Source: a virus
Direction: 5' to 3' (one strand)
Virus record (IMG/VR): IMGVR_UViG_3300010398_000002
Location: 1 to 64,000 of that record
Length of the DNA stretch: 64,000 nt
In this document: positions 1-64,000 of the stretch, one piece after another
How positions within the stretch are numbered: the first letter of the stretch is position 1
Layout of the letters: each line of letters opens with the position of its first letter
The notes under the pieces: model-generated
Databases searched by the model: none
The model's input: only the letters and a program-made list of their open reading frames with translations
What the model was told of the DNA's origin: nothing
Translations under genes and position numbers: made by a program

Positions 1-1173
1 CGCTGACTCAGGCACTATTCGGCACCGGCAGTTAGTGTGCGCAGGTGGTGCATAGAGATGCTGGTCGTGGGACAACACACCTCGGTGCTGCCTGACCAGG
101 AACCTGTCTTCCAGCTTGGCGGCCACCATGTCCATCGGGGCACAGACCGGGCAGACTCTCTCATCCACCGCAGTTGCCCACACCTTGCGCTCGCCAGTGG
201 GGATGTAGCCGAGCCGCTCGGCGTTCATCAGCGTCAGCAGGGTACCGAAGTTACGGGCCACCACGGACTCGGTTGACATAATGCGCTGCGTCCGTCGGGA
301 CAGCAGCAGCTTGGCCACATCGGCAGCCAGGTCCGTGGGGCGAAGAGGTCGTCTGGTTCGAGCCCACAGCTCCAGGCGCTTCTGTGCCACGTTGAGCGCG
401 GTCGTGGTCTCTCCCTGCGGCAAACCGGCCAGGCCGTACACCGTGTCCCAGACCATGCGCTCGGCAACCGTCATCCGCTGCAGAGTGGACAAAGACGTCA
501 GCAGCCCGTCGGCACTGGGTCCACCGAGCCCGGCACCGAGCTGCGCGGTGTAGTGCCGCACCCAGAGCTGGCTGACCACATTGCTGCTGGAAGCGAACTC
601 GGCCCGTAGCCTGGGCGGTTGTCTGCGGAAGGGCAATCTAGACAGCTGGAACAGCGCATAGCGCACACCTCTGTCCACGAACCACGCCAGCACCGGGGTC
701 ATACCCTGGCTGACAGTGGCTGCAGTCTCTGCTATGACCAGATTCCGGAGCTTCCCACCATTGCGCAGGTACCACACAGGGTCTGGGCCCGGCAGCATCG
801 ACTCGGCAAAAGCGTGCATTGCGTTCTCACGTGCCAACGTAGGCAGTGCCACTACCCGTCCACCCTGCGGCACTATGAACACATCTTTGTTGCCGAATTG
901 CAACACAGACATAGTTGGAATCACATGATCTTGTGATATTCCAAACCCCTGCGCTCCAGAAGTTGATCTTGATCGCTGTAGTGCCCGTAGGACAGCGACC
1001 GACAGAGCAGCCCCAAGCGCCAGCTTGGCGGCTGTGATGCTAGGTCGATGTTCCGGAGGGCCTGGCCCCGTTGGCGTCGGCGTGCCGACGCCGAGGGTGG
1101 TGGGCGGACTTAGGAATGAGGACCAGTCGGTACCAGGCAAAGACAGGTCATCAGGAAAAGGAAGAGCTGTCAT
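1..1173 (-). CDS. MuF / SPP1-gp7-like head morphogenesis (minor capsid) protein, C-terminus cut by window edge
   Basis: Absent from ORF track (no stop inside window). ATG at 1173-1171. Hand-translated 1173->541 without stops. Frame reaches nt 1 ending ...VCPVCAPMD...APPAHTNCRCRIVPESA, the Cys/His signature of MuF/F-protein family. Downstream of portal. Confidence 0.7.
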   Translation of the reverse strand, partial: MTALPFPDDLSLPGTDWSSFLSPPTTLGVGTPTPTGPGPPEHRPSITAAKLALGAALSVAVLRALQRSRSTSGAQGFGISQDHVIPTMSVLQFGNKDVFIVPQGGRVVALPTLARENAMHAFAESMLPGPDPVWYLRNGGKLRNLVIAETAATVSQGMTPVLAWFVDRGVRYALFQLSRLPFRRQPPRLRAEFASSSNVVSQLWVRHYTAQLGAGLGGPSADGLLTSLSTLQRMTVAERMVWDTVYGLAGLPQGETTTALNVAQKRLELWARTRRPLRPTDLAADVAKLLLSRRTQRIMSTESVVARNFGTLLTLMNAERLGYIPTGERKVWATAVDERVCPVCAPMDMVAAKLEDRFLVRQHRGVLSHDQHLYAPPAHTNCRCRIVPESA

Positions 1174-1300
1174 GGCCTATCCAGCAACGAAGACGTAGAG
1201 CGAGGGCTTGCACGAGCGATGCGTGGTTGACGGGGTACAGCGCTGGCATCAGCTGTGTAGCTGACCAGCTGCTCCCCTAAGGGCGTCCCGGTATCTACCC

Positions 1301-1320
1301 CATACTGTTGCACTATGCTG
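1301..1320 (-). promoter_or_regulatory. CATAGTG-type motif (minus sense CAGCATAGTGCAACAGTATG) between the 1096-aa ORF stop and the MuF-like start
   Basis: Resembles the 31321 copy (CATAGTGCAATAGTTTG). Quasi-palindromic. Overlaps stop codon at 1313-1315. Confidence 0.3.
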
Positions 1321-4300
1321 CCCTGCGCACTGTGACGACAATTTTGTTTTCCTTTTTGCTGACAGAGTAGCGCTGGCCTACACCCTTGCCCACTACTACA
1401 TACCGCTTGCTGGTCTCACGCGGCTTGGGCTGGTTCTCCGGCAGCATGGCATTCATCATCTCGAACAGCTTGCGGGCCGACTCTTCCCTAGTGGCACTGC
1501 TGGGCTGCCCCGCCACGGGAAGGTTGATTGTGTAGTTACCCATGCCCGGGTGATCGCGATAGAGCCGTTGCGCGGCCCGTGCCGCGTGCTCGGCCTGTGC
1601 ATTCACCTCTGCCCCGGCTGCCGGGTTGAGATCGTCCCAGGCCCCGATCGCATCCTTGATCATCTGTTTTTGGTCGGCCCACATCGACCACTCGTCACTG
1701 TCCTGGTCACTCGGCTCGTCATGACGATGCGCTTCCTGGACCTGGCGCAATCCACGCAGTACCGAATCCTGGATTCCAGTCCAGAACTTCTCATCGGTAT
1801 CCGCCGCCGCCGCCTCCACGTCACCGCGCTCGATCACCGGAATGGCCTCTTGCTCGGCCTCGGGCACGAGGTGTTCTGTCTCCACCTCGAACGGGTCCCA
1901 CCTGTTCTCGGTGGGCACGTCGTTGGCTTCCTCGTAGGCGGCCACCTCGCGCTCGGCCTTGAGCATGGCCTTGGCCTGCTGCATCTTGGACCCGCGTTGC
2001 GGGTGCCCGGGTGAGGTCGCGGTGGGCTTCGGGTACGCCTTGTCGAGCAGCTCCTGCTCGTGCTCGGCCGCAACGTTGTAGTAGCTGTACGGGTTGTCCG
2101 CATCACCACCGGGCATATCTGCCGAGGCATTGGCCAACTCCGCGCGGATGACCTTGTATCTGTTCTCGTCGAGGAACCGGCGCGTGCCCTCGTACTCACC
2201 TATTGCCTGAATCTCGTCCATGAGCTTGGCTTCGCGATCTGGCTCCTCGTCCGGGCGCACTTCGACGTTGTGGATGCCGCGCGTCTCGGCAATAGCTTTC
2301 AGCTCTGCCCGGACGTTGGGATGACCATGCCGATTGATGTATTGCTGGAACGCTATGGGGTCCTGCCTCCAGGCGCGCAACCGCGTGACCTCAGGGCCGT
2401 CCATGTCCTCACCGCGTTGCTGCATGCGCGCCACGATCTGTACGACCTGGTTGTGCAACTGCTGGGCTTCGGCATCCAAGCCGGTCCTCACACCACCGAC
2501 AACGACACTGCCGGTACGCCCTGTCGCAGTACCGGCCTGGTTACCTGCAGTGCCTGGTGCCGCCTGCTGGGTGGTGGTCAGCCCACCACGGCGATAGGGA
2601 TTGGTCGGCCAGTTCTGGTAGTAGGCCAGATCACCGCGAATCTTGCCGGTATTGCGGATACGCTCGTCATCCAGCCACTGCGGGCGGTTGGCAAAGCCAC
2701 TGATCAAGGGATCGAAGTAGCCGACCAGCACGTCCTGGCTCTTGAGATGGCGTGGCTTGACGTAGCCGGTGTCACGCTCACCCGGGTTGCCCCTGCGCTC
2801 GACCGGCAGCTTGTCCGGACCGATCGCACGGAAGTTCGGGTCGCTGGGGCGGTGGTAGGCGACGCTGTCGATGTAGTACGGGTACTGGCTCTTGAGCGCC
2901 TCCAGCGCGTGCTGGTAGCCCTCACCATTCAGGAACAGCGTGCGCCCGACCTTGGGGTTCTCCTGCGCGCGGACCATGTCCTCGACGTTCTTCTGAGCCT
3001 GCTCAGTGACTCGCGCGCGCGCTTCGAGGTTGTCCCCAGCGGCAGCAAGCAACCGGTCGTGCTCATCCTTGAGCAGCTGCTCGTACTGCGCCTGGGTGAC
3101 CTCACCGTGCACCTTGACCTTGCCCGAGGCCACCGCGTCCAGAATCTTGCCGTAGCGCTTGCTCATGCCCAGCGCGATGTCGCCGAAGCGCTTGTCGTGC
3201 GCGAACTCATTGTCGAACGTGAGTTGGTAGGTGCCCTGACGGCTGGCCACCGTGAAGCCCTTGGCGCCGGAGATGGCGCTCGCGTAGATGTCCTCGGTGG
3301 TAGGCCCGCCGGTCGAGCGCGTCCTGATGTAGGACCCACCAGGCTCACCACGCTTGGCTGGCTTCATCTTCCAGAGCCCGGACAGCTTGAACGGCAGATA
3401 ATGATCGTCGGCATACCCGTGCGCCTCGGTGACCACATCGCCGTTCTGGTCCAGCAGATAGCCATGGCTGGGCGCGGTGTAGCCGCTGGCCAGGTTCAGC
3501 TCGTGAATCTGGCGCGACGGCACATGCCTGCTGATGGTGCCCACCAACAACCCGTGGTACTGCTCAGGCGTCATGCCCTGCGGCCTGTCCGGCAGCCCAC
3601 GCGGCTTACGCTCCACGCCTCGGTACTGGTAGGCAGCACGCCGTGCGTGCGGCCCTATGACCTTCTCAGCCTCGGGACCGTGCGATCCCACGTACTGCCC
3701 CACCGCTGCGGCAACCTGCGCCTTGGGCGAGCCCTGCGCAATGGTCTTGAGCGCCTTGGAGCCGGACTCGATGCGCTTGAACGCTCTACCGGTATCGGTG
3801 CCGTACTCCTTGGTGCCCGCATAGTTGGCCCAGTCGTCGTGGAACTGCTTGGCCCCGGTGTAGAGCGTTGATTCACCCTCGGCCGGGACTAGGCCACCGG
3901 CTGTTTTGGCACTCATACCGAGCGCCTGCAACAGATTGAACGTGCGATCACCGACGGTCAGATGGTCACCGCTGACGCCAGCACCACGGATGCCGACCAC
4001 AGCCTCACCGCGCTTGAGCTTGGGCACCTTGCCCCTGGCCGGAGCATGTGTACGAATATCACCCTTCTTGTTCCTGATGCGATATTCCACATCCTGCTGA
4101 CGTCCCCCGACAGCCGCGATGGTCGCCGCCTGCGCCATCAGCGCCTGGACCGCAGCCACATTTCCGGCCTGCTGCTGTGCATAGCTGAGTGGTTGTTTGG
4201 GCTGCTCGAACCTGCCGGTGTGCCGGAAGTAGCCGTGGTAACCGTGCGGGTGCTTGGCCCGCTGCTCGGCGCTCCAGTCCTTTCCGAACGAGGCCGCCGC

Positions 4301-4603
4301 GCTCACGCTGACCTCGACGTAGCTCTTCACGATGGCCTTGGCCAGCAGCTTGTTGCGCCGCCCGAACCAATCGTTGAGGAAGCGCTGGATCGCGGGCTTG
4401 TGCTTCTCGATCTCGGCAGCGGTGGCGTCCTGGATGGTCTTGAGCACCATCGCCTTGTAGTCGTCACCCTCCCTCGGGTCGTCCCAGCGCTGCATGATCG
4501 CCTGGTGTGTCTCGCGCGCGGCGGACAGATCGAAGTCCTTGTCATCCGGATTGGCACCGAAGTGGTGGTGGTCCAGCCGCACCGCAGTCTTGGCCATGAT
4601 CAC
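1313..4603 (-). CDS. large hypothetical protein (1096 aa), probably virion-associated
   Basis: Long uninterrupted ORF. GTGA overlap with portal stop (alternative ATG at 4597). Lies between portal and MuF-like genes. No catalytic motif recognised. Confidence 0.75.
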   Translation of the reverse strand: MIMAKTAVRLDHHHFGANPDDKDFDLSAARETHQAIMQRWDDPREGDDYKAMVLKTIQDATAAEIEKHKPAIQRFLNDWFGRRNKLLAKAIVKSYVEVSVSAAASFGKDWSAEQRAKHPHGYHGYFRHTGRFEQPKQPLSYAQQQAGNVAAVQALMAQAATIAAVGGRQQDVEYRIRNKKGDIRTHAPARGKVPKLKRGEAVVGIRGAGVSGDHLTVGDRTFNLLQALGMSAKTAGGLVPAEGESTLYTGAKQFHDDWANYAGTKEYGTDTGRAFKRIESGSKALKTIAQGSPKAQVAAAVGQYVGSHGPEAEKVIGPHARRAAYQYRGVERKPRGLPDRPQGMTPEQYHGLLVGTISRHVPSRQIHELNLASGYTAPSHGYLLDQNGDVVTEAHGYADDHYLPFKLSGLWKMKPAKRGEPGGSYIRTRSTGGPTTEDIYASAISGAKGFTVASRQGTYQLTFDNEFAHDKRFGDIALGMSKRYGKILDAVASGKVKVHGEVTQAQYEQLLKDEHDRLLAAAGDNLEARARVTEQAQKNVEDMVRAQENPKVGRTLFLNGEGYQHALEALKSQYPYYIDSVAYHRPSDPNFRAIGPDKLPVERRGNPGERDTGYVKPRHLKSQDVLVGYFDPLISGFANRPQWLDDERIRNTGKIRGDLAYYQNWPTNPYRRGGLTTTQQAAPGTAGNQAGTATGRTGSVVVGGVRTGLDAEAQQLHNQVVQIVARMQQRGEDMDGPEVTRLRAWRQDPIAFQQYINRHGHPNVRAELKAIAETRGIHNVEVRPDEEPDREAKLMDEIQAIGEYEGTRRFLDENRYKVIRAELANASADMPGGDADNPYSYYNVAAEHEQELLDKAYPKPTATSPGHPQRGSKMQQAKAMLKAEREVAAYEEANDVPTENRWDPFEVETEHLVPEAEQEAIPVIERGDVEAAAADTDEKFWTGIQDSVLRGLRQVQEAHRHDEPSDQDSDEWSMWADQKQMIKDAIGAWDDLNPAAGAEVNAQAEHAARAAQRLYRDHPGMGNYTINLPVAGQPSSATREESARKLFEMMNAMLPENQPKPRETSKRYVVVGKGVGQRYSVSKKENKIVVTVRRAA

Positions 4604-6369
4604 TTCTTTCCCTGGTAGCGACCGGTCACGCGCCCCTGCCCGGGGCCCTGCTCACCGGGATTGCGCCGTGCTCGCTCGCTCTCGGCATAGGACTGCAGGA
4701 AGCGCGCAATGTTGATCTTGTGCGCCTGCTGCTCCATCTCCGCCTGCTGGCTGCCCACCGCCAGGTTGCGCTGGTGCATCTGCGCCTGCATCTTGGCCTG
4801 TTGCCCGGCACGCTGCTCTGCCTGATCGGCGTGATCCATCTGCTGGTCGGTGGCCTCTTGGTCCTGCTGGCCAGCCATAAGGCCCTGCTGCCCCTGTGCC
4901 AGCTGCATCTGCTGCTGCGCGGTCTCCATGGCCTGCTGCTGCAGTGCCTCCTGCTGGCGCTCCGCTTCCAGCTCTGGACTGATCGGCGGCAGCTTGGCGG
5001 TCTGCCGCAGGAAAGCCTCAAGATCGGCATCTGGGAAGAACGTCATGCCAGCGCCCACCATCTGGGTGATGAACTGGCCCAGCTGGGTGAGATCAGGTGG
5101 ATCGACATCGGTCGGGATCAGCTCGGGCAGCCGGTCCAGGTTCCACCCGTTGAGCGCGAACAGCCTGGGTATTTCGATGCGGTTGAACACGTCTGCAATG
5201 CTTTTAACTATTGAGTTGAGAGCACTACGGAAGATGCCGGTCTTGTCCACGTGCAGCGCGTACGAGCCGGTGTCCTGATGACCCACCATGATGAAGTCGG
5301 CGAGCACGGTCATCAGGATGCGCTGCTCATATCTGCTGATGATCTCGTTGGTGTCGAACTGGCGCGCCCCGCCCGAGGTCATCAGCTCGAACTTGTAGAG
5401 CGGCTGCTTGGTGTCCTCGTCGTACGCCATGGGCATCAGCACGCCCTCTTGCTCGTCACGGCGGACGCTGCGCACCATGCGCCGGAAACTCTCCACGATC
5501 TTGTACTGCGGCGTGTCCGGCTGCGCGTTCATGAAGTCAGCTGGTAGATACGCGACCGGCAGACCGGCGAGATCGCGCTCGATACCGATGCCCTCGAACT
5601 CCTCCAAACGCTTCTTGAAGTACCAGGAGCGGTACGCATTGCGCAGGATCGAGCGGCCCTCTGGGTTGTTCTTGGAGGGATTCATCCGGAACAGCAGGCT
5701 CTTGCTGCGCGGGATGACCGTGCGCTGGTACTTGGGCGGGGCCAGTTGCACCATGGCCACGGTCTCCCCGGCATCGTCGAAGACCCACTGCAGCCAGGTC
5801 TCCTGCGCGCGGATGGGCATTTTGCGCCAGCCGATGAGCCCGTCGTCGAAGTTGCTGTTCAGCTCCTGGTTACGGTTGGTGCCCTGGCGCTTCTTATAGG
5901 TCACCTCGTGCCAGCTCCAGCCGAACGGCAGCATCGAGAGCACCTCGGTGATGAACTCGTCCCAGGTGTGGCTCATGTCGTCCATGCATGTCTCGACGAA
6001 CTGTGCCGCCTGCTGGTCGATCCGGTCGCTGCTGGCCGCCTGCACGTGCCAGTCCACCGCGCGGATGAGCATGTCGATGGAGAACAGCAGCGCGCCCACA
6101 ATGGCGTCGTTCTCGGCCATCTCCTTGAAAATCTGCACCGCCTTGCGGCCTCGGAGAGCCGGGAGGAACTCCTCATCGACGTAGCCGGACCAGCGCCGAA
6201 GACCCGTGACACCCAGCTCCTGGTACGGGCTGGTGCGGTTGGGCACGTCCTCTTCGGCTATGTTCGCGGTGCCGGGCACATTGCCGTTACCGGAGCTGCC
6301 CCAGAACGTGGGAGGCGGACTGGTCATGGCACGGATAGTCGCACCGACCGGCGGTTTCTGTACCGCCAT
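4600..6369 (-). CDS. portal protein (Mu gp29 / DUF935-like) with Gln-rich C-terminal tail
   Basis: 589 aa. N-terminal ...RRWSGYVDEEFLPALRGRKAVQIFKEMAENDAIVGALL... resembles Mu-type portals. Position between TerL and MuF-like gene. Confidence 0.8.
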   Translation of the reverse strand: MAVQKPPVGATIRAMTSPPPTFWGSSGNGNVPGTANIAEEDVPNRTSPYQELGVTGLRRWSGYVDEEFLPALRGRKAVQIFKEMAENDAIVGALLFSIDMLIRAVDWHVQAASSDRIDQQAAQFVETCMDDMSHTWDEFITEVLSMLPFGWSWHEVTYKKRQGTNRNQELNSNFDDGLIGWRKMPIRAQETWLQWVFDDAGETVAMVQLAPPKYQRTVIPRSKSLLFRMNPSKNNPEGRSILRNAYRSWYFKKRLEEFEGIGIERDLAGLPVAYLPADFMNAQPDTPQYKIVESFRRMVRSVRRDEQEGVLMPMAYDEDTKQPLYKFELMTSGGARQFDTNEIISRYEQRILMTVLADFIMVGHQDTGSYALHVDKTGIFRSALNSIVKSIADVFNRIEIPRLFALNGWNLDRLPELIPTDVDPPDLTQLGQFITQMVGAGMTFFPDADLEAFLRQTAKLPPISPELEAERQQEALQQQAMETAQQQMQLAQGQQGLMAGQQDQEATDQQMDHADQAEQRAGQQAKMQAQMHQRNLAVGSQQAEMEQQAHKINIARFLQSYAESERARRNPGEQGPGQGRVTGRYQGKK

Positions 6370-6384
6370 CCAACCCCTGACTTA

Positions 6385-6413
6385 TTGAATGATGCACCAT
6401 AGTGTGCTAATAT
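6385..6413 (+). promoter_or_regulatory. sigma70-like promoter TTGAAT-N17-TAATAT with CATAGTGTG box
   Basis: TTGAAT 6385-6390, TAATAT 6408-6413. Divergent from portal start. First of the plus-strand cassette promoters. Confidence 0.5.
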
Positions 6414-6418
6414 CATTG

Positions 6419-6674
6419 GTGCGTGCTTTCTTGGTTTGGCGCGCAGCCCTCTGGGGCGAGCGTCATCCCCACATCCCTCCCGTGGGGCTCTGACAGCGAC
6501 GACCCCCAGGGGGCTTCTTACTAGGGTGGGAGACCTGGAGGACCTATCGCCAAGGTCTGTCCAGCGGACTGGGGGCTTGATCTTGCTAGGCGACCATAGG
6601 GTCAGCAGGACTCCCCGCGAGTCTGGCTCCTCTGGGAGGCTTACCGTGACCGGACTCCCAGAGGAGTCTTTTTT
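6419..6674 (+). ncRNA. candidate ~255-nt non-coding transcript (or leaderless 24-aa micro-ORF)
   Basis: Bounded by promoter 6385-6413 and hairpin+T6 at 6652-6674. No SD-preceded ORF. The only long ORF (6436..6702) reads through the terminator. Several GC hairpins. Confidence 0.3.
6652..6674 (+). terminator. intrinsic terminator
   Basis: GACTCC (6653-58) / GGAGTC (6663-68) stem, 4-nt loop, TTTTTT 6669-6674. Confidence 0.7.
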
Positions 6675-6700
6675 GTTATCTGAGCATAGTGTGTTACACT
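6673..6700 (+). promoter_or_regulatory. promoter, CATAGTGTG box plus -10 TACACT
   Basis: TTGTTA 6673-78, TACACT 6695-6700. -35 overlaps preceding T-run, as in the other modules. Confidence 0.45.
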
Positions 6701-6705
6701 AGGAG

Positions 6706-6813
6706 GTGCGCGTCACCCATACGACGTTGAGCACCCCTGGTCTCAATCAAGTGTGTGGGGTCGCCACCACGGAGGACCGTCCCTAATGGTTGGTGGGGCG
6801 GTCCTCCCTTTTG
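6706..6813 (+). ncRNA. candidate ~105-nt transcript (sRNA or leaderless GTG 26-aa micro-ORF)
   Basis: GTG at 6706 lies 6 nt after the -10. Unit ends in the 6771-6813 terminator. No conventional SD/ORF. Confidence 0.3.
6771..6813 (+). terminator. intrinsic terminator
   Basis: GGAGGACCG 6771-79 pairs with CGGTCCTCC 6799-6807, followed by CTTTTG. Confidence 0.65.
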
Positions 6814-6839
6814 CTGTGTGTAGCATAGTGTGATATACT
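6811..6839 (+). promoter_or_regulatory. promoter TTGCTG-N17-TATACT with CATAGTGTG box
   Basis: TTGCTG 6811-16, TATACT 6834-39. Confidence 0.5.
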
Positions 6840-6908
6840 GTGTGCGTAGGGCCACATCAAGTCGGGGGATTAGGTGTGGCCCTCTTACTACGAGAGGAGG
6901 AGAACGCC

Positions 6909-7148
6909 ATGTTCGTTGTCGATCTCGCGCTCGTCTACGGCGCAGCATTGAATCGGCGCAGGCAGGCCAGATCGGCTCCACCACCGTCATCCGAACCAGA
7001 GGCGCCTACCGTGCCCGCACGGATGACCCAGGAGGAGTTCGATCGGCTGGCAATGCGCCGCTTCCTCGATGTGCAAGAGGACGACGTGCGCGAGCGGAAC
7101 GGATCACGACGAGTGTTTCCTTACCCCGCGTGGAGGAAGCCCCGCTGA
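6909..7148 (+). CDS. hypothetical small protein (79 aa)
   Basis: ATG 6909 preceded by GAGGAGGAGAAC SD. Trimmed from track ORF 6840..7148. Stop lies in the terminator loop. Confidence 0.65.
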   Translation: MFVVDLALVYGAALNRRRQARSAPPPSSEPEAPTVPARMTQEEFDRLAMRRFLDVQEDDVRERNGSRRVFPYPAWRKPR

Positions 7149-7163
7149 GGCGGGGCTTTCTTT
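7138..7163 (+). terminator. intrinsic terminator
   Basis: AGCCCCGC / GCGGGGCT stem, TGAG loop, TTTCTTT. Confidence 0.7.
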
Positions 7164-7194
7164 ATGCCCGAATCTGGGCTCAGTGTGGTATAGT
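7164..7194 (+). promoter_or_regulatory. extended -10 promoter TGTGGTATAGT
   Basis: TATAGT 7189-94 with TG at -15/-14. ATGCCC 7164-69 as weak -35. Confidence 0.55.
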
Positions 7195-7236
7195 GGAGCT
7201 AGTTCGGAGGTACCGAACACGGAAAGAGGAGAACTG

Positions 7237-7494
7237 ATGCGTATCAACACAGGCATCTCGATCCGACAGCTGGTGCGACTGGCTCAAGAGCTGGCCAGCG
7301 AGGATCACGAGAACACCGAATATGATCGCGCTCTGGTCGAGCTGGTCATGGACGCCATGGGCCTGGACCACGACGAGTATCGGAGTCACGTGAGAAAGCT
7401 GATCACCGATCCCGAGCACAACACACTGCGGATCATGGATGTGAGTGGGAATGCACGATTCCACACTATTCGTGATGGTTTACTCCCAGAATAA
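7237..7494 (+). CDS. hypothetical small protein (85 aa)
   Basis: ATG 7237 after AGAGGAGAAC SD. Trimmed from track ORF 7069..7494. Confidence 0.7.
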   Translation: MRINTGISIRQLVRLAQELASEDHENTEYDRALVELVMDAMGLDHDEYRSHVRKLITDPEHNTLRIMDVSGNARFHTIRDGLLPE

Positions 7495-7505
7495 CCAACC
7501 CAGAA

Positions 7506-7528
7506 GGGCCCGAAAAGGGCCCTTTTTT
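7506..7528 (+). terminator. intrinsic terminator
   Basis: GGGCCC-GAAAA-GGGCCC hairpin followed by TTTTTT. Confidence 0.75.
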
Positions 7529-7529
7529 A

Positions 7530-7559
7530 TTGCCCTGGGCTTGCATTGTGTGGCATAGT
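7530..7559 (+). promoter_or_regulatory. promoter TTGCCC-N18-CATAGT (TGTGGCATAGTG)
   Basis: TTGCCC 7530-35, CATAGT 7554-59. Confidence 0.5.
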
Positions 7560-7565
7560 GTGTTA

Positions 7566-7824
7566 CCTTGGAGTCATCGCTGGAGACGGTGTGTGAAGGG
7601 CAGAGAAGCCCATATGAATACACCCACATATCGGTACGAGGCGATAGGGCCGAACGCAGGCCCGCCGACAGAGAGGCCCGCATTGAGTTGGGCGACTATC
7701 GAAGGACTGTGGCCATGAATCGGCCCAGACCGGGAGACCGTATCGAGTCGAGAGAAGTCCCCGGTAGAGCTTGACCCGCCAGGACTCCCGCTACAGAGCG
7801 GTGGGAGTCTTGGCGGGCCTTTTA
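7566..7824 (+). other. short transcription unit, coding status unresolved (sRNA, TTG-leaderless 68-aa ORF or 34-aa ORF from ATG 7614)
   Basis: Bounded by promoter and terminator. No strong SD. Candidate ORFs are highly charged or weakly supported. Confidence 0.3.
7775..7824 (+). terminator. intrinsic terminator (long imperfect hairpin)
   Basis: CCCGCCAGGACTCCCGC ... GCGGTGGGAGTCTTGGCGGG followed by CCTTTTATT. Confidence 0.6.
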
Positions 7825-7853
7825 TTGCCCGATGTGCAATAGTGTGGGATAAT
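7825..7853 (+). promoter_or_regulatory. promoter TTGCCC-N17-GATAAT with AATAGTGTG box
   Basis: TTGCCC 7825-30, GATAAT 7848-53. Confidence 0.55.
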
Positions 7854-7890
7854 GGAGTAACCAAACCCCACCACACAGAGGAGAACTGAG

Positions 7891-8055
7891 ATGAGCGTTT
7901 GGTACCGAGGAGAGGTCTACGACGGGCGCTTCTGGCGAGGCGTCCATGTCATGACCCGATCTCGCAACATCAGGACCAGGCTGCGAATGCACGGCCTCGC
8001 GAACGAGTACAACCTGACGAGGCATAGCCCGCAGGCCATCATCCTGACCCACTAG
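7891..8055 (+). CDS. hypothetical small basic protein (54 aa)
   Basis: Below track cutoff. ATG 7891 after AGAGGAGAAC SD. MSVWYRGEVYDGRFW..., TAG at 8053-55. Confidence 0.6.
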   Translation: MSVWYRGEVYDGRFWRGVHVMTRSRNIRTRLRMHGLANEYNLTRHSPQAIILTH

Positions 8056-8059
8056 AGCA

Positions 8060-8086
8060 GGGCCCCGAGAGGGGCCCTTTCTTTTT
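8060..8086 (+). terminator. intrinsic terminator
   Basis: GGGCCCC-GAGA-GGGGCCC then TTTCTTTTT. Abuts TerL stop on the other strand. Confidence 0.75.
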
Positions 8087-8091
8087 GCCTT

Positions 8092-9618
8092 CTAAACGTC
8101 AAAAAATGTCATTTGTGTGTCTCTAGGGCTGTGTACCTCACCGTCGGGACGCCACGGCAGCTTGAGCCCGGCCGGGCCGTCATAAGCAGCAGCGTCCTCA
8201 CCAGCGGCTGTCGAGCCCAGCAGCCCGGCAATGATCGGCGTGGGCTCACCACTGCGCGGCACCACCTGCGCGCCCACCAACTGCGGCTTCTTCATCAGGT
8301 GCCAGGCCAACGCGAAGCTGGACACCGGGTCAGGAAGGTGGCTGGTGTAATACTCGCGGTGTAAGTACAAGTCCTCTATCGTTGCGTAGAGATGGGCGGT
8401 ATAAGCGGAGAAGACCATTGGTGCTCGTACGTCCCCGCGCTCCACCGCTGCGACGTATTCGGACAGAAGATCGTCACGCTCTCGTCCGACCATGACGAAG
8501 TTGACTGCGCGACCTTCGATGTAGTCGTTGACCACATTGCCGAGACCTGTTCCATCGTGGATTCCCCTTGCGTTGTAAGCCTTCTTGAGCCTATTGAACT
8601 CCCCGATCATGACGGGGTACGGGCGCCGATGGGCCCGGTAGTAGTACACGAGCCGCACCGGTCGGCGCTCGCAGCGCCAGACCGAGATCACCGTGTAGTC
8701 CTGCTCCTTGGCCCAGTCTGCACCTATCACATACTCTGCTGCACGCTCCGGCTTCTCGAACTCATAGCGTTCCAGCTCCGCGCGCGCGGCACTCTTGAAC
8801 ATCTCGCCGGGGCGCAGCGAGAACATCTTGGCCACGGCACTGGAGTCGAATGCACGGTTGCCGACGCTGGGCTCCTGCAGCTCAAACTCGACTCGCCACA
8901 TCTCGGCAGACACATCCGAGCGCTTGCGCTCGACCATCTCCTGGGTGAGCCAGCCGTCGTAGTCGTTGGACGACTCCTTGTAGCACCAGCGATGCACAGA
9001 CCAATCGCGCTCGTCGGCGCGCTTGAGCACCTCGGCGAAGGTGCCGTCGGGGTACTGCAGCGTGCTGCTGGCCACCGTCTGGGACTGGATGCCCTTCTTC
9101 TGCAGCGGCTGGCCCATGGCCGCGTCGAAGATTTTGAGGTCCATCTCATCCACCTCGTCGAGGCGGAGCCGCTGCGGGTGCGGGCCACGCACGGTCTTCA
9201 TCGAGGCCGTCAGCGGGCGCACGATCGCACCGTTGGAGAGCACCAGCTGGCTTGTGATGTCGCTCTGAATCATCCATGCCGGGGCCAGGGGCGCGTTCCA
9301 GCCCTCGCGCATGGCCTCCTGGACGTTCTGTGATTGGAACAGCGATCCGCCCAGCACGGTGGCATCTGCGCCCAGCACGACGGCTTCAGTGAGCGTCAGG
9401 TAGGCCAACGTGCGGCTCTTGCCGCCCAGGCCACGACTGGCCAGCCACACGCTCACCGGGGCACTGGCGAAGAACGCCTCGGCCAGCGCATCGAACGGCG
9501 TGCTGTGCTCCGGGCAGACCTGCTTGGACGGGATGGTGATACCCCAGAGCGTCTGCACGAGCAGATACAGCTCGGTACGGTCGGCTGGTGGCCTGGCCAG
9601 GGCAAGCTGCGCGGTCAT
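8092..9618 (-). CDS. terL: terminase large subunit
   Basis: About 508 aa from ATG 9618 (ATGA overlap with upstream fibre gene; track start 9687 would overlap by 73 nt). Size and portal neighbourhood fit TerL. ATPase and nuclease halves judged by eye only. Confidence 0.75.
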   Translation of the reverse strand: MTAQLALARPPADRTELYLLVQTLWGITIPSKQVCPEHSTPFDALAEAFFASAPVSVWLASRGLGGKSRTLAYLTLTEAVVLGADATVLGGSLFQSQNVQEAMREGWNAPLAPAWMIQSDITSQLVLSNGAIVRPLTASMKTVRGPHPQRLRLDEVDEMDLKIFDAAMGQPLQKKGIQSQTVASSTLQYPDGTFAEVLKRADERDWSVHRWCYKESSNDYDGWLTQEMVERKRSDVSAEMWRVEFELQEPSVGNRAFDSSAVAKMFSLRPGEMFKSAARAELERYEFEKPERAAEYVIGADWAKEQDYTVISVWRCERRPVRLVYYYRAHRRPYPVMIGEFNRLKKAYNARGIHDGTGLGNVVNDYIEGRAVNFVMVGRERDDLLSEYVAAVERGDVRAPMVFSAYTAHLYATIEDLYLHREYYTSHLPDPVSSFALAWHLMKKPQLVGAQVVPRSGEPTPIIAGLLGSTAAGEDAAAYDGPAGLKLPWRPDGEVHSPRDTQMTFFDV

Positions 9619-12600
9619 ACCACCGTCTTCCAGGTCGAGCCGGTCCATACCTTGACCGGCTTGGTGGCCCAGCTGGTACCAGTCCACACCTTGGCAGGCT
9701 TGAGCGCCCAGGTGCTACCCGTCCAGACCTTGGGATAACCGGTGATGCCACCAGCTGTCGCGGTGGCGATCGCACTGATGACAAGCGCTGCACTCGCGGT
9801 GAGCTTCGCCGCTGCACTGGCCGGGCCCGCGAACAACACGAGCGAGGCAGTTGCAGCGACCTGCGCAGCAGCGACGACCGCAGCCGAGACGACCAGCACG
9901 GCGTTAGCGACAGCAATTGCCTTTGGCGCAGCGCTTGCCGAGATCACCAACACGCTCGTGGCGGTCATGGTCGCCTTAGGAATGGCCGTCGCCGAGATGA
10001 TAAGTACGGCGGTGCCACTGACCCCTGGAAGTTGCACAGAACCGGTTGCCGAGATCACGAGCACGGCAGCGGCTGTTCCCGCCGCAGCAGCTGCAGCACT
10101 CGCCGCAATGCTCAGCACGGCGGTGCCAGAAACCGGTACCGGCTGAACCGCACCGGTAGCGGCAATCACCAGTACAGCGGTCGCGCCCGCCGCTGCCTTG
10201 ACGGTGACGCTGGCACTGACCACCAGCACCGCAGCACCGGTCAGACCGCCGCCCACCAGAGCGGTGGCGGTAGCAGATAGCGCCATGGTGGCTATCGCAG
10301 TCACCTGAGCACTAGGCGCTGCCGTGGCGCCTATGACCAGCACTGCAGTAGCCGTAACCGGTGCGCTCACGGCCATCGTGGCGGTGATGGTGAGCGCCGC
10401 CGCCCCGGAGAATGACGGGACAGCGCTGGCAGCAAAGGTGAGTTGTGCGGTCGCGCTCGGTGCAGCTACCGCTACCGTGCTCGCCGCGATGACAAGTACC
10501 GCTGTTGCCGTGGGAACAGCAGCCGCAGTAACTCCGGCGGAAAGCACCAACACAGCGGTGGTGCTCGGCGCCGCCGCCCGAGCTGCCGCACTAGCCAGCA
10601 GTGACAACGCGGCTGTCGCCGATACGGGCACGACAGTGGCGACCGGACCGGCGCTGAAAACGAGCACAGCTGTCCCTGTCACACCGGTCACCGCCGAGGC
10701 CGTCCCGGTAGCGAGCAGCGTGAGTGAGGCCGTTGCGCTAGGCGCAGCAATTGCTGGTGCGCTGGCAGCAATGACCAGCACAGCTGTGGCGCTGACCGGT
10801 GCCGCAAACGTGCCAGTGGCGCTGATGACCAGCACCGCTGTTGCCGTCCCGGCAATGACGGCGGCGCCAGCGGTGGCACTGAAAGCCAGCACGGCTGTAG
10901 CCGTTGGCTTCGCGACAGCCACCGCAGTACCGGCGACAACACTCAGCGCTGCGGTAGCAGTAGGCGCGGCAGCAATCGTCCCTGTCGCCGAAATAGACAG
11001 GCTGGCTGTACCTGTGGCGAGAGCGGTCGCAGCGGCACTGCCGGTCGCCAAGAGCGACATGCTGGCAGTAGCCGTGACGGGAGCTGCTGGTGTAGCGCTG
11101 GCAGCCAGGCTCATGCTGGCCGTAGCCGTGGCCGGTGCTGCTGCCGAAGCCGGACCGGCGGCGATCGACAATGAGGCGGTGGCGGTTGGTCCGGCTGACA
11201 GCGCGCGAATCTCGGCGGCGAAGCGATAAGTGCTGGCGTTGCTGACCGTGTTGGTGAGGGCGATGGTCTGCGCGGTCGAGGCAATGGTGTTGGCAACGCC
11301 AGCCATCGAGAGTGCGGTCGCGCCTGAGTATGTCGTGTCATTGTCCGAGATAGCCGTGGCGGCGTTCGGGGTCGGGTTCGAGATAGCCTCGAAGGTGTCT
11401 TCCAACGCGGCGACGATCCAGCTACCCGAATAGGTCGGCGTGAGAGTGACGGTGGGCACTGTGCCCGAGTTGGAGTTGGCCGTGGCGCCCAGCAGCGAGG
11501 TGTAGTTGTCGCCGCTGATCTCGACGATGTCGGCGAGGATATGAAGGACGCCCGAGCCTCCCGTGACCGCGATCACCGACGGACCTGGGTTGCTCGTGCA
11601 GTGCACCATCCAGATGGATATGTCCGGCGAGAATCCATCCGCCTGCCATCTCGCCAGCGGCGACGCTCCCCACGAACCGGACCCACCAGAAGACCAAGCC
11701 ACGCTCGTGACAGCTCCGCCTGTGCCGGTGCCGTCCGTGAGCGTCACACACAAAAGCAGGTACGTGGAGCCCGAGACGGGTGAGAAGCTCGCCAACGAGC
11801 CAGAGGTGGCCGTGACCTTCAGCGACGGCGTCGGCGACGGGTTCTTCACGATCACCGCGTTCGACGGAGCCGTTGCGGCCGGACCGAGCCAGTTTCCCTC
11901 GGATAGCGCCAGATCGTCGAGCCAGATCGTCGGCTGGCTTCCGGACGTGGAGTATTCCCCGAAGGTTGCCGTGGTCGCGCTGAACTGGGCCGTCGCGTTC
12001 ATCGTGATGACGTCGTCTGGCAGCAGGAACGAGTCCGCGTTCTTATACAGCCGAACTGTGCCGACAGTGTTCGGCCCGGAACTCACCATCGACAGCTCGA
12101 TCCGGACCCACTGGCCCGTGGGAACCGAGACCGCGCCGAGCGGGCCGTTGGTACCGCTCGACTGGAGAAACAGCGGGCCAGTGTTGTTGATCCAGACGTC
12201 CATGGTCGAAGCGGAGCCGGTGAGGGTGCACAGCCTCCACACGGCGGGGCTCGTCGGGAGGCTGGTGATGTAGAGATAGAAGCGCGCGTACAGCGTCGTC
12301 TTGGTCGGCACGTTCCAGATGACCGTGGAGTTGGCGTTGCCGACGCCTCCAGTCGCGGCCATCGCCTTGGTGCCGTGCATCGCCTGCGTGGTGTTGTACG
12401 TCGGGGTGAAGGAACTGCCGACGCCGTCGAAGGAATCGCCGCTGCCGGTGTCCGTGGTCGTGATATTGGAGCCGCTGGCGCCGCCCTCGAAGTTGTAGCT
12501 GCGAGAGAACAGGGTCGGGGTGAGCGGACCGACCGTGTTCGAGGTGGACGAGCCCTGCGAGTTGTTGCCGACGACGTAGAACCAGTAAGGCTGCCCAGTG

Positions 12601-13409
12601 GTCAGGCTGGTCGCGGTGTAACCGGTCTGACCGGTCTGACCGGTGGCGATCTGGCTAAAGCTGGACCCGTCGGTGGACTGCCAGATGGCGTAGGTCGGAA
12701 CCGGGTTCGCGGCGGCGTCCGCCGTCCAGCTCAGCGCGACGGAGGTGGGAGAGGCGACCAACCCGCTGATGGTGCGTGCGCTCGGTGCGACCAGCTGCAG
12801 CGGGATGTCGGCCGGTGCGTTGAGGTACGTTGCGATGGGGGCAGCGCCCTCGGTGGTGCCGTCGTAGTAGATCGTGTTGTTGTAGGCGGTGCCCATGGAC
12901 TGGGTGGTGTTCTCCCGCCACCACTCGACTACGAGAACGTCGCCGTTCTGAATGGTGACGTTGGCGCCGGTCACGGTGATGTCACAGATGCTGAACGCCG
13001 TGAAGGCTTCTACTGCGCTGCTCGCCGTCGTGACGTCGCAGATTCGGGTGCCGACCATCGCGCCCGTGCCCGGCCGCCAGAAGTAGATGCACATGCCGGT
13101 GAAGAAGTTGGACGCCGCGTTGGCTTCCGAATACCCGCCGTTGAGGTGCCAGCTCCCGGCGCCGTACGTCCCGGCCGCCAGTGGCGGTGACACCCAGGTG
13201 CGGAACCACGTCGGCTGCGCCGAGGTGGTTGCGTTGGTGTTGATCGCCACGGTGACGGGCCCCGTAGAGGTCCCGATCGTGCCGTTCATCACCCGAGGCG
13301 TGCTCGCCCCGGGTACGGTCTGCGCCGAGGTGAGGCTGGACTGTTTGGTGGTGGGAAGAGTGCCCGCGACACTGGAGTTCGCGTCGTGCAGGTAGAACTT
13401 CTGAGTCAC
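9615..13409 (-). CDS. giant tail fibre / minor tail protein (1264 aa)
   Basis: Contains an FN3-like segment and a lectin/LamG-like segment, then an Ala/Thr-rich ~19-aa repeat region and a C-terminal triple KVWTGSxW..KP motif typical of actinophage fibres. Confidence 0.75.
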   Translation of the reverse strand: MTQKFYLHDANSSVAGTLPTTKQSSLTSAQTVPGASTPRVMNGTIGTSTGPVTVAINTNATTSAQPTWFRTWVSPPLAAGTYGAGSWHLNGGYSEANAASNFFTGMCIYFWRPGTGAMVGTRICDVTTASSAVEAFTAFSICDITVTGANVTIQNGDVLVVEWWRENTTQSMGTAYNNTIYYDGTTEGAAPIATYLNAPADIPLQLVAPSARTISGLVASPTSVALSWTADAAANPVPTYAIWQSTDGSSFSQIATGQTGQTGYTATSLTTGQPYWFYVVGNNSQGSSTSNTVGPLTPTLFSRSYNFEGGASGSNITTTDTGSGDSFDGVGSSFTPTYNTTQAMHGTKAMAATGGVGNANSTVIWNVPTKTTLYARFYLYITSLPTSPAVWRLCTLTGSASTMDVWINNTGPLFLQSSGTNGPLGAVSVPTGQWVRIELSMVSSGPNTVGTVRLYKNADSFLLPDDVITMNATAQFSATTATFGEYSTSGSQPTIWLDDLALSEGNWLGPAATAPSNAVIVKNPSPTPSLKVTATSGSLASFSPVSGSTYLLLCVTLTDGTGTGGAVTSVAWSSGGSGSWGASPLARWQADGFSPDISIWMVHCTSNPGPSVIAVTGGSGVLHILADIVEISGDNYTSLLGATANSNSGTVPTVTLTPTYSGSWIVAALEDTFEAISNPTPNAATAISDNDTTYSGATALSMAGVANTIASTAQTIALTNTVSNASTYRFAAEIRALSAGPTATASLSIAAGPASAAAPATATASMSLAASATPAAPVTATASMSLLATGSAAATALATGTASLSISATGTIAAAPTATAALSVVAGTAVAVAKPTATAVLAFSATAGAAVIAGTATAVLVISATGTFAAPVSATAVLVIAASAPAIAAPSATASLTLLATGTASAVTGVTGTAVLVFSAGPVATVVPVSATAALSLLASAAARAAAPSTTAVLVLSAGVTAAAVPTATAVLVIAASTVAVAAPSATAQLTFAASAVPSFSGAAALTITATMAVSAPVTATAVLVIGATAAPSAQVTAIATMALSATATALVGGGLTGAAVLVVSASVTVKAAAGATAVLVIAATGAVQPVPVSGTAVLSIAASAAAAAAGTAAAVLVISATGSVQLPGVSGTAVLIISATAIPKATMTATSVLVISASAAPKAIAVANAVLVVSAAVVAAAQVAATASLVLFAGPASAAAKLTASAALVISAIATATAGGITGYPKVWTGSTWALKPAKVWTGTSWATKPVKVWTGSTWKTVV
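9740..11220 (-). repeat. in-frame tandem repeats (~57-60 nt) encoding ...ATAVLVISATG...-type units
   Basis: More than 20 recognisable peptide repeats in the C-terminal half of the 1264-aa ORF. Both antisense frames give Ala-rich shadow ORFs. Confidence 0.7.
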
Positions 13410-13705
13410 GGCTCAAGCTCCGTGATCACCAGCGGACAGCAACCCTCGAAGCCGGGCGCCACCGGGGAGTCCAGCGCGTAGCCCAGCCGTGGACCGAGCA
13501 GAACCCGCAGCTCATCCAGGTGCTCGTGGTCACGCACTACGGTGGGCGCGCCGTCCACGTCGATGACCGCGCCGATAATGCAGTTGCCGATGCCGACGCA
13601 AGTGCCGTCCACCCGCCAGCGGGCGCCGTCATCCCGGCGATAGACGACCCAGCCGTCGTCTTGATCCTCGATGACGACGTGCGGGTCCTGGGTCGGCGTC
13701 GCCAT
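13406..13705 (-). CDS. hypothetical protein (99 aa)
   Basis: ATGA coupling to the downstream fibre gene. Contains a C-x-G-x-G-N-C stretch. Confidence 0.6.
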   Translation of the reverse strand: MATPTQDPHVVIEDQDDGWVVYRRDDGARWRVDGTCVGIGNCIIGAVIDVDGAPTVVRDHEHLDELRVLLGPRLGYALDSPVAPGFEGCCPLVITELEP

Positions 13706-13711
13706 CTGGGC

Positions 13712-14077
13712 TCATGTGATCGAGACGCTGATCGCACCCGCCGCGATAGTGATGGTGGCTGCGGTCACGCCGGAAGCCAGCGCACCACCCAGCGCGTAGT
13801 TGCCAGCGCTGGCCACGTTGTAGGTGCCGAAGTAGGTGACCGCCACCGACCCTGCCGTGGAGAACGACAGCGAGCTGGAGTTCGTCTTGGCGCCACCGGC
13901 AGCGGCGTTCCAGGAGCACGCCTGGCGGGCATAGCCACCGGTCGCCGCGTTCTCGGTAGCGCCTGTGGTGCCGGGGTCACCCGTGTGCAGCGACACGTAG
14001 CCGATGACGTTGGTGGCGCCGGTTCCGTCCAGGCCGTTCAGCGCGGCGTTCTCAGCGGCAGCTGCGGCACGAGCCAT
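13712..14077 (-). CDS. small tail-associated protein, 'SLHTGDPG...GGYARQ' family (paralogue 1 of 3)
   Basis: Shares YxSLHT(G/A)DPG...E..GG(S/Y)YARQ with 58477..58848, and more loosely with 62092..62544. Confidence 0.6.
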   Translation of the reverse strand: MARAAAAAENAALNGLDGTGATNVIGYVSLHTGDPGTTGATENAATGGYARQACSWNAAAGGAKTNSSSLSFSTAGSVAVTYFGTYNVASAGNYALGGALASGVTAATITIAAGAISVSIT

Positions 14078-14080
14078 GAC

Positions 14081-14302
14081 TCAGGCCCCCGATCGCTTGA
14101 CGTGCCTGAACTTCTCTTCGCTGTAGAGGAACAGCGGATGCCCCTCTTTCTCGTAGCGCTGGCCGATCAGCTCGGCGACCTCCAGCGCGCGCTCCGGGGA
14201 TTCCACCTCGATCTGGTCGGCGGACACGTCGTACTCGGTACCGTCGGCTGCAGTGACCGTGCCCTGGATCGGGCCGGTGACCACGACATGGGGTCCAGTC
14301 AT
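14081..14302 (-). CDS. hypothetical protein (73 aa)
   Basis: ATG 14302 after GAGAGGA SD. Trimmed from track ORF 14081..14446, whose N-terminus is Pro/Arg-rich junk. Confidence 0.55.
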   Translation of the reverse strand: MTGPHVVVTGPIQGTVTAADGTEYDVSADQIEVESPERALEVAELIGQRYEKEGHPLFLYSEEKFRHVKRSGA

Positions 14303-14312
14303 CTGATTCCTC

Positions 14313-14597
14313 TCAGGTTGTGTCGATCCAGACGTCGCCCACCGAGGGTGAGCTGGGCGCTGTGGTGCCAACGGTGAGCGCGACGCTCCAGGTAGTGGCG
14401 TAATCGGCAGAGGAAGCCTTGGCCAGCAACTGGTTGGGCCGACCACCGGCTGGCACTCCCACTCCCGCCGGGCCCGTTGATTGCGCAGTGGCGGTCGGCC
14501 GGTTCTTCAATGCCGCCGAAGCGCTGGGACGCACGAGGTGCGGTGCAGCGGTCTTCGTCCCTGGTGTGCTCACCGCAACCTTGTACGGACTGGTCAT
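14313..14597 (-). CDS. minor tail protein fragment-like (94 aa)
   Basis: Motif NQLLAKASSADYATTW...GDVWIDT, as at the N-termini of actinophage fibre proteins. Same motif twice in 17197..18633. Confidence 0.55.
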   Translation of the reverse strand: MTSPYKVAVSTPGTKTAAPHLVRPSASAALKNRPTATAQSTGPAGVGVPAGGRPNQLLAKASSADYATTWSVALTVGTTAPSSPSVGDVWIDTT

Positions 14598-15067
14598 GGC
14601 CGGGTCACCTCGGCCGTCACGGTCACTTTCCCGGCGACCAGCGTGGTGATGTTCCCGCCAGCGTCGGTGATCTGGCAGTCCCAGACCGCAGCGGCGGGCA
14701 ACCCGGCCGAACTCGTGTGCGACAGGTGCAGATGGATCACGTTCTTGTTGACTGCATCGACGGTGGCGATGAAGGTAGCTATCGCGGTCGTATCCGCCGC
14801 CGTCACCCGGATTTCCGATTTCGGCGTGGCTCCGGTCAGGTCGGCGTTTGTGCTGTCTGGGTTGGTAACCGTCAGGTCGAGGTAGAAGTCATCGCCCGCG
14901 TAGAGCGCCAGGTCCTGCGAGAGCGGCAGTGCGCTGATCGGACCGGCGGCTTGCAGCTCTGGAGCTTGGGCGGTCTCACCCACCACGGCAAGGCTCCGAG
15001 ACAACAACCGCTGCGGACTGGTCACGGAAATATCATCGCCCGCCAGACCCGTCACCCCTGCAGGCAC
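14594..15067 (-). CDS. minor tail protein (Ig-like, '...LYAGDDF.L.L.V...WD.Q..D' family)
   Basis: 157 aa. Alternative GTG at 15055 would give a GTGA overlap with the upstream stop. Similar architecture to 20919..21650. Confidence 0.6.
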
Positions 15068-15612
15068 GTGAACAGGGTGATCTGCCCTCCAGGAGCGTTC
15101 AGCACCAACGTGGAGGGCGTGAACGACGGCGGGCAGACTATGCCGCCGGGCGGTCCTGACGGCCCCGATGGGCCAGGTCGTCCAGATGCACCAGGCGGTC
15201 CACTAGGGCCTCTAGGCCCCGGTGCACCACTTGGTCCAACGTCACCAGCACTCCCAGCAGCCCCGCCAGGCCCGCGCGGGCCAGTTCCACCGACAGCCCC
15301 CGGAATGCCTTGCTGGCCGGAAGTGCCTGGGGCGCCCGCCTGTCCTTGATCACCCTGAGCGCCTGGGGGACCCGTTGCTCCTCTTGCACCGCTCGCTCCT
15401 GCACTGCCTGCCGGACCCGGCGGTCCGGATGGGCCTGACGGCCCGGAAGGGCCAGGTATAAGGCTGGTGGTCGTTGAGCCGCTAGGGCTCGTCGTCTTCG
15501 CGTTTGCGGCGGCGATGCCGAAGCCGATCGACGTGGCGAGGAGAAGTGCCGCCACCACGAACGCGATTGTCGGCGTCCGCAGCACCTTCGCTGCCATGTC
15601 CGTAGGGCTCAT
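15052..15612 (-). CDS. collagen-like (Gly-X-Y) protein with N-terminal signal peptide / membrane anchor
   Basis: N-terminal hydrophobic [24 protein letters not shown], then roughly 30 or more GXY triplets, then a Cys-containing C-terminal knob. Confidence 0.65.
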
Positions 15613-15874
15613 ACGGTGTCACTGGCTCCCGAGGCGGCAGCGCAATGCCCTCCTGGACGAGCAGCAGCTCCAGCTCATGGTTGCGCGTCTCGGCCGCGAT
15701 ACGTTCATGGCGTTCCCTTGTCAGCAATTGACTGACTTGTTCCAACTCCTCCTGAGCCGCCTTGCGCTCGTTGGAGCGCACCGCGCGGATGGCCAGCAAC
15801 ACTCCACCGATCGCCGTGATGAGAGCGGCGATCCCGGTCAACAATGCGACCAGACCGAGACCAGTAGGGCTCAT
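15482..15874 (-). CDS. single-pass membrane protein with coiled coil (holin/spanin-like candidate)
   Basis: SD CAGGAGAGG. N-terminal [27 protein letters not shown]. The last ~40 aa overlap the next gene and look out-of-frame (Arg-rich). Confidence 0.5.
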
Positions 15875-15951
15875 TCATTCGAGCCTCTCCTGTGGGAAGC
15901 TATCCGCTCGTGGGGGAGTGGTTGCTGCTGTACCTCATCCTCTTTCTCGGC

Positions 15952-16089
15952 TTAGTCCTGATTTCCGCACTCTTCGCTGGAATCCTCGCCGCTCTCATCG
16001 CCGTAATCGACGCCCTGGTGCACCTGTGGATAGCGAGGATGGGGCTCCATGATGGCGCCCTCGGGCAGGTCTTCTGGGGTATCACTCAC
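15952..16089 (-). CDS. tiny acidic protein (45 aa), uncertain
   Basis: GTGA-coupled to the upstream 51-aa ORF. GC3 only ~69% by my count. A 2-TM ORF lies antisense. Confidence 0.3.
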   Translation of the reverse strand: MSDTPEDLPEGAIMEPHPRYPQVHQGVDYGDESGEDSSEECGNQD

Positions 16090-16241
16090 GTAGGGTCCTC
16101 GGCTGTCTCGTCGTTCTCGTCCGCCAGCCTGGCCTCGTGCTCCTCGTCGAACCAATCCGGCTGAGCGCCCTTCAAGTGGGCGTCGCCACTGTCACGCCTT
16201 TCGGGCTCGCGCTCCGGCTTCGGCTCATCTCTATGGGTCAT
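16086..16241 (-). CDS. tiny acidic protein (51 aa)
   Basis: ATG 16241. MTHRDEPKPEREPERRD... GC3 ~80% by my count. Below track cutoff. Confidence 0.4.
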   Translation of the reverse strand: MTHRDEPKPEREPERRDSGDAHLKGAQPDWFDEEHEARLADENDETAEDPT

Positions 16242-16254
16242 CGCGGTTCATCCC

Positions 16255-16303
16255 TATAGTGTGACATAGTGGCAGCTTTTGGGTGCTCGCCAATTTTTTT
16301 CTC
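16255..16303 (+). promoter_or_regulatory. plus-oriented TATAGTGTGACATAGTGG box plus conserved GCTCGCCAATTTTTTTCTC, antisense to endolysin 3' end
   Basis: Same two-part element recurs at 17142-17192. Orientation is opposite to all surrounding genes. Confidence 0.4.
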
Positions 16304-17082
16304 TACGCAATTCCCAGCTTCGCCTTGATCGCGGCGATGTCCTTCTCCATCTCCGCCGTGCGGTAGTCGATGTAGGCGAGCACGTTGCCGTGTCGCGACG
16401 GACTGGACATCGACGGACCACCGGTACTGGGGTCGATCCGTGGCACCGTCAAGTTCTGGGCCCCGTTGTAGAAATCGTGCGCGGCCTTGTACGTGATGTT
16501 CTTGTACGAGTTTGCCCAGCTCGTCTGACCCTGCGGGGTAGCCTCGTTGAGCACCTTGCGCACAGCGTTCTCAAGATCAGTTTGTGTCGCCATGTCGAAC
16601 CAGTCTCCCGTCCCTGATGCGCCAGTAATAACTTGGGCGACACCTTGTAGCGCCGCATCGTTGTCCGCATACTCGCGCAAGACCGAGATGTGGACGTGCC
16701 AGAGGTGCGAGTCGTCACTCGTAACCGAGTAGTTGCCGTAGTAGTCCCAACCGCACACGTTGCGCCCGTCGGTACTGCCGAAGAACTCACGGATCGGATT
16801 CATCCGCGAGTCGTTCTTGGCGTTGAGCAGACGCTGGCTGACGGTGTACTGCCAGTTCGCCTCGCTCCAGGACATGTCGATGGCACTGGCGGCCTCGCCG
16901 TTGCCCTTCTTGTCCGGCGGTGTCTGCACCGAGTAGTCGTTGCTGCCCACATAATTGCGACCACGGTGGTATCCGTAGGTATGGGCAGAATCACCCACTA
17001 TCCCGGAGAGGATGGCCTGCGGGATGGCGGCGTGCACCGTGTCGAAGAGATGCTTGATGGCGTTGGGCGCGTACTCGGTCAT
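16303..17082 (-). CDS. endolysin, M15/VanY-like zinc peptidase N-terminal domain with C-terminal domain
   Basis: GDSAHTYGYH..., SAIDMS, DSHLWHVHIS resemble the H..D...H metal triad of M15 peptidases. Located beside membrane-protein genes. Confidence 0.7.
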   Translation of the reverse strand: MTEYAPNAIKHLFDTVHAAIPQAILSGIVGDSAHTYGYHRGRNYVGSNDYSVQTPPDKKGNGEAASAIDMSWSEANWQYTVSQRLLNAKNDSRMNPIREFFGSTDGRNVCGWDYYGNYSVTSDDSHLWHVHISVLREYADNDAALQGVAQVITGASGTGDWFDMATQTDLENAVRKVLNEATPQGQTSWANSYKNITYKAAHDFYNGAQNLTVPRIDPSTGGPSMSSPSRHGNVLAYIDYRTAEMEKDIAAIKAKLGIA

Positions 17083-17141
17083 GATCCGTTCCCGTCGCTC
17101 ATGACTTCACGGTAGGGCCACTGTCCAGGCATGTAAACGCG

Positions 17142-17192
17142 CAATAGTGTGGCATAGTGACCAAAATCTGGGCTCGCCAATATTTTTTCCTC
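17142..17192 (+). promoter_or_regulatory. plus-oriented CAATAGTGTGGCATAGTGA box plus GCTCGCCAATATTTTTTCCTC, antisense to tail-fibre 3' end
   Basis: Paralogous to 16255-16303. Lies between fibre stop (17197) and endolysin start (17082). Confidence 0.4.
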
Positions 17193-17196
17193 GCCG

Positions 17197-18633
17197 CTAC
17201 ACCAGCGCGCCGAGGTCCTCCACTGTCGTGATGATCGTTCCGCTTGTCACCACGCCAGTGACGCTCGCACCGCACCAAACGCGCCAGGAGAAGTTGTAGG
17301 TGCCTGCTGTATAGGAACCGGTCCATTCAGCTATGACGGGTGACTGAGCGAAGCCACTGACCCCACTTCGGCCACCGAACGTATCACCGTGCTGGGAGCC
17401 ACTTCTGCTGATGGCTGCCTGCACCGCGCCGTTACCTGCTGAGAACGTCGCAGAGATGCCCGGCCAGACAACCCGAATCCGGTACCGACGACCAGCCACG
17501 ATCGTGATGCCGGAGATGGTTCCCTGATCCGTCGCGGTAGCGAACCCTGTCGCCGTTCGGTTAGCGCCGTCGGTCACCGCGCTGAACCCGATCAGTCCGA
17601 GCGGGGCAGCACCGCCCCACACCATGTCGTAGTCGGAGCCGCTGTTCTTGACCAGCGCCTGGCCGAGGCTGCCACCCGCCGGGATCGCTGCGCTCGGAGC
17701 AGCACTCCCACCGAGCAGACCCAGGTCCTCGACAGTCATGAAGACGGGGTTGCCTGTCTCAGCAGCTACTGCGCCTGACGATGCCTGACTGCTCCATCCA
17801 CGTATGCCGATGGTGGTCGCTGTTCCCGGATTCGAGAGCGTGCCGATGTACTCGACCGATGGACCAAAGGTGCGCAATACACCGGTCAAGTACGCCTGGA
17901 GGCCAAAGATTGTTCCCAGCGCAGTACCGGCATCACGAGTCAGCTGCATGTAAATCCCGTTGCCGGTGGCGCCACCAAAGACTTGCACGACCGAGACTCT
18001 GATGCGGTAAACATGGTTGGCGAGCGGCGTGAAAGTCTGCTGCAGACCACCGGCTGTGCCCCATGTCGTAGCGGACCCGAATGTTGTGGCACCAATAGCA
18101 AATGGTCCGGTGTCTGATCCATAGGCAACGAGGATCGGAAAGGCCCCAGCGCCGACGTTGATCCACGGTGACCAGGCACCAGAGCCAGCGCTGCTCGTCC
18201 GTTGGAATATCTGTCCGTACGTCGCAGCCGTAGCTCCGTGCATGCGCTGCAGGCGCCACTGCTGCGGGCTGTCCTGCCCGGCGAGCACCTCGACTATCAC
18301 GCTGTTGCTAGTGGCGATCGGGTCACCAGCCACCGAGGTACGCACATAGATACCCGGCGTGAGCTGGGTGTCCAGCGAGCCGTTGTACGTGCTCATCAGC
18401 TGACCGCTGTAGGTCAGCCAGCCAACGTCGAAGTCAGCCGTGGTGAACTTGCCGAGTGCCTGGCCTGCAGCACCACCGGCAGGCAGTGCTCCTGGAGTAG
18501 CGACACGCCAGACCGTCCCGTCGGACACGTAGAGCGTCTTTGAGGTGTTGTTCCAGTAGGTATCCCCAGCCGCTCCGACAGCCGGAGCGGTTGTGTACGG
18601 CCCTGCGTTGGTGGTGCCGTAGCTGCGTGGCAT
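17197..18633 (-). CDS. tail fibre protein (478 aa) with internal duplication
   Basis: Two copies of GQALGK/VKxxxxD(F/Y)DxxW. TGATG junction with upstream gene. Confidence 0.7.
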   Translation of the reverse strand: MPRSYGTTNAGPYTTAPAVGAAGDTYWNNTSKTLYVSDGTVWRVATPGALPAGGAAGQALGKFTTADFDVGWLTYSGQLMSTYNGSLDTQLTPGIYVRTSVAGDPIATSNSVIVEVLAGQDSPQQWRLQRMHGATAATYGQIFQRTSSAGSGAWSPWINVGAGAFPILVAYGSDTGPFAIGATTFGSATTWGTAGGLQQTFTPLANHVYRIRVSVVQVFGGATGNGIYMQLTRDAGTALGTIFGLQAYLTGVLRTFGPSVEYIGTLSNPGTATTIGIRGWSSQASSGAVAAETGNPVFMTVEDLGLLGGSAAPSAAIPAGGSLGQALVKNSGSDYDMVWGGAAPLGLIGFSAVTDGANRTATGFATATDQGTISGITIVAGRRYRIRVVWPGISATFSAGNGAVQAAISRSGSQHGDTFGGRSGVSGFAQSPVIAEWTGSYTAGTYNFSWRVWCGASVTGVVTSGTIITTVEDLGALV

Positions 18634-19856
18634 CAGCCCACCACCACGATCCGATACCCGGAACCAAGGTTCGGGTTGTACCGGATGGTCACGCTGTTGA
18701 CGGTAGTGGCGTCCCAGTCCACCTCGACAGCTGTGTAAGGGCTCGCGCCGTTGAGCACCGTGACCTGCACGTCACGGGTGTTCAGGTTGTGCGTGATCGT
18801 CTCCGGACTAGCGGTCCCGGTCAGCCCCGCCGCGTACTTCTTGGTGTAGCTCGCAAGCGATGCGACGGTAGCGATGACGGTGGTGTTGACGACGACCGAG
18901 TCGGCGGCCACGGTCAGCGTGGAGTCACCCGCGACGACGTCAACGGTGTTGCCGGTCTTCGTCAGGCCAGCCCCGGCGTTGATCGCACCGGCACCGGAGA
19001 ACTGTGTCCAGGTGATGTTGGTCGTGCCCAGCGTGCCGCCCTGGTCGGCGGTACACACCCAGCCGGTGTCGGCATTGACGGTGCCGGTCTCCACCCAGGT
19101 GTAGGCCGAGGGCACCTCAGTCCAGGCGTCCATGTCGGTGGCCCTGGTCCAGGCACCAGCCGAGACCACCCAGATGCCATTGGTAGCAGCGGTCGTCTGG
19201 TCCTTACACAACACCCGATCCCCGGCGACACAGCTGATGCCGTCGATGGTCTGGGTGCCCGACTGGGTGATGTTGGCGGTCGTGGCGGCCTTCACCGACT
19301 GCTTGGCGTCCAGACCCTGCGCCGTGGTATCGACGTAGTTCTTGGTGGCCGCGTCGAAGGTGGCGGTTGGGTCAGCCAAGTTGTAGATCTTGAAACTACT
19401 GCCCATGTTGACGTTGGCGGTCGCCGCCGCGAACGTAGAGATGGGGATCGACGAGTGGTCGGCGGCAAGGTGCGTCGGGTTGCCGTGCAGGTGGTCCGAA
19501 CGAGAGATGGTCAGCGCCGAGCCGTCGTTCTTGGCCGTGCCGAACGTGGTCTCTGCGGTGGACCCACCGAACAGCGGCTCGCCGTGCTTGTGGTCGCCGC
19601 GCGAGTACAGCGTGGACGAACCGGCAGCGGCGACGTCACCGATCGCTTGGGTCGTGACCGTGTCGGACGGGACAGCTCCGGCGCCTCCCTGGGCGGCAAC
19701 CCATTGGGTGCCCGAGTACCAGTACAGAACTTTGGCGGTGGAGTCGAAGTAAATCTGTCCCTTGACCGGCGAGGCCGGGGCGCTGCCTAGATTCTGGACG
19801 ACGGCGTTGCGGAGTTCGTTCTTGACCAGGTCAACCGCACCGTAGATGACAGGCAT
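18633..19856 (-). CDS. tail fibre protein (407 aa)
   Basis: N-terminus MPVIYGAVDLVKNELRNAVVQNLGSAPASPVKGQIYFDS... is typical of actinophage/prophage fibre proteins. Confidence 0.7.
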   Translation of the reverse strand: MPVIYGAVDLVKNELRNAVVQNLGSAPASPVKGQIYFDSTAKVLYWYSGTQWVAAQGGAGAVPSDTVTTQAIGDVAAAGSSTLYSRGDHKHGEPLFGGSTAETTFGTAKNDGSALTISRSDHLHGNPTHLAADHSSIPISTFAAATANVNMGSSFKIYNLADPTATFDAATKNYVDTTAQGLDAKQSVKAATTANITQSGTQTIDGISCVAGDRVLCKDQTTAATNGIWVVSAGAWTRATDMDAWTEVPSAYTWVETGTVNADTGWVCTADQGGTLGTTNITWTQFSGAGAINAGAGLTKTGNTVDVVAGDSTLTVAADSVVVNTTVIATVASLASYTKKYAAGLTGTASPETITHNLNTRDVQVTVLNGASPYTAVEVDWDATTVNSVTIRYNPNLGSGYRIVVVG

Positions 19857-19865
19857 GCTCTCCCC

Positions 19866-20510
19866 CTAACTCAGATACGCCTCGCCGCCGACAGCAGCCG
19901 AGAAGGTGAGAACCACCTGGGTGTCGCTCATGTGCTTCACCGAGCCCGGGAACATCTCGGTGCCGGTCGAGTCCACAGCTGAGACATTGGGCCGGAACGA
20001 CAACCCATGATCAATAGTCCAGGTCGTGGCCGCCGACGCCTGCACGTAGCGGAACGCCTGCGCTCCTCCCCCTCCCCCGCCGCTTACTGGAATCCCTGCC
20101 GCCACCACCACATTCACATCGCCCGGTGGTGCGACCTTGAACGTGACCTGCACCCTGCTGGCGTCAACGACACTGACCTCGGCCAGCATGAACGGCCCGC
20201 TCGCAAGCCACAGCTGCACCAGCGGATGCAGTGAGTTGAGGCCGTGAGTGATCGTGTAGGGAGTGTTGACAGCAGGCGCGATCAATGTCTGCACGAACGA
20301 GGTGCCAGAACCAGGCGGTCCTTGTGGCCCGGCAGGACCAGTGTCACCAGGCGGCCCCTGGTCTCCTGGAGGACCGGCCGGACCTGGCTCTCCAGTCCCG
20401 CTCCCGCCACCACCATCGCCACCACCAGCGGTCGGGAACCGCTGCCCCAGCCGAGGATGTATCTCGCTGGCAGTGGGGGCAGGAGCGTCCGGGTCAGCGA
20501 ATGCGGTCAC
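19866..20510 (-). CDS. collagen-like minor tail protein (214 aa)
   Basis: GXY run GEPGPAGPPGDQGPPGDTGPAGPQGPPG followed by a globular domain. Confidence 0.7.
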   Translation of the reverse strand: MTAFADPDAPAPTASEIHPRLGQRFPTAGGGDGGGGSGTGEPGPAGPPGDQGPPGDTGPAGPQGPPGSGTSFVQTLIAPAVNTPYTITHGLNSLHPLVQLWLASGPFMLAEVSVVDASRVQVTFKVAPPGDVNVVVAAGIPVSGGGGGGAQAFRYVQASAATTWTIDHGLSFRPNVSAVDSTGTEMFPGSVKHMSDTQVVLTFSAAVGGEAYLS

Positions 20511-20908
20511 GGTATGGCAGGCCGGTTGGCTGATGGCAACAGAAGATCGTAGGTGGCGAACCCGGCAGCGGCAGCACCGCTAGGACCGGTCGGTCCGACC
20601 GGACCCTGGATGCCCTGGATGCCTTGGATGCCCTGCGGTCCCTTGATCGAGGTGCTGCCCGCCACCCAGTTGCCGCTGGTCGCGTTGTAGACGGACAGGA
20701 TGCCGGTGGACGGATTCACCCAGAGGTCACCGTCACGCATCCCGCTGGTCGGTGCCGTCGGCGTGGTGAACATGATCGTGCCCTGGATGCCCTGCGCGCC
20801 GACCGGTCCCTGCGGTCCGATGGGCCCCTGCGGGCCGACTCCGAGGATCGCTCCGGTACGCACCACCAGCGAGGCGCCGTTGGTAATCCTGATCACCTGG
20901 TCGGCCAT
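20507..20908 (-). CDS. collagen-like minor tail protein (133 aa)
   Basis: Two GXY runs (GPQGPIGPQGPVGAQGIQG; GPQGIQGIQGIQGPVGPTGPSG). 4-nt overlap with the next gene. Confidence 0.7.
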   Translation of the reverse strand: MADQVIRITNGASLVVRTGAILGVGPQGPIGPQGPVGAQGIQGTIMFTTPTAPTSGMRDGDLWVNPSTGILSVYNATSGNWVAGSTSIKGPQGIQGIQGIQGPVGPTGPSGAAAAGFATYDLLLPSANRPAIP

Positions 20909-20918
20909 GCCAGCCTCC

Positions 20919-21650
20919 TCACACCGTGGTCTCGACCTTGGTGATCGTCAGACCACCCGTCTGCGCGTTGTAGGTCACCGTCACCACGGACTGATTATTG
21001 ATCCAGCTCGTGATGGACGACCCCAAGATTGCCTGGGCAGTACTACCCACCACCGGCTTGTTCTGCCCGGCGCTGTTGTGATAGTTGACCGCTGCCGTGG
21101 GACTGATCGAGCTGGCGTTGCCCGTCGTGGTGATCCTCGCACGCATCGGCACACCGACCTCGACGTTCTTGTTGAGGTTGGCCGACTGGGTGTTGTCGAA
21201 GGTCAACACCACCGGGTTGGCCACGGTGGCGGACAGCCAGATGTCCGGCGGTAAGACACTGGAACCGACCTGCTGTGTGAGCTGGGTACCGAGGTTGGTG
21301 ATCTTGGCTGGGACCATGAAGTTCCCCGTCAGCAGCTTCACTCGTTGCAATGGCGGCCCGACCGAATAGACGAACAAGTCGTAGTTGTAGGTACCCGGCG
21401 CGAACTGATTGGTGATGCTGTTGGCGATGACCAGCTCGATGATTCCGTAGGGCGCACCGCCGGTCTGGATTCCTCCGTTGGCACCGTCGTCCAGCCGGAT
21501 CAGACGCTGCCCGGTGATCGGGTTGACCACGTCCATGTCCATCGGGCCCTGGGCCTGGATCGCCTCGTTGGTCTGGTCGATCTGCCAGAACAGTTGAACC
21601 GCCCAGTCCGCGCCCTGCTCACATACCAGGTCAGCTACGCCCGCGCTCAC
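20919..21650 (-). CDS. minor tail protein (243 aa)
   Basis: Same family pattern as 14594..15067 (...YDLFV....L..G.F.V). Operon context. Confidence 0.6.
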   Translation of the reverse strand: MSAGVADLVCEQGADWAVQLFWQIDQTNEAIQAQGPMDMDVVNPITGQRLIRLDDGANGGIQTGGAPYGIIELVIANSITNQFAPGTYNYDLFVYSVGPPLQRVKLLTGNFMVPAKITNLGTQLTQQVGSSVLPPDIWLSATVANPVVLTFDNTQSANLNKNVEVGVPMRARITTTGNASSISPTAAVNYHNSAGQNKPVVGSTAQAILGSSITSWINNQSVVTVTYNAQTGGLTITKVETTV

Positions 21651-22504
21651 GTTGGTATCTCCCCACCGACAAATTGCTCGCTCTCAGGAGCCATCTGCGC
21701 CAACTCCGCAGAGCTGAGAGTGCCGACTTCAGTCTCCTTCGCCAGGAAGTCGAGGCCACCACCACTCACGCCGCGAGTCAACACATCACTGGCCGGTTCC
21801 CCGGTCGGGGCACCGAAGATTCCTGGCACCCAGCTGGCACCGCCCAACACCATTGCCTCTCCCAGCAGACCGACAGAAGGAGACGATGCGCTCGAACCAG
21901 AAGGCGACGCGACGGTGGTATCAATCTGACTGTCGGTCTCAGCGAATGCGGTGATGTCTTGCTGAGCCAGGAACTGAACCGTCTGGGTAGCCAGTGCAGT
22001 GCCCACTGTGGCACTCCACAGTTTCACAGTTATCGTAAAGTTGCCTGGGTTGGCATAGGTATGCGTGGTCTTGTTGGGCTTATTGGTAAACAATCCTGTC
22101 ATGTCGGTAGTGGTGGCATCGCCCCACGCCACCTGCATCCCGTGGCTGACATCTCCGGCACAGCAGATCGAGAGATCGGCCGTCATGGGATCACCAGGAT
22201 CGGGTCGCTGCATGACCACCAGACCAGCCGTGCCACCGCTCAAGATCGTGAACAGCTGGGTGAACTGAGCATTGGTGTAGGTCGCCTCAGAGGTCTGGTA
22301 CTGCACCAACCAGTCCGTGTTGTTCATGGCGAAAGACGTACCCGGATAGGCATAGGACTGCACGGTGCCGGTGGTGCCTGACGGATTCCCGGCAGCGTCG
22401 TAGTTCGTGGTCACCGACGTCACCGCGACCAGTGCCATCGGGCCGCCAGTGAACTGCTCGGCCACCACCTGCAGTGGCGTGGTCACATAGACGGCGGAGG
22501 CCAT
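21647..22504 (-). CDS. minor tail protein (285 aa)
   Basis: ATG 22504 in a TGATG junction. Track start 22555 rejected. Confidence 0.6.
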   Translation of the reverse strand: MASAVYVTTPLQVVAEQFTGGPMALVAVTSVTTNYDAAGNPSGTTGTVQSYAYPGTSFAMNNTDWLVQYQTSEATYTNAQFTQLFTILSGGTAGLVVMQRPDPGDPMTADLSICCAGDVSHGMQVAWGDATTTDMTGLFTNKPNKTTHTYANPGNFTITVKLWSATVGTALATQTVQFLAQQDITAFAETDSQIDTTVASPSGSSASSPSVGLLGEAMVLGGASWVPGIFGAPTGEPASDVLTRGVSGGGLDFLAKETEVGTLSSAELAQMAPESEQFVGGEIPT

Positions 22505-23172
22505 CAGAACCCGCCGGACGACAGCGCCAGACCGATCACCAGAATCTGCTGCCACTGGATGCTGAGCGACGAGGTGTTGTTGCTCGTCGTCGGGTTGCTC
22601 GCCCGCGCGGTGACCTTGCGCGTGCCGGGCTGCAGCGTCGTCATTCCTATGTGATAGAGCGGGTGGGTCTCAGCGCCGTTAACGGACTGGTACGTATAGG
22701 TCTCCAGCACGCCACGTGACCACGTAACGCCACCGTCCCAGGTGAAGTTGAGGTTGTAGTTGTTGAACATGTTCGTGTAGACGCTGACCACCGCGTGCGA
22801 CTCGACGATCGTCAGCACCGTCATGGCGTAGCGAACCGTGAGCGTCATCGACAGGTCGTAGTACTTGCCGGGCGTCAGGTTCACCGCTGGCGTGGCAGAT
22901 ACAGAGGCCCAGGTCGGCGCTCCGGCCACCTGGTTGACGATCTTCCAGCGAGTGCCGTCCCAGTACTCGAACGCATCGGTGGCGGTGTTGTAGGTCACCA
23001 TGCCCACGAACGGCGAGGGAATCTTGGTGGCTCGATCGTTGAGATCGACGACCGGGATGACGGTGTGCCGCTCGGTCTCGTTCAGTGCCTGCTGGAAGCT
23101 CAGCGGAACGTTGGGCAGCACGCTCCCGTCCGGGTACGGGATGTTGTCCAGCGGCGTGTAACGGGTGGCCAT
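22504..23172 (-). CDS. minor tail / fibre protein (222 aa)
   Basis: N-terminus MATRYTPLDNIPYPDGS... resembles fibre N-termini. First gene of the fibre operon. Confidence 0.6.
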   Translation of the reverse strand: MATRYTPLDNIPYPDGSVLPNVPLSFQQALNETERHTVIPVVDLNDRATKIPSPFVGMVTYNTATDAFEYWDGTRWKIVNQVAGAPTWASVSATPAVNLTPGKYYDLSMTLTVRYAMTVLTIVESHAVVSVYTNMFNNYNLNFTWDGGVTWSRGVLETYTYQSVNGAETHPLYHIGMTTLQPGTRKVTARASNPTTSNNTSSLSIQWQQILVIGLALSSGGF

Positions 23173-23202
23173 CGGCTGCCCTCCTCGCGGCGGCGTCTGG
23201 GT

Positions 23203-23769
23203 TTAGTCCACCACGTCAGGCTGGTCACCAGCCTCGATCACCCGGCTCGCAGCGGCTGGTCCGAGCGTCTCCCGAGCACGCCGCAATGCAGCGATGTACT
23301 CCTCCTGCGTACCGCCGATGACCAGCGTGTTCATCTGGGTCTGAATGTTGGCTTGAGGGTTCTCCAGGCCCTGCAACTTGGAGCGCTCCTGGATCACTCG
23401 CAGACAGAACTGCGCCGAGGGCAGGTCACCACCGATCGCGTCCTCCCAGTACGCGGCCTGCAACCTGTCCAAACGGGAGACCTCGGCGTTGACAGCGTCG
23501 TTGTGCATGGCCTCGCGGGTGCGGATGAACCCCTCGCGGGTGCGCTTCTCGTTAGCCCGGTAGAGCCAGTTGTGCACGTCCTTCTCGGCAGCATGGCCAC
23601 TCTTGTAGCGCAGCTTCTGCGCGACCTGCGGCCAGTCGTGCCCGGCCAGGCGCAGCTGGTAGGCGTAGTACGGGCGAGGGAAGAGCGAGTCGAAGCGCTT
23701 GGGTATGGCCTCCAGGTCCACCGGCCGACGCAGTGGCAGCCGGATGATGCGTGGCCCCTCATCGCTCAT
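23203..23769 (-). CDS. terS: terminase small subunit-like HTH protein (188 aa)
   Basis: ATG 23769 (track ORF N-terminal 75 aa look non-coding). HTH YQLRLAGHDWPQVAQKL, then ...RLDRLQAAYWEDAIGGDLPSAQFCLRVIQERSKLQGL, a pattern I associate with actinophage TerS. Could instead be a regulator. Confidence 0.5.
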   Translation of the reverse strand: MSDEGPRIIRLPLRRPVDLEAIPKRFDSLFPRPYYAYQLRLAGHDWPQVAQKLRYKSGHAAEKDVHNWLYRANEKRTREGFIRTREAMHNDAVNAEVSRLDRLQAAYWEDAIGGDLPSAQFCLRVIQERSKLQGLENPQANIQTQMNTLVIGGTQEEYIAALRRARETLGPAAASRVIEAGDQPDVVD

Positions 23770-23827
23770 GGCACGATGATGCACTCTCCCGCTCTTCCCA
23801 GGAACTAGCGGCATTATCCGTTTATGT

Positions 23828-24112
23828 GTGATGATGAAACTCGTGGCAGTGATCACCGAGGCGACCGATCCAGGACTAGAACTGGAGGCGGCGCGCAGTC
23901 GTACCCGTCGGCTGGCGTTTGGTGAGATCGTCGGTGCCGTGTTTCCCATCCGGGTGGGGCCGGGCGAAGACGAGCTGGCTTGGTACCGGGTCAACTCACT
24001 TCGCCCGCTGACCGTGGAGTGGCTGCCCTACACGCCCTACCGGGTCAGCCCCGAGGCACTGGCAGACCTGTCCAAGACCAGCATCTACCGGCTGATCGAA
24101 GCAGACATCTGA
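23828..24112 (+). CDS. HTH DNA-binding protein, excisionase/MerR-like C-terminus (94 aa)
   Basis: Lone plus-strand ORF in a minus operon. C-terminal VSPEALADLSKTSIYRLIEADI is Xis-type HTH. AT-richer upstream with CATTAT -10. Confidence 0.55.
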   Translation: MMMKLVAVITEATDPGLELEAARSRTRRLAFGEIVGAVFPIRVGPGEDELAWYRVNSLRPLTVEWLPYTPYRVSPEALADLSKTSIYRLIEADI

Positions 24113-24528
24113 GGGCGCCGCAGCCGCTCATACCGGCCGCTGCGCCCCGCTGCGTAGTCGGTGAGCACCTGCTCCCGGCTTACTTCTCCCCTGCGCTCCA
24201 TCGCCCATATACGCGCGCGTGTGCGCCCTGAGGTACCAGCCCAGACACCATGCAGAATCTTGCGCTCCAGCGCATAGGACAGGCACTTGGCCCGCACTGG
24301 GCACGAGCCGCATATTTCCTGGGCCCGGCGTAACTCACCGGGACTGATCAACTGAGTGTCGGTCGCGTTCTCAGCACCGAAGAAGATCGACAACGGCAGG
24401 TCACGACACGCCCCGTCGTCGTACCACTCCGGATACTTCCACCCGAACAGCTCAGTAATCAGCCTCGGCGATGACGAGGCTGGAATCGTCTGCAACGCGG
24501 CGCCCGTAGCAGGCGATACAACAGGCAT
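24085..24528 (-). CDS. whiB: WhiB-family transcription factor with C-terminal extension
   Basis: C...FF...C..CPV...CL..AL....GVWAGTS: four Cys plus the GVWGG-like turn. Start uncertain (overlaps RuvC-like gene). Confidence 0.8.
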   Translation of the reverse strand: MPVVSPATGAALQTIPASSSPRLITELFGWKYPEWYDDGACRDLPLSIFFGAENATDTQLISPGELRRAQEICGSCPVRAKCLSYALERKILHGVWAGTSGRTRARIWAMERRGEVSREQVLTDYAAGRSGRYERLRRPQMSASISR

Positions 24529-24979
24529 CTATCAAGTCCTGGCGCCCATCACATGCGGCAGCGTAGACCGAGTGGTACCTAGTGAGCCAGCCTGCCACGT
24601 CTTCTTTGCTGGCGTTGCCCTTGCCGACGGTGTTGACCTTCCAGGTGGAGACCGGCACCAGGTATACCCGGTTGGTCCACTCCACAACCATGCCCACTAT
24701 GGCGCCGACGACCTGAGCCATCTGCAGCGCGGTGCGCAGGTTGCGCCGCCCGGCGACCAGCGGTTCCTCGATGAAGACCATGACCGGCTCGTCGGGACCG
24801 CGATCTTCCTCGATGCTGGCCATCATGTCCGAGGCCATGCGCGACACCTGCTGCAGCGCCAGCGCCCAGAGCCCCAGCTTCTGCCACTCCACAGCCACGG
24901 TGTAGGTGCGTGCCTGGATACCGATCAGTGCCACCGCGTGGAAGCCGCGCGTGGACGGGTCGATGCCGACGACGATCAC
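24452..24979 (-). CDS. ruvC: RuvC-like Holliday junction resolvase
   Basis: MIVVGIDPS..., ...FIEEP..., ...DLIDACCIA: acidic catalytic residues in RuvC order. 175 aa. Confidence 0.75.
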   Translation of the reverse strand: MIVVGIDPSTRGFHAVALIGIQARTYTVAVEWQKLGLWALALQQVSRMASDMMASIEEDRGPDEPVMVFIEEPLVAGRRNLRTALQMAQVVGAIVGMVVEWTNRVYLVPVSTWKVNTVGKGNASKEDVAGWLTRYHSVYAAACDGRQDLIDACCIACYGRRVADDSSLVIAEADY

Positions 24980-25314
24980 ATCATCCCTCCGGGCTCGTTG
25001 CCGGTCTTCTCGGCCTCGGCGAGCAACTGGGCCTGGGTGAGCCTACGGCTGCCCAGCTCCTGGGCTTTCTTGGCCAGCTCGATGAAGCTGCGCAGCTCGC
25101 CGGTCCGGAACTTGCTGTACGGGTTGGACCGCAGGATGTCCCGGTTGCGCTCGGCAGCCAGGATCATCATCTCCACCTCGATGCCGCGCGAAAGGTAGGC
25201 GTTGGACACTTCCATCAACGTCAGCACCCCGGTGTCGATCGGCGGCTCCTGCCGTCCCAGCAAGACATCCACGTAGCCGAAGAACTCCTCCTCAAGCTCT
25301 TCGAGCGTCGGCAT
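24976..25314 (-). CDS. hypothetical protein (~112 aa)
   Basis: ATG 25314 (GTG 25332 also possible). The track ORF's N-terminal 118 aa overlap the Cas4-like gene and look non-coding. Confidence 0.55.
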   Translation of the reverse strand: MPTLEELEEEFFGYVDVLLGRQEPPIDTGVLTLMEVSNAYLSRGIEVEMMILAAERNRDILRSNPYSKFRTGELRSFIELAKKAQELGSRRLTQAQLLAEAEKTGNEPGGMM

Positions 25315-25379
25315 GCCCAGTGCCAGCGGCACGTCGCGCACCCTCCGGGCACTAGGCAATGCCCGGCGGTGCGAGATGA

Positions 25380-26162
25380 TCAGCTTTGGATGAGTCTGAT
25401 CTTCATTCTGTTCGGCCACTGTTGGTTCACCCCCGCCCAGGTCAGGCAGTCCTTGCGGTACGGACAGTCGCGGTACTGGCCGGTGTGCTCGAAGCACTCC
25501 TCCAGGACGGGTGGCAGCTCGCGTATCTTGATACGCCTTGCCATGCGCTCCAGCGTCTCGCACACCAGGTCGGTCAGGCTCGGGTCGAACTTGACCACGA
25601 ACTCCTTCCAGTCCCCGGAGTAGGTGGACTCGTAGATGATGCTGGTGCGCTCGATGCCGGTGGCCCACATGTAGGCGGTCACCTGCAGGATGTGCTCGAA
25701 CTTGGGCTCGCCCTCCTTGAGCACCGTGTTGAAACCCGGGTGCCTGATGGTCTTGAACTCAAAGATTTCCCCGGTGTCCACCAGGCCGTCCATCGTGCCG
25801 GTGAGCCCGAAGCGCTTTAGCTCGACCGGTACCTCGGCCTCCTTGAGCCAGCCTGCGGACAGGCCCTGAGCCTGCCAGCGCAGGTGACCCCAACGGCCCA
25901 CCTCGAAACGGTGCGCCAGGATCGGGTCGTAGGACAGCTGCTCCGGGTGGTTGAGATAGCGCAGAATCTGCTGCCGCTCGCAGCGCCCGGTCGCCGAGGC
26001 AGAGAAAGTGTTGCTGCGGTCCCGCTGCGGGGTGATGAGCTGGTCGGCCACCCACATCGCCACGTCAGGAGGCAGCGGGTCGTCGGCGTGCAGGCCCAGC
26101 CAACGGTCGTGGCGTGGCGTGATCGGGAGGTCCGTCGAGATCAGCTTGCTGAGCGAACTCAC
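25380..26162 (-). CDS. Cas4/RecB-family PD-(D/E)XK exonuclease with Fe-S Cys cluster
   Basis: N-terminal Cys (RCERQQ), D...EFK motif, C-terminal C-x..-C-x5-C (CFEHTGQYRDCPYRKDC). Confidence 0.75.
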   Translation of the reverse strand: MSSLSKLISTDLPITPRHDRWLGLHADDPLPPDVAMWVADQLITPQRDRSNTFSASATGRCERQQILRYLNHPEQLSYDPILAHRFEVGRWGHLRWQAQGLSAGWLKEAEVPVELKRFGLTGTMDGLVDTGEIFEFKTIRHPGFNTVLKEGEPKFEHILQVTAYMWATGIERTSIIYESTYSGDWKEFVVKFDPSLTDLVCETLERMARRIKIRELPPVLEECFEHTGQYRDCPYRKDCLTWAGVNQQWPNRMKIRLIQS

Positions 26163-26505
26163 CGTACTTCTCCAGAAGGTAGGGATCGGTGCCGGTGTAG
26201 ACCGGATGTCCGGTCAGCTTGTCGGTGACCACGTAGCCGTCGATGGTGAGTCCAGCCACGTAGGACCGTTCGGGATGCGCGTGCACCTGCCGATGATGAT
26301 CGCGGCACAGCACGATCAGGTGATAATCCTCGCGCGCTTCGTCCAGGATCACGCCGCCGCGTGCACGCGGCAATAGGTGATGCACCTCGTCGCCCCAGCC
26401 AGGACAGCGATGCCATGCCCCGACAGTCAACGTGCGCACCATGACCTCGCACTGACCCTGGGCACGTTCCTTGGCTGCCCTGCGGGCGTAGTCCAACGGG
26501 AACAT
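26065..26505 (-). CDS. HNH endonuclease
   Basis: C..C...HHLLPRARGG....LCRDHHRQVH. Last ~33 aa overlap the Cas4-like gene. Confidence 0.75.
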   Translation of the reverse strand: MFPLDYARRAAKERAQGQCEVMVRTLTVGAWHRCPGWGDEVHHLLPRARGGVILDEAREDYHLIVLCRDHHRQVHAHPERSYVAGLTIDGYVVTDKLTGHPVYTGTDPYLLEKYGEFAQQADLDGPPDHATPRPLAGPARRRPAAS

Positions 26506-29130
26506 TCACGACACCACCTGCTGTGGTACGGACAGCAACAGGTCCAGCGCCTGGGCCTCGTAGAGCGCGCCGAGCACACCGCACAGGTCCTTCGGGTCAC
26601 GGGTCTTGAGCCACTCCTGACCACCGGTCACCGGCCTGCTGCCACACTTCTCGATCAGGTCGTCAAGGTCGGTGTACGGACCATGCTCCACTATGTGTTG
26701 AGCAGCCTTGATGCCAACGCCCTTAACTGAGATGAGTCCACGGCGTACGAACCTGCCGCTGGGATCGAGGGCATAGCTGACATCACTGGAGTTAACGGCA
26801 GCGCTCTTGACGCGCACGTCATGGCTGCGCGCAGCGTGTAGATACTCTGGTTCTTTATCCTTTGTTCCCGCAAACGACGCCAACAGTGCAGCAAAATATG
26901 GCACAGGATGATGGGTCTTTAGATAAGCTGTCTGGTAGGCAGTCAGTCCGTAGCGGGTGGCGTGGGCTCGGTTGAATCCGTAGTCGGCGAAGCCCTCAAT
27001 GGCTCGCCATAGCATCGCTCCTTCGGCGTCGGGTATCCCGGCCCCGGCGCACAGTCGGTATACGTCGGCGCCGTAGGAAGCGATGACTTCCGCCGCAGCA
27101 GCCACGTTGTTGTTGCTGGCCTTGACCGCCTTGAGCAGCTCCGTCAGGTCCTCCGGGCTCATCCCGAGCGCGCGCAGAATCTCGATGACCTGCTCCTGGA
27201 ACACCACGAGCCCGTGCGTGTCCTTCAATGCTTTGCCCAGTATCGGGTGCATATCTGGAACTTTGTGTAGCTTGAAGCGACGCGCCAGATACTCCTGTGT
27301 GGCTCCAGAACCCATCACCGCAGGTCTGTATAGGGCCATCACCGCAATGATGTCGGCGACGTTGCGCACCCGCAGTTCCTGGGCGCCGCGCCGATTGGTG
27401 AAGCCGTCGAACTGGAACACGCCCACTGTGTCGCCACGCTGCACCGTGGACAGGGTCGCCGAGTCGTTCAGCGGTATCCAGTCCAGGCCCTCCACCGGAT
27501 CGCGGCCCAGGTTCTCCAGCGTCTGCCGGATCGTGGACAGCGCCCGCAGCCCGAGCAGGTCCAGCTTGACCAGGCCGAGGCTCTCGATGTCGTCCATCGT
27601 GTACTGGCTTGCAGTGGTCTTGCTGCTGGCCACGTACATGGTCGGCACGAGCTGGTCGAACTCGGCGTCGCTCGTCGTCACGACCAGCCCGGCCGCATGT
27701 ACTCCATACCCAGAAGTGGCACCCGACCTCGACAACATCGAGAGCATGATCTTGTCGTCCTCGGGCACCGCGTCCCAGGCGAGCGTCTCGCCCTCGGCCA
27801 GCGACTTGCGTGCCTTGGCCATGTACTTGACCACCAGGCTGCCCTTGCCGTCCTCGCCAGGCGTCATGCCCAGCTCCAGGTAGGTGCCGATCTGGTGCAC
27901 CGAGAAGCGCTGCCTGATCCAGGCGATGACATCAGCGCGCCGGGTGTACTCCACGTCCAGGTCGATGTCCGGTGGCTTGGTGCGGTCGGTGGTGATGAAC
28001 CGCTCGTAGCGCAGCTTCCACCAGACCGGGTCCACGCTGGTGATGCCCAGCCGGTAGCAGACCAGCGAGCCGGACGCCGAGCCGCGCGCCTGGAAGATGA
28101 TTCCTTCCCTGCGCATGTAATCGGTGACCTCGGCCACCAGCAGCAGATACCCGGCCATGTCGGTGGCCTCGATGACCGCCAGCTCCTCTGCTAACAATCC
28201 GCTCTTGTCCGATCCGACACGAGCGCGCAGCACTGCCATCGGATCGGGCGTGATCTGTGGGATGCGATAGCGGTAGCGATCGAGCTGCGGGATGCTCAGG
28301 TGCCATCTGGCCGCAAGGTCGGCCATTCCTGCTAGCCCAGCCGCCCAGTGCGCAGGAGTGTGCCGAGCCTTCACCTCGGCGGTTGCGGCCAGGTGGTAGC
28401 CATGCCCTCGAAAGACACCGTCGTCGTCGCCTGAGCCGTACGAAACAAGGCGTTTAAGCGCGTCGTGTGCTGCCCGTTGGACAGGTCTTGCATAGTGCAC
28501 GTCGCCAGTAACCAGACAGGGGAGCCCAAGGCGATCCGCCAGTTCCGCCAGCGCCCCACATAGCTCGGCATCGGTGATGCCGTCGTCCCACGTGATGTCA
28601 TGGTTCATCAGCTCCACATAGCAGGCGTCGAACCAGAGCGCGTACATGGCCAGCGTGTTCATCGCGGCCTCGGGCCCGTAGTTCAACAGGTCCTGGATCG
28701 GTAGCCCGGACCAGCATCCGGACAGGCACGCCAGCCCGGTCAGCCACCCCTCCTCGGCACACTCGGCCAGGTCGGCGAGATCGAGCAGCGGCTTGTGGAA
28801 GAACTGCGCGTGTGCCCGGCTGGAGAGCCGGACCAGGTTGCGATACCCCTCGGTGCTGAACGCCAGCACTCCGAGGTGGTGCCGCTTTGCTTTCTTGTCG
28901 CGCCGGTCTCGGACGAGATAGAACTCCTCACCGGGAAATGGAGCGATTCCAGATTTCATGCACTCGCGGTAGAGCTGCACGCTGCCGGACATATTGCCGT
29001 GGTCGGTGAGGGCCAGGCAGGGCTGGTCGTTCGCCCCTGCCTGGCCCACCAACGTCGGCACAGAGCTGATCGCATCCCCGGACGAGTAGACCGAGTGGAC
29101 GTGAAGGTGGCTCCATGCCGAATCGGTCAT
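26506..29130 (-). CDS. dnaE: DNA polymerase III alpha subunit (DnaE-like, PHP domain)
   Basis: 874 aa. N-terminal HLHVHSVYSSGD (PHP). Overall DnaE-like sequence by eye. Confidence 0.85.
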   Translation of the reverse strand: MTDSAWSHLHVHSVYSSGDAISSVPTLVGQAGANDQPCLALTDHGNMSGSVQLYRECMKSGIAPFPGEEFYLVRDRRDKKAKRHHLGVLAFSTEGYRNLVRLSSRAHAQFFHKPLLDLADLAECAEEGWLTGLACLSGCWSGLPIQDLLNYGPEAAMNTLAMYALWFDACYVELMNHDITWDDGITDAELCGALAELADRLGLPCLVTGDVHYARPVQRAAHDALKRLVSYGSGDDDGVFRGHGYHLAATAEVKARHTPAHWAAGLAGMADLAARWHLSIPQLDRYRYRIPQITPDPMAVLRARVGSDKSGLLAEELAVIEATDMAGYLLLVAEVTDYMRREGIIFQARGSASGSLVCYRLGITSVDPVWWKLRYERFITTDRTKPPDIDLDVEYTRRADVIAWIRQRFSVHQIGTYLELGMTPGEDGKGSLVVKYMAKARKSLAEGETLAWDAVPEDDKIMLSMLSRSGATSGYGVHAAGLVVTTSDAEFDQLVPTMYVASSKTTASQYTMDDIESLGLVKLDLLGLRALSTIRQTLENLGRDPVEGLDWIPLNDSATLSTVQRGDTVGVFQFDGFTNRRGAQELRVRNVADIIAVMALYRPAVMGSGATQEYLARRFKLHKVPDMHPILGKALKDTHGLVVFQEQVIEILRALGMSPEDLTELLKAVKASNNNVAAAAEVIASYGADVYRLCAGAGIPDAEGAMLWRAIEGFADYGFNRAHATRYGLTAYQTAYLKTHHPVPYFAALLASFAGTKDKEPEYLHAARSHDVRVKSAAVNSSDVSYALDPSGRFVRRGLISVKGVGIKAAQHIVEHGPYTDLDDLIEKCGSRPVTGGQEWLKTRDPKDLCGVLGALYEAQALDLLLSVPQQVVS

Positions 29131-30077
29131 GAGCTGAAATTGGTCAACAGGATGTCGATGATCTGGTCCCGGCTCATGGTCAGCGTGACCTCGACCTGAG
29201 CCTGGCGAGCCAAGTTGATCAGCTCGGTCCGAGGCATGTTGCGCAGGTCGTCCTCGCTGATCTCGATGACATCCTCGTCCGGCGCAGGCTCCGGCTGTGG
29301 CTCAGCCTGGGCACGAGCTGGTGCCCTACGCCTACGTGGTGTCGGAGGCGGTGTCGGCTCAGGCTCCGGCTCAGCCGCAGGTACGTCGGGCTGCTCAAAA
29401 GGGGGCTCCCCGCCCTCGACCTCGGGTGACGCAGGAGCCACTCCACGCCGCATCGACGCGATCGTCGGACTCTCGGCCCGCCTGGTGCGCCGTGGCTCGT
29501 CCTCCTCGTCCCGCGCCCTGCGACCACCGTTGCCACGCCTGGTGCTGACCCCACGATCCGGATCAAAGTCCGGCCAGGCGGCAGCGAACTGGCTGCCCAG
29601 CATCTCCTGCGGGTCGATCACGTCCTGGTAGACCGACAGGTCGATGGCGACCTTCTCTTCCTGTTCCACGTCGTACTCGGTGTCCAGCCCCTTGCCGGAG
29701 CGGATCAGCGTGTAGTCGCGGTTGGTGATGGTGCCGCCGTTGCGGTCGTTGCGCAGCGACAGCCGGTTGGCCAGGTCCATCGGCAGCTTGAGCGCGTACA
29801 CCCGGCCGGTGCGCGGGTCAAGCACGGTGGCCAGGTAGCGCTTGGACGCCTTGCGGGTCTTCTCCGAATCGCTGGTGCAGCCTGGGCAGGTGGCCCGGTC
29901 CTCGGTGCACGGGAAGAACTTCGCCTGGTCGTCGAAGTGCTCCCAGTACTCGATCCAGTCCTCGATCTCCTCGACGAAGCGCACCCGGGTATCCCCGTCG
30001 CGCAGGTTCTTGGGCCAGTCACCACTGGCGTTGGACTGGGTCTGCTCGATCTTCCCGGCTCTCTTGCCGAACTTCAC
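29127..30077 (-). CDS. putative ssDNA-binding protein (gp32-like Zn OB-fold) with acidic/Pro-rich linker and SAP-like C-terminus
   Basis: FPC...CPGC zinc knuckle. Acidic, low-complexity middle. C-terminal DLRNMPRTELINLARQAQVEV (SAP/Rho-N-like). Replication-module context. Confidence 0.5.
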   Translation of the reverse strand: MKFGKRAGKIEQTQSNASGDWPKNLRDGDTRVRFVEEIEDWIEYWEHFDDQAKFFPCTEDRATCPGCTSDSEKTRKASKRYLATVLDPRTGRVYALKLPMDLANRLSLRNDRNGGTITNRDYTLIRSGKGLDTEYDVEQEEKVAIDLSVYQDVIDPQEMLGSQFAAAWPDFDPDRGVSTRRGNGGRRARDEEDEPRRTRRAESPTIASMRRGVAPASPEVEGGEPPFEQPDVPAAEPEPEPTPPPTPRRRRAPARAQAEPQPEPAPDEDVIEISEDDLRNMPRTELINLARQAQVEVTLTMSRDQIIDILLTNFSS

Positions 30078-30086
30078 GTTCTCCTC

Positions 30087-30401
30087 CTATGCCTGCAGAA
30101 TCTGCTTGGCTACGGTCTCGGCTGCACTCATCACCACGTTGTTGACGAATGCGGTGATGCGCGCGGTGGCTGCCTCGGCTGTCTCACCCGGGCCGATCCC
30201 GGCATTGACGCCGTACTTCACCCATGCCTTTTCGCCCTCGGCGTTGATCTCGTGGGTGACCGAGTACTCGATCCGGTCACCTTCAACCACCGCGATGGCA
30301 CGCTCGACTTCCTTGGTCTCGGCGGGTGGCGGCTCGGTCTTGACGATCTTCGGCGGAGTCACCGCACTACGCTGAATCCGCATCCTTCGAGGCGCGCTCA
30401 C
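30087..30401 (-). CDS. hypothetical protein (104 aa; start uncertain)
   Basis: Operon context. Alternative ATG 30383. Confidence 0.55.
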   Translation of the reverse strand: MSAPRRMRIQRSAVTPPKIVKTEPPPAETKEVERAIAVVEGDRIEYSVTHEINAEGEKAWVKYGVNAGIGPGETAEAATARITAFVNNVVMSAAETVAKQILQA

Positions 30402-30795
30402 GACGACGAATCACCTCTTCCCATGACTCGACCGGGCCGGTGAGCCGACCCGGATTGGCGAAGGTCTTCTGACGGTCGGACAGGTACGCACGGATGCGCT
30501 CGATGTCCTTCGGGCTGTAGAGGTAAATCTGCATGCGCCCGAACTGTGCAGCCTTGCTGGGCACCCCGAGCAGGTTGTTGCGCTGCACCTTGCGAATCCA
30601 CCCGGTGGACACGCCCAGCTCCTCGGCCACCTCGCGGGTGGTCTTGTAGGGCACGCCCTCACTGGCAGAAATCTTGGCCACGAACCGGTGTACCGGAGTG
30701 TCACGGACCGGAGTCTGCTGCCGGGTACCGACACTTCTCTTGAGCTTGATCGTCTTCTTCGCTGGCTGCTTGCGAAGCCCTGTCAACTCAGCCAT
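30367..30795 (-). CDS. HTH DNA-binding protein (MerR/Xis-like)
   Basis: YKTTREVAEELGVSTGWIRKVQRNN. ATG 30795 next to the upstream stop at 30788. Confidence 0.65.
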   Translation of the reverse strand: MAELTGLRKQPAKKTIKLKRSVGTRQQTPVRDTPVHRFVAKISASEGVPYKTTREVAEELGVSTGWIRKVQRNNLLGVPSKAAQFGRMQIYLYSPKDIERIRAYLSDRQKTFANPGRLTGPVESWEEVIRRRERASKDADSA

Positions 30796-31267
30796 CCTCT
30801 CCACCCCGGTCGTCCAGCTCGCGCTCCCGCGTGATGAATGGACTGTTGGACTCGGACAGCTTCACGTACGGGGTGAGCAATCTCTTGCTCGCGTGCGTGG
30901 CCACCACCACCGGGTCCACCCGGCCCTCGGCCACCGCAACCTCCAGCTTCTGCCGGTTCAGCTTGAGGTCACACAACTTGTCGTACACGCCAGCGCCGAG
31001 CGCCTTGCGCAGCCCTGCCTCGTTCACGTCCAGCCGCTCGGCCTGCACGACGGTGACCTTGTAGCGGATGCCGTCGTCCAGATCGGTGGTCATCGTCTTG
31101 TAGCCGCGCGCCGACATCGCGGTGACCAGCTCGGCCTGTGCCTCCCGTGTAGCCGCCTCGGCAGCCACCTGTGCGGCCTTGCAGACCCTGACCTGGTCAG
31201 CAAGACGGGCCAGTTCTGCCCGGTCATGGGGCCGGGGACTGGCCCGTGCGATGCGTAGTGTCGCCAT
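30788..31267 (-). CDS. hypothetical protein (159 aa), coiled-coil N-terminus
   Basis: ATG 31267 after GTCAGGAGGAGCA SD. Trimmed from track ORF 30788..31318. Confidence 0.65.
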   Translation of the reverse strand: MATLRIARASPRPHDRAELARLADQVRVCKAAQVAAEAATREAQAELVTAMSARGYKTMTTDLDDGIRYKVTVVQAERLDVNEAGLRKALGAGVYDKLCDLKLNRQKLEVAVAEGRVDPVVVATHASKRLLTPYVKLSESNSPFITRERELDDRGGEDG

Positions 31268-31299
31268 TGCTCCTCCTGACTGTGGTTCACTGTGCTTGA

Positions 31300-31328
31300 T
31301 TGACACGCTACAGGCCAACAGTCATAGT
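31300..31328 (+). promoter_or_regulatory. near-consensus TTGACA-N17-CATAGT promoter pointing antisense into primase
   Basis: TTGACA 31300-05, CATAGT 31323-28, followed by GCAATAGT. Located in the primase/next-gene intergenic gap. Confidence 0.45.
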
Positions 31329-32137
31329 GCAATAGTTTGTTCCAAGATTCTCACGCGAGCAGCCGGGGCCAGCTCCGCCAGGTCCTTGGCGCGGCCCAGC
31401 TGCGTGGCGCGAAGTGCGTACCGCGACCCGCACAGCGCCGCGACCTGCTCGGTGCCGACCGCCCCGGCATCGTCGTTGTCGAACGCGATGACCAGAGTGC
31501 GCGGGTCGATCTTCTCGATCAGCCCGAGCTGCACCGTGGAGAGCATGTTCGAGAAGCAGGCCACCGCGTACCACCCGGCCTCCCACGCCGCGATGGCATC
31601 GGTCGCGCCCTCGGTGAGCACCAGGATGTCCACACTGATCGGCGAGTAGTTGAACAGGAGATGACTGGTCTTGATCCCGGGCGGGTAGCGGTACTTGCGC
31701 TTGCGGGTCTCCACCAACGGGCGGCGCACCACGCCGAGCACCTCACCGGCCGCGTTGCGCAGCGGATAGGTGGCAGCATCGGTCACCACGTCATAGCCGA
31801 GCCGGAAGTGTGCCACGGTGCGCGGCTCGAAGCGGGTCAGCCAGTACTCGCACGGCGGCCCGGCATCGAACTGGTCCAGCCAGGTCTCCGGCTTGGGCAT
31901 GAGTGGCTCCTCCAGCGCATCGCGAACCGACGACAGCACACTCTCGGCCGGGAGCTGGTCGAAGACCGTGCCGTCCACCTTGCCGGACGAGTGGCAGACG
32001 TAGCAGTACCAGATGCCTTTGACGATGTTGACGCTCGCCGACGGATGGACGTCCGGGTGCACCGGGCAGTTGAACTTGCGCTCCCAGCCGTGCCCGGTGG
32101 CCAGCGCATCGGCCAGGGTGATCACGGTTGCCACCAC
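31322..32137 (-). CDS. dnaG: DnaG-type primase (CHC2 zinc finger + TOPRIM)
   Basis: CPVHPDVHPS...YCYVCH zinc finger. LTEGATDAIA...AFDNDDAG TOPRIM acidic motifs. Confidence 0.8.
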   Translation of the reverse strand: MVATVITLADALATGHGWERKFNCPVHPDVHPSASVNIVKGIWYCYVCHSSGKVDGTVFDQLPAESVLSSVRDALEEPLMPKPETWLDQFDAGPPCEYWLTRFEPRTVAHFRLGYDVVTDAATYPLRNAAGEVLGVVRRPLVETRKRKYRYPPGIKTSHLLFNYSPISVDILVLTEGATDAIAAWEAGWYAVACFSNMLSTVQLGLIEKIDPRTLVIAFDNDDAGAVGTEQVAALCGSRYALRATQLGRAKDLAELAPAARVRILEQTIAL

Positions 32138-32406
32138 GCAGGCGGCGCAGTGCGCTGGAAGACCTCGTCAATGACCTTGGCGGCATCGTTGGTGGCCGGG
32201 TCGAGGTAGCGGTGCCCGGTCTCGTTTTCGAGGTAGCGCTCGATGCGGATCAGCGGGGCGTCGATGAGGTCCAGCTCAACACTGGCCGTGGTGTGCGGAT
32301 CGATGCCGTGGTCGCACAGCCAATCGCAGAGTTCCTCGCGCATCTTGTACGGGAGCACGGACCACGGCTCGCAGTTGGCGTCCAGGCACCGCTCGGTGAC
32401 GATCAT
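32122..32406 (-). CDS. hypothetical protein (94 aa)
   Basis: ATGA coupling to DnaB stop. Cys-rich N-terminus. Confidence 0.6.
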   Translation of the reverse strand: MIVTERCLDANCEPWSVLPYKMREELCDWLCDHGIDPHTTASVELDLIDAPLIRIERYLENETGHRYLDPATNDAAKVIDEVFQRTAPPAWWQP

Positions 32407-33629
32407 GGGTCTTCGGCGTCGTCGCGCAACTGCTCGGCGGTGTCCCGGCTGACCTCACCGAACTCACCCAGGTCCGGGTCGAAGCGCGAGTAGAACACCA
32501 CGTCGGAGGGGCCGTGCCGGTTCTTGGCCAGGTTGTACTTCATCGCCGGGCCCATGCGCCGCATCGCCAGGAACACGTCCGCGTCCTGGCCGATCGCATC
32601 GGACTGTGCGATGTCCTTAATGCCGGGCATCCCCATCGCCTTGGCTCCCTCGCGGTTGATCTGCACCGCAGCCAGCACCGGAACCTCGCATTGGATCGCC
32701 AGTTCCTTGAGCTGGTTGGAGATCGAGGCCATCACCCGCCAGTCGTCCACCGCGCGCGCACCCACCGGCAGGCTCATCAGCCCGAGGTAGTCCACCACCA
32801 CCAGGTCCTCGCCCCGGCGCGCGCCGACGGTGGACGGGGTGATGCGCCCGTCCGAGGAGTCCACCACGTCGATGCGCCCGGGCACCTGGTCCGCCAGCTT
32901 CGCCATGATCTGTTTGTAGACGATGCGGTCGGTGGTACGGCGGTGCAGCTCGGTGTGCCGTAGCACCATCCCAAGAGCCCGTGCAGCGGTGGAATGCACG
33001 CGGGCTACCAACTGCTCGGACGGCATCTCCAGGGACAGGTAGCGCACGCACAGCCCCTGCAGGGCGGCATTGACGGCGGTGTGCACCAGCGTCCAGCTCT
33101 TGCCCACGCCGGTCCGCCCCCCGAAGACAACAAAATCACCGGGGCGCATGCCTCCGGTGTTGTTGTGCAGCGTCAGCCAGGGGAACGGCACGCCGATGTC
33201 GTACTCGGCATCGAGCTGGTCGGCCACCATGCTGCTGCGTATCGCGTCGGTGCCACGTGCCGCCGGGGCGACCAGGCGCACGCCGACCATCGTGCCCAGC
33301 GCCTCGGCCACGCTGCCACTGGTCAATGCCTCGGTCGCGGAGAGCACCGCCGCCTTGACGGTGCGCTGATTGGCACGCTCGACCACCTGGTCCGCGTAGT
33401 AGGCCACCTCGGTGGCCTGTCTTCGGTACGGGAAGTCCGGGAACGCCGAGGCCAACACGTCGGCACTGGGCATCTCCCGGTACATCCGCAGATAGCGGGA
33501 CAGCCACTCCCACTCCACGTGGTAACCGGGGAAGTGCTCTGGTGCCACACCCCGATCGAGGGCCGTCCCCAGGTCTCCGGTGTTGATCACTGATGAGATC
33601 AACAAAGCCTCAGGGGATGGTAGGCGCAC
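32403..33629 (-). CDS. dnaB: DnaB-family replicative helicase
   Basis: Walker A GGRTGVGKSW, Walker B VVVDYLGLM, RecA-like C-terminal domain. GTG start 33629. Confidence 0.85.
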   Translation of the reverse strand: MRLPSPEALLISSVINTGDLGTALDRGVAPEHFPGYHVEWEWLSRYLRMYREMPSADVLASAFPDFPYRRQATEVAYYADQVVERANQRTVKAAVLSATEALTSGSVAEALGTMVGVRLVAPAARGTDAIRSSMVADQLDAEYDIGVPFPWLTLHNNTGGMRPGDFVVFGGRTGVGKSWTLVHTAVNAALQGLCVRYLSLEMPSEQLVARVHSTAARALGMVLRHTELHRRTTDRIVYKQIMAKLADQVPGRIDVVDSSDGRITPSTVGARRGEDLVVVDYLGLMSLPVGARAVDDWRVMASISNQLKELAIQCEVPVLAAVQINREGAKAMGMPGIKDIAQSDAIGQDADVFLAMRRMGPAMKYNLAKNRHGPSDVVFYSRFDPDLGEFGEVSRDTAEQLRDDAEDP

Positions 33630-33769
33630 AGGGAGTTTCTACTCTCACATGTGGGTTAACGCAACAACCACAACAGTGAGGCAGAATCCAATGGAGGCAT
33701 CAGCAGATGTAGAACCGACGTCTCCCCGGCGCCCTTCCAGCATGGACCCCGGCTCCGACAAAGGACAGG

Positions 33770-33946
33770 TCAGTAGCCTGCCTCTTTGAGCGTGAACAAG
33801 ATCATGTTCCGGCGCCGCTGCGCGCACTGCATGAGATAGCTGCTGATCCAGTTGCGTTGCTGCTGCTCGTCATAGAGAAAGTCCAGTGCTTCCCAGACCT
33901 TCTGCGGCAGCTGCACGCTGGCGGCCAGCTCAGCTAAGGGCGGCAT
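33770..33946 (-). CDS. hypothetical small protein (58 aa)
   Basis: Below track cutoff. ATG 33946. MPPLAELAASVQLPQKVWEALDFLYDEQQQRNW... TGA at 33772-70. Confidence 0.5.
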   Translation of the reverse strand: MPPLAELAASVQLPQKVWEALDFLYDEQQQRNWISSYLMQCAQRRRNMILFTLKEAGY

Positions 33947-34148
33947 CGCGCTGCACTGCTTCGATGACCTTGGTCAGCGCGGCGACGACACCCTCTGCGC
34001 CGTCTTCCATGTCCAGCCCGGAGTGCTCGATGGTCACCTCGACGACCTCGCCGGTCGAGACGAACTCGATGAGCAGGTAGGGCACTCCGCCGATCACCCG
34101 GAAGGGACGATCGCCCAGTCGGGACAGGGTTGCTCCGTCGCCATCCAC
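33930..34148 (-). CDS. hypothetical small protein (72 aa)
   Basis: Track ORF. Operon context. Start uncertain. Confidence 0.5.
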   Translation of the reverse strand: MDGDGATLSRLGDRPFRVIGGVPYLLIEFVSTGEVVEVTIEHSGLDMEDGAEGVVAALTKVIEAVQRDAALS

Positions 34149-34789
34149 ACCGGCACCCCTCTCGCGTGTGCCTTACCGACACAGTCTGCCGTGCCCGTCC
34201 CGCCAGGGAACGCCACCAGCAGCTCCGGCTTGAACTCGTCCAGCATCACGCCGTTGCGGATCAGCCCGGCGCCGTGGCCGTAGCGGTCCCAGTCGGCCTC
34301 GAAGGTCACCGGCTTGATCCCGTTGGCCCGGGCCCACCTGCGAGCCAGCCGGTCGGCACCACGCGCCCCGCCTTGAGCCAACGCTGCCACTGGCATTACC
34401 TGGGTTAAACATGTGGCAATTGTGAGGTAGTTCGTATAGTCACGGCCACCGGTTACCGCTATCCTCAGCGCGTCCGGTAAGGGGGAAGCCGACTGGGGCG
34501 GAAGCGGGATGCGGATAATGCCCGAGCAGCGACCGTGTCTCAGCTTCCGTCCTGCTATCCGGCCCTTGCCCGGCTCGTAGTGCCAGTGCCAGCCACCACT
34601 TCGGATGACCGGGTCGCCCTGGCGTATCTGCTTGCCGCAGAGCCAGCACATTCGGCCGTCCTCGGCCACGCTGCAGTAGCCGGTCTGGGTGGGGATGCGG
34701 CCCCAGCGCCGTTCGTAGTCCTCACTGATCAACCGGAAGTGCGCCCGCACCTTGAGGTCGGGCCCGTCGCTGTACGGCCGGTCCGGCAT
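34094..34789 (-). CDS. SLOG/DUF2493-like Rossmann protein with Cys-rich N-terminal extension
   Basis: RIAVTGGRDY...AQGGARGADRLA..WA......F.ADW..YG..AG..RN..M......LVAFPGG.GT is the DUF2493 pattern. ATG 34789 chosen. Confidence 0.65.
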   Translation of the reverse strand: MPDRPYSDGPDLKVRAHFRLISEDYERRWGRIPTQTGYCSVAEDGRMCWLCGKQIRQGDPVIRSGGWHWHYEPGKGRIAGRKLRHGRCSGIIRIPLPPQSASPLPDALRIAVTGGRDYTNYLTIATCLTQVMPVAALAQGGARGADRLARRWARANGIKPVTFEADWDRYGHGAGLIRNGVMLDEFKPELLVAFPGGTGTADCVGKAHARGVPVWMATEQPCPDWAIVPSG

Positions 34790-35357
34790 GGTCCTCCATA
34801 GCAATCGGCCCGGACACTTCCCTCTCGGGTGGCCCGGGCCTATGCTGCAGATCGTCACATCGGCGGGTCCGAGCCTAACAGTGCCCAGCTCCTCCCGCCA
34901 TTAGCGAGAGGGGCTTTTTTGATTATCTGTGAGGGTGGCAAGCCTAAGCACCCGTGCCGGATACCACCGGACCGCCTGTATCTAGGGCTACCGGTCTGCC
35001 ACATGCACGATCCAAACGGCAAGCATGTCAAGGCGCATCCTGAGTACCGCGATGCGTTCGTGAAACGACTCCAGAAGCGAGTCCGGAAACTGGCCGGGTA
35101 GTAGGGCCGAGCGACCCGCTGCCCGAGCGGAGTACGCCATGACGCCGTGCAGGGGGCCTGCCGACACCGGGCTCTAACACTCGTCGCAGAGGGTATCCGG
35201 CCATGTCCGGGGGCCCAGTCAGCACTGCGGCTGGGTCTCGCCGCGCCCGACGGGCGTACAGCCGGACCGTGGATGCGGAGTTAGTTGCAGCCCGACAAAT
35301 CGGGTGAGGAGAGCACGGAAGTGCTATGCCCGTTATCAGTTAGTGGCAGTCTGTAGC

Positions 35358-35372
35358 AGTGTGTGGTATAGT
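35358..35372 (+). promoter_or_regulatory. extended -10 promoter GTGTGTGGTATAGT (first of plus block)
   Basis: TATAGT 35367-72 with upstream TG. Confidence 0.55.
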
Positions 35373-35488
35373 GGTACCTGTCATTGAGAGGCCACCGCCC
35401 CAAAGGGCGGACTGGCACCGAGGAATCCTCGGGAATCTGGGTGGAAATCCAGAGGTCCAGTGCAGACCTATTCGTAAAGGAGGCATCA

Positions 35489-35743
35489 ATGACAAACGTC
35501 CATCAACTACACAATGTGCCAGAGTTCACGCCTGCTGAGGCTGCGATCCTGGCAGCCGTGGAGGACCGGAACAAGGCCGAACGGGAAAGGCGTCGTAAAC
35601 AAGGTGTCGCGCTAGCGTCACTGAGAAAACGGGTCAGCCTTCTCGAACGAACTGTCCAACACGACGCGGCAGAGACCGCAGCACTCAAAGAGGTGGTGCG
35701 GGAACTCAGGGTCCAGCTCAACATGGCGGTCTACAGCCGTTGA
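35489..35743 (+). CDS. small coiled-coil protein (84 aa)
   Basis: ATG 35489 after AAAGGAGG. Trimmed from track ORF 35384..35743. Confidence 0.7.
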   Translation: MTNVHQLHNVPEFTPAEAAILAAVEDRNKAERERRRKQGVALASLRKRVSLLERTVQHDAAETAALKEVVRELRVQLNMAVYSR

Positions 35744-35760
35744 AATTGCTGGAACGTAGG

Positions 35761-35789
35761 GCCCCGGGCAACCGGGGCTCTTTCTTTTT
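35761..35789 (+). terminator. intrinsic terminator
   Basis: GCCCCGG-GCAA-CCGGGGC then TCTTTCTTTTT. Confidence 0.75.
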
Positions 35790-35821
35790 GCCCACTTTGC
35801 CCTAGCCTTGTTATCCTCTGG

Positions 35822-35852
35822 TTAGGCATAGTGGCACTGTGTGTGCTATACT
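35822..35852 (+). promoter_or_regulatory. promoter with CATAGTG box and TGTGCTATACT
   Basis: TATACT 35847-52. Confidence 0.5.
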
Positions 35853-35904
35853 GGACGCAGTTCGGGGTACACCGCCCCGGGCACGATAGTGAGGAGAACT
35901 CAAT

Positions 35905-36207
35905 ATGACTGACACCACGCCAGAGGCCGGTGCTCACACCCAAACTCCCGCAACCGAGCAGGTTGCTGAGGAAGAGGTCGAGTACTACGAGCCATGGTGG
36001 CGGCGCACCGTTGGATCGGTACTGCCGCAGGACGCGGAGCAGCGTCGGACCATGCTGGTCCGGGCAGGCACCACCGTCCTCGCGACCGCAGTCTCCGGCC
36101 CGTTCGGGGTTGCCGTCCTCGGCTACAACGTGGCTGACTACATCCGCAACGCCAAGCTGCGGGAAGAGGGTAAGCCGCCGGTCGGACTGATCGAGGGCGT
36201 CATCTGA
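35905..36207 (+). CDS. hypothetical protein (100 aa), acidic N-terminus with a hydrophobic segment
   Basis: SD GTGAGGAGAAC. Track ORF. Confidence 0.7.
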   Translation: MTDTTPEAGAHTQTPATEQVAEEEVEYYEPWWRRTVGSVLPQDAEQRRTMLVRAGTTVLATAVSGPFGVAVLGYNVADYIRNAKLREEGKPPVGLIEGVI

Positions 36208-36226
36208 CGAGAGCCCCACAGAGCTG

Positions 36227-36263
36227 CCCCACCGCTTCACGTGAGCGGTGGGGCTCTCTTTTG
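36227..36263 (+). terminator. intrinsic terminator
   Basis: CCCCACCGCT / AGCGGTGGGG 10-bp stem then CTCTCTTTTG. Confidence 0.75.
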
Positions 36264-36289
36264 CCATTAATCACATTATGTGGTATAGT
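36261..36289 (+). promoter_or_regulatory. promoter TTGCCA-N17-TATAGT (TGTGGTATAGT)
   Basis: TTGCCA 36261-66, TATAGT 36284-89. Confidence 0.6.
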
Positions 36290-36339
36290 GGATACCAGTG
36301 AGACCGGAAATACCGGTCCACCGACAAGAGGAGAACGTC

Positions 36340-36651
36340 ATGACCGAATTGTCCAGAACACTGAACAAGCTGTCCACCGCACTGGTGGTGTTCGCGTGGT
36401 TCATCGGAGTCTTCGGGGTCATCGGCGGTATCGGCATCGCTGTCCAGACGGGCACCGGCCTTTCCACCGACTACCTCGGCAACATCCAGGACACCACGAC
36501 CCACCCGTACGTCGGCCTCGGCATCGGACTGATCGCTGTGTCGATCATCTACGCCGTGGTGGTGGCCTGGTTCGGCTACGTGGGCAAGGTTCTGGCCAAC
36601 CACGAAGCTCGCTCGCAAGCTACCTTCGAGCGGACCTTCCAGGTTTCCTGA
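36340..36651 (+). CDS. membrane protein (103 aa, 2 TM)
   Basis: ATG 36340 after AGAGGAGAAC. TM segments ALVVFAWFIGVFGVIGGIGIAV and VGLGIGLIAVSIIYAVVVAWFGY. Confidence 0.7.
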   Translation: MTELSRTLNKLSTALVVFAWFIGVFGVIGGIGIAVQTGTGLSTDYLGNIQDTTTHPYVGLGIGLIAVSIIYAVVVAWFGYVGKVLANHEARSQATFERTFQVS

Positions 36652-36660
36652 CAACGACAC

Positions 36661-36689
36661 GGCCCCGCTTCGGCGGGGCCTTCGTCATT
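36661..36689 (+). terminator. intrinsic terminator (weak T-run)
   Basis: GGCCCCGC-TTCG-GCGGGGCC then TTCGTCATT. Confidence 0.55.
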
Positions 36690-36709
36690 AAGCGATCTTG
36701 TGGTATAGT
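36681..36709 (+). promoter_or_regulatory. promoter TTCGTC-N17-TATAGT (TGTGGTATAGT)
   Basis: TATAGT 36704-09. Confidence 0.55.
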
Positions 36710-36764
36710 GTAGGTCATTGGCCCGTACTCACGGGGTAGGGGCCCCATGCCCAGAGGAGAACTG

Positions 36765-36917
36765 ATGGAAATGACTCGTGAACAGCTATTAGGACTGCTG
36801 CTCATCGCACTGGTCCTGGGCACAGGACTGGTGATCATCTGGCAATGGCCACTGATCACCGACTGGATTCACACCATCTTCGACACCAATCAGGCCGTGC
36901 CGGTACGGCACACCTGA
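36765..36917 (+). CDS. single-pass membrane peptide (50 aa)
   Basis: Below track cutoff. ATG 36765 after AGAGGAGAAC. LLGLLLIALVLGTGLVIIW TM. TGA 36915-17. Confidence 0.6.
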   Translation: MEMTREQLLGLLLIALVLGTGLVIIWQWPLITDWIHTIFDTNQAVPVRHT

Positions 36918-36922
36918 GACCC

Positions 36923-36953
36923 AGCCCTCGCCGCCCGGCGGGGGCTTTCTTCA
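36923..36953 (+). terminator. intrinsic terminator
   Basis: CCCTCGCCG / CGGCGGGGG stem then CTTTCTTCAT. Confidence 0.6.
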
Positions 36954-36957
36954 TGCC

Positions 36958-37066
36958 CGAACGACGGACCTGGTCATGCCCAACCAAGCCGTCACGACGA
37001 TCCGGGCCAAGCCAACGCCTTGCCGTCACGACAGATCAGATCGGTCCCGGCCAAGCCGTCACGACT
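36958..37066 (+). repeat. mini-array: 3 exact CCGTCACGAC cores (36989, 37023, 37056; 33-34 nt apart) plus one degenerate copy (GAACGACGGACC at ~36958)
   Basis: Same motif, orientation and period as the 50-52 kb and 54-55 kb arrays. Sits 45-150 nt upstream of promoter 37110-37138. Confidence 0.8.
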
Positions 37067-37109
37067 CACCAGACCCGACCAGACCCGGCCGGGTTTTCTT
37101 AATGCCCAC

Positions 37110-37138
37110 TTAACAGAGCAGGTGGCTAGCGCTAGGCT
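37110..37138 (+). promoter_or_regulatory. host-type promoter TTAACA-N17-TAGGCT for the 807-aa gene
   Basis: Differs from the phage TGTGGTATAGT class. Followed by a ~145-nt G-tract-rich 5' UTR. Confidence 0.45.
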
Positions 37139-37285
37139 GCCACCGCTGACAACGGGGGGAAAGGGGGAATCGGGGGAACCGGCGTCTCTCCTGCTATGGA
37201 GGCGTCGGGCAAACCAATCGGTAGTTCCGCGCAGCATGCTCTTTTGCAGCTGTGCGGACGATGTCATGACTCTAGGAGGAGTCTC

Positions 37286-39709
37286 ATGCATCGAACGCAA
37301 CACCAACCCAACCGCTGGCTGGCCGCGATCTGTGCGGTCCTGGCCATGGTGGCTCTCGCAGTCGGGGCGCTCATCGGGGCCACCTCGGCTGGGGCCAACA
37401 TCGGGGCCAGCAACTTCGAGGGCGGTGACGGCAACCTGGTCGTCAACACCGCCGGGAACACGGACTGGCTCACGCCGCCGCCGCACTTCGGGACGTCGCT
37501 CGACCTGCCGACAGGCTCGACCGACAACTCGTTCGGCAACGGCACCAAGGAGGACAACTCCAACGTCACCGTGGTGCAAGGGCAGATTCCGAACAACAAG
37601 GCGGACCTGCGCCGTCAACTGATCGGCTCGGAGCAGATCGGCGGCGACTTCTATCTGTACCTCGGTGCGACTCGTGCCAGCACCTCCGGCACGGTCAACT
37701 ACGACTTCGAGATCAACCAGGCCGCACAACAGGACCTGACGATCCCGGGAGCGCACACGCTGAACCGGACCGTGGGCGACCTGCTGGTCACCTACGACTT
37801 CCAGGGCGGCTCGCAGAAGCCCACGCTGGCCATCCGCAAGTGGACCGGCTCGGCCTGGGGTGCACCGACAGCACTGAACTCGGCCAACTCCGAGGGTGAC
37901 GTCAACCGGGTCAACATCCCTGCGAACCAGGGTGAGCCGGGCGACGGTGGCTACGTGGCGTTCACGTTCGCCGAGGCGTCGATCAACCTGACCCAGGCGC
38001 TCGGCCTGCCGTCCGGAGCCTGCGAAGCCTTCGCAGCGTTCTCGACGCACAGCCGCGCATCGGCGTCGTTCACGGCGGAGGAGAAGGACTTCATCGCTCC
38101 GGCCAACGCGCACCTCAACAACTGCGGCACGATCAAGGTCACCAAGGTCACCGAGAACGGCGACAGCAACTTCGGCTACGCGACCACGGGCCAGATCGGT
38201 ACCGCAGGGTTCAGCCTGATGAACGGCCAGACCAAGACCTACCTGGGCGTGCAGAACGGCGCCAGCTCGGTGGCGGAGAACCTCACCGCCGCGCAGGTCA
38301 GCGCTGGCTGGTCGCTCAAGTCGCTCGTCTGCACCGACCAGGGCGGCGCAAGCCACTCGATCTCGGGCGGCCTGGCGAACATCACCATGGTGGCTGGCGG
38401 CGAGGTGGATTGCACCTACACCAACCACCTGCAGTTCAGCCCGACGATCGCCACGCAACTGTCGGCGGGCACCGTCAACATCGGTGACCCGGTGCATGAC
38501 AGCTCGACCCTCTCCGGGGCGACTGCCAGCGCAAGCGGCACCGTGCACTACGTCGCCTACTCCGACAACGCCTGCACCCAGAACCCGCAGGACGCCGGTA
38601 CCAAGACGGTGTCAGGCGGCGTGGTTCCCGACTCCGACGCGATCAGCTTCGCGGCGGCCGGGGACTACTTCTGGCAGGCCAGCTACTCCGGGGACCAGAA
38701 CAACAACCCGGCAACCTCGGACTGCACCTCCGAGCACCTCGTGGTGAAGACCAACCCGGCTATCACCACGCAGCTGTCGCAGCAGGCCATCAGCCTCGGC
38801 GGCACGGTGCACGACTCGGCGAACCTGACCGGGGCCACCGCTGACGCGGGCGGCACGGTGCACTACGCGGCCTACGCAGGGGCGAACAACTGCTCCGGCC
38901 CAGACCTGCTCAACTCGACGGTGACGGTCAACAACGGCAACGTGCCAGACTCGGCGGACTTCACTCCGGCCGCGTCGGGCATGTACTCGTTCCAGGCCGT
39001 GTACTCCGGGGACGCCAGGAACAACGGGGCCAGCTCGGACTGCTCGACCGAGCAGCTGCTGGTCCGGGCCACCCCGGGCATCGACACCACACTGAGCCAG
39101 GTCGTCATCGTTGTCGGCAACCAGGCCAGTGACTCGGCGGCGCTGCACAACGCCACCAACGATGCCGGTGGCACCGTCACCTACACGGTGTTCACCGACG
39201 CCGCGTGCTCGAACCAGTTCGCGGATGCCGGTACCAAGACCGTCAACAACGGTGTGGTGCCTGACTCCGACCTGGTGACGTTCAACCAGTCGGGCACGTA
39301 CTACTGGCAGGCGCACTACTCGGGCGACACCAACAACGATCCGGCAACCTCCAGCTGCCTCTCGGAGATTCTGGACGTGCAGAAGGCCAGCCCGGGCGCA
39401 TCCACCGCGCAGTCGCTGATCCCGAACGACGCCTTCACGCTGTCGGGCGGGTTCCTCCCGACCGGCTCGGTCACCTTCAACCTGTACGCCGCTGGCGACG
39501 CGACCTGCTCGCTCGCTCCGGTCTACAGCCAGACGGTGGCAGTGAACGGCAACGGCACCTACTCGACCAGCAACGCTGGTGCTCCGAGCGGGTTCACCGC
39601 AACCGATCAGGGCCAGTACAACTGGGCGTCGAGCTACTCGGGCGACGCCAACAACAACCCTGCTAGCTCGGCGTGCGGCGTGGAGCACTTCACGCTCACC
39701 AACAGCTAG
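37286..39709 (+). CDS. secreted/cell-surface protein: signal peptide, jelly-roll-like domain, prealbumin(SpaA/Cna-B)-like domain and 4 Ig-like ~100-aa repeats (807 aa)
   Basis: ATG 37286 after AGGAGG. N-terminal WLAAICAVLAMVALAVGALIGATSAGA. CGTIKVTKVTENGDSNF...GW.L....C......GGEVDCTYTNH. Four repeats ending ...YSGD.NN.PA.S.C..E. No LPXTG seen. Confidence 0.8.
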   Translation: MHRTQHQPNRWLAAICAVLAMVALAVGALIGATSAGANIGASNFEGGDGNLVVNTAGNTDWLTPPPHFGTSLDLPTGSTDNSFGNGTKEDNSNVTVVQGQIPNNKADLRRQLIGSEQIGGDFYLYLGATRASTSGTVNYDFEINQAAQQDLTIPGAHTLNRTVGDLLVTYDFQGGSQKPTLAIRKWTGSAWGAPTALNSANSEGDVNRVNIPANQGEPGDGGYVAFTFAEASINLTQALGLPSGACEAFAAFSTHSRASASFTAEEKDFIAPANAHLNNCGTIKVTKVTENGDSNFGYATTGQIGTAGFSLMNGQTKTYLGVQNGASSVAENLTAAQVSAGWSLKSLVCTDQGGASHSISGGLANITMVAGGEVDCTYTNHLQFSPTIATQLSAGTVNIGDPVHDSSTLSGATASASGTVHYVAYSDNACTQNPQDAGTKTVSGGVVPDSDAISFAAAGDYFWQASYSGDQNNNPATSDCTSEHLVVKTNPAITTQLSQQAISLGGTVHDSANLTGATADAGGTVHYAAYAGANNCSGPDLLNSTVTVNNGNVPDSADFTPAASGMYSFQAVYSGDARNNGASSDCSTEQLLVRATPGIDTTLSQVVIVVGNQASDSAALHNATNDAGGTVTYTVFTDAACSNQFADAGTKTVNNGVVPDSDLVTFNQSGTYYWQAHYSGDTNNDPATSSCLSEILDVQKASPGASTAQSLIPNDAFTLSGGFLPTGSVTFNLYAAGDATCSLAPVYSQTVAVNGNGTYSTSNAGAPSGFTATDQGQYNWASSYSGDANNNPASSACGVEHFTLTNS

Positions 39710-39948
39710 GAGAAACTGGACGGCTGGACCAGCCGTTCCGAACACGGCGCCCCGCTGGTCGTCAGACGGCTTCCCCCCGAGGCCGCTGCCAGCGGGGCGC
39801 CCTTCAATCAGGAAAGGAGGCAGCTCATGGAAGGCAAGGGTTGGGGCTTCTCACAGGGCTGGTAACTGACCCATGCACTGGGTCCGCATCTAGCAGCCCC
39901 TGTCTCCCTCGTGCGGAGGCAGGGGCTGCTCTACGAGGAGAACCCCTG

Positions 39949-40047
39949 ATGGACTATTGGGACGGCTTCATCGCGGGCTACAGCTCAGGCGTCATCACCG
40001 TGGTCGTCGCCTTCGCCTTCATGATCTGGCTGGGAAGGAGGCGCTGA
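39949..40047 (+). CDS. tiny membrane peptide (32 aa)
   Basis: ATG 39949 after CGAGGAGAAC. GVITVVVAFAFMIWL TM. Confidence 0.45.
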   Translation: MDYWDGFIAGYSSGVITVVVAFAFMIWLGRRR

Positions 40048-40049
40048 AC

Positions 40050-40181
40050 GTGTGGACGTGGCTACGCGACCGGGTAAACGACTGGCTGGACACCGGCAGA
40101 AACTGGGAATGGGCGCTCTCGATCTGCATCGTGCTGTTCGTCGGCAGTGTCGTGTTCGCGATCATCTGGAACCCGAAGTAA
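40050..40181 (+). CDS. tiny membrane peptide (43 aa)
   Basis: GTG 40050, 8 nt after GGAAGGAGG. C-terminal TM ALSICIVLFVGSVVFAIIW. Confidence 0.4.
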   Translation: MWTWLRDRVNDWLDTGRNWEWALSICIVLFVGSVVFAIIWNPK

Positions 40182-40281
40182 CTATCGCTTAAACGGTCAC
40201 AGTGGAGTAGACTGAGACCAGTACCAAACGGCTAGCCCTCCGTCAGGGGAGGGGGCCGTTTCCTATTTTCAGGAGGAGAAC

Positions 40282-40545
40282 ATGCCAGACGAACAACAGC
40301 TCACCCGGCTCGACGAGCTGAGCGCCGAGATAGAGAATCTGACCAGACACTCGGTGGTCGTGGACCGCAGGCTGGAAGAGGTCGAGGCCACCCTGCGGCG
40401 CTTCATCCAGGCCCAGACCGAGTACCAGACGGCGCTGCGCACGATGGTCGTCGAGCTGGAGCACGAAGTAGAGGAGTTGAAAGAGGGCGGCGACAAAGAC
40501 CCTGATGACCTCGCGGTCTCACCAGAGCCAGAGCCAGCCACCTGA
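40282..40545 (+). CDS. coiled-coil protein (87 aa)
   Basis: SD AGGAGGAGAAC directly upstream. Track ORF. Confidence 0.7.
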   Translation: MPDEQQLTRLDELSAEIENLTRHSVVVDRRLEEVEATLRRFIQAQTEYQTALRTMVVELEHEVEELKEGGDKDPDDLAVSPEPEPAT

Positions 40546-40570
40546 GGCACCGCAATAGCGGTGCCTTTTG
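40546..40570 (+). terminator. intrinsic terminator
   Basis: GGCACCGC-AATA-GCGGTGCC then TTTTG. Confidence 0.7.
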
Positions 40571-40587
40571 TCGTTTAGGAGGAGAAC

Positions 40588-40872
40588 ATGAAGTGGGTAG
40601 TCGCTCTGTTACTGGCCGCAGTAGTGGTGCTGTCAGGCTGCAGCTCGAAGTCCCAGGAGCCGTACAAGGACAGCCCGAAGTACCCGACCCACGACCGGAC
40701 CACCGCGAAGATCGTCGAGATGCCGGACGGCTTCTCCAACTTCGCCGTCAAGTGCATCGGCGGCATCTGGTTCATGACCGCCTACCACGGCGACGCGAAC
40801 CGCACCGCGATGGCGATGGCGTTCGATCCGCACTTCCCGCTCTGCACCAACGTCCCGGCACTACAGCACTGA
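40588..40872 (+). CDS. lipoprotein (94 aa)
   Basis: Signal peptide plus lipobox LLAAVVVLSGC. SD AGGAGGAGAAC. Confidence 0.75.
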   Translation: MKWVVALLLAAVVVLSGCSSKSQEPYKDSPKYPTHDRTTAKIVEMPDGFSNFAVKCIGGIWFMTAYHGDANRTAMAMAFDPHFPLCTNVPALQH

Positions 40873-40881
40873 GGAGAACAT

Positions 40882-41247
40882 ATGCCCACCAAGCACACGA
40901 CCAACGGCACCAAAGAGTTCGTCTGCGCAATCTGTGGCACTTCGCACGACATCATGGTGTTTCACTCGAAGTGCCATCCCGAAGCGCCGATGTTCGTGCT
41001 CATCAACAAGGACCACACCCGCGTACAGGTCAGATGTGCGGTGTGCGCACGCGACGTCGTGGAGATTACCGGCATCATCAAGCTGGAGGGCAAGGAGCCC
41101 GACGAGCAGAGCGCTACGCCGCTCTGGGTGATCTACAACCAGGCGCACAACGTGGTCACACTGTCGTGTGCCGAATGTGATCAGACCATCGCCAAGTTGC
41201 ACGGACCACAGCGAGAGAACATCAAGAAAATACACGACATCGACTGA
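40882..41247 (+). CDS. zinc-ribbon protein (121 aa)
   Basis: CAICG...C, CAVCA, CAEC pairs. SD TGAGGAGAAC. Confidence 0.7.
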   Translation: MPTKHTTNGTKEFVCAICGTSHDIMVFHSKCHPEAPMFVLINKDHTRVQVRCAVCARDVVEITGIIKLEGKEPDEQSATPLWVIYNQAHNVVTLSCAECDQTIAKLHGPQRENIKKIHDID

Positions 41248-41288
41248 CACTCCACCCCACCCCATACCAGACCAGGCCAGGAGGACGT

Positions 41289-41672
41289 ATGGACGAAAAC
41301 GTTGCTGACATCGCCATCCGGTATCTGCGCAAACTCGGCTGGACACAGCATGTCCCGCGTGATCACCACGGCATCTGTGCCAGCCACGCACTCACGTTGG
41401 CCTCGGAGGAGATGACCCGCAGAAAGACAAGGGCAATCTCTGCCGCCGAGTACATCGACCGCGCCATAGAACGCAGGCGCCTCTACGACCGTGGCATGCG
41501 CGCGCTGATGTGGGTGATCAAGAAAGAGGTGCCCTGGTGTATCGCTGTCAGCTGCTGGAATGACTCCCATTGCGTCAACGTGGACGAGGTGATCCACGGG
41601 CTCAAGTTGGCCAGCGAGCGACTGAACATGCTGGACGAACGCGCAGAGAAGAGGAAGGCGGCAGCAGCATGA
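41289..41672 (+). CDS. hypothetical protein (127 aa)
   Basis: Track ORF. SD CAGGAGGAC. Confidence 0.7.
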   Translation: MDENVADIAIRYLRKLGWTQHVPRDHHGICASHALTLASEEMTRRKTRAISAAEYIDRAIERRRLYDRGMRALMWVIKKEVPWCIAVSCWNDSHCVNVDEVIHGLKLASERLNMLDERAEKRKAAAA

Positions 41673-41914
41673 CCGAGGTCATCCCGCACAAGGATTGGAA
41701 GGTGCTGGCGGTCAAGGCCAGCGGCCTGCGACACCTTGGTAGCTCCGAGTCCGGACGTCGCACCGCCTGCGGCCAGCTGCTCGTGAGTGGGCACTACCAG
41801 CGTCTGCCCCCCGGTGAGATCACCTGCAAGCGCTGCAAGCGCACATGGGAGTACAAGCGCGCCGTTTCCGATGGAGTGATAACGCGCGTAGTAGAGCCGT
41901 GGGAGGTCGAATGA
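41669..41914 (+). CDS. hypothetical protein (81 aa) with CxxC
   Basis: ATGA coupling at 41669-72. Confidence 0.65.
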   Translation: MTEVIPHKDWKVLAVKASGLRHLGSSESGRRTACGQLLVSGHYQRLPPGEITCKRCKRTWEYKRAVSDGVITRVVEPWEVE

Positions 41915-42096
41915 ACGGGCCGCAGCACTACCGCAAGGCCGAAGACCTGATGAACCAAGCCCTCGTCACCTCAACCACACACGGCAGCACGATGGCCATC
42001 GTCGCCGTGACACACGCCATCCTGGCGTTGGTGGACGCTGTCGTGAACACCGACGTGGAAACGGACGCTGCCTGGGAGGAGCTACTGAGAAAATGA
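41911..42096 (+). CDS. hypothetical protein (61 aa)
   Basis: ATGA coupling at 41911-14. Confidence 0.6.
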   Translation: MNGPQHYRKAEDLMNQALVTSTTHGSTMAIVAVTHAILALVDAVVNTDVETDAAWEELLRK

Positions 42097-42605
42097 CCCG
42101 TGAGTTCGGCAGCATGGACGAGGCGTTCGCCTACATGGCCGATGCAGAACAGCAGGCCAACCAGGCGATCAGCCCGGAGCAGGCAGCGCTGGACTGGGGC
42201 AGCTACTTCGTCAACTTCGATGTGCACTCCCAGCTGGTGATTTTCGGTCACTGCTGGACCGAAGACGAGGTCCGCAGGGGCGAGCGCGGTGCCATGCGAA
42301 CGATGGGCGACGACCCGGACCAAGACCCGGAATCCATCGCCGAGCTGGAGCAGACCATGCGTGGTGTGGTCGATGCGCACCGCCGTGGCTACCTGTTCGG
42401 CATGCACTACAGCCTCGTCGAGCCGGATGGCGAGATCGGCTCCACGCACAAGTCGGTGGCGTGGCCGATCGACAAGACACTGTTCGACGCGGCGCAGGCG
42501 GTCGGCTGGGACCCGGCCAGGCTGAGCATGGAATACCTTCGCACCCTGATGGAAACCTACAAAGCCCGAAATGACTGGGCTGTCCAGGTGGCCAAAAGAA
42601 GGTGA
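42093..42605 (+). CDS. hypothetical protein (170 aa)
   Basis: ATGA coupling. Track ORF. Confidence 0.7.
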   Translation: MTREFGSMDEAFAYMADAEQQANQAISPEQAALDWGSYFVNFDVHSQLVIFGHCWTEDEVRRGERGAMRTMGDDPDQDPESIAELEQTMRGVVDAHRRGYLFGMHYSLVEPDGEIGSTHKSVAWPIDKTLFDAAQAVGWDPARLSMEYLRTLMETYKARNDWAVQVAKRR

Positions 42606-42611
42606 GGACGT

Positions 42612-42926
42612 ATGAGGTCACTCGTAGCAGAGCGAGAGCTGGCCATGGCCCAGTACTGGGTCAGCGAGCACCGCAGATGGATCGAGGAACACGGCGGCAA
42701 CGTCAGCGGATACGTCCAGCTGTACGGCTCCAAACGCGATGCTCTTCACTACGGCGCCGGAGGTGAGGCAATCTACGCCGCCGATGTCGCAGCGCTCGAC
42801 CAGGCACTCAAGCGCCTGCATGCCGCACAGGAACGCATCCGGACCAACAAAATCCGAGAGGAGATGACAGTGAACGAAGGCAAGGGCTGGCCACGAGGTA
42901 AGGGCTGGGGAATGGTGATGCGCTGA
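42612..42926 (+). CDS. hypothetical protein (104 aa)
   Basis: Track ORF. SD GGTGAGGAC. Confidence 0.65.
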   Translation: MRSLVAERELAMAQYWVSEHRRWIEEHGGNVSGYVQLYGSKRDALHYGAGGEAIYAADVAALDQALKRLHAAQERIRTNKIREEMTVNEGKGWPRGKGWGMVMR

Positions 42927-43135
42927 TGCGCAACGGCAAACCCGACACACCGTTGGTGGACATCTCATGGTGGGCCGACCGCCTGGAGAGCGCCACCAAG
43001 ACCGCGAAACTGCTCGACGATGGCTACCAGGCAGGCATCGTATCGGCGGACACCTACGTCCAGCTGAACCGCAGCGCGATGCGCCAGGTGGAGATCGTCC
43101 ACGAAAGGCTGAGAGAGGTGGTCACGCAGACATGA
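42926..43135 (+). CDS. hypothetical protein (69 aa)
   Basis: Track ORF. Start overlaps upstream stop. Confidence 0.6.
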   Translation: MRNGKPDTPLVDISWWADRLESATKTAKLLDDGYQAGIVSADTYVQLNRSAMRQVEIVHERLREVVTQT

Positions 43136-43833
43136 CTCAACCACGCGGCGCAGCCCGCGTCGATCAAGTGCCGATGCCGCCCAGCATCGCCGAGCTGCCC
43201 CGGAACAAGGCTGGCTACCCGATCCCGTGGTTCGTGGACCGGGACGCCGACGTCGATGGCGAGCCGGACTTCCGGATCATGGACGCACGCAAGATCATGG
43301 CGGCGGTACAGCTACAGCTGTGCTGGGTATGCGGTGAGCCGATGGCGATGCTGGAGCTACCGGCGTTCGTGATCGGCCCGATGTGCGCGGTCAACCGCAC
43401 CAGCGCCGAGCCGCCGAGCCACTACATGTGCGCCAAGTACTCGGCGCAGGTGTGCCCGTTCCTCACCGTGCCGAACATGGTGCGCCGGGAAGGGCACAAG
43501 CCGGAGAACAGCATCAAGCCGCCGGGCATCATGCTGGAGCGCAACCCCGGTGTCACCCTGGTGTGGACCAGCAAGCGTGGCACCGCGATGGCCTTCCAGC
43601 ACGGGACCGGCCTGCTGTTCGACATCGGCGAACCGCGCCGGGCCGAATGGTTCTGCGAGGGACGCCCGGCCACCGCAGAAGAGGTGATCCGCTCGATCAA
43701 CTCCGGGATGCCGATCCTGGAGAAAGTGGCGCGGGAGGAGGGCGACGAAGCGGTTGCAGAGCTGGACCGTCGGTACCACGCCGTACTGTCCGACTACCTT
43801 CCCCACCCGAAGGAGACGGCTGATGCCTCGTAA
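43132..43833 (+). CDS. Cys-rich hypothetical protein (233 aa)
   Basis: ATG 43132 (ATGA coupling). CWVCGEP...MCAVN...HYMCAKYSAQVCPFL suggests metal binding. Confidence 0.7.
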   Translation: MTQPRGAARVDQVPMPPSIAELPRNKAGYPIPWFVDRDADVDGEPDFRIMDARKIMAAVQLQLCWVCGEPMAMLELPAFVIGPMCAVNRTSAEPPSHYMCAKYSAQVCPFLTVPNMVRREGHKPENSIKPPGIMLERNPGVTLVWTSKRGTAMAFQHGTGLLFDIGEPRRAEWFCEGRPATAEEVIRSINSGMPILEKVAREEGDEAVAELDRRYHAVLSDYLPHPKETADAS

Positions 43834-44221
43834 CCAGACCATCACGTTCAGCCAGACCCTGGTCAGCGAGGAGTGCTGCAACTGCGGCATCCTCTTCGCC
43901 TTCCCGTCCGAGCTGAAAGGGCAGCTGCTCGATGATCGTGAGCGGCAGTTCTACTGCCCGAACGGTCACCCGCAGCACTACGTCGGCGAGACCGACGCAC
44001 AGAAGTACAAGCGCCAGCGCGACGAGGTGACTCGCCAGTTGGCCAGTGCCAGGGAAGACATTCGGATCGAGATCGCGGCACACGCCGCCACCAAGGGCCA
44101 GCTCACCAGGGCCCGGAAGCGCGCCGACGCCGGGGTATGCCAGCACTGCCACCGGCACTTCGCCAATGTGGAGCGGCACGTCGCCAAACAGCATCCCGAC
44201 CTAAGCCAGGCGCATGCCTAA
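43823..44221 (+). CDS. zinc-finger / coiled-coil protein (132 aa)
   Basis: ATG 43823 after GAAGGAGA. CCNCG...CPNGH...CQHCHRH. Confidence 0.65.
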   Translation: MPRNQTITFSQTLVSEECCNCGILFAFPSELKGQLLDDRERQFYCPNGHPQHYVGETDAQKYKRQRDEVTRQLASAREDIRIEIAAHAATKGQLTRARKRADAGVCQHCHRHFANVERHVAKQHPDLSQAHA

Positions 44222-44411
44222 GGTGATCGTCCCGTGCGCCGCGTGCATCCAGGGTGACCACACACACCACAAGGACCCAGGCAACTGGTGGCACCGGCTC
44301 TGGTCGTTCATCGAGTGCCCGTGCCGGGGCGAATGCGCCGATTCACAGTTCGTGTGGTGGCTCAGAGAACAGGAGTTCGCCAATGGCGATCACCACGACA
44401 CCGATGCATGA
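44214..44411 (+). CDS. Cys/His-rich small protein (65 aa)
   Basis: Track ORF. CAAC...CPCRGEC. Confidence 0.5.
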   Translation: MPKVIVPCAACIQGDHTHHKDPGNWWHRLWSFIECPCRGECADSQFVWWLREQEFANGDHHDTDA

Positions 44412-44670
44412 GCGCGTCACCAACTTCGCCAATGACCCGACCAGGCGCGGCAAGGTCGGGCCTGACCTGGTCGCGGCACTGGAGAAGCTGATGGCCATGC
44501 TGACCGAAGCAAACGACGACGTGGACGATTTCAAGATCAACCTAGAGGCGTACCTCGAAAGCGAAGACAAGGAGGAACGAGAGGAAGCCGAGCAGACCAT
44601 GGCCTCCAGCAACCTGGCAAAGACGCTCGGCGAACTCGGCATGTGGCTGGACGGAATCGACATCGACTAA
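44383..44670 (+). CDS. acidic small protein (95 aa)
   Basis: ATG 44383 after ACAGGAG. Trimmed from 44254..44670. Confidence 0.55.
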   Translation: MAITTTPMHERVTNFANDPTRRGKVGPDLVAALEKLMAMLTEANDDVDDFKINLEAYLESEDKEEREEAEQTMASSNLAKTLGELGMWLDGIDID

Positions 44671-44680
44671 GGAGGAAACC

Positions 44681-44935
44681 ATGACCGATGTTGCCGAGCG
44701 GAAGTTCACCGGACAGATGCACCCGCTCAACGAGGAGGGCGACACCAAGATCATCTGGGATGCCAATGACCCGGCCTCGGTAGCTACTGCCAAGGCAGCC
44801 TTCGACAAGGCCAAGAGGGAAGGAATGCTTGCCTACCGGGCCGAGGGGGAGAAGGGCAGACGTGGTACCCAGATTCGCGAGTTCGATCCGGATGCCGAAA
44901 GGATCATCCTGGTTAAACCACAAGCAGGCGGCTAA
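44681..44935 (+). CDS. hypothetical protein (84 aa)
   Basis: SD TAAGGAGGAAACC. Track ORF. Confidence 0.7.
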   Translation: MTDVAERKFTGQMHPLNEEGDTKIIWDANDPASVATAKAAFDKAKREGMLAYRAEGEKGRRGTQIREFDPDAERIILVKPQAGG

Positions 44936-44936
44936 G

Positions 44937-45581
44937 GTGCCGACCTATCGCTGGCCGGAGTGGACTACCAGCTCCAATACTGTTACTGAGCCCATCCTTG
45001 TCACCGTCACCACTGGCTCGGTGACATGGCCGGTCTGGAACCAAGAGTGGTGGCACGTGGCCACCAACACCACTGCCAGCACCACTTGGCTGGAGTGGAA
45101 CCAGCAGTGGGTGCAGGTACCGATACAGATGCGGCCCCCCAGCAATGAGGAGCAGCGGCGTCGGCACCAGGAGTACCAAGCACGCCAGCAGCAGCAACAG
45201 CAACAGCGTGGGCGTGCGCAGGCCACCGCATTGGCGTTACTGGCAGAGCTGCTGTCGGAAGACCAGCTCCGCGACCACCAGCAGCGCAAGTTCTTCGACG
45301 TGGTGGCCGACTCGGGACGGCGCTATCGGATTCTGACCAACGGCTCCAAGTCCGGCAACGTGCGGCTCATGGTCGGCGATCAGGGCGACGTAGAGGCCGC
45401 AGTACTGTGCGCCCACCTGTACGGCACCGAACCCACTGCCGACTCCTTCATCGCACAGAAGCTGGCGCTAGAAGACGACGAGGAGGGCTATCTAGCAATA
45501 GCGAACGTGTCCCGGCTCCGGCCGGGTATCGAACTACCACGTCCACCACGAGCCACCGCGCTACGGGAACGCGCGGCGTAG
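44937..45581 (+). CDS. hypothetical protein (214 aa), Trp-rich N-terminus, poly-Gln linker
   Basis: GTG 44937 just after the upstream stop. Trimmed from 44829..45581. Confidence 0.6.
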   Translation: MPTYRWPEWTTSSNTVTEPILVTVTTGSVTWPVWNQEWWHVATNTTASTTWLEWNQQWVQVPIQMRPPSNEEQRRRHQEYQARQQQQQQQRGRAQATALALLAELLSEDQLRDHQQRKFFDVVADSGRRYRILTNGSKSGNVRLMVGDQGDVEAAVLCAHLYGTEPTADSFIAQKLALEDDEEGYLAIANVSRLRPGIELPRPPRATALRERAA

Positions 45582-45621
45582 CACCGGGTTCACCACCCGG
45601 CCCCACCTGAGGAGAACTGAC

Positions 45622-45861
45622 ATGCCGTTTCTTACATTTTTGATCATCCTGATCCTGGGCCTGCTGGCGCCGTTCGTCGTCGTCTACGGCACCGTGATCT
45701 GGCTTCTTGCTTTCCCATTGATCTTCGCCGGGCAACGTTGGCTCTATCCCTGGTGGATCAGCCTGCCGCGCGCTACCAGGCGAGACATCCGCTGGCGAAC
45801 GATGTGGGTCCTCTCCGTGGGCTGCTGGACGTTCGCTATCACCCACTGGGCCACCCACTAA
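45622..45861 (+). CDS. membrane protein (79 aa, 2-3 TM)
   Basis: SD TGAGGAGAAC. FLTFLIILILGLLAPFVVVYGTVIWLLAFPLIF. Confidence 0.7.
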   Translation: MPFLTFLIILILGLLAPFVVVYGTVIWLLAFPLIFAGQRWLYPWWISLPRATRRDIRWRTMWVLSVGCWTFAITHWATH

Positions 45862-45877
45862 AGAGAGGAGGACAGCA

Positions 45878-46306
45878 ATGGCAACAGCAAGGAAGCCAAC
45901 GAAACAAACCGCTAGTGCTCCGGGGACACCCAAGACGCCGACCGCACGCGACGTCCAAGTCGCAGCGCAAGGTTGGGCTGATCCGGTCCTGGAGTGTCGC
46001 ACGTTGGGCCACGCCTGGCGGCAGCGCCACGCGACGTTCCTGAATCCCAAGAGCAAGTCGCTCAACGCACCGAGCTGGCACGTCGAATACGAGTGCACAC
46101 GCGGGTGCCTGGTGTGGAAATGGCAGGAGTGGAACGTCAACGGTGCCGTCATCCGCAGAAGCATGCTCTACCCCCGTGACGACAACGGGAACCCGCTCTA
46201 CCTGTTGGAAGGGTTAGGACGCATCACCGGAGAACTGCTCGGCTTGGTCCGGCTGGAGTCCGTGCAGCGCGCTGGCTTCGTAGAGGCATCGGACGAGTTG
46301 GAGTAG
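45878..46306 (+). CDS. hypothetical protein (142 aa)
   Basis: SD AGAGAGGAGGAC. Track ORF. Confidence 0.65.
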   Translation: MATARKPTKQTASAPGTPKTPTARDVQVAAQGWADPVLECRTLGHAWRQRHATFLNPKSKSLNAPSWHVEYECTRGCLVWKWQEWNVNGAVIRRSMLYPRDDNGNPLYLLEGLGRITGELLGLVRLESVQRAGFVEASDELE

Positions 46307-46310
46307 TGCC

Positions 46311-46709
46311 ATGGCCACCGAATTGATCAAGCAAATCTGGTGCGATCAGTGCCTGGCAAAGAACATACGCAGGCCAGGCACCGAGGAAGTGGCCCGGATC
46401 ATTCACGATGGCCGCATCCTAGTGATCGACGGATGCCCGGAGGAACACAGCGACCCACACATCAGCGAGGTGATCAAGTTCGGCCACCCCGCTGAGATTT
46501 CCCGGTCGCATCGGCAGCGCAAGACTGGAGCAGGCGCAGCGGCGCCACCCAAGAAAGACAACGGCAGAAAGCAGCGCAAGCTCATGATCTGTTCGATCTG
46601 CGGGCCCACCGGCAAACGAGTCGTCGATGGGTCCGGGGCGAAGCTGCATGCCGCCGCACACCTACGACATGGGGAAGGAGAACCAGTCTTCACACCAGCC
46701 AACGAATGA
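46311..46709 (+). CDS. hypothetical protein (132 aa), Cys pairs and basic linker
   Basis: Track ORF. CDQC...CSICG. Faint resemblance to DNA-bridging proteins, not asserted. Confidence 0.65.
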   Translation: MATELIKQIWCDQCLAKNIRRPGTEEVARIIHDGRILVIDGCPEEHSDPHISEVIKFGHPAEISRSHRQRKTGAGAAAPPKKDNGRKQRKLMICSICGPTGKRVVDGSGAKLHAAAHLRHGEGEPVFTPANE

Positions 46710-46761
46710 CGAACCAGTCCCGACCGATCCATCCCCACCAAACCGCGAGAGGAGGAGAACT

Positions 46762-46998
46762 ATGGCTAATTACCGACTGACGTTCGAGATTCAGTCCCCG
46801 CGCACCATCACCGGCACCAAGCTGCACGACATCTACGGCCAGGTCGAGCGATACCTGCGCACCGTGGTGCTGCCCAAGGACAACTCGGCACAGGCCACCA
46901 TCACCACCGCCGCCGAGCTGGACTACGAAGTTCACGCACACGACGGCACCAACCGCTGCAGCGGCTGCCGCCACCTCGCCGAAGACCAACGCGACTGA
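46762..46998 (+). CDS. hypothetical protein (78 aa)
   Basis: ATG 46762 after GAGGAGGAGAAC. Confidence 0.65.
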   Translation: MANYRLTFEIQSPRTITGTKLHDIYGQVERYLRTVVLPKDNSAQATITTAAELDYEVHAHDGTNRCSGCRHLAEDQRD

Positions 46999-47025
46999 TC
47001 CCCCACCACCGTAAGGAGAACTGTT

Positions 47026-48501
47026 TTGCCTACCACAGCAGTTGACAAGACCGAACAGGAAGTCATCGAGGAGCAGATTCTGGCCGAGCTGGGCAAGCTC
47101 GCCGGAGTGCGCTCCGGGCAGGACCGCATCCAGAAGGAGGGGACCAAGTACGTTCTGCCCCAGAGCACCTCGCTGCGCGACGACATCACGTTCCTGGTGG
47201 ACTACGCCGACGCCCTGGAGACCGAGACGGCGTTCACCCGGGTGTTCAAGTACCGCCCGTGGGACGGTGCCGCATGCTTCCAGGCGGCGCTGATGCGCGT
47301 CTGGGGCACCGCAGGCGTCGGCCAGGCCACCTACAGCTTCTTCGGAAAGAACCCGCCGGAGATGCGCACCATCGAGGTCGGGCCCCACCAGACCATGCAG
47401 ATTCCCTGGGGCCAGATTCAGTTCGCTCCGCTGTCGGCCACCATCACGTTGAGCGGTGTCGAGAGGCGGGACTTCGGGACGCTGTTCCAGATGATCGTGG
47501 TGTGCCCGAAGAAATACGCCAACCAGGTGGAGGGCCTGTTCACGATCGTCGAGCAGGAGTTGAAGGAGCACTCGATCTACAAGGGCCAGGCGTTCAACGG
47601 CGCCGAGGAACCAGGCTTCCTGGACCCCTACTCGGTGGACCGCAACAAGGTGATCTACACCGAGGAGATCGGTGACCAGCTCGACGCCAACATCTGGTCG
47701 ATGCTGCGGCACACCAAGGTGATCAAGCAGCTGGGGCTGCCGCTCAAGCGCTCGGTGCTGCTGGGTGGCCCGTACGGCACCGGCAAGAGCCTGACCGCCA
47801 TGGTCACCGCGCAGATCGCCATCGAGAACGGCTGGACCTTCGTGCAGTGCCGACCGGACGACGACCTGGCCCGGACGTTGCAGACAGCCAGGCTGTACGA
47901 ACCGGCGGTGGTGTTCTACGAGGACATCGACAACCTGTCCCGTTCCGGTGATCCAGAGACGATCAGCAAGCTGCTCGACATGTTCGACGGCATCTCCGCC
48001 AAGGGCACCCAGCTGGCCATGGTGCTCACCACCAACAAGGTGGACAGGATTCACAAGGGGATGCTGCGGCCGGGCCGTCTCGACGCGCTGATCATGCTGG
48101 ACGCGCTGGACGAGGAGAGCTTCATCCGGCTGGTCAAGGCAGCGGCGCCAGACGGCATGCTCGACCCGGAGATGGACTTCCAGGCGGTTGCCGCCTCGAT
48201 GAAGGGCTTCCTGCCCGCGTTCGTCAAGGAGGCCATCGACCGGGCCGTGCGTTACGCGGTTGCCCGGGTGGAGGGCAAGCCAGCGGTATTCACCACCCAC
48301 GACTTCGTGCGCGCCGCCGAGGGCCTGCGCCCGCAGCTGGTCACCATGAACGAGGCCAAGGACACGGTGGCGCCGGACGAGGCCAGCGTCGTCCTAGGGA
48401 AGATCGTCAAGGCAGCGGTGACCACTGGCGAAGTCGCGATCCTCGACCCTGACGACGGAAGCAAGCAGTACGTGCTCGGAACCACCAACTCCAGCACGTA
48501 A
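47026..48501 (+). CDS. AAA+ ATPase (classic FtsH/Cdc48-type module) with ~230-aa unknown N-terminal domain
   Basis: TTG start after TAAGGAGAAC. Walker A GGPYGTGKS, Walker B VVFYEDID, second region of homology TTNKVDRIHKGMLRPGRLD. Confidence 0.85.
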   Translation: MPTTAVDKTEQEVIEEQILAELGKLAGVRSGQDRIQKEGTKYVLPQSTSLRDDITFLVDYADALETETAFTRVFKYRPWDGAACFQAALMRVWGTAGVGQATYSFFGKNPPEMRTIEVGPHQTMQIPWGQIQFAPLSATITLSGVERRDFGTLFQMIVVCPKKYANQVEGLFTIVEQELKEHSIYKGQAFNGAEEPGFLDPYSVDRNKVIYTEEIGDQLDANIWSMLRHTKVIKQLGLPLKRSVLLGGPYGTGKSLTAMVTAQIAIENGWTFVQCRPDDDLARTLQTARLYEPAVVFYEDIDNLSRSGDPETISKLLDMFDGISAKGTQLAMVLTTNKVDRIHKGMLRPGRLDALIMLDALDEESFIRLVKAAAPDGMLDPEMDFQAVAASMKGFLPAFVKEAIDRAVRYAVARVEGKPAVFTTHDFVRAAEGLRPQLVTMNEAKDTVAPDEASVVLGKIVKAAVTTGEVAILDPDDGSKQYVLGTTNSST

Positions 48502-48557
48502 TCAGCGGCGGAGTGGGAGCTTTGTGACACTGCAACTCCGGGGCTTCCACTCTGCTT

Positions 48558-48568
48558 TCTGGTATAAT
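48558..48568 (+). promoter_or_regulatory. extended -10 promoter TGGTATAAT
   Basis: TATAAT 48563-68 with TG. Followed by 5' hairpin GCCGCACA-AGG-TGTGCGGC. Confidence 0.55.
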
Positions 48569-48618
48569 TGAGTTGCCGCACAAGGTGTGCGGCCTTCGTA
48601 ATGTGAGGAGGAGAACTC

Positions 48619-49404
48619 ATGCCACGAAGCAGCAGTTATGTGCCCGAGCTACACAGACCACATGGGTTTGCGTTTCCGAGGGTACGAACAGCGTCCGAGG
48701 ACAAGCCCATCGTCGAGGTGGACTTCTCTCGGCCGGGAATGCGCGAAGCACTGATCGAAGCAGTCTGCACAGCACTGGAGCTGTGGGACCCAGTCTTCGA
48801 CCACTGGCTGGAGCCGTCAGTACCTGGCGACCGTCAGACACCGGTCTTCCGGGGCAGTCGAGCGCACCTGATCAACAAGTTTCGCGACGAGATATTCGGC
48901 TACATGCGCAGAAACCATGAGTCGGACTGGACAGATAGTCACTTCATCAGAATCGCTGATAAGTACGTGAACGTCCTGCCGATGATAGACAACGGTTTGC
49001 CTGGAGCGCACGGCGACATCACCTGGTACACAAGGGAGATCATCCGACCGGTCATCCGGCGGTCAGACCCCGAGTGGGACAGAGAGGCGGTGTATGACGC
49101 ACGACGCGCCAGCATGCGATCACCATGGAACGAATCCCTCTTTGAAGCGATCTCGAAGATGCTCAGGGACTACGACCGCTCCTGGGGGACTACTCACGCA
49201 GAGCGTTTCAACCACGAGTATGCAGAATTACTCTTGCAAGACAACGCTCCGCCCTGGGAAGTCCAACGGCTCGTCGCGTACTACGTCCAAGACGTGTTCG
49301 ACTCAAACTGGTCCAACGATCCAGGCTCCGGACTACGCGATGAAGTGCAGCCGCACCGTCCGATAAAAAAGGCACCACCTCACAAAGCTTCCCGGCGCAG
49401 CTGA
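48619..49404 (+). CDS. hypothetical protein (261 aa), locally lower GC
   Basis: Own promoter, SD GAGGAGGAGAAC, own terminator. No motif recognised. Confidence 0.7.
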   Translation: MPRSSSYVPELHRPHGFAFPRVRTASEDKPIVEVDFSRPGMREALIEAVCTALELWDPVFDHWLEPSVPGDRQTPVFRGSRAHLINKFRDEIFGYMRRNHESDWTDSHFIRIADKYVNVLPMIDNGLPGAHGDITWYTREIIRPVIRRSDPEWDREAVYDARRASMRSPWNESLFEAISKMLRDYDRSWGTTHAERFNHEYAELLLQDNAPPWEVQRLVAYYVQDVFDSNWSNDPGSGLRDEVQPHRPIKKAPPHKASRRS

Positions 49405-49407
49405 CCT

Positions 49408-49443
49408 CAGCCCGTCCCATCCAGGGACGGGCTGGTGTCGTTT
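49408..49443 (+). terminator. intrinsic terminator
   Basis: CAGCCCGTCCC / GGGACGGGCTG 11-bp stem then GTGTCGTTT. Confidence 0.6.
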
Positions 49444-49592
49444 AGACGGCGCGTGTCGCGTGGTGCCGATTAGTAGTTCTCCTCTCGGCCAAGGCGAGAC
49501 ACCACCGGGGGAGCGGGAGACGTGAACCCGTGCCACTGGACCGGTCCCTCTCGACCTGCGCGGCACGTGCCCTACACACCTAAGGAGACCAA

Positions 49593-49964
49593 GTGCCGGA
49601 CGAAGAAACCGATCCGTACGAGCAGCTGCTGGCTCGTGCTACTGCCAACTTCCTGGAGATCGGCCTCGACGAAGACGAACGCGCTCAGCTCACCGATGCG
49701 CTGGGCAACATGCTCGACACAGCTCTGGAGAACCTGGAGGTACCGGAAGACGACGAGAAGACGGCGAATGACCTGCTGCGCAACGAAGTTCTCGATCTGC
49801 TACACCGCAGTTTCGTGGCTGGCGTCACCCTGTACCAGATCATGTGGGCACCAACTGCCGAAGAGATCACCGTCACGCTGACCCCTGACCAAGCAACCAA
49901 TGTGGTCCGGGGTCTTTTTGCGTCCGGGGTCACCCTGCGACTCGAAGTAGAAGAACCTAACTAA
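49593..49964 (+). CDS. acidic hypothetical protein (123 aa)
   Basis: GTG 49593 after CTAAGGAGACC. Confidence 0.65.
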   Translation: MPDEETDPYEQLLARATANFLEIGLDEDERAQLTDALGNMLDTALENLEVPEDDEKTANDLLRNEVLDLLHRSFVAGVTLYQIMWAPTAEEITVTLTPDQATNVVRGLFASGVTLRLEVEEPN

Positions 49965-49997
49965 TCCGACATCGGGGGGAGAAGGAGAAACACTCTA

Positions 49998-50147
49998 ATG
50001 GTCAAGGCGATTGTTCGAGCCGTAGGTCGCATCATCCAGACAGTGCGCAGCTGGATCAAAGGGCTCTTCACGCCAAAGGCAGTGCGGTATCAACGGAAGC
50101 GCAAGGTAACGGTCTCACCGAACTCGTCCCGTCCCCAGGCTGCATGA
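49998..50147 (+). CDS. small basic peptide (49 aa) immediately upstream of repeat array 1
   Basis: Below track cutoff. ATG 49998 after GAGAAGGAGAAAC. MVKAIVRAVGRIIQTVRSWIKGLF... (amphipathic, Arg/Lys-rich). Confidence 0.4.
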   Translation: MVKAIVRAVGRIIQTVRSWIKGLFTPKAVRYQRKRKVTVSPNSSRPQAA

Positions 50148-52005
50148 CTCACCAAGCCAGCCCGGCCCTGCCCTGTCCGTCACGACGGACCGGACCAGAC
50201 CTCATCTTCCCGTCACGACAACCCTTGCCATCCCAAGCCGGTCCGTCACGACACACCACGACGCGGCCCGTCGAACCTGGCCACACCGTTCCGACAAGCC
50301 ACTACGTGTCATGCCGCGCCATCACGTCAGGACAGACCAGGTCTCACCACGCCCGTGACGACAGACCAGGACTCTCCTGTCCACGCGACAGACTTAGCCA
50401 CACCGTCCCATCCCGTCAAGACGGGCCACTCCACGCCCCATCGTTCGACGAACCTCTTCACTCCAGGCCGTTCCGACAGGCCGGTCCTCGTCTCACCCAC
50501 CCGCGCCTGGCCGCACCGTCATGACTCTCCGTTCCTGGCCCTCCCGATCCGTAACGACACTCCATACCCTCCCATGCCGTCACGACGTCCCTACCCGCCT
50601 CGCCCCTGGCCGTTCCGTCAACGACGGACCCCTCCGGCCCGAGCCAGCCCACAATGACGTGCCGCACCGAATCCGACCGATCCGATCCGGACGTACCCCG
50701 CCTTATCACCCCTATCCGTCAGGACAATCCTGGCCATCCCATTCCGCTCCCGACGATCCCAACCGAGCCGCATCAGACCGAGCCGTCACGACTGTCCGCT
50801 CCCCTCCGGCCCACACCTCACCGTGCGACGATCCCGTCCCTACTCCATACAGTCCGCACCGGTCCGTCATGACACACCTCACTGAGCCAGTCCCTCCCAC
50901 GCCGTCACGACACACCAGGTCTCGCTAAGGCACGCCGAGCCTTACCTCGCGACATTCCACTACACGCCCACCCGTCACGACAGGCCAGTACACGTCTCGC
51001 CGCCACGTCACGACCAGCCCGTCCAGCACACGCCCTGCCTTGCCGTCACGACGGTTCTAGCCGTGCCATACCGAGCCGACCCAGCACGACACTCCGCTCC
51101 GGCGCTGTCCGGCCCACAACCCGCCACACCTGGCCGAATGACTATCCACACCAGTCCCAGTCCGACAAGCCACGACCACGTCACGGCGCGCCCTTGCCAT
51201 GCCGTCAGGACTCACCAGCCCATGACCCTCCAACCCTCGCCCAGCCCATCCGTCCCTCGCGACGCATCACTCCCATCCGGCCCGCGCCATATGACAGACC
51301 GCGTCGCAACACTCCTTGCCACTCCGACAGACCGCGTCCCTCCAGGCCGTCCCGTACCGTCCGACAGACCAAGCCAAGACGTGCCGTCCCGTCACGACAG
51401 ACCGATCCGGCCCGGACCGTCCGACAGGCCACATCTCGCCCCAGTCACCCCTCCCCGTACGACAGACCTCATCAGTTCAGACCTCACCGTCATTGACTCT
51501 CCGCACCTGGTCGCGTCACCCCAGACCGTCGAGACTGTCCATCCCAGCCCAAACCGTCGCGCGACAAACCTCTCCAAACCGAACCGTCACGACAGACCGA
51601 GCCGACCCGTTCCGAATGACAGTCCACTGCACATCTGTCCTCCCCGTTCGACGATCCTGGCCAGTCTCGGCCCGCGCCATGCCGTCACGACTATCCGCTC
51701 CACAACCTGCCAGTCCGAGCCGTCACGACATGCCGTACCAGCCCGAACCGTCACGACGAACCGATCTCAACCCCGCCGCACCGCGCCCGTCCATCCGACT
51801 ATCCGTCCCTGACCCTGCCGAGCCATCACGACATGCCGAGCCCAGACATGCCCTTCCTGGCCGTCCCGCATTGTCACACCACGCCCGCACCTGGCCGTCA
51901 CGACTATCCGTACCGACCCTTATCCGACCCGACCTGGCCGTCACGACCATCCGCTCCATACCGTCCCGACATTGACACACCACGTCACTACCCATCCGCA
52001 CCACC
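50148..52005 (+). repeat. repeat array 1: degenerate ~33-nt direct repeats, core CCGTCACGAC(N3)CCG, C-rich strand
   Basis: 16 exact CGTCACGAC copies (my line-by-line count), all plus strand, plus many 1-2-mismatch copies. First three cores at 50177/50210/50243. Core occurs in all three frames. Confidence 0.9.
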
Positions 52006-52106
52006 CCCGCCCGGACGTTTCGGGCCCACCCATGCCGCACCAACTTCCCTACCCTGCCGGGTAGGGACCACGGGCCACCAAAACCAACGGCCCATGACCA
52101 GAAAGG

Positions 52107-52820
52107 GTGATCACTTTGTGGATCATCTACGAACTCAAACTGCACGTTGACCGCCTGGTGGGAGGCATCCCCAAGCACCCGACGATCATCAAGCGCTGGC
52201 AGGAGGCACACATGCCTCCAAACCCGGAGCGTGTCGCCGAGCGGACCGGCCAGCCGGTGCCCACGGTCGAGCAAGCGACCGAGAAGACCATGGACCTGCT
52301 CGGCAGCCAGATGATGGACCCCGAAGAGGTCGTGCAGGGCATCTGGACCGGCTTCGTCACCATGCCCAACGGCACCACGCTGGCGCTGGAGAACCGCAAC
52401 ATCAAGGCGATGCTCAAGGAATCCGCCAACATCGTGCGGGTGCTGCCCGACATGCCCAAGAACACCAAGGGCGGCGCGATCCCGTTGAAGAACAAGCTGG
52501 CCGAGCGGGTGTTCGTCAACCCGCCACTCATCGCGATCCTCGACGAGGACGGCAAGCAGGTCACCGAACCGGAGTCGTCACCCGAGCGGCCCATCCACGT
52601 GATGACGATGCAGGGACCGCGCACCGCGCTCAAGCGGGTGGATCAGGTCAGGGACGTCACCCTGGTGTGCCAGCTCAAGGTGCTCGACGACGGGGTGATC
52701 ACCGAGGACATGCTGCGGATCATCCTCGACCACGCCAAGGAGAACGGCCTGGGCACCGATCGCTCTACCGGCGCCGGGACCTTCGAGTACGAGTTGAAGC
52801 GGATGGACCCGCCGCAATGA
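52107..52820 (+). CDS. hypothetical 237-aa protein with Cas6/RAMP-like glycine-rich loop (candidate RNA-binding/processing protein)
   Basis: GTG 52107 or TTG 52116 (GAAAGGG SD). N-terminal beta-strand then VGGIP. NRNIKAMLKES. C-terminal GLGTDRSTGAG (aa 214-224) fits GhGxxxxxGhG. No search done. Confidence 0.7.
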   Translation: MITLWIIYELKLHVDRLVGGIPKHPTIIKRWQEAHMPPNPERVAERTGQPVPTVEQATEKTMDLLGSQMMDPEEVVQGIWTGFVTMPNGTTLALENRNIKAMLKESANIVRVLPDMPKNTKGGAIPLKNKLAERVFVNPPLIAILDEDGKQVTEPESSPERPIHVMTMQGPRTALKRVDQVRDVTLVCQLKVLDDGVITEDMLRIILDHAKENGLGTDRSTGAGTFEYELKRMDPPQ

Positions 52821-53212
52821 ATGGGGAGAAAACCACGCTGGAATACCTGTCGGACAAGTACCGGCTGCAGATAGTGGCGATGCTGTCTGCCGGGCCCACC
52901 ACGGTGGCAGACATCGTGGACCGGATCGGCGTCATCACCCACAGCACCACGCAAAAGCTCGTGGACATGATGGTCGAGGAGGGCCGTGCGCGTCTGATCG
53001 AGTACGGCAAGGCAACCGGCTCGGACTACTACGAGCTGGTGACCATGCGGACCCGGGACGAGATCGTCGGTATGGCCACGGTCGCAGAGGGCGAGTCTCA
53101 GAAGACCGAGAACGCTGACTATTGGCACGGAGTCGAGGAAGCGCTGCACTGGGTGCTGGGCGAGCAGCCAAGCGCCTTCCAGATACGAATGATGCTCAGC
53201 GCAGGACCATGA
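52817..53212 (+). CDS. ArsR/MarR-like winged-helix DNA-binding protein (131 aa)
   Basis: ATGA coupling. LSDKYRLQIVAMLSAGPTTVADIVDRIGVITHSTTQKLVDMMVEEGRARLIEYGKATGSDYYEL matches the wHTH layout. Confidence 0.7.
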   Translation: MNGEKTTLEYLSDKYRLQIVAMLSAGPTTVADIVDRIGVITHSTTQKLVDMMVEEGRARLIEYGKATGSDYYELVTMRTRDEIVGMATVAEGESQKTENADYWHGVEEALHWVLGEQPSAFQIRMMLSAGP

Positions 53213-53403
53213 CCTGGATGCAACTACAGGAGTGCTGGGGGTTCATAGACGAACGCACCGGCAAACGTGTCTCGGTGACGACGACGCCTACCAGATGGCA
53301 GGCCGAGCGTCAGCTGCGGGAATGGATCGAGCGCGACAGGCAGGGCAAGCGTCCGGACGTGCACGACGTCATTCCGCATATCAAGATCGTGCAGCTGTGG
53401 TGA
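53209..53403 (+). CDS. hypothetical protein (64 aa)
   Basis: ATGA coupling at 53209-12. Confidence 0.6.
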   Translation: MTWMQLQECWGFIDERTGKRVSVTTTPTRWQAERQLREWIERDRQGKRPDVHDVIPHIKIVQLW

Positions 53404-53503
53404 CGCCCTGGCCGGGATGGTCCGGCTGGTACCACAGCGTGGCGACGGCGTCGTGGGCTCTGACCTGCGGCGCCCGAACCGCCTATCTACGAAGGAGAAG
53501 CGC

Positions 53504-53728
53504 ATGAGTCAACTGTGGCCACCTGACGAAGACGAACAGCGCGTGCGCACCTATGACGAGCACGGTGAACCGCACGATGACGTGCTACGCACCGAGTCCG
53601 GCAAGGTGATCACCGAACAAGATATAGACAGGCTCGCTGAGGAAGCGCTCATCACGTCGCCTGTCAGTCCCTTGCGACGGGCCGCCGACCGATACCGGCG
53701 GACGAGCCGACAGTGGCCCATCGCCTAG
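53504..53728 (+). CDS. hypothetical protein (74 aa)
   Basis: ATG 53504 after GAAGGAGAAG. ...ITEQDIDRLAEEA... reminiscent of small antitoxin-like proteins (weak). Confidence 0.55.
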   Translation: MSQLWPPDEDEQRVRTYDEHGEPHDDVLRTESGKVITEQDIDRLAEEALITSPVSPLRRAADRYRRTSRQWPIA

Positions 53729-53827
53729 TACCACCACCCCACCACTGGAACGGAGAGACGTGGCTGTGCCTAGCGTGCGGCCACATCTCGCCTGATCCAT
53801 GCGACTGTCCATGCCATGGAGACAGCG

Positions 53828-54091
53828 ATGTCTTACGCCAAGCCCGACCGATTCTTCGACGACGGTTTGATCTACCTGTCCACCCCAGCAGCAACGGTCG
53901 GGCTCGTGGTCAGGCACGGCCGGATCGTTGAGGCCCCGCCCTACGCCAAACGTTGGGCGTTGGGCAAGCACGCCGTGACACTGTGGCGCATGTACTCACA
54001 ACATCCGAGCAACCAACTGGTCTGGCTTCCTGACTCTCCAGCCCCTGCCATACCAAGCCGACTCCATATCACGCGGACACTCCGTACCTAA
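53828..54091 (+). CDS. hypothetical protein (87 aa); 3' end runs into array 2
   Basis: ATG 53828 (or 53816). Overlaps a Zn-ribbon-like ORF 53713..53931 in another frame. Confidence 0.5.
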   Translation: MSYAKPDRFFDDGLIYLSTPAATVGLVVRHGRIVEAPPYAKRWALGKHAVTLWRMYSQHPSNQLVWLPDSPAPAIPSRLHITRTLRT

Positions 54092-55125
54092 GCGCGCCAG
54101 GCCGAACCGACTCTTCACTCCACCGCTCGCCGCCCCGACACGACTCTCCACGTCAGTTCTCAGCGCGCCGTCACGACACTCCTCGCTACCCCTAACCTCG
54201 TCCCGCCGCACCGTCACGACACACCTCGTCACAGGCAGCCCTGATCAGGCCAAACCGTCAACGACCGGCCACGTCGTACCACTCCTGCCCCGACGATCCG
54301 CACCCCAAACCAGTCAGACCTCGCCGCCATGACGATCCGCTCCGACCCCGAACAATCCGAGCCGTCAACGACATACCTAACCGATCCGTGCCGTCCCGTC
54401 CGACAACCCAGTCCACCCCGTAACGACATTCCGGTCCGGCCCGAGCCGCCCCTTGCCGACAGACCGCATCACGACTGACCTCGACACCGTCACGACAGTC
54501 CGCACCAGCCCGAGTCAGTGCCGCCCAATCCTTGCCGTCACGACCATCCTGGCCGAGCCCATCCGCTCCGCAACGACTGACCTCGCCACCTCCACTCCGC
54601 CTCTCGCCGCCCCGTAACGACGGTCCTCGCCACTCTTCGGCCCGCCCTTGCCACTCCGTCACGACGGTCCGCGCCACGTCTCTTGCGAACCCAACCGAAC
54701 CGTCACGACTGTCCAATCCACGCCGCCCCGTGCGACGTACCTGGCCTAGCCCTACCGTTTCGACGTTCCTGGCCCATCCAGCCCGATCCATCACGACGTG
54801 CCGATTCACGCCCGGGCCAACCGGCCCAAGCCGTCACGACGACCCCTGCCTACTCGTCTCCCGCCATGCCGTCCCGTCACGACCTGCCACATCACTTCGA
54901 GCCAGACCGTCATGACATACCACTTCTTACCGGCCCAGACCGGTCCGTCACGACCTACCTCGCCTGGTCACCCCTATCCGAGCCGTTGCGACTCTCTACT
55001 CCAGTCCCGTCCTGACCTAACCATCACGACGTACCTGGCCTAGCCCACCCCGCCCGGTCCGTCACGACAATCCGTGCCTCACCAGACCTACACGTAACGA
55101 CATACCTAATCGGCCCTTCCCGAGC
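54040..55125 (+). repeat. repeat array 2: same CCGTCACGAC(N3)CC unit and orientation
   Basis: 10 exact CGTCACGAC copies (my count) plus degenerate copies (CCGTCAACGAC, CCGTAACGAC, CCATCACGAC, CCGTCATGAC...). Confidence 0.9.
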
Positions 55126-55151
55126 CGGTCCGTCCCCCGAAAGGAGGCCCC

Positions 55152-55505
55152 ATGTCCAGCCGAGATTTCCACCGCGTGCCCTATGGACACATCAGCAACC
55201 GGGGCTTCTGGCACCCCGGTAGATCGGAACGCTGCAGGTCGTGCAGCGAGCCCCGCAAGATCGTCATTCGCCCCGGCAGCAGACGCTGGACCCACTCTCA
55301 ATGGATAGCGCTGGATCGCTGGCTGCTGCGCAACTTCATCGACCTGCGCCAGGTAAGACAGGTGGAGCTGATCATCCAGCAACCGCCTGTACTGGAAGCC
55401 ACCATGCTCGATGGGACAATAATTCGGAAGCCAGTTCGGGTGGCGTACCCGGGCTGGCTCTGGCCCACCATCCCCCCGACCGAGAGGACCAGGAGTGCCG
55501 AATGA
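55152..55505 (+). CDS. hypothetical protein (117 aa)
   Basis: SD GAAAGGAGG. First gene after array 2. Confidence 0.6.
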   Translation: MSSRDFHRVPYGHISNRGFWHPGRSERCRSCSEPRKIVIRPGSRRWTHSQWIALDRWLLRNFIDLRQVRQVELIIQQPPVLEATMLDGTIIRKPVRVAYPGWLWPTIPPTERTRSAE

Positions 55506-55827
55506 GGAGTACGAGAACGTCTTCCGCACCAAAGAGTGGCGTGACTACGCGCGCCACTTCACCAGGGATGTCCTACCCAAGATCACCGACTCGGCGGTAA
55601 CGGTCAGCCTGGCTCCGGGCGGCAAGCCAGACGTGCAGTTCTGCACCGAGCTGGGCTTCTCGATCATGCTCGACAAACCGATCATCGCTGTGGTGCTACC
55701 CGGCCGGAAAGCGCCCACGAAGCTAGCCCAGGTTGCCGACGCGGTTATCACCATCGACCCGGACAAGGAGCCGGAACTGTTCCAACGCACGATGATCGAC
55801 ACACTCCGACGATTGGGACTCGAATGA
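55495..55827 (+). CDS. hypothetical protein (110 aa)
   Basis: Track ORF. GTG start. Confidence 0.6.
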   Translation: MPNEEYENVFRTKEWRDYARHFTRDVLPKITDSAVTVSLAPGGKPDVQFCTELGFSIMLDKPIIAVVLPGRKAPTKLAQVADAVITIDPDKEPELFQRTMIDTLRRLGLE

Positions 55828-56225
55828 CGCCCGAGGAGGAAATCCGACAACTACGCAGGGACCTGAAAGAGCAGAAGAGGAACGGCAACAAGAAGGGCGC
55901 CATCCTCGATGCCCTCGCCGCCATCCTGGGCGAAGACAGCCCGGTGAACAGGCTGAACTGGGACGAGCTACCTGACATTGCCAGAACCCGCATGGACGAG
56001 CTGCAGCGCTTCCAGGCGATGACCGAGGTGGAGCGCGACGAGGTTGACCTGGGCAGGATGCCGGAGGACTGCTGGCTGCAGCTGCGGGTCTGTGGCGCCG
56101 AGGAAGGCACCATCGACCGGCTAGAGGTATGGGCAGCAGAAGCACGCGAGACCGCCAGCTTCGCCGTAATCCTGCGCCAGATGGCGGACGACTTCGAGAG
56201 CGGGATGGTGCACCGTGTCCGCTGA
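55824..56225 (+). CDS. hypothetical protein (133 aa)
   Basis: ATGA coupling. Confidence 0.65.
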   Translation: MTPEEEIRQLRRDLKEQKRNGNKKGAILDALAAILGEDSPVNRLNWDELPDIARTRMDELQRFQAMTEVERDEVDLGRMPEDCWLQLRVCGAEEGTIDRLEVWAAEARETASFAVILRQMADDFESGMVHRVR

Positions 56226-56826
56226 TCCGCAGACCGAAGCCGAACTGATCCGAGGGTGGCCGTTCAGAGACCACATGCCGCTGCGCATCGGCGATGTGTA
56301 CGGGATTCCCTGGGCGATAGCAGAGGGAGGCCCTGAGATCGCCCCGATCATCAACGGCTACGCCCGCATCCCGTGGGAAGGCCACCCGTGGACCGGCTGC
56401 ACCGACTACGAGGAGCTGCCTGTCGAGGTGCACGGTGGTCTCACCTACGGACCAACACCAGAGAGGGACCTGCAAAAGACGATCGACGAACTTGAGAACA
56501 TCACTACCGGAACCGACCATCCGTTCCGCTCGAATCTCGACCATGACATCGCGGTGAGACCGGCAGTAACCTTCGCCGACGTCGGAGGTTGGATCGGTTT
56601 CGACACCGCCCACGCCTGGGACTACTGGTCCGAGGAAGAGCTGGCCCGCTATGGCGTGAAAGAGAATCTCTCGCTCCCGGCCTCCTACCGCGCGCTCTTC
56701 CGCACCCCACGCAAGGACAGCATCTACTGGACCGGCCAGAAAGTGATGGCCGAAGCACGGAAGCTGGCCATGCAGATTCTCGCGGCCCAACAAGAAGGGA
56801 ACGATCATCGCCATGCGCGCCAGTGA
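56215..56826 (+). CDS. hypothetical protein (203 aa)
   Basis: Track ORF. GTG start overlapping the upstream end. Confidence 0.65.
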   Translation: MSADPQTEAELIRGWPFRDHMPLRIGDVYGIPWAIAEGGPEIAPIINGYARIPWEGHPWTGCTDYEELPVEVHGGLTYGPTPERDLQKTIDELENITTGTDHPFRSNLDHDIAVRPAVTFADVGGWIGFDTAHAWDYWSEEELARYGVKENLSLPASYRALFRTPRKDSIYWTGQKVMAEARKLAMQILAAQQEGNDHRHARQ

Positions 56827-57322
56827 GATCGAGATCGGCAAGAGCTACGCGGCCACCGGCAAGGAAATCTCACTGGCCAAGGTGAAGGTACTCGGCACCG
56901 CCCGGCGACCAGACGGCACCCAGGTCTACACCTGCTTGGTCGAGGAAGGCGTCGTCTACACCGGCTGGTCGGTGCGCGGCGCAGCGTTGGACATGGACTA
57001 CTCCGGAGCTGGCCACCAGGTCAGCCTGCAATCACGCGACATCCTGCGGCCCTGGGAAGACGAGGAACTGCGCCGACAGACACGCGCTGAGTACCGGGAC
57101 AAGATCAGAAACGAGATGCGGGAGATGGATCAGATGCTCACCGCGATGGGTTTGCCGGACTCCCAGGTGCAGCTGATCCAGCTTCCGGATAACTGGTACA
57201 CCGTCGTGGCCATTCTGGACCTGAACGAAACGAGGCAGCTATATGCCAGAATCTCCCGAACTACGGTGGGACCGCCTGTTGGCGGCACAACCACACCTTC
57301 CACCGGACCCGAACTTCCCTGA
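56813..57322 (+). CDS. hypothetical protein (169 aa)
   Basis: Track ORF. Last ~25 aa overlap the next gene and look out-of-frame. Confidence 0.6.
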   Translation: MRASEIEIGKSYAATGKEISLAKVKVLGTARRPDGTQVYTCLVEEGVVYTGWSVRGAALDMDYSGAGHQVSLQSRDILRPWEDEELRRQTRAEYRDKIRNEMREMDQMLTAMGLPDSQVQLIQLPDNWYTVVAILDLNETRQLYARISRTTVGPPVGGTTTPSTGPELP

Positions 57323-57614
57323 CCGACCGGACACCGAGTGCTTCCATCTGATGTCGCGGGTCGTGCGTGCCATTGACGACTTCGCCGAAGACCATGAGCT
57401 GTTCACAGCGATACCGATGGTGATCGAGTTGGCGGGCTGCGAGGAGGAGTCCGTCATCTACCAGGCCCAGAATCGCGTCGCGCGCACAGTCATGTACCTG
57501 GAATTGGCCGGAAACACCCAACGGCGGCTGAGCGTGGTGATGGCGGCCTGGATGGACGGCTGGATCAACGGCGCTATGTATCACAGAGAACGATTCCCAC
57601 GAGGTGTGCGATGA
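57243..57614 (+). CDS. hypothetical protein (123 aa)
   Basis: ATG 57243 after ACGAGG. 80-nt overlap with the upstream ORF. Confidence 0.55.
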   Translation: MPESPELRWDRLLAAQPHLPPDPNFPDRPDTECFHLMSRVVRAIDDFAEDHELFTAIPMVIELAGCEEESVIYQAQNRVARTVMYLELAGNTQRRLSVVMAAWMDGWINGAMYHRERFPRGVR

Positions 57615-58294
57615 CCGATGAAAAGGGATTCAGCAGGAGCGTGGCGGGACCACTTGAGAGGGCACTGGTCGAGCTGATCCAGATAGACATGTCGGCAGGC
57701 GCGGTGGTCGTCATGATGAAGGAGTTCGAGGAGGACATCGCGAAGCTGGGCTGGGATGTCGCGCCCTGCCTGTTCTCGGTCTACCGTCTGCTGCCACCCC
57801 GGGAGCTGGCAGACGAGTTCAGTGCGATCGGGGTGATGGCCTCGCAGATGCTCCAGCTCAAGCCGCTCATGCTGGACTGGCAACCCGACTGGCACCCGGT
57901 CGAAGTGGTCAGCTGGCTCGCCAAGCGACTGAAACAGGACAGGAAGATAGCCACCGCAGTGGTCAAGCGGGACGCCGAGAACGACCCGGAGCACTTCGAG
58001 CTGTTCGGCTGGATGCTCTGCAACGAAGCATGGTCAGCCAGGACCAACGAGGAAGAACTAGAGGTCCCACCGTCAGAGAGACCGGACCGCGTCGAGACCC
58101 GCGTGGTCACGCTGATCGACCGCGCCGGGTATCTCTACCAGCTCTACCGCTACCGCAACACGGAGGGAGGCGAGGACACCCACGAGCTGATAATGGACTT
58201 CCGCGACGAGGGCAAAGAGCCGGTGCTGCAAGGTCGAGTGCCCGAAGCCATGATCCGACTGATGGACGCGACCCCCAGCGCAGAACTGGATTGA
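57611..58294 (+). CDS. hypothetical protein (227 aa), last gene of plus block
   Basis: ATGA coupling. Followed by a strong terminator. Confidence 0.7.
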   Translation: MTDEKGFSRSVAGPLERALVELIQIDMSAGAVVVMMKEFEEDIAKLGWDVAPCLFSVYRLLPPRELADEFSAIGVMASQMLQLKPLMLDWQPDWHPVEVVSWLAKRLKQDRKIATAVVKRDAENDPEHFELFGWMLCNEAWSARTNEEELEVPPSERPDRVETRVVTLIDRAGYLYQLYRYRNTEGGEDTHELIMDFRDEGKEPVLQGRVPEAMIRLMDATPSAELD

Positions 58295-58302
58295 CACCTA
58301 CT

Positions 58303-58337
58303 GGCCACGGTCCCTTCGGGGGCCGTGGCCTTTTTTT
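58303..58337 (+). terminator. intrinsic terminator ending the plus block
   Basis: GGCCACGG 58303-10 / CCGTGGCC 58323-30 then TTTTTTT. Confidence 0.8.
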
Positions 58338-58476
58338 GTGCCCAAAACCAGACCTACCATGGGCGTATCCGCCAGATCGTCGTTCTCCTCGATCCGGTGG
58401 GTGGGGAAAACCGCCTGGGGTGGTGCCCGGGCAAACGTTGGGCCGGGCCAATCCTCCTTGATGGCCCGGCCCCTCG

Positions 58477-58848
58477 TCAGACCGGCAACCCGATCGAGAT
58501 CGCGTAGGTGTGCGGGTCGAGCGTGATCGCACCGCCCTGTGCCACGTCCTTGCCGGGCGCAGGCAGCGCCGCGAACGTGAGCAGGTGACCGTTGTAGAGC
58601 GCATCCCATACCCCGACATGGGTGACCCGAGCGGCGGGCAGGCCCGGCCAGGTCAGCTTGGTGGCCAACCAGACGGTGCGCGCGTCCACGGTGGTGAAGG
58701 CGGCCGACTGGCGTGCGTACGACCCGCCGATCAGCTCCGACTGGACCGACCCGTCATGACCGGGGTCAGCGGTGTGCAGGCTCCACCAGCACGGGGTGAA
58801 CGCCTTCAACCACAGCCCGGCTACATAGTCGGTGACTTCTCCGTTCAT
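58477..58848 (-). CDS. small tail-associated protein, 'SLHTADPG...GGSYARQ' family (paralogue 2)
   Basis: ATG 58848 in ATGA overlap with the upstream stop. Track start 58875 rejected. Confidence 0.6.
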   Translation of the reverse strand: MNGEVTDYVAGLWLKAFTPCWWSLHTADPGHDGSVQSELIGGSYARQSAAFTTVDARTVWLATKLTWPGLPAARVTHVGVWDALYNGHLLTFAALPAPGKDVAQGGAITLDPHTYAISIGLPV

Positions 58849-61040
58849 GACGTGCCCGGCTCCTGTCTGAAACACCGTCCCAGGAAGTAGACCGGCTGCC
58901 CGGCCGGGATTCCCTCGGCATAGATCATCACGAACAACAGCCCGGCGTTGGCGTTCTGCGGGAAGTTCTTGCTGGGCCGTTGCTGGAAGTTGGGGTCGCT
59001 GGTGGTGTCGAAGGTCCAGGACGCCTCGTCCTCCAGCAGTCCGGTGGGCCGCCCGCCCTGGCTCTGCAACCCGGGGTAGTAGCCAGCACCCTGGTAGTAG
59101 TTGCCCCAGCCGACCACGAAACTCTGCTGTTTGCCGGTCAGATCACCCGGCGCCTTGGGCGCACCGTTGGCGTCCACGCTCTCGAACGCGCCGGGGAAGA
59201 ACGGATAGTGCTGCCCGACATGGCCCGCCAAGCTGGCCAGATACCCCGGCAGCCCCGAGCCCGGTATCGAGGGCATCGAGGTCGGGTTGATACCGGACGC
59301 GGTGTAGAAGCTCAGGTGGAACCGGATCGGCATCACGTTGCCGTTGATGTCGTAGGCGGCCACCTGGATCAGTCGTATGGTGCCCACCTGCGCGAACAGG
59401 CACGGGATCGCGTAGCCATCCCACGTTTTAGACCAGTTTTTAGTGTAGTTTCCGCTCGCCGCCGGAATACGGATGTAGAAGCGCGGGTGCGCGCGCGGCG
59501 GATACTTCCTGGTCAGCGCGGTCCACGGGAAGACATCGCTGCCGCTGGCATATTTCAGAAATAGGTCTTTGCCGTTGGGGTCCTTGCCGCCCGGGCTGGA
59601 CGGGATGACGCCGGACCCGGCGGCATAGCTCCACGGCTTGCGCAGGTCCTGGATCACCGGGGAGAAGCTGCCGACCTTGAGGCTGCGCAGCGTGGCGAGC
59701 GTGTCCCGGCTGCGCGCCTGCACCTGCTGGATGGTGAGCAGGTCGCGGAACTTGGAGTCCACCGTCAGCTCCACGCTGGAGTCGTTGACGTTCACACTCA
59801 CCTGCGCCACGTGCAACAGCAGCGGCGTCAGCGAGCCCTGGAAGCCGTGCACCAGCAGCGTCATCTGCGGCTTGATCAAGAACCGGGACAGTGTCTTCCC
59901 GGCTTGTTCGGGATCGACCGTGAGCGTCACCGTGCCGGTATAGCCGGGGTGCATCGAGCGGGACAGCTGGGCCTGCGCGGTGATCGCCGCAGCAGCGGGC
60001 GACAGTCCCTGGTCGAACTGGGTGTAGGTCTCCTGGCGCATCACCCTGGAGTCGAACCAGCGGTTGGTCTGCGGGGTGGGCGGGTGCACCTGGCGCTGCG
60101 CGGCGAAGGGCGCGTAGCTGGTGCGCGACCCGTCACCGGAGATCACCGCGTTGGAGAAGCTCACCCCGGCGGTGTCGCTGCCCTGCCCGTAGTAGACGTT
60201 GGCAACCTGGCTCCAGTCCTCGGACAGGCTCAGCACCACGCCCGGCTGACCGACGGTGACTTCTAGCGAGTCTGGCTGCGGGGAGCGCAGGTAGGGCCGC
60301 AACCGCAGCTCCGGCTTGCGCCCCGGGTTGAGCATCACCGTCCACTGCGAGCCGTCCGGCGTATACATCAAAGCCAACAGGGCCTGGATTTGGCCCGTGA
60401 GCATCTTGTTCCAACTTCCGGTGGAGCGTGTGGTGAGACCGGTCCACTTATCACCCGGTTTGACGCCCCAGGGCTTGAGGTAGCTCGGGTCGGTGGCCAC
60501 GCTCTTGGGCACCACCGTGCTCCAGCCGTCCGGGAAAGTGATCTTCAATGCGGCGGTGCGCAGGCTGGCGTGCGTGGCCGGATTGAGCCCGTCCCGGATC
60601 AGCAGCTCGTACGGGATCGGAGTCGGCGGAAACTGCGGATAGGCCAGGAAGTTGTCCGCCTGGAACAGCGCGCCCTTGCACTGCAGCGCGACGGACGTGT
60701 CATCGGGACCCGCCTCGAAGCTGGGATTGACGACGTAGCCCTCCCAGAGCTTGGTCAGCGCGCCGCTGGTCGCGTCCTGCCAGTAGATATCCAGGTTGGC
60801 CCCGGCGACCAGCCAGGGCAGCTCTGGGCCACCAAGACGCTCCATCACAGAGACCTGCGGGAAGCTCACCTGGGCCACGCCAGGACCGAACGGATCACTG
60901 AGCGAATACGACTGAATCTGAGTGGGGATGTTCCGGAAAAAGCTCACGTCCACGGCAGCGCCCCCGGGCGGTGTCATCTTGATCCGGTGATAACCGGACA
61001 ACCGCCGGTCCACCACATCCTGGGTCCACGGCTGGGTCAT
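58845..61040 (-). CDS. minor tail protein (731 aa), tail-tip/hub-like
   Basis: Large ORF two genes after the distal-tail-like protein that follows the tape measure. Position typical of Tal/tip proteins. Confidence 0.7.
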   Translation of the reverse strand: MTQPWTQDVVDRRLSGYHRIKMTPPGGAAVDVSFFRNIPTQIQSYSLSDPFGPGVAQVSFPQVSVMERLGGPELPWLVAGANLDIYWQDATSGALTKLWEGYVVNPSFEAGPDDTSVALQCKGALFQADNFLAYPQFPPTPIPYELLIRDGLNPATHASLRTAALKITFPDGWSTVVPKSVATDPSYLKPWGVKPGDKWTGLTTRSTGSWNKMLTGQIQALLALMYTPDGSQWTVMLNPGRKPELRLRPYLRSPQPDSLEVTVGQPGVVLSLSEDWSQVANVYYGQGSDTAGVSFSNAVISGDGSRTSYAPFAAQRQVHPPTPQTNRWFDSRVMRQETYTQFDQGLSPAAAAITAQAQLSRSMHPGYTGTVTLTVDPEQAGKTLSRFLIKPQMTLLVHGFQGSLTPLLLHVAQVSVNVNDSSVELTVDSKFRDLLTIQQVQARSRDTLATLRSLKVGSFSPVIQDLRKPWSYAAGSGVIPSSPGGKDPNGKDLFLKYASGSDVFPWTALTRKYPPRAHPRFYIRIPAASGNYTKNWSKTWDGYAIPCLFAQVGTIRLIQVAAYDINGNVMPIRFHLSFYTASGINPTSMPSIPGSGLPGYLASLAGHVGQHYPFFPGAFESVDANGAPKAPGDLTGKQQSFVVGWGNYYQGAGYYPGLQSQGGRPTGLLEDEASWTFDTTSDPNFQQRPSKNFPQNANAGLLFVMIYAEGIPAGQPVYFLGRCFRQEPGTS

Positions 61041-61042
61041 GG

Positions 61043-62095
61043 TCAGCCCGTGATCGCGTAGGCAGGCAGCAGTGCCGAAGTGACCTGGGCAGCCTCCGTG
61101 GAGCTGAGCATGTGGTCGAAGTAGTTGACCTCGAACAGGTGCATCCCGGCACAGGTGGCCGGATCGAGCTGGCCGTGCTCACGCCCGAGCACGAAGTTCA
61201 TCGACAGCGGCAGCCTGGACTGGGTCGGGAAGACCAGGTGCATCTGCGAGTTCTTCGGGCCCCACCAGTCCAGCATCGGATGCACCCCGTAACGCACCCG
61301 CACCAGCAGCGGGCGCCCGGTGCCGGAAGACATGGTCTGGTCGATCTGAAACTGCAGGCTGTCCTGGACGGCATTCACCGAGTTCGGGTCGCGCTGCAAC
61401 GCCAGCCGTCGCCCGGGCAGCGAGTCGGGCGGTGTCCAGGGCAGATCGTGGAAGCCGATCACCTCGTCGCCGATGTCCAGGAACGAGTGGTACAGCTGCC
61501 CTCCGACAAGCGGGTCGGTGGACACCACGAACCAGAACTCGATGTCTTCGGCGCCACTGAGGTCATTGATGGACAAGGAGGTGTTCATGCAATTCCCGAG
61601 CCCCTGGTCGAAGACCAACGCCGGGCGCAGCAGCACCTCGTCCGCAGCGGTTTGCTTGATCACCGTGTAGGTGTAGTCGTCCTCGAACTGCGGGTTCCAC
61701 AGGTCGTACGAGGTCCACGCCACGCTGCCGTCGATGTCCAGCCAGTCCATCTCGGTGCCGTCCGGATTGAGGCTGATGTACTCGTCACCGACCAGCCAGC
61801 GCACCGTGGCGCCGTTATCCACGTCACCCGGCAACGGCCTGGTGATGCTCGGGATGGCAGCCCCGGACGGGTCGAGCGTCACGAAGACGGGCACCGCGCA
61901 ATCCAGCACTGGCGGTGCCTTCGGGATGCCGGACAGCACCCGGTAGTCGCTCATCACCGCGCGGAAGTAGCGCAGCGGGACGATCTGTGGCGGCGGGTCC
62001 GACCACGGAATCTCCTGCTCGACGACCAATGACATGCCGATCTGGATGGTGGCGGTGCCACCGGTCTCCTCGAAGCCGCCGTCTGGAGTGGTCAT
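61043..62095 (-). CDS. minor tail protein (350 aa)
   Basis: ATG 62095 (ATGA overlap). Track start 62206 rejected. Confidence 0.65.
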   Translation of the reverse strand: MTTPDGGFEETGGTATIQIGMSLVVEQEIPWSDPPPQIVPLRYFRAVMSDYRVLSGIPKAPPVLDCAVPVFVTLDPSGAAIPSITRPLPGDVDNGATVRWLVGDEYISLNPDGTEMDWLDIDGSVAWTSYDLWNPQFEDDYTYTVIKQTAADEVLLRPALVFDQGLGNCMNTSLSINDLSGAEDIEFWFVVSTDPLVGGQLYHSFLDIGDEVIGFHDLPWTPPDSLPGRRLALQRDPNSVNAVQDSLQFQIDQTMSSGTGRPLLVRVRYGVHPMLDWWGPKNSQMHLVFPTQSRLPLSMNFVLGREHGQLDPATCAGMHLFEVNYFDHMLSSTEAAQVTSALLPAYAITG

Positions 62096-62544
62096 GTCGG
62101 CTGGAAACTCGGGGCCAATGAACTGACCGTGATCATCAGCTGCTGCGGGTGAATCACCACCTGGGCCAACGGCGCCGGAGAGATCGGCGGGTTCAACGTG
62201 CCGCACAACAGCAAGCGCCCCGAGCCGAGATCGGCCACGTCGAGCACCGCATAGGCGTTCAGCACACCCCAGCCACCGGCCTCCGGCACGGTCGGGAAGA
62301 CGATGTCGTTGGCGTTGAACGCCTCGTAGTAGCCGGACGGGTCCCAGTCAGCGTTGTCGTTCGGCACGATCGCGCGCTGGTAACCGGTGGTGGCATCCGG
62401 CTCCAGGATGGTGGACCCGTCGTCGCCGATCTCCGGCAGCGCGGTGCAGAGCCCCAGGTAGTACGTGGCCAGCGGCGCCTCGGTGCGCCCGAACAGCACG
62501 GCGAGGATGTGCGCCGAGCCCGCATTGGTGACGAAGCTGGTCAT
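62092..62544 (-). CDS. small tail-associated protein (150 aa), distant paralogue 3
   Basis: ATG 62544 (ATGA overlap). YLGLCTALPEIGDDG...TGYQR aligns loosely with the SLHTxDPG family. Confidence 0.55.
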   Translation of the reverse strand: MTSFVTNAGSAHILAVLFGRTEAPLATYYLGLCTALPEIGDDGSTILEPDATTGYQRAIVPNDNADWDPSGYYEAFNANDIVFPTVPEAGGWGVLNAYAVLDVADLGSGRLLLCGTLNPPISPAPLAQVVIHPQQLMITVSSLAPSFQPT

Positions 62545-63035
62545 GACAGCGGCCCCATACCGACGACCGGGCTGCGCGGAATCTGCGCCTTGAACGACAG
62601 CTGCCTGGCGAACAGCAGCGTGTTGGAGTAGTCGATCGAGTAGTCGGCCATCTCGCAGTGCCAGGTATATGCCGCTTGGTCCGCTGACCACACTAAGTCA
62701 TATTCAGGCTGACTGAATGTATCTATCAATTGTGCAAGGTTGTCCTGCAGCTCGCCCTGGTTGATCCCGAGCACCCAGACGTTGACCTGTTCCTGGACGG
62801 TGTCCGGCACCGCATGCGTGGTGAACTTCCCGGCCACGTACGGGCTGGTGATCTGCTGGCGACGCCAGGTCTGCTGCGCTGCCTGGAAGCTGTCCCCGGC
62901 CACGATGTAGTGCTCGTGATCGTCCAGGTCCAACCACCCGGCCGGTCCGGTGATCCGGCAGGTGAACACGGGCTCGGTCCAGGAAGCGGGGACACGCGCC
63001 TCACCACCAGTGAGGATGACGCTGAACTCGCTCAC
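62541..63035 (-). CDS. distal tail protein-like (164 aa)
   Basis: GTG 63035 in GTGA overlap with the tape-measure stop. Position immediately after TMP. Confidence 0.55.
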   Translation of the reverse strand: MSEFSVILTGGEARVPASWTEPVFTCRITGPAGWLDLDDHEHYIVAGDSFQAAQQTWRRQQITSPYVAGKFTTHAVPDTVQEQVNVWVLGINQGELQDNLAQLIDTFSQPEYDLVWSADQAAYTWHCEMADYSIDYSNTLLFARQLSFKAQIPRSPVVGMGPLS

Positions 63036-64000
63036 GGCAACACCCCACTGGTCATATCCGGACGGGTGAGCGCCGCCAGGCGGGCCCGGTTCTTCAATGC
63101 CACCGCCATAGCATTCGGGTCCTGAGCCTGGACCGTCACAGCGCCGTTGAAGTTGGTAGACGAGTCCACGTGAGTGTTGATCACGGTGGCTGCCACGGCG
63201 CTCGCCTTGGACACGCCGGTAAGCGCCGCAAACGCTTCGCTGTTGGCTCGCTTCATGAGCGACAACAAGAACTCGGCACCGCGCTCGTTGAGCGGGAAGA
63301 CCGCCTCCGGACCACGCTCGGCAATGCCGATGATCTGCTGCTTGTTGAACAGCGCACCAGCGGCGTACCACGGCGGGCTGTGGCTGAACTCGAAGTTCAC
63401 CGCGCCGATCGGGTCGCCGTAGCGGGACTTGATGTAGTTGAGACCCCACTTCATCTGGGTGATCGGGTTGGTGCGCCAGTCCGCGCCGAAGTCGGCCATC
63501 TTGTTGCCAGGCAAGGACTGCGGGATGCCGTACGCAGAGGTCGCCGGGTCACCACCGACAGGGTTGATGGCGTTCTGGTTCCAGCCCGACTCGTTGTTCC
63601 AGAGCCGCACCAGAGCCGCGAACTCGTTGTCGCCCCAGCCATAGGCGGCCTTGATGTATGCCTTGGCCCAGTTCTGGTTCTTCTGCGGGGTGCCGACCGG
63701 GAGCGCAGTCGGGCTGATGATGTGCGGTGCTCCCCTGCGCTCCGCGCCGGTTACGCCGGTTACCGGATGGAACCCACCACCGGCACCGTAGTAGCCATAC
63801 TGGCCCTGCGGGTTGATGCCCATCGTGCCCGGCGTCGAGATCGGATTGCTGGCGCTCCCGGCTGGTGCGGCTCCGGGCAATCCGCCGCCGCCGCGCATGG
63901 CTTGTTGCTGTGCCCTGATGAGCGCCTGCTCCTGACTGATGATCCCGGCAAAGAACTTCTTCATGTCCCCGGAGGACTTGTCCCACGCACGCTGCAATAC
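63032..64000 (-). CDS. tape measure protein, C-terminal part with lysozyme-like/transglycosylase motif (5' end outside window)
   Basis: ...AYGWGDNEFAALVRLWNNESGWNQNAINPVGGDPATSAYGIPQSLPGNKM... resembles SLT-type domains embedded in actinophage TMPs. ORF open to the window edge. Confidence 0.7.
   Translation of the reverse strand, partial: VLQRAWDKSSGDMKKFFAGIISQEQALIRAQQQAMRGGGGLPGAAPAGSASNPISTPGTMGINPQGQYGYYGAGGGFHPVTGVTGAERRGAPHIISPTALPVGTPQKNQNWAKAYIKAAYGWGDNEFAALVRLWNNESGWNQNAINPVGGDPATSAYGIPQSLPGNKMADFGADWRTNPITQMKWGLNYIKSRYGDPIGAVNFEFSHSPPWYAAGALFNKQQIIGIAERGPEAVFPLNERGAEFLLSLMKRANSEAFAALTGVSKASAVAATVINTHVDSSTNFNGAVTVQAQDPNAMAVALKNRARLAALTRPDMTSGVLP

Follow-up and report, generated by a model that had tools for sequence, protein, structure and literature searches.

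A third, small repeat array in a phage genome is probably a short guide-RNA array of a VIPR-type system

Introduction

VIPR (Viral Interference Programmable Repeat), described in 2026, is a minimal RNA-guided DNA-binding system proposed to be older than CRISPR, in which a phage RAMP protein (Vipr) works with vrRNAs and has been shown experimentally to be an RNA-guided DNA binder (10.64898/2026.04.26.720920, 10.64898/2026.04.26.720927). A vrRNA consists of 9-16 YNNGG pentamers and a 3' tail, amounting to about 100 nt in type II; one Vipr protomer occupies each pentamer, with GGY sequestered, and the two N positions pair with double-stranded DNA by a one-nucleotide-skip rule (10.64898/2026.04.26.720920, 10.64898/2026.04.26.720927). 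In the Vipr of Escherichia phage SUSP1, characterized as type II, specific contacts to both guanines involve D177 and W178 (10.64898/2026.04.26.720920, 10.64898/2026.04.26.720927). The natural role of the system is repression of competing phages, and seven types are distinguished, with accessory genes that carry HTH or winged-helix domains; the accessory (vap) gene beside vipr is predicted to encode a DNA binder or a nuclease (10.64898/2026.04.26.720920, 10.64898/2026.04.26.720927). The repeats described in these two reports are only G-based (GGY/NN, NNNGG, YNNNG and NNNNG), other architectures include staggered arrays, and sRNA-seq is reported for types II, III and V only (10.64898/2026.04.26.720920, 10.64898/2026.04.26.720927).

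Here we analyze a short cluster of repeats, referred to below as the mini-array, in the window, by which we mean the whole 64,000-nt stretch of phage DNA under study. The phage encodes a Mu-like portal, DNA polymerase III alpha and DnaB, and no close cultured relative was found among 50,697 phage records (megablast of 35500-40000, tblastn of a structural protein). The original prediction took the repeated motif for a protein-binding site that serves as operator or activator of an adjacent promoter, named a winged-helix protein of the phage as a possible binder, and suggested that two larger arrays of the same motif could titrate or store the factor. Cluster A mycobacteriophage stoperators, P1 incA and R1 parC are double-stranded DNA sites for a repressor, Rep or ParR, and stoperator, iteron and centromere arrays resemble the window in their many short asymmetric motif copies, their strong orientation bias and, for some, a position near promoters. 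To our knowledge, however, such arrays have neither a 5-nt-periodic filler nor a RAMP partner, and in the window the sole conserved partner is a predicted RNA-binding RAMP, whereas the candidate HTH protein is not conserved.

Class 1 CRISPR systems (types I, III and VII) offer another comparison, as they share with the window a Cas7 fold with a G-rich loop and what would be a periodic single-strand RNA. If the window arrays are read in the sense direction, the conserved 8-nt tag before each variable segment recalls the crRNA 5' handle, which is also 8 nt long. The window differs from these systems in its period of 5 nt rather than 6, in "repeats" of 8-10 nt rather than 28-37 nt and in "spacers" that are themselves periodic, and it shows no sign of an adaptation module. 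A CRISPR mini-array, solitary repeat units and an RNA anti-CRISPR were each considered and set aside, given a conserved element of only 8-10 nt, the 5-nt-periodic filler and a lack of cas genes, except for the RAMP, among the genes scanned.

The mini-array and its bounds

The 10-mer CCGTCACGAC occurs exactly at 36989-36998, 37023-37032 and 37056-37065, on the + strand and with the spacings of 34 and 33 nt that had been reported. Over the whole window the exact motif is present 28 times, every time on the + strand, where shuffles that preserve dinucleotides would give 0.52 +/- 0.67; the remaining 25 copies are confined to 50177-51947 and 54168-55068. The reverse copy reported at 13027 is not exact but a near-copy on the - strand (ACGTCACGAC, 9/10 identical). 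It is a chance occurrence, as had been supposed, because one-mismatch matches outside the three arrays number 12, in line with the shuffle expectation of 11.3 +/- 3.3 for the whole window. The degenerate copy suspected near 36958 was found as CCCGAACGAC at 36956-36965, and it is in register, because its terminal GAC sits 33 nt 5' of the next GAC.

The detector that finds the big arrays also finds the mini-array, which consists of four units, each made of an 8-nt tag and five pentamers; its autocorrelation at lags 5 and 33 is 0.46 and 0.49 (expected 0.28). Three of the four tag cores are exact, all four bodies hold five pentamers, and CC is kept in 16 of the 20 pentamers, with TC in three more. 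This shared tag-pentamer grammar upholds the earlier view that the mini-array and the two big arrays are parts of one system. Its parts, with its bounds and the neighboring promoter candidate, are as follows.

36923..36946, + strand: intrinsic-terminator hairpin followed by UUUCUUCAU, from a terminator scan; it ends the upstream small-gene cassette and forms the left bound of the mini-array
36958..36965, + strand: degenerate first tag CGAACGAC, read from the sequence and in register
36966..36990, + strand: body 1, ggaCC tggTC atgCC caaCC aagCC, in the 5-nt register set by the tags
36991..36998, + strand: tag GTCACGAC, which with the preceding CC makes the core CCGTCACGAC at 36989-36998
36999..37024, + strand: body 2, gatCC gggCC aagCC aacGC cttgCC, 26 nt long with one extra base
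37025..37032, + strand: tag GTCACGAC, core 37023-37032
37033..37057, + strand: body 3, agaTC agaTC ggtCC cggCC aagCC, in the 5-nt register
37058..37065, + strand: tag GTCACGAC, core 37056-37065
37066..37090, + strand: body 4, tcaCC agaCC cgaCC agaCC cggCC, extending into the closing hairpin
37071..37103, + strand: closing hairpin AGACCCG...CGGGUUU with the U-rich tail UUUUCUUAAU, from RNA folding
37110..37138, + strand: candidate promoter TTAACA-N17-TAGGCT of the 807-aa gene, read from the sequence; a neighbor and not a part of the array

The mini-array is bracketed by two + strand hairpin-plus-U-run terminators. Folded as RNA, the left hairpin (36923-36946) reaches -22.8 kcal/mol on the + strand (z -2.6), and on the - strand it has no U-run and a z of 0.0; the closing hairpin (37071-37103) reaches -12.1 kcal/mol on the + strand (z -2.1), again with no U-run on the - strand, and is likely to be the 3' end of a + strand mini-array transcript. 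Both the 5-nt periodicity between the cores and the bracketing + strand terminators had escaped the original prediction. Sequence inspection and a promoter scan found no promoter between the left terminator and the first tag, so that + strand transcription would need read-through of the -22.8 kcal/mol hairpin. The + strand RNA of the mini-array is no more folded than shuffles (z -0.04), and the - strand is strongly folded (z -2.3).

On the other side of the closing hairpin, TTAACA-N17-TAGGCT has the sequence and position that had been given for it, but as a promoter it is a weak candidate, matching the sigma-70 consensus at 8/12 positions and being absent from the promoter-scan output. The 807-aa product of 37286-39709 has SpaA-like and Ig-like domains.

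The large arrays and the RAMP gene

The two big arrays flank a gene for a 234-aa RAMP, which is followed by a gene for a small putative winged-helix protein.

50140..51980, + strand: large array A1 (1.8 kb), non-coding and 45% C / 20% G, with bodies of NNNCC pentamers between about 45 tag-like sites
52116..52820, + strand: vipr-like gene, predicted product a 234-aa stand-alone Cas7-like RAMP with the G-rich loop NGLGTDRSTGAGTF, from homologues, AF2, Foldseek and hhalign
52817..53212, + strand: gene for a 131-aa protein with weak winged-helix/HTH matches, overlapping the RAMP stop codon
54030..55130, + strand: large array A2 (1.1 kb), about 27 tag-like sites, its end separated by about 20 nt from the ribosome-binding site of the + strand gene that follows (55152)

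In these arrays CCGTCACGAC is the punctuation of a larger grammar, in which the 8-nt tag GTCACGAC is followed by 4-8 NNNCC pentamers, so that the bodies between tags measure 20, 25, 30, 35 or 40 nt and the core-to-core spacings 23, 28, 33, 38, 43 or 48 nt (5k+3). Among 180 pentamers, 98% have C at position 5 and 79% have it at position 4, and positions 1-3 are variable; all three of these have a GC content of about 50-57%, and none is wobble-like when compared with codon positions. The degenerate tag variants in the window arrays all end in GAC. Written as RNA, the unit is GUCACGAC(NNNCC)5 and its complement (GGNNN)5GUCGUGAC. The arrays have a + strand composition of 45% C and 20% G and autocorrelation peaks at lags 5 and 10, with no lag-3 periodicity. 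Coding tandem repeats were ruled out, as there is no 3-nt periodicity, the spacings are not multiples of 3 and a GC3 filter kept 0 array ORFs. DnaA boxes, Chi-like sites, primase sites, Rho rut sites and centromeres were entertained and dropped, given the RAMP linkage and the 5-nt grammar.

Rfam at gathering thresholds, run on the window and 19 related loci, matched nothing in the arrays, neither a hammerhead nor any other known RNA family, and no tRNA genes were found in the window. The only Rfam or tRNA matches in the related loci are a group I intron and a tRNA, both in L059. A scan of IMG/VR for CCGTCACGAC-N18-48-CCGTCACGAC returned 49 loci and 0 relatives; almost all are coding tandem repeats with spacings in multiples of 3.

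The product of 52116-52820 is modeled with confidence as a Cas7-like RAMP fold. It has 123 metagenomic homologues, and the family alignment contains an N-terminal GG.P motif and a C-terminal NGLGTDRSQGxGxF, the RAMP G-rich loop, of which GLGTDRSxGxGxF is invariant or nearly so. Matches to Csm4, Cas6_C and RAMPs at the sequence level are weak. The AlphaFold2 model (pLDDT 93.4) retrieves with Foldseek the Cas7 of type VII, Csm3, Cmr4 and Cas7-11 (E 2e-8 to 1e-5) and viral "RAMP superfamily" proteins (E 1.6e-13). Profile comparison by hhalign of the window RAMP family (32 sequences) with SUSP1-type Vipr (26 sequences) gave 80% probability and an E of 1.4e-5 over 154 columns, from helix 1 to the G-loop; a single RAMP sequence against the profile aligned only at the G-loop (E 0.03). 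These alignments moderately support homology of the window RAMP family to SUSP1 Vipr.

The neighboring 131-aa product of 52817-53212 matches Pfam HTH and winged-helix models at E 7e-4 to 8e-3, all below the cut-offs. It is possibly a vap-like accessory protein, by prediction. Among the neighboring genes scanned, there are no cas genes other than the lone RAMP (Cas5, Cas6, Cas10, Cas11, Cas1 and Cas2 are absent).

Related loci

The related loci comprise three metagenomic loci, 32 from IMG/VR found by an alignment-based scan, nine genome loci and one isolated phage, Microcystis phage Mae-JY09 (PP395641.1), which carries the module. Each was searched with the array detector, which reports windows that are both 5-nt periodic and GC-skewed. 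It found 49 period-5 arrays in 43 loci, and 49/49 are C-rich on the RAMP-sense strand. Nearly all adjoin the RAMP gene, most starting within a few bases of its stop codon; many extend as far as the ribosome-binding site of the co-directional gene that follows, and in at least 10 loci the distal end of the array lies directly against the start of the following sense-strand gene. Second, separate arrays are also present in the relatives L051, L065 and L068. In the 43 loci, the arrays have no consistent relation to a promoter.

The tag varies by phage (GTCACGAC, GTCA[ATG]CGAC, TAATTGAC, CATTCGAC, GATGCGAC), and GAC and the pentamers persist. Where the tag has 9 nt, one more than in the window, the unit lengths of 29, 34 and 39 nt are also longer by 1 nt. 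Across the clade GAC is the universal phase-breaking insertion, making up 118 of 146 three-nt gaps and ranking first in 26 of 30 loci, and NNNCC pentamers are present even in a phage of 44% GC. Judged by sequence comparison, no gene but that of the RAMP is conserved together with the arrays: of the genes near the window arrays, none apart from the RAMP has a homologue in any of the 45 related loci, and the 131-aa gene likewise has none in these 45.

Terminators around 41 arrays number two on the left and two on the right in the sense direction and one in the antisense direction, too few to discriminate between the strands. In the SUSP1 locus (KT454805; vipr 28474-29061), the strand rich in G across the vrRNAs is the vipr-sense strand, and every vrRNA lies between sense-strand hairpin-plus-U-run elements.

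Discussion

Our comparison suggests that the window most likely carries a VIPR-type system of which the mini-array is a third, small array. We put at roughly three in four the probability that it is a short, orphan array of guide RNAs belonging to this system. That the array is transcribed, that an RNP forms and that it targets DNA, as well as which strand is used, we infer from this comparison. Transcription reading through from the upstream cassette would produce the + strand RNA of the mini-array, which would end at the hairpin and U-run of 37071-37103. This transcript would then be coated by the Cas7-like RAMP (Vipr, 52116-52820), one protomer per pentamer, with the conserved dinucleotide held by the protein and the variable bases exposed, and the resulting RAMP-RNA filament could recognize and silence the double-stranded DNA of competing mobile elements. 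CCGTCACGAC would be punctuation between short guide segments, whether as a handle, a register reset or a processing mark, and the position beside the promoter of the 807-aa gene would be incidental. If the repeat punctuates an RNA guide, as proposed, it follows that CCGTCACGAC is not a double-stranded DNA operator. The part of the original prediction that saw in the motif a site recognized by a phage-encoded protein is very probably right, and the part that made it a double-stranded operator is not borne out. When 29 guides were searched under nine gapped-code rules for targets in the window, with its arrays masked, and in 0.6 Mb of related loci, they did no better than shuffled guides.

The window system and that of SUSP1 are both phage-encoded and have a single small stand-alone RAMP and no cas genes; in both, the RAMP gene is flanked by non-coding tandem pentanucleotides with a conserved dinucleotide and variable positions, the orientation of the arrays to the RAMP gene is constant, and RNA units lie between hairpin-plus-U-run elements. 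The sense-strand dinucleotide is CC in the window clade and GG in SUSP1, so that the polarity is opposite in the same detector. The window has 4-8 pentamers per unit, against 9-16 in the characterized vrRNAs, and an 8-9-nt tag ending in GAC in place of the structured 3' tail or pseudoknot of VIPR type II; an invariant structured 3' tail of that kind is absent from the window units. Its arrays reach the kb scale, with about 75 units against four vrRNAs in SUSP1, and, unlike SUSP1, it has a further (orphan) array at a distance of 15 kb from its RAMP gene. The window clade is also without a conserved accessory gene, unlike VIPR systems with vap. The finding is best described as a distinct variant within the very recently described VIPR class: the window and about 120 metagenomic relatives form a clade with an array polarity opposite to that of SUSP1, with units that are very short and punctuated by GAC, and with a much larger number of guides in each phage. 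For annotation, short oriented motif arrays with 5-nt-periodic filler beside a small RAMP gene should be taken for guide arrays and not for operators. The existence of an isolate, Microcystis phage Mae-JY09, makes the module testable.

Which strand would be read as the guide is a separate question, and we consider the + strand (C-rich, RAMP-sense) the more likely functional RNA, at odds of roughly two to one. The sense reading is favored because many arrays run from the RAMP stop codon to the ribosome-binding site of the next gene, leaving no room for an antisense promoter; because the terminators of the mini-array are on the sense strand, as for the SUSP1 vrRNAs; because the + strand RNA is unstructured and the - strand strongly folded; and because the residues that contact G1 and G2 in SUSP1, D177 and W178, align with T/A and D in the window clade. 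In its full form, the sense reading holds that the Vipr of this clade (actinobacterial, Chloroflexi and cyanophage) uses CC instead of GG, with C-rich sense guides that carry an 8-nt handle ending in GAC, and that some of its approximately 75 guides come from orphan mini-arrays; we advance this tentatively, as a proposal with a somewhat less than even chance of being correct. If true, the noncontiguous VIPR code would include in CC a second solution, independent of the first, with an architecture between vrRNAs and crRNAs. More generally, if the sense strand is the guide, the protein-RNA code would have more plasticity than has been reported, and VIPR would include a 5' handle like that of crRNAs.

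The alternative that survives best keeps the same VIPR system and takes the G-rich - strand as the guide, 5'-(GGNNN)n-GUCGUGAC-3', with the tag as a short 3' tail and with each array having its own distal promoter, convergent with the RAMP gene. This reading is attractive in that the published VIPR types are all G-based and the SUSP1 protein contacts both guanines, and in that the - strand order of conserved dinucleotide, variable bases and invariant 3' piece is that of the published repeat tract and tail. An extended -10-like TGATATAGT can also be read from the sequence on the - strand at the distal array end of L060, though the promoter scan did not report it, and scans of the AT-richer L060, L072 and L056 found no consistent antisense promoter. 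In at least 10 loci, and at A2 of the window, such a promoter would fall inside coding sequence, and sense transcripts that cross the array would be complementary to the guides, so that convergent transcription inside operons would need explaining if the antisense strand is the guide. The U-runs of the mini-array hairpins occur on the + strand only, and the - strand RNA would be strongly self-folded. The - strand pentamer has its invariant G first and its variable G second, whereas degenerate SUSP1 copies, as we read those repeats, keep the second G, and its third position is Y in just 58% of pentamers and not restricted to pyrimidine as in SUSP1. Taken together, we regard an antisense guide as rather unlikely.

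It could also be argued that the mini-array is a non-functional, recently duplicated fragment of a big array, lodged in an intergenic gap. It has only four units, is separated from the RAMP gene by 15 kb, and its own promoter was not found in the inspection and scan described above. However, such a fragment is difficult to reconcile with three exact cores out of four, 16 of 20 pentamers with CC and three more with TC, and five pentamers in every body, or with a frame of two terminators like those of the characterized vrRNAs; moreover, three relatives also have second, separate arrays. We think this explanation improbable.

More improbable still is a role in which the C-rich RNA and the RAMP form a regulator that is not a guide, either as a Rho-loading, rut-like tract that would halt transcription unless RAMP-coated or as a scaffold or sponge, so that the variable bases would hold no targeting information. 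The arrays, at 45% C and 20% G, are untranslated and lie inside operons upstream of other genes, the units are short and no targets were found in the search above, all of which such a regulator would accommodate. Rho loading, however, needs neither a precise 5-nt register nor conserved tags, the mini-array between its two intrinsic terminators has nothing to antiterminate, and both homology and grammar are shared with an RNA-guided DNA binder demonstrated by experiment.

The least probable account is that of the original prediction, in which CCGTCACGAC would be a double-stranded operator or activator site for the winged-helix protein of 52817-53212, acting on 37110-37138, with the big arrays titrating that protein: although the cores lie 45-150 nt upstream of TTAACA-N17-TAGGCT, GTC..GAC is a partial palindrome and a weak-HTH protein is encoded between the big arrays, the 43 related loci tie the arrays to the RAMP gene, mostly from its stop codon onward and not upstream of promoters, the winged-helix gene has no homologue beside any related array where the RAMP is always present, the filler between cores is itself constrained as NNNCC, length steps of 5 nt (a half-turn) would alternate the sites between helix faces, and the promoter is a weak match missed by the scan, with an insulating terminator on either side of the array. 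That the arrays titrate or store a DNA-binding factor is likewise not supported, given 49/49 strand-asymmetric arrays that share one polarity relative to the RAMP gene, their 5-nt modules and their match to VIPR guide arrays.

An isolated cyanophage as an experimental model

Among the loci that carry relatives of the window's Cas7-like RAMP protein, one (L097) comes from an isolated cyanophage, Microcystis phage Mae-JY09.

PP395641.1 37713-38976: locus of Microcystis phage Mae-JY09

Its RAMP protein is a distant member of the clade, with 26% identity, and a C-rich pentamer array punctuated by CCGAC begins directly after the RAMP stop codon. Since an isolated cyanophage thus carries a RAMP gene with an adjoining array, Mae-JY09 is usable as an experimental model for the clade.

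Features of other compared loci

The following features were recorded in other RAMP-bearing relatives and, in the last line, in unrelated viral contigs.

L050 8893-9729 and L052 1-852: DUF6551 gene (Pfam matches only faint or weak), directly upstream of the RAMP gene
L056 (IMGVR_UViG_3300037483_001478) 1410-1435, 1720-1745 and 1925-1955: perfect palindromes on AATGGCCATGGCCATT, flanking pentamer arrays on both sides
L059 3851-4122: group I intron scoring 88.9 bits in Rfam; the RAMP gene follows about 4 kb downstream
L010 3700-3860, L030 8450-8610 and L045 1050-1210: GTCACGAC and GTCGTGAY repeats in forward and reverse orientation, clustered in an intergenic region

The two carriers of the DUF6551 gene, which we take to belong to a ParB-like family, are among the closest relatives of the window, and the window itself is without this gene. 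A possible role for the palindromes of L056 is as hairpins for RNA processing or for termination. The 8-mer ATGGCCAT, as found in them, occurs 14 times upstream of the L056 RAMP gene. The cluster common to the three unrelated high-GC contigs has divergent genes on either side. It is not a pentamer array and resembles a region of operators or iterons.

Surroundings of the arrays in the window

Two features lie near the arrays.

47026-48501: AAA+ ATPase gene (491 aa), 1.6 kb upstream of large array A1
37150-37182: three G5-6 runs (GGGGGG AAA GGGGG AATC GGGGG), situated in the 807-aa gene's long 5' UTR

Among related VIPR loci (phage RNA-guided systems of this type), the ATPase gene shows no conservation, and a homologue of the 807-aa product (37286-39709, downstream of the mini-array) is absent from every one. 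With a SpaA-like prealbumin-fold domain and bacterial Ig-like domains (Big_3_5), this product has the appearance of a surface protein or adhesin. Rfam gave no family at the G-run stretch. On the upstream side, small cassettes form a chain at 34400-36950. In each, a short ORF is accompanied by a hairpin terminator and by a promoter-like site whose extended -10 reads TGTGGTATAGT or differs from it only slightly; the last cassette is followed by the mini-array.

What the first reader, a model, noticed from the sequence alone, without database searches (positions are those of the whole stretch)
50148..52005. ~1.9-kb strand-specific array of degenerate ~33-nt direct repeats (core CCGTCACGAC-N3-CCG)
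No SD-preceded ORF lies between the stop of the 49-aa ORF (50147) and ~52005. Instead the 9-mer CGTCACGAC occurs 16 times exactly (my line-by-line count), always on the plus strand. Many 1-2-mismatch versions accompany it (CCGTTCCGAC, CCGTGACGAC, CCGTCAAGAC, CCGTAACGAC, CCGTCATGAC, CCGTCAGGAC). The first three cores start at 50177, 50210 and 50243, exactly 33 nt apart. Later spacings drift between roughly 27 and 48 nt, so the core falls in all three reading frames. That argues for a DNA- or RNA-level element rather than a Pro/Ser/Arg-rich protein. Good copies extend to CCGTCACGAC-NNN-CCG-NN-CC, and the core contains the interrupted palindrome CGT-N-ACG. About 55 units would fit if the period holds (estimated from length, not counted). 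Known repeat systems I can compare differ: cluster-A mycobacteriophage stoperators are dispersed 13-mers, and P1/plasmid iterons number fewer than 20. Candidate roles are a protein-loading (iteron/centromere-like) array, a regulator-titrating array, or a processed repeat RNA.
Basis: partly seen in the sequence, partly recalled or inferred. Interest (0 to 1): 0.9.

Follow-up and report, generated by a model that had tools for sequence, protein, structure and literature searches.

The report
Phage VIPR guide-RNA repeat arrays
The 1.9-kb repeat tract is real and non-coding, and it is most likely the guide-RNA array of a VIPR system, a phage-borne CRISPR-like system first described in 2026 preprints, here in an unusually large form whose transcribed strand is still unknown.

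Summary
CGTCACGAC occurs 31 times in the window against 1.6 expected, and all array copies lie on the + strand.

- The tract is a 5-nt lattice, (CC-NNN)n, with no 3-nt coding periodicity.
- A 'GAC'-containing mark interrupts it every 5-8 pentamers, so unit lengths are quantised at 28/33/38/43/48 nt.
- Two more arrays exist, at 54092-55135 and 36955-37083.

The 234-aa gene just downstream (52116-52820) folds as a single-RRM RAMP/Cas7-like protein with a GxGxxxxxGxG loop. By profile comparison it is homologous to the Vipr protein of phage SUSP1. In 43 of 50 related metagenomic loci with enough flanking DNA, a homolog sits within 400 nt of a strand-skewed period-5 array. The same is true in the cultured Microcystis phage Mae-JY09.

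This matches VIPR systems (bioRxiv 10.64898/2026.04.26.720920 and .720927). There, Vipr protomers coat pentanucleotide-repeat vrRNAs and read DNA through the variable bases.

What differs or stays open:
- About 95 units lie head to tail, with no promoter or structured tail for each unit.
- The conserved dinucleotide is CC on the vipr-sense strand (GG on the opposite strand).
- The transcribed strand cannot be settled in silico.

Verdict: a new member of a recently described kind.

The parts
50148..52005 (+). About 334 pentamers of CC-NNN and about 59 'GAC' marks, with the unit (CCnnn)k-CCGTC-AC[GAC]nnn. It starts right after the stop codon of the 49-aa ORF.
   Evidence: motif enrichment, lag-5 identity 0.444 against 0.309, no lag-3 signal, GC skew -0.4.
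52006..52115 (+). Spacer between A2 and the vipr gene. It holds two stable hairpins (GCCCGGACGUUUCGGGC and CCCUACCCUGCCGGGUAGGG) and the ribosome-binding region of vipr.
   Evidence: MFE -38.1 kcal/mol, z = -2.15 on the + strand. Sequence read.
52116..52820 (+). vipr-like gene, 234 aa (TTG start; an alternative GTG at 52107 gives 237 aa). Single-RRM RAMP/Cas7-like protein with a helical bundle, a beta-hairpin thumb and the C-terminal loop GLGTDRSTGAG.
   Evidence: AlphaFold2 pLDDT 93.9. Foldseek against PDB: type VII Cas7, Csm3 and Cas7-11, E down to 1.2e-8, probability 1.0. BFVD: viral 'RAMP superfamily protein', E 7.6e-14. hhalign to the SUSP1 Vipr family: probability 85%, E 5.8e-6. Invariant G211, G213, R216, G221.
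52817..53212 (+). 131-aa ORF overlapping the vipr stop codon. Candidate accessory (vap-like) DNA-binding protein with weak winged-helix/HTH signals.
   Evidence: Pfam hits below threshold: HTH_20, HTH_5, MarR_2, DUF7342. An orphan: only itself and one 86%-identical relative were found. The single-sequence AlphaFold2 model was unreliable.
54092..55135 (+). Array A3. About 189 pentamers and about 32 marks, with the same core and polarity. It starts right after a stop codon and ends about 15 nt before the RBS of the next + strand gene (ATG at 55152).
   Evidence: lag-5 identity 0.434 against 0.309, GC skew about -0.4.
36955..37083 (+). Mini-array A1. Three exact cores and one degenerate core (CCGAACGAC), each followed by 4-5 CC-NNN pentamers.
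36923..36952 (+). Terminator-like hairpin plus UUUCUUC just upstream of A1.
   Evidence: 10-bp stem; -20.8 kcal/mol, z = -3.2.
37071..37100 (+). Terminator-like hairpin plus UUUUCUU at the 3' end of A1. The stem is built from the last pentamers of the array. A + strand promoter-like TTAACA-17-TAGGCT follows.
   Evidence: -12.1 kcal/mol, z = -2.35. Sequence read. The promoter match is my own reading of the sequence, not a tool hit.

Best explanation
The three arrays and the adjacent 234-aa gene form a VIPR (Viral Interference Programmable Repeat) system carried by a novel actinophage-like genome.

**Shown here.**
- The arrays are non-coding pentanucleotide lattices.
- The neighbouring protein is a single-RRM RAMP homologous to the SUSP1 Vipr protein.
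- Protein and array travel together across a very large, diverse family.

**Inferred from the published SUSP1 work.**
- The arrays are transcribed and cut into short vrRNAs.
- One Vipr protomer binds each pentamer. It sequesters the conserved dinucleotide and presents the variable bases.
- The filament then recognises double-stranded DNA of competing phages or other mobile elements through non-contiguous pairing, and represses it.

**Specific to this instance.**
- Each unit is 5-8 pentamers, delimited by a conserved mark: CC-GTCAC-GAC here, with CGAC as the family-wide core.
- I read that mark as a processing or nucleation site. This is inference.
- About 95 units lie head to tail without individual promoters, so they must come from long precursors.

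**Which strand is the RNA?** This is unresolved. I lean about 60-65% to the vipr-sense strand, which would make these CC-NNN vrRNAs. The alternative is the opposite strand, GG-NNN, as in published systems.
For: **Array anatomy.**
- Period 5 and no period 3.
- A CC register that runs into the core and is then shifted by an inserted mark.
- About 550 pentamers and about 95 marks in all.

**Protein.**
- AlphaFold2 pLDDT 93.9.
- Foldseek top hits are Cas7 of type VII and type III systems and Cas7-11. A viral RAMP protein is the top BFVD hit.
- A GxGxxxxxGxG loop with invariant glycines and arginine.
- hhalign to the SUSP1 Vipr family gives probability 85%, E 5.8e-6, covering helix 1 and the G-loop.

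**Linkage of protein and array.**
- 62 of 87 related loci, and 43 of 50 with at least 600 nt on both sides, have a skewed period-5 array within 400 nt of the homolog.
- Such regions cover 27.9% of bases within 1 kb of the gene. They cover 0.67% more than 3 kb away and 0.48% in 37 unrelated viral loci.
- The same detector recovers both experimentally defined SUSP1 vrRNA regions.
- The cultured Microcystis phage Mae-JY09 has the same gene-plus-array layout.

**Literature.** VIPR is defined as a Vipr RAMP plus pentanucleotide-repeat vrRNAs, with one protomer per repeat.

**Evidence for the sense strand.**
- Arrays abut + strand genes with no room for an antisense promoter.
- A1 ends in a + strand terminator-like hairpin.
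- Array polarity relative to vipr is fixed, whether the array lies upstream or downstream.
- The 'CGA' of the mark sits at the same offset, in sense orientation, in C-type arrays and in the four G/T-rich arrays. GAC outnumbers GTC on the sense strand in both types.
- The G-loop motif differs with array type: DRS against ERG.
- The sense RNA is less structured than shuffles, with mean z about +0.9.
Against: - No expression, processing or binding data exist for this clade.
- Published Vipr proteins read GG(Y), and the preprint lists only G-containing consensus variants. Here GG lies on the strand opposite vipr.
- There is no SUSP1-like structured 3' tail of about 40 nt.
- Units of 5-8 pentamers would specify only 10-24 nt of target.
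- No conserved accessory (vap) gene was found in relatives.
- A search for targets with 11 read/skip rules in 1.19 Mb of local sequence gave nothing above shuffled guides. That search was underpowered.
- The profile match to the SUSP1 Vipr family is moderate and covers about half of the protein.
- The antisense RNA folds better than shuffles: z = -4 for the first 500 nt, and mean about -1.3 across the family. This could mean that strand is the functional one.
Confidence: 0.85

Rival explanations
1. It is the same VIPR system, but the functional vrRNAs come from the minus strand. They would read (GG-NNN)n followed by a 3' GUCGUGAC mark, antisense to vipr and its neighbours, exactly as in the published G-based code.
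For: - Published Vipr recognises GG in syn conformation through an acidic G-loop residue and a thumb arginine. Equivalents, D215/R216 and K173/R174, are conserved here.
- The preprint lists an NNNGG variant.
- Read on the minus strand, each tract precedes its mark, like 'repeat tract then 3' tail'. A1 then parses as four complete tract-plus-mark units.
- The minus-strand RNA folds better than shuffles, and GUCGUGAC is a G.U wobble palindrome.
Against: - A3 and the first L040 array leave no intergenic room for an antisense promoter.
- A1 carries terminator-like hairpins on the + strand only.
- The four G/T-rich arrays keep the mark in the same sense orientation. So one clade lacks a conserved G on the functional strand whichever strand is chosen.
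- SUSP1 vrRNAs are co-directional with vipr.
Confidence: 0.35
2. It is a DNA-level protein-loading array, such as iterons, a centromere or parS-like site, or a regulator-titrating array. It would be bound as double-stranded DNA by the wHTH or another protein.
For: - Many direct repeats of a short core containing the interrupted palindrome CGT-N-ACG.
- A putative wHTH gene lies next door.
Against: - Spacings step by 5 nt (28/33/38/43/48), so sites fall on alternating faces of the helix.
- The core differs between relatives, while the pentamer lattice and strand skew are what is conserved.
- No Rep, ParA or ParB gene is nearby.
- The wHTH is an orphan that is not conserved with the arrays.
- The conserved partner is an RNA-binding RAMP.
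Confidence: 0.04
3. It is a long untranslated C-rich, G-poor leader whose main role is to load Rho, or to set transcriptional polarity or timing. The repeats would be incidental.
For: The sense RNA is 46% C and 20% G, and it is less structured than shuffles. By general knowledge of Rho, that is the composition of rut sites.
Against: - Composition alone does not explain a strict 5-nt lattice, the conserved marks or the quantised unit lengths.
- It does not explain the linkage to a RAMP protein.
- Four relatives carry G/T-rich arrays in the same position.
Confidence: 0.04
4. It is a low-complexity protein-coding gene or genes. The source assembly called a 224-aa gene inside it.
For: ORFs of 126-249 aa lie on the + strand, and the assembly's gene caller called one.
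Against: - Lag-3 identity is below baseline while flanking genes show period 3.
- Cores fall in all three frames.
- The ORFs are broken and overlap in different frames.
- Relatives conserve the lattice, not any ORF.
Confidence: 0.01

Closest known systems
VIPR systems (Viral Interference Programmable Repeat). The type II models are Escherichia phage SUSP1 and a Pseudomonas fulva prophage. bioRxiv 10.64898/2026.04.26.720920 and 10.64898/2026.04.26.720927.
   Same: - Phage-borne.
- A small single-RRM RAMP protein with G-loop, thumb and helical bundle.
- Long intergenic tracts of pentanucleotide repeats flank the gene: a conserved dinucleotide or trinucleotide alternating with hypervariable bases.
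- No cas genes and no CRISPR array.
- A small putative DNA-binding gene lies next to the RAMP gene.
- The preprint also mentions contiguous ('staggered') arrays and NNNGG-type repeats.
   Different: - About 95 units in three arrays (about 3 kb), against four vrRNAs of about 100 nt in SUSP1.
- Units of 5-8 pentamers, against 9-16.
- No promoter and no structured tail of about 40 nt for each unit, only an 8-nt mark.
- All three non-conserved positions are variable, so there is no Y3 equivalent.
- The conserved dinucleotide is CC on the vipr-sense strand. In SUSP1, GG is on the sense strand.
- The G-loop reads GLGTDRS, against GVGDWRP.
- The protein is 234 aa, against 195.
- I could not check whether this clade is one of the preprint's seven types, because the figures and data tables are not held.
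Class 1 CRISPR-Cas backbone proteins: Cas7 of types VII, III and I, Csm3, and the Cas7-11 domains.
   Same: They are the best structural matches for the 234-aa protein. They share the RRM core, glycine-rich loop and thumb, and they polymerise along a guide RNA at a fixed nucleotide step.
   Different: - The step is 6 nt in CRISPR complexes and 5 nt here.
- No CRISPR repeat-spacer array was seen. None of the 16 window proteins scanned against Pfam or PHROGs matched a Cas family.
- Sequence similarity is only marginal: E about 0.02-0.05.
Type III toxin-antitoxin loci (ToxIN and relatives).
   Same: A tandem array of roughly 30-40-nt RNA units lies next to a small RNA-binding protein gene on mobile elements. 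This comparison rests on my own knowledge of the family.
   Different: - ToxI repeats are few and near-identical, and ToxN cuts them.
- Here the units are degenerate and built on a 5-nt lattice.
- The protein is a RAMP, not a ToxN/AbiQ fold.
Plasmid or phage iterons and parS centromere arrays, and cluster-A mycobacteriophage stoperators.
   Same: Many copies of a short, asymmetric motif in a phage genome.
   Different: - Those act as double-stranded DNA sites for Rep, ParB or repressor proteins.
- They are dispersed or helically phased, and number fewer than about 30.
- They lack a 5-nt lattice and strand skew.

Membership tests
VIPR system | Vipr protein: a small stand-alone RAMP with a single RRM core, a glycine-rich loop and a thumb. 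| tested here: met
   AlphaFold2 model with pLDDT 93.9, showing a beta-alpha-beta-beta-alpha-beta core, an inserted three-helix bundle, a long beta-hairpin and the C-terminal loop GLGTDRSTGAG. Foldseek matches Cas7/Csm3 chains with probability 1.0.
VIPR system | Homology to an experimentally characterised Vipr (SUSP1, KT454805 28474-29061). | tested here: met
   Profile-profile hhalign of 56 against 38 sequences: probability 85.4%, E 5.8e-6, 125 columns including RRM helix 1 and the G-loop. A single sequence against the profile was not significant. The support is moderate, not strong.
VIPR system | Tandem pentanucleotide repeats in the intergenic DNA flanking vipr. | tested here: met
   Lag-5 identity is 0.44 against 0.31 in A2 and A3. 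There are about 550 pentamers. The same holds in 43 of 50 related loci and in the SUSP1 positive control.
VIPR system | The repeat consensus is GGY/NN, or a listed variant (NNNGG, YNNNG, NNNNG), on the transcribed strand. | tested here: inconclusive
   The consensus is CC-NNN on the vipr-sense strand, which is NNN-GG on the opposite strand. The transcribed strand is unknown. Packing, terminators and mark polarity favour the sense strand. The published chemistry favours the G strand.
VIPR system | An invariant, structured 3' tail capping each vrRNA (type II architecture). | tested here: not met
   Only an 8-nt mark (GTCACGAC) separates the tracts. No conserved structured segment of about 40 nt is present, and there is no Rfam ribozyme or other family. 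The preprint describes other architectures without such tails, including staggered arrays, so this does not exclude membership.
VIPR system | An accessory vap gene with a DNA-interaction domain next to vipr. | tested here: inconclusive
   A 131-aa ORF overlaps the vipr stop codon and has sub-threshold HTH/winged-helix hits. It is an orphan. Neighbours of homologs show no shared family. The structure model was unreliable.
VIPR system | Non-CRISPR, virus-borne genomic context. | tested here: met
   The 80-kb metagenomic contig carries a phage-type DnaE, an AAA-ATPase of phrog_10440 and Gp80-domain proteins. None of the 16 window proteins scanned matched a Cas family, and no CRISPR-like repeat-spacer array was seen.
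VIPR system | vrRNAs are expressed, bound by Vipr, and guide binding to dsDNA with a 1-nt skip. | not testable with these tools
   A computational target search with 11 read/skip rules on 1.19 Mb gave no excess over shuffled guides. Guides are short and the database is small, so this says nothing either way.
CRISPR-Cas | A repeat-spacer array (repeats of about 28-37 nt) plus cas operon genes. | tested here: not met
   The units are a 5-nt lattice with an 8-nt mark. The only RAMP gene found among the proteins scanned is this one.
Iteron or centromere (parS) arrays | Double-stranded DNA repeats in helical phase, next to the gene of their Rep or ParB binding protein. | tested here: not met
   Spacings step by 5 nt. 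No Rep or Par homolog appeared among the flanking proteins scanned. The conserved partner is a RAMP.

The most novel reading that the evidence does not exclude
The functional RNA is the vipr-sense, C-rich strand. This large Vipr clade (about 2,300 clusters at 50% identity) would then read a CC-NNN lattice instead of the published GG(Y)-NN one. Its G-loop (DRS) has co-evolved with the conserved dinucleotide. Sister loci with an ERG loop carry UG-type lattices. Guides are released from giant precursors of about 60 units at a conserved CGAC mark. That would be a second 'alphabet' and a new array architecture for the VIPR code, not stated in the text of the preprints.
Probability: 0.4. Interest if true: 0.8.

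Novelty: new member of a known kind. Interest (0 to 1): 0.6.

Why it matters
VIPR is a newly described RNA-guided DNA-recognition system. Its authors propose that it predates CRISPR.

This window shows the system in an actinophage-like genome at a scale not seen in the model phages: about 3 kb and about 95 putative guides.

It also defines a very large environmental clade, with 2,298 clusters at 50% identity. In that clade the conserved repeat base, the G-loop motif and a punctuation mark all differ from the characterised type.

If the sense strand is the guide, the protein-RNA recognition code is evolvable (GG, UG, CC). That bears on how the system works and on engineering orthogonal VIPR effectors.

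Microcystis phage Mae-JY09 offers a cultured system in which the strand and the processing question can be settled directly.

Tried and rejected
- **Tandem Repeats Finder on the interval.** It found only trivial short arrays.
- **Megablast of the array against 50,697 phage records.** No match.
- **Exact scan of IMG/VR for two cores 18-38 nt apart.** It gave 37 loci. None has the period-5 signature, so they are chance or coding repeats.
- **Rfam.** Nothing at gathering thresholds on the whole window and nothing at E up to 5 on the arrays, so no ribozyme or known RNA family. No tRNAs were found.
- **The search for related loci with the single protein in IMG/VR.** No relatives. Exact-sequence lookup of the 237-aa version found nothing, because the recorded gene starts at the TTG.
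- **Sequence-only family searches of the protein.** Pfam, PHROGs and the PDB gave nothing significant. Only the structure and the profile-profile comparison were informative.
- **Target prediction.** Eleven read/skip rules against 1.19 Mb (the masked window plus all fetched loci) gave no excess over shuffled guides.
- **Terminator census at array ends in 59 arrays.** Too few hits to decide the strand.
- **Generic promoter scan around A2 and A3.** No hits.
- **Search for a conserved vap gene.** tblastn of 14 window proteins against 87 loci, plus Pfam on 10 neighbouring ORFs, found none.
- **Single-sequence structure of the 131-aa ORF.** Unreliable, not used.
- **A C-avoidance asymmetry around CC that might have mirrored the Y3 position.** It is weak in the window and absent across the family. 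I dropped it as an argument.
- **Readings considered and rejected.** Chi-like sites, primase sites, TRAP-like attenuation and type III toxin-antitoxin. Each lost out once the RAMP fold and the VIPR literature were found.
Full report
**1. The observation**

CGTCACGAC occurs 31 times in the window, against 1.6 expected from dinucleotide-preserving shuffles. Sixteen exact copies lie between 50178 and 51947, all on the + strand. The first three cores are 33 nt apart. The tract is 46% C and 20% G, with GC skew about -0.4.

Three things were missed.
- The strongest signal is a period of 5 nt. Lag-5 identity is 0.444 against a composition baseline of 0.309, and lag 10 is 0.397. Lag 3 is below baseline at 0.257. 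Two coding controls from the same window show the usual period 3 and no period 5.
- Core-to-core spacings do not drift. They are 28, 33, 38, 43 or 48 nt, that is 5k+3.
- The same core, in the same orientation, forms a second large array at about 54092-55135 and a mini-array at 36955-37083.

**2. Anatomy**

I aligned 44 cores. A CC dinucleotide recurs every 5 nt upstream of the core, and that register runs straight into the core's own CC. Then GTCACGAC intervenes, and the register resumes 13 nt later. The lattice is therefore (CC-NNN)k, punctuated by a mark.

A Viterbi parse gave these counts:

| Array | Pentamers | 'GAC' marks |
|---|---|---|
| A3 | 189 | 32 |
| A1 | 27 | 5 |

Marks are usually 5-8 pentamers apart. 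All three positions between CC pairs are variable.

ORFs of 126-249 aa exist inside the tract, and the source assembly called a 224-aa gene there. The missing period 3 and the frame-hopping cores argue that they are not genes. No Rfam family or tRNA matches.

**3. The neighbour**

The window is part of an 80-kb metagenomic contig, ENA ERZ27264337 k141_2309669. It comes from a novel phage. Its DnaE is 35% identical to that of Gordonia phage GMA6. Its AAA-ATPase is about 39% identical to those of Gordonia phages and Mycobacteroides prophages.

It does have 123 metagenomic homologs. With an alignment of 56 of them, AlphaFold2 gives a confident model with pLDDT 93.9.
- Foldseek against the PDB returns Cas7 of type VII complexes, Csm3 of type III-A and the Cas7-11 domains, with probability 1.0 and E down to 1.2e-8.
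- The best viral match is annotated 'Cas system-associated RAMP superfamily protein'.
- The C-terminal GLGTDRSTGAG fits the RAMP glycine-rich loop GxGxxxxxGxG. The pattern is from my own knowledge, and the companion preprint describes the loop for Vipr. Its glycines and R216 are invariant.

**4. Linkage**

I fetched 85 further loci that encode homologs, from metagenomes and MAGs. They come from soil, groundwater and marine samples. The MAGs include Acidimicrobiia, Actinomycetes, Dormibacteria and Nanopelagicales.
- Sixty-two of 87 loci have a strand-skewed period-5 region within 400 nt of the homolog. Among loci with at least 600 nt on both sides, the figure is 43 of 50. This holds even at 26-35% protein identity.
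- Such regions cover 27.9% of bases within 1 kb of the gene. They cover 0.67% more than 3 kb away and 0.48% in 37 unrelated viral loci.
- The cores differ between relatives. Examples are CCGTCA-N-CGAC in L039 and L040, GCGAC in L116 and CC-GAC-A in L052, L083 and L124. The lattice, the 5k+2, 5k+3 or 5k+4 unit lengths and a mark ending in CGAC recur.
- A profile search finds 2,298 clusters of this protein family at 50% identity.
- The cultured Microcystis phage Mae-JY09 has the same gene-plus-array layout.

**5. What it is**

A literature search found two 2026 preprints describing VIPR systems. These systems have the following properties.
- A phage-encoded, single-RRM RAMP protein (Vipr).
- vrRNAs made of pentanucleotide tandem repeats (GGY/NN).
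- One Vipr protomer per repeat, forming a helical filament that hides the GGY and presents the NN bases.
- Pairing with double-stranded DNA that skips one target base per repeat, which represses competing phages.

I located the SUSP1 locus. My period-5 detector recovers both of its vrRNA regions. A profile of the SUSP1 Vipr family aligns with the profile of the window's family at probability 85%, E 5.8e-6, across RRM helix 1 and the G-loop.

I put that at 0.85. The 131-aa ORF overlapping the vipr stop codon has weak HTH signals and could be the accessory gene. It is an orphan, however, and no accessory gene is conserved across the clade.

**6. How it differs, and what is unresolved**

Four things set this instance apart.
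- The arrays are far larger than in SUSP1.
- They are continuous, with no promoter or tail for each unit.
- Their units are short.
- They carry CC on the vipr-sense strand, whereas SUSP1 carries GG on the sense strand.

So either the vrRNAs are antisense (GG-NNN), or this clade uses CC-NNN vrRNAs.

Evidence for the sense strand:
- A3 and other arrays abut sense genes with no promoter room.
- A1 is followed by a + strand terminator-like hairpin.
- Array polarity relative to vipr is constant, whether the array is upstream or downstream.
- Four relatives carry G/T-rich (xTGxx) arrays in the same tight sense arrangement. Their mark aligns with the C-type mark in sense orientation, with 'CGA' at the same offset, and GAC outnumbers GTC in both types. 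One clade therefore lacks a conserved G on the functional strand whichever strand is functional.
- The G-loop differs between the two array types, DRS against ERG.
- The sense RNA is less structured than shuffles.

Evidence for the antisense strand:
- The published recognition chemistry for G.
- The NNNGG variant listed in the preprint.
- Better-than-random folding of the G-rich strand.
- The tract-then-mark order, which matches 'tract then 3' tail'.

I lean 60-65% to the sense strand, but this needs RNA data. A target search was uninformative.

**7. Verdict**

The iteron, centromere and titration ideas are not supported.

The element is a new member of a kind described only months earlier. 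It would be a new variant if the CC-type sense reading holds. I could not check whether the preprint's seven types already include this clade, because its figures and data tables are not held.

Noticed in passing
window 36955-37100: An isolated mini-array of four units sits between two + strand terminator-like hairpins. It lies just upstream of a promoter-like TTAACA-17-TAGGCT and an 837-aa ORF with SpaA_4/Big_3_5 domains (ATG at 37196; an RBS-preceded ATG at 37287). It looks like a separate small transcription unit, and it is the best local clue to the transcribed strand.
   Followed up: partly
window 51138-51812 (L038 9023-9697): The source assembly's gene caller placed a 224-aa gene inside the array. 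It is very likely spurious, since the tract is stop-poor and C-rich and has no 3-nt periodicity. The same appears to happen in L039 (a 262-aa call at 11593-12381 overlaps arrays).
   Followed up: partly
L063 3276-4160; L093 10050-10550; L066 5921-6125; L105 1-292: Four relatives carry G/T-rich period-5 arrays (xTGxx lattice, with a GACGAG or GGCGAG mark) on the vipr-sense strand. Their Vipr G-loop reads GxGxERGxGxGRY, against GxGxDRSxGxG in the C-type clade. The loop motif and the conserved repeat dinucleotide appear to vary together. With only four G-type loci, I could not separate this from shared ancestry.
   Followed up: partly
L127 (Microcystis phage Mae-JY09, PP395641.1) 3962-5100: A cultured cyanophage carries a vipr-like CDS (WWT39994.1, annotated hypothetical). 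It is followed directly by a 390-nt array that is 51% C, with lag-5 identity 0.45 against 0.34 and a 33-nt top lag. The array sits at the right end of the record, before a strong hairpin.
   Followed up: partly
window 50148-50650, minus strand: On the G-rich strand the mark GUCGUGAC is self-complementary through two G.U pairs, and the first 500 nt fold with z = -4. The 9-nt mark of L040 (GUCGnUGAC) keeps this wobble palindrome, but more distant relatives do not. Its significance is unknown.
   Followed up: partly
L116 12000-12350: The C-rich array ends abruptly in a strongly AT-rich stretch of about 350 nt, unlike the rest of the GC-rich contig. It might be a promoter region, an insertion boundary or an assembly join.
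   Followed up: no
L110 3022-4027; L111 1603-2602: Two loci match the Vipr query over about 1,000 nt instead of about 640. This suggests an insertion or a fusion in those homologs.
   Followed up: no
window 26506-29130 (-), 47026-48501 (+), 58845-64000 (-): The genome encodes a DnaE-type polymerase (PHP, Pol III alpha and finger domains) and an AAA-ATPase of phrog_10440 shared with Gordonia phages and Mycobacteroides prophages. Gp80-domain proteins flank a 731-aa ORF. Gene blocks switch strand near 36.7 kb and 58.8 kb. Most early-region proteins have no family.
   Followed up: partly
window 52006-52106: Two stable hairpins lie between the end of array A2 and the vipr start codon. L040 has a comparable hairpin between the vipr stop codon and its array (10657-10700). 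They might be processing or attenuation structures.
   Followed up: partly

Follow-up and report, generated by a model that had tools for sequence, protein, structure and literature searches.

The 64,000-nt stretch of viral DNA analysed here (positions 1 to 64,000 of IMG/VR record IMGVR_UViG_3300010398_000002; hereafter the window) carries a gene, vipr, whose product is a small Cas7-like RAMP, and the locus around it is most likely a member of the known VIPR (Viral Interference Programmable Repeat) kind. We estimate at roughly 85% the probability that it is a VIPR system of a tailed phage, in which two arrays of tandem pentanucleotides and a distant mini-array (Table 1) encode guide RNAs (vrRNAs).

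VIPR systems, the subject of two bioRxiv preprints of 2026, pair a minimal RAMP of phages (Vipr) with guide RNAs built of YNNGG repeats, include an accessory DNA-binding gene and read double-stranded DNA by a gapped code; the published repeat consensus is YNNGG (GGY/NN), with the variants NNNGG, YNNNG and NNNNG, and the known ribonucleoproteins bind DNA without cutting RNA (10.64898/2026.04.26.720920; 10.64898/2026.04.26.720927). The constant bases are read specifically by Vipr; Cas7, by contrast, shows no sequence preference in binding the crRNA backbone. VIPR systems have been put forward as ancestors of the RAMP effectors of CRISPR and, for programmable DNA binding, as a very compact platform (10.64898/2026.04.26.720920; 10.64898/2026.04.26.720927). 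The locus described here adds a large metagenome-wide clade to these systems (2,372 clusters at 50% identity). Its arrays, with about 90 units of 28-48 nt each and neither tails nor promoters, are far bigger and more compact than those of characterised type II systems, and the published model leaves the processing and specificity of such short guides unexplained.

Table 1. Coordinates of the features of the locus within the window
Feature	Position	Strand	Description
Mini-array	36950..37090	+	Pentamers with three CCGTCACGAC cores at intervals of 33-34 nt; 15 kb from vipr
Array 1	50140..52000	+ (C-rich strand)	About 55 units upstream of vipr; GTCACGAC or a degenerate form, then 4-6 NNNCC; GC skew -0.36
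Two short hairpins, GCCCGgacgtttCGGGC and CCCTACCctgccgGGTAGGG	52009..52066	.	Between array 1 and vipr, in a gap of 115 nt; read by eye
vipr, minimal RAMP	52116..52820	+	Single RRM, alpha-bundle insertion aa 25-68, thumb hairpin aa 160-178, G-loop aa 214-224
G-rich loop GLGTDRSTGAG	52746..52778	+	aa 214-224, 13 aa from the C-terminus
Candidate accessory gene vap	52817..53212	+	131-aa winged-helix/ArsR-like protein; start codon overlaps the vipr stop (ATGA)
Three small ORFs	53218..54091	+	61, 74 and 87 aa; follow vap and precede array 2; possible members
Array 2	54095..55130	+ (C-rich strand)	About 30 units downstream of vipr; grammar as in array 1

The vipr gene and its RAMP relatives

The vipr reading frame at 52107-52820 on the + strand is real and is open from a GTG at 52107, giving 237 aa; a TTG start at 52116, giving 234 aa, is preferred by the gene caller and agrees better with how homologues begin (consensus MW..Y.L). 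The first-pass annotation of this DNA had picked out, by eye, a glycine-rich loop near the C-terminus. Its coordinates were confirmed, and the loop is the best-conserved stretch of a family of more than 2,000 sequence clusters, with the consensus N-G-L-G-(T/A)-D-R-S-Q-G-x-G-x-F. The motif is no chance match: an alignment of 66 family members shows no variation at G214, R219 or G224 and at least 90% conservation at G216, S220 and F226.

A high-confidence AlphaFold2 model of the protein (pLDDT 93.8, pTM 0.85) contains one RRM only, with the glycine-rich loop between helix 2 and the last strand. The segment WIIYELKLHV, previously read as a beta-strand, is strand 1 of the model, and the glycine turn noted there belongs to a near-invariant GG.P (G19, G20, P22). 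NRNIKAMLKES, previously likened to a RAMP element, forms RRM helix 1, around which E95, R97, K100, K104, E105 and N108 are near-invariant in the same alignment.

Comparison of the model with the PDB by Foldseek yielded 126 matches at E <= 0.001, the best 50 of which are all Cas7-type RAMPs of CRISPR effector complexes (E 2.6e-8 to 5e-5, probability 1.0, TM-score 0.39-0.61). Type VII Cas7 ranks first (E 2.6e-8, probability 1.0), Csm3, Cmr4 and Cas7-11 also occur, and neither Cas6 nor an unrelated fold is found among these 50. The top viral structural match, the gut-phage Vipr-like protein BFVD A0A8S5R426 (Foldseek E 1.5e-13), is annotated 'RAMP superfamily protein'. The first-pass assignment of the protein as Cas6/RAMP-like was thus borne out in its RAMP part; its Cas6 part was not, since Cas6 is absent from the matches listed and the model has a single RRM. 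As modelled, the closest CRISPR relatives of the protein are Cas7 subunits (Csm3, Cmr4, type VII Cas7) rather than Cas6. An RRM core, a thumb hairpin and a Gly-rich loop are shared with Csm3, Cmr4, type VII Cas7 and the Cas7-11 domains at 7-14% sequence identity, and by analogy with these subunits one protomer per RNA repeat in a helical filament would be expected here. Cas7 effectors have a 6-nt RNA register, whereas the repeats here are 5-nt. Neither Cas5, Cas10 or Cas11 partner genes nor a CRISPR array were found at the locus.

Sequence searches gave less. The window protein alone, searched against Pfam, PHROGs and PDB sequences, returned nothing useful and matched no Pfam family; its relatives match RAMP families only, and weakly (Cas_Cas6_C 10/66, CRISPR_Cas6 4/66, RAMPs 3/66, best 1e-5). 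Against PDB sequences the family profile matched Csm4 G-loops only, and the Csm4 matches there and in NCBIfam span about 30-35 aa around the G-loop. Megablast against phages gave no match.

The experimentally characterised SUSP1 Vipr is a remote homologue of the family, at profile level only. Aligned by hhalign with a 40-sequence SUSP1-Vipr family, whose reference is the deposited 'SUSP1 Vipr protein' (36pp), this family scored a probability of 86.6% (E 4.4e-6) over 138 columns from helix 1 to the C-terminus, pairing R219-R179, G224-G183 and F226-F185 (window protein - SUSP1 Vipr; SUSP1 G-loop GVGDWRPRFGRF); against the single SUSP1 Vipr sequence the family profile reached a probability of 3.5% only. 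In the VIPR type II systems of Escherichia phage SUSP1 and a P. fulva prophage the RAMP is likewise small, solitary and phage-borne, has RRM, alpha-bundle, thumb and G-loop, and lies next to a small gene of DNA-binding type. The protein here is about 40 aa longer than SUSP1-type Vipr, and the G-loop of its family reads (T/A)-D-R-S-Q in place of D-(W/Y/F)-R-P. The guanine-contacting D177 and W178 of SUSP1 are not conserved (SUSP1 H17 falls outside the aligned region), and the guanine-stacking aromatic residue of SUSP1 Vipr is missing from the loop. Vipr-like proteins of two gut phages (MT839334, MT835477), 27-29% identical to the window protein, keep a tryptophan in the loop, GIGQW(R/H)NSGKGRF, that the window protein lacks.

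Repeat arrays, related loci and neighbouring genes

About 85-90 units were parsed in the two arrays, in keeping with the '90-odd' counted at the first pass. Each unit consists of GTCACGAC followed by 4-6 pentamers NNNCC in which NNN is specific to the unit. With up to one mismatch allowed, the core CCGTCACGAC occurs 56 times against 11.3 expected, a count reached in 0 of 100 shuffles, and all of its array copies lie on the + strand. Cores are spaced 28, 33, 38, 43 or 48 nt apart (8+5n) in 26 of 51 intervals, and the unit bodies are all distinct (51/51). Long-window Fourier analysis failed to recover the period of 5 because the register shifts at each core; short-range autocorrelation worked. 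At lag 5 the CC autocorrelation is 2.58 and 2.35 in the two arrays, compared with 0.89-0.94 in coding controls and with 0.77-0.90 at lag 6, and that of CCG is 4.2 and 4.0, compared with 0.69-2.29 in controls on sparse counts. Of the sandwiched pentamers, 68% keep CC, 20% have the last C alone and 8.5% the first C alone; degenerate pentamers retain the 3' C, as SUSP1 retains the 3' G. A 'CCR' motif (purine after CC, the mirror of GGY) was dropped, its frequency being 0.61-0.65 in the window and 0.38-0.65 across arrays, and no conserved third pentamer base was found across arrays. The proline-rich 'proteins' that gene callers predict within such arrays are false.

The window showed neither a CRISPR-like tandem array nor an Rfam family, and an Rfam scan of the window and 11 loci found no hammerhead ribozymes. 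Around the arrays there was no sigma-70 promoter, and intrinsic terminators were no commoner than in shuffles. Neither hairpin between array 1 and vipr is followed by a T-run on the + strand; a hairpin with TTTTCTT lies downstream of the mini-array on that strand. Array 2 ends about 10 nt 5' of the ribosome-binding site of a gene starting at 55152.

The association of gene and array extends to widely diverged phages. Of 39 related loci, 29 have a CC-periodic array on the sense strand no more than 150 nt away from vipr, and in none of the 39 was a GG-periodic array found within 750 nt of the gene. Units of the form GAC(NNNCC)n, 18, 23, 28 or 33 nt long, are also present in Microcystis phage Mae-JY09 and in a phage of 51% GC; the pentamers stay constant throughout the family, and of the punctuation just GAC is universal. 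Array content shows complete turnover between close relatives: between L012 and L019, 23.5% of 14-mers are common to the two vipr genes and 0% to the two arrays, the comparison having been made by k-mer sharing, as global alignment is meaningless in such low-complexity DNA. Together with the fold and the homology to SUSP1 Vipr, the 29 of 39 loci lend support, by analogy with VIPR, to the first-pass proposal of a CRISPR-independent repeat-RNA system with a RAMP-fold protein.

Type II systems, too, have long non-coding flanks of tandem pentanucleotides with two constant and three variable positions, placed on both sides of the gene and hypervariable between relatives. SUSP1-type units give RNAs of about 100 nt with 9-16 repeats, each unit with its own promoter-like sequence and a structured 3' tail, and number 4; the units here, about 90, have 4-6 repeats, lack both promoter-like sequence and tail, and are separated by GAC or GTCACGAC only. 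The arrays of the two gut phages are set tight against the gene and between co-oriented genes, as here, but are G/A-rich on the sense strand (NNNNG periodicity, GGAAATG punctuation) where those of the window are C-rich.

The candidate accessory gene matches ArsR/MarR-type winged-helix families below their curated cut-offs throughout (NCBIfam E 7e-6; Pfam E 7e-4 to 8e-3), and by sequence no homologue of it was found beside vipr in the related loci. Phage genes in the window include those for portal, DNA polymerase and DnaB.

Proposed mode of action and guide strand

By analogy with SUSP1 and P. fulva, the arrays would be transcribed and then cut into short RNAs, on which one Vipr protomer per pentamer would assemble via helix 1, thumb and G-loop, hiding the constant bases and displaying the variable ones. 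The resulting filament may recognise competing phages or prophages through gapped base pairing with their double-stranded DNA, which it would silence, and the winged-helix gene that follows vipr would be the accessory (vap) gene. Short array RNAs co-purifying with Vipr have been demonstrated for SUSP1, P. fulva and types III/V only (10.64898/2026.04.26.720920; 10.64898/2026.04.26.720927). The 10-nt core, taken at the first pass for the protein-bound element, loses this part to the pentamer tract between cores if the analogy holds, and any processing by Vipr itself would be additional to filament formation.

A search for natural targets, such as the 1-nt skip rule of VIPR would predict, compared 100 guides with 0.95 Mb of sequence, a figure that includes both strands. 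It found none: in all 11 combinations of reading frame and skip length the real guides did no better than the null, and with 8-12 specified bases the search has no power. Six perfect matches under an 'NNN skip 2' rule were rejected, as they came from unmasked duplicate arrays.

As to which strand is the guide RNA, we lean towards the sense strand, a C-type 5'-GAC(NNNCC)n; the antisense strand, a G-type 5'-(GGNNN)n-GUC, is a tentative alternative with somewhat less than an even chance. Array orientation is strictly clade-specific and favours the C-type: the sense strand is NNNCC here, with C-sense arrays in 29 of 39 loci, as opposed to YNNGG in 80 of 80 SUSP1-type loci (GG links median 35, CC 4) and G-sense arrays in the two gut-phage loci. 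In SUSP1 the sense strand is the transcribed one (10.64898/2026.04.26.720920; 10.64898/2026.04.26.720927). At related loci the gap from the vipr stop to the array is 0-16 nt, or that from the array to the following ribosome-binding site 10-25 nt, and because of this tight placement about half of the loci have no room for an antisense promoter or terminator, which again favours the C-type. Against it counts that all published VIPR types are G-based (10.64898/2026.04.26.720920; 10.64898/2026.04.26.720927), as do an A-run and hairpin between vipr and array in L028 and L030, would-be antisense terminators. A terminator scan at the ends of 25 arrays does not settle the strand, since the orientations are mixed: + strand terminators lie between vipr and array in L016 and L017, antisense-type ones occur in L028, L030 and L036, and about half of the loci have none. 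Read in antisense, the repeat is GGNNN (= NNNGG), and of its two Gs the 5' one is better kept, the reverse of SUSP1.

On the C-type reading, guides would have 4-6 repeats, about one filament turn, with 3-nt GAC punctuation, and about 90 would be deployed at once. We give slightly better than an even chance to the fuller proposal that the clade uses a C-type guide co-transcribed with vipr, complementary base for base to the YNNGG code and with its cytosines sequestered by the protein, and that the change of the G-loop from D-(W/Y/F)-R to (T/A)-D-R-S is a specificity switch. If the sense strand is the RNA, the RAMP-repeat code would be rewritable from G to C, a natural specificity switch that, if true, would help both to explain base reading by RAMPs and to engineer orthogonal VIPR tools.

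Other explanations of the locus

The best-surviving alternative, although an improbable one, is a Cas6-like endoribonuclease with RNA processing as its main job, which would recognise every CCGTCACGAC core of a long array transcript and cut there, much as Cas6 treats CRISPR repeats. The units abut, leaving no space for a promoter each, and must therefore be processed by some nuclease; the protein resembles Cas6 in overall size and in a loop near the C-terminus that fits GhGxxxxxGhG. The weak Pfam Cas6 matches of some relatives (E 1e-4 to 2e-3) are, however, limited to this loop, and the 50 structural matches listed (of 126) are Cas7-type without exception. In Cas6 the G-loop sits in the second of two RRM (ferredoxin-like) domains, where the model has a single RRM; most Cas6 substrates offer a hairpin, for which the core has no potential; and the family-wide constancy lies in the pentamers, with GAC the only universal part of the core. 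No evidence of nuclease residues was found in the protein.

Very unlikely is an anti-defence decoy, in which a Cas7 mimic and a sponge RNA titrate or poison host type I/III/IV CRISPR complexes in the manner of RNA anti-CRISPRs. A Cas7-like protein encoded in a phage would suit it, and the 8-nt core GUCACGAC equals crRNA 5' handles in length and, like some of them, has CGAC at its end. The 5-nt periodicity departs from the 6-nt register of Cas7 filaments, though, and the grammar is equal in phages of very different GC and presumably different hosts, which is unexpected for a host-tuned decoy. Unit bodies that all differ and turn over fast suit guides, not decoys.

Slightly less probable again is a role at the level of DNA, with the arrays as protein-binding sites (for partition, packaging or replication, or as winged-helix operators) and the RAMP serving some other function. 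The quasi-palindromic core, GTC-NN-GAC, the adjoining winged-helix gene and the placing of a 3-copy mini-array in an intergenic region elsewhere would all agree with such sites. In 29 of 39 loci, however, the arrays show an extreme strand asymmetry that strictly follows the direction of the RAMP gene, which would not be expected of double-stranded sites; moreover, it is the RAMP and not the winged-helix gene that is conserved with the arrays, and homologous systems have been shown to use RNA.

A remnant or miniature CRISPR-Cas locus, that is, the Cas7 of a degraded type III/IV/VII system beside decayed CRISPR arrays, is scarcely credible despite best structural matches to type VII and type III Cas7, given that the window has no CRISPR-like repeat, the 20-kb neighbourhood of vipr has no Cas Pfam domain, the 'spacers' would be made of pentamers and only 20-30 nt long, and the family counts more than 2,000 clusters, its related loci coming from IMG/VR or phage records and the 39 examined all being solitary.

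The vipr protein and its predicted fold

The open reading frame at 52107-52820 (+), here vipr, was confirmed in the window. On the parent contig (ENA ERZ27264337 k141_2309669, 80,173 bp) the gene caller chose TTG 52116 as the start, giving 234 aa, and the N-termini of vipr homologues also read MW..Y.L, as with this start. Among 5.8 billion proteins searched there were 123 relatives, each unnamed, and a profile of the window family matched 2,372 of 1.84 billion cluster representatives (E <= 1e-3). Residues G20, P22, K104, G170, G214, R219 and G224 are invariant in the 66-sequence family alignment, and G19, E95, R97, K100, E105, N108, R172, K176, G216, S220 and F226 are almost invariant. Judged by this conservation, the three elements that the first-pass annotation had picked out by eye (a strand with GG.P after it, the NRNIKAMLKES helix and a Gly-rich loop) are exactly the conserved ones; the loop GLGTDRSTGAG lies near the C-terminus as described, at aa 214-224 (nt 52746-52778), 13 residues before the end.

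The protein had been called Cas6/RAMP-like. Searched alone, the vipr sequence had no match in Pfam, PHROGs or PDB sequences, but family members scanned one by one (66 sequences) matched only RAMP families in Pfam: Cas_Cas6_C in 10/66, CRISPR_Cas6 in 4/66 and RAMPs in 3/66, with a best E of 1e-5. The sole match of the family profile to PDB sequences was the Csm4 G-loop region, and NCBIfam gave the same. The AlphaFold2 model built from the alignment was confident (pLDDT 93.8, pTM 0.85). When it was compared with the PDB by Foldseek, the best 50 of 126 matches (E <= 0.001) were all Cas7-type RAMPs, those listed including type VII Cas7 (E 2.6e-8), Csm3, Cmr4 and Cas7-11, and Cas6 was absent among these 50. 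The best match among predicted viral structures was a gut-phage 'RAMP superfamily protein' (E 1.5e-13). On the Pfam matches, the model and the Foldseek matches, the window protein is predicted to be a RAMP of the Cas7 kind; the RAMP part of the earlier description thus stands, and Cas6 is replaced by Cas7-like/Vipr.

Features of the vipr locus, the predicted vipr protein and the repeat arrays
Feature	Position	Strand	Details
RRM, single	vipr protein		AlphaFold2 model
Helical insertion	aa 25-68 of vipr protein		AlphaFold2 model
Beta-hairpin	aa 160-178 of vipr protein		AlphaFold2 model; tip G170-P-R172
G-loop	between helix 2 and last strand of vipr protein		AlphaFold2 model
Candidate vap	52817-53212		overlaps vipr stop; ArsR/MarR-type winged-helix matches, all under curated thresholds
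Array 1	50140-52000	+	~55 units; upstream of vipr
Array 2	54095-55130	+	~30 units; downstream of vipr
Mini-array	36950-37090		three CCGTCACGAC cores at 33-34 nt spacing; NNNCC pentamers; 15 kb from vipr
False 'protein' ORFs in arrays	51138-51812; others in 50144-51975 and 54258-55043		example: 224-aa product, parent contig

Repeat arrays in the window and in related loci

The core CCGTCACGAC (<=1 mismatch) occurs in 56 copies against 11 expected, every array copy on the + strand, and the GC skew of the array regions is -0.36 and -0.25. Spacing from core to core is 28, 33, 38, 43 or 48 nt (8+5n) in 26/51 intervals, compared with 20% by chance, and between the cores lie pentamers with CC at the end. 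Autocorrelation of CC reaches 2.58 and 2.35 at lag 5 in the two arrays, ~1.8 at lag 10 and ~1.5 at lag 15, against ~0.9 in coding controls. The unit was parsed as GTCACGAC and, after it, 4-6 NNNCC pentamers; among the 51 unit bodies with clean boundaries no two are the same, the top pairwise identity being 0.70. Within both arrays, long 'proteins' rich in Pro, Ser, Thr and Arg appear in gene calls and ORF lists; these were rejected as artefacts of stop-poor C-rich DNA, since a 5-nt periodicity is incompatible with encoding a conserved protein.

Among 39 fetched loci encoding vipr relatives, near-duplicates included, a CC-periodic array lies on the gene's strand within 150 nt of the relative in 29 and within 800 nt in 3 more; a GG-periodic array within 750 nt was found in 0/39. 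The unit grammar is shared by a 51% GC phage (L010; GAC AATCC AGACC TCACC), by high-GC phages and by the genome end of Microcystis phage Mae-JY09, with unit lengths of 18, 23, 28 and 33 nt (3+5n). GAC is the punctuation common to all compared arrays, and the most distant relatives have a degenerate NNNNC pentamer form. In a pair of relatives with 89% identity between their vipr genes, 23.5% of 14-mers are common to both in the gene and 0 in the array. Fixed grammar with free, fast-changing content is what guide arrays do, and by their sequences these arrays appear to behave as such.

Individual loci carry further elements. In L009 (IMG/VR 3300037483_001478, 1-2000) the 18-nt perfect palindrome CAATGGCCATGGCCATTG occurs in ~10 copies around vipr and within the arrays, at times extended to long hairpins, and may be a processing or terminator element particular to that phage. 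The phage carrying P0090 (L005) has inteins in the helicase and family A DNA polymerase flanking vipr (5155-7731 and 10277-14641; precomputed Pfam matches), L018 has a group I intron at 1851-2122 (Rfam, 88.9 bits) and L037 a cluster of seven tRNA genes at 9973-11623.

Proposed assignment to VIPR systems

VIPR (Viral Interference Programmable Repeat) systems are described in two 2026 bioRxiv preprints (10.64898/2026.04.26.720920; 10.64898/2026.04.26.720927). According to these accounts, Vipr is a minimal phage-encoded RAMP of ~20 kDa with RRM, G-loop, thumb and alpha-bundle; the accessory gene vap often encodes a winged-helix or HTH protein; and the guide, vrRNA, consists of 9-16 YNNGG pentamers and a 3' tail. 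Each repeat is bound by a single protomer, which hides GGY and leaves NN exposed; the filament, in reading double-stranded DNA, skips one nucleotide, and it represses rival phages. Seven types are reported, including dense 'staggered' arrays, with the variant repeats NNNGG, YNNNG and NNNNG.

In Escherichia phage SUSP1 (KT454805.2) Vipr lies at 28474-29061 (-), its product deposited as 'SUSP1 Vipr protein', with vap at 28031-28471 (-) and, in the gap to either side, YNNGG repeats that share the strand of vipr. A SUSP1 Vipr family alignment of 40 sequences was built; profile-profile comparison with the window family gave a probability of 86.6% (E 4.4e-6); the match has 138 columns and begins at helix 1, extending as far as the C-terminus. 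The candidate vap is not conserved in related loci, where the neighbours vary. The window is a tailed-phage genome (portal, DNA polymerase, DnaB), with no CRISPR-like array in it, and the 20 kb surrounding vipr contain no Cas domains. On the profile match, the candidate winged-helix neighbour and the phage context without CRISPR/Cas, the locus is filed as a VIPR system, a further member, from a large uncharacterised clade, of a kind known since 2026. By analogy with the SUSP1 and P. fulva experiments, its mechanism would be that of VIPR. The idea of a CRISPR-independent repeat-RNA system with a RAMP protein is thereby supported in substance, with the pentamer tract, in place of the core, as the likely bound element.

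With 4-6 pentamers per unit, the published rule leaves only 8-12 specified bases, fewer than any vrRNA characterised so far specifies; this would imply joint action of several units, reading of all three N or a specificity that is low by design. No signal came from a local search for targets, which had no power. The gene at 47026-48501, 1.6 kb upstream of array 1, encodes an AAA+ ATPase of 491 aa (match to Pfam AAA with E 3e-12; faint STAND-NTPase matches).

Repeat alphabet and transcribed strand

SUSP1-type loci carry GG on the sense strand in 80/80 cases (median 35 GG links vs 4 CC links), whereas the window clade carries CC. The G-loop differs likewise, being G-x-G-D-(W/Y/F)-R-P in the SUSP1 type and G-L-G-(T/A)-D-R-S-Q-G in the window clade, which has Asp where hhalign sets SUSP1 W178, a residue reported to stack on G2 (10.64898/2026.04.26.720920; 10.64898/2026.04.26.720927). 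Two gut phages, L041 (MT839334, 3770-3950) and L042 (MT835477, 2300-2790), have G/A-rich sense-strand arrays with NNNNG periodicity and GGAAATG punctuation; these relatives, at 27-29% identity and with the G-loop tryptophan kept, form a clade that is intermediate and can help to map the change from G to C. A SUSP1-type Vipr in L103 (IMG/VR 3300005076_000145; 43% identity over aa 1-179) ends in GLGTDRALADS* instead of GLGDYRPRFGRF, probably through a frameshift, but resembles the GLGTDR of the window clade.

If the arrays are co-transcribed with vipr, the guide would be a C-type RNA, a reading to which we give a probability of about 0.55-0.6, or roughly even chances, from sequence features. In its favour, array orientation is strictly clade-specific, and for SUSP1 transcription has been shown from the sense strand. 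The arrays start 0-16 nt past the vipr stop codon, with which the first core of L007 overlaps, and end 10-25 nt ahead of the ribosome-binding site of the gene that follows. In degenerate pentamers it is the 3' C that is retained (238 vs 99), as is the 3' G in SUSP1 pentamers (6 vs 1). Such a complementary repeat alphabet, if true, would be a notable VIPR variant. Antisense transcription would instead yield (GGNNN)n-GUC, equivalent to the NNNGG variant of the preprints but with only a minimal tail at the 3' end; in favour of this reading, every VIPR type described in the cited accounts is G-based. From the vipr stop codon to the array, L028 (2905-3005) and L030 (3590-3640) have an A-run and then a hairpin, which would serve as an antisense intrinsic terminator; however, L016 and L017 have sense-strand terminators at that position, and half of the loci have none there. 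In L028 a second hairpin of ~65 nt follows.

An Rfam search of the window and 11 loci found no ribozymes to mark the transcribed strand, and promoter scans around the window arrays were empty. The mini-array is flanked by a strong + strand terminator (36923-36946) and, on the other side, by a hairpin with TTTTCTT after it (37082-37104). The mini-array may be a guide unit of its own, and the terminator-like form of its end on the + strand gives a hint of the transcribed strand. Within the 1.2 kb at 35758-36950 the + strand carries three strong terminators and as many sigma-70-like promoters, of which two have a TATAGT -10 box with TG extension and the third has TATACT; with a fourth promoter-like site on the minus strand there are four such sites vs 0.5 expected, and the region resembles a series of early transcription units, each very short.
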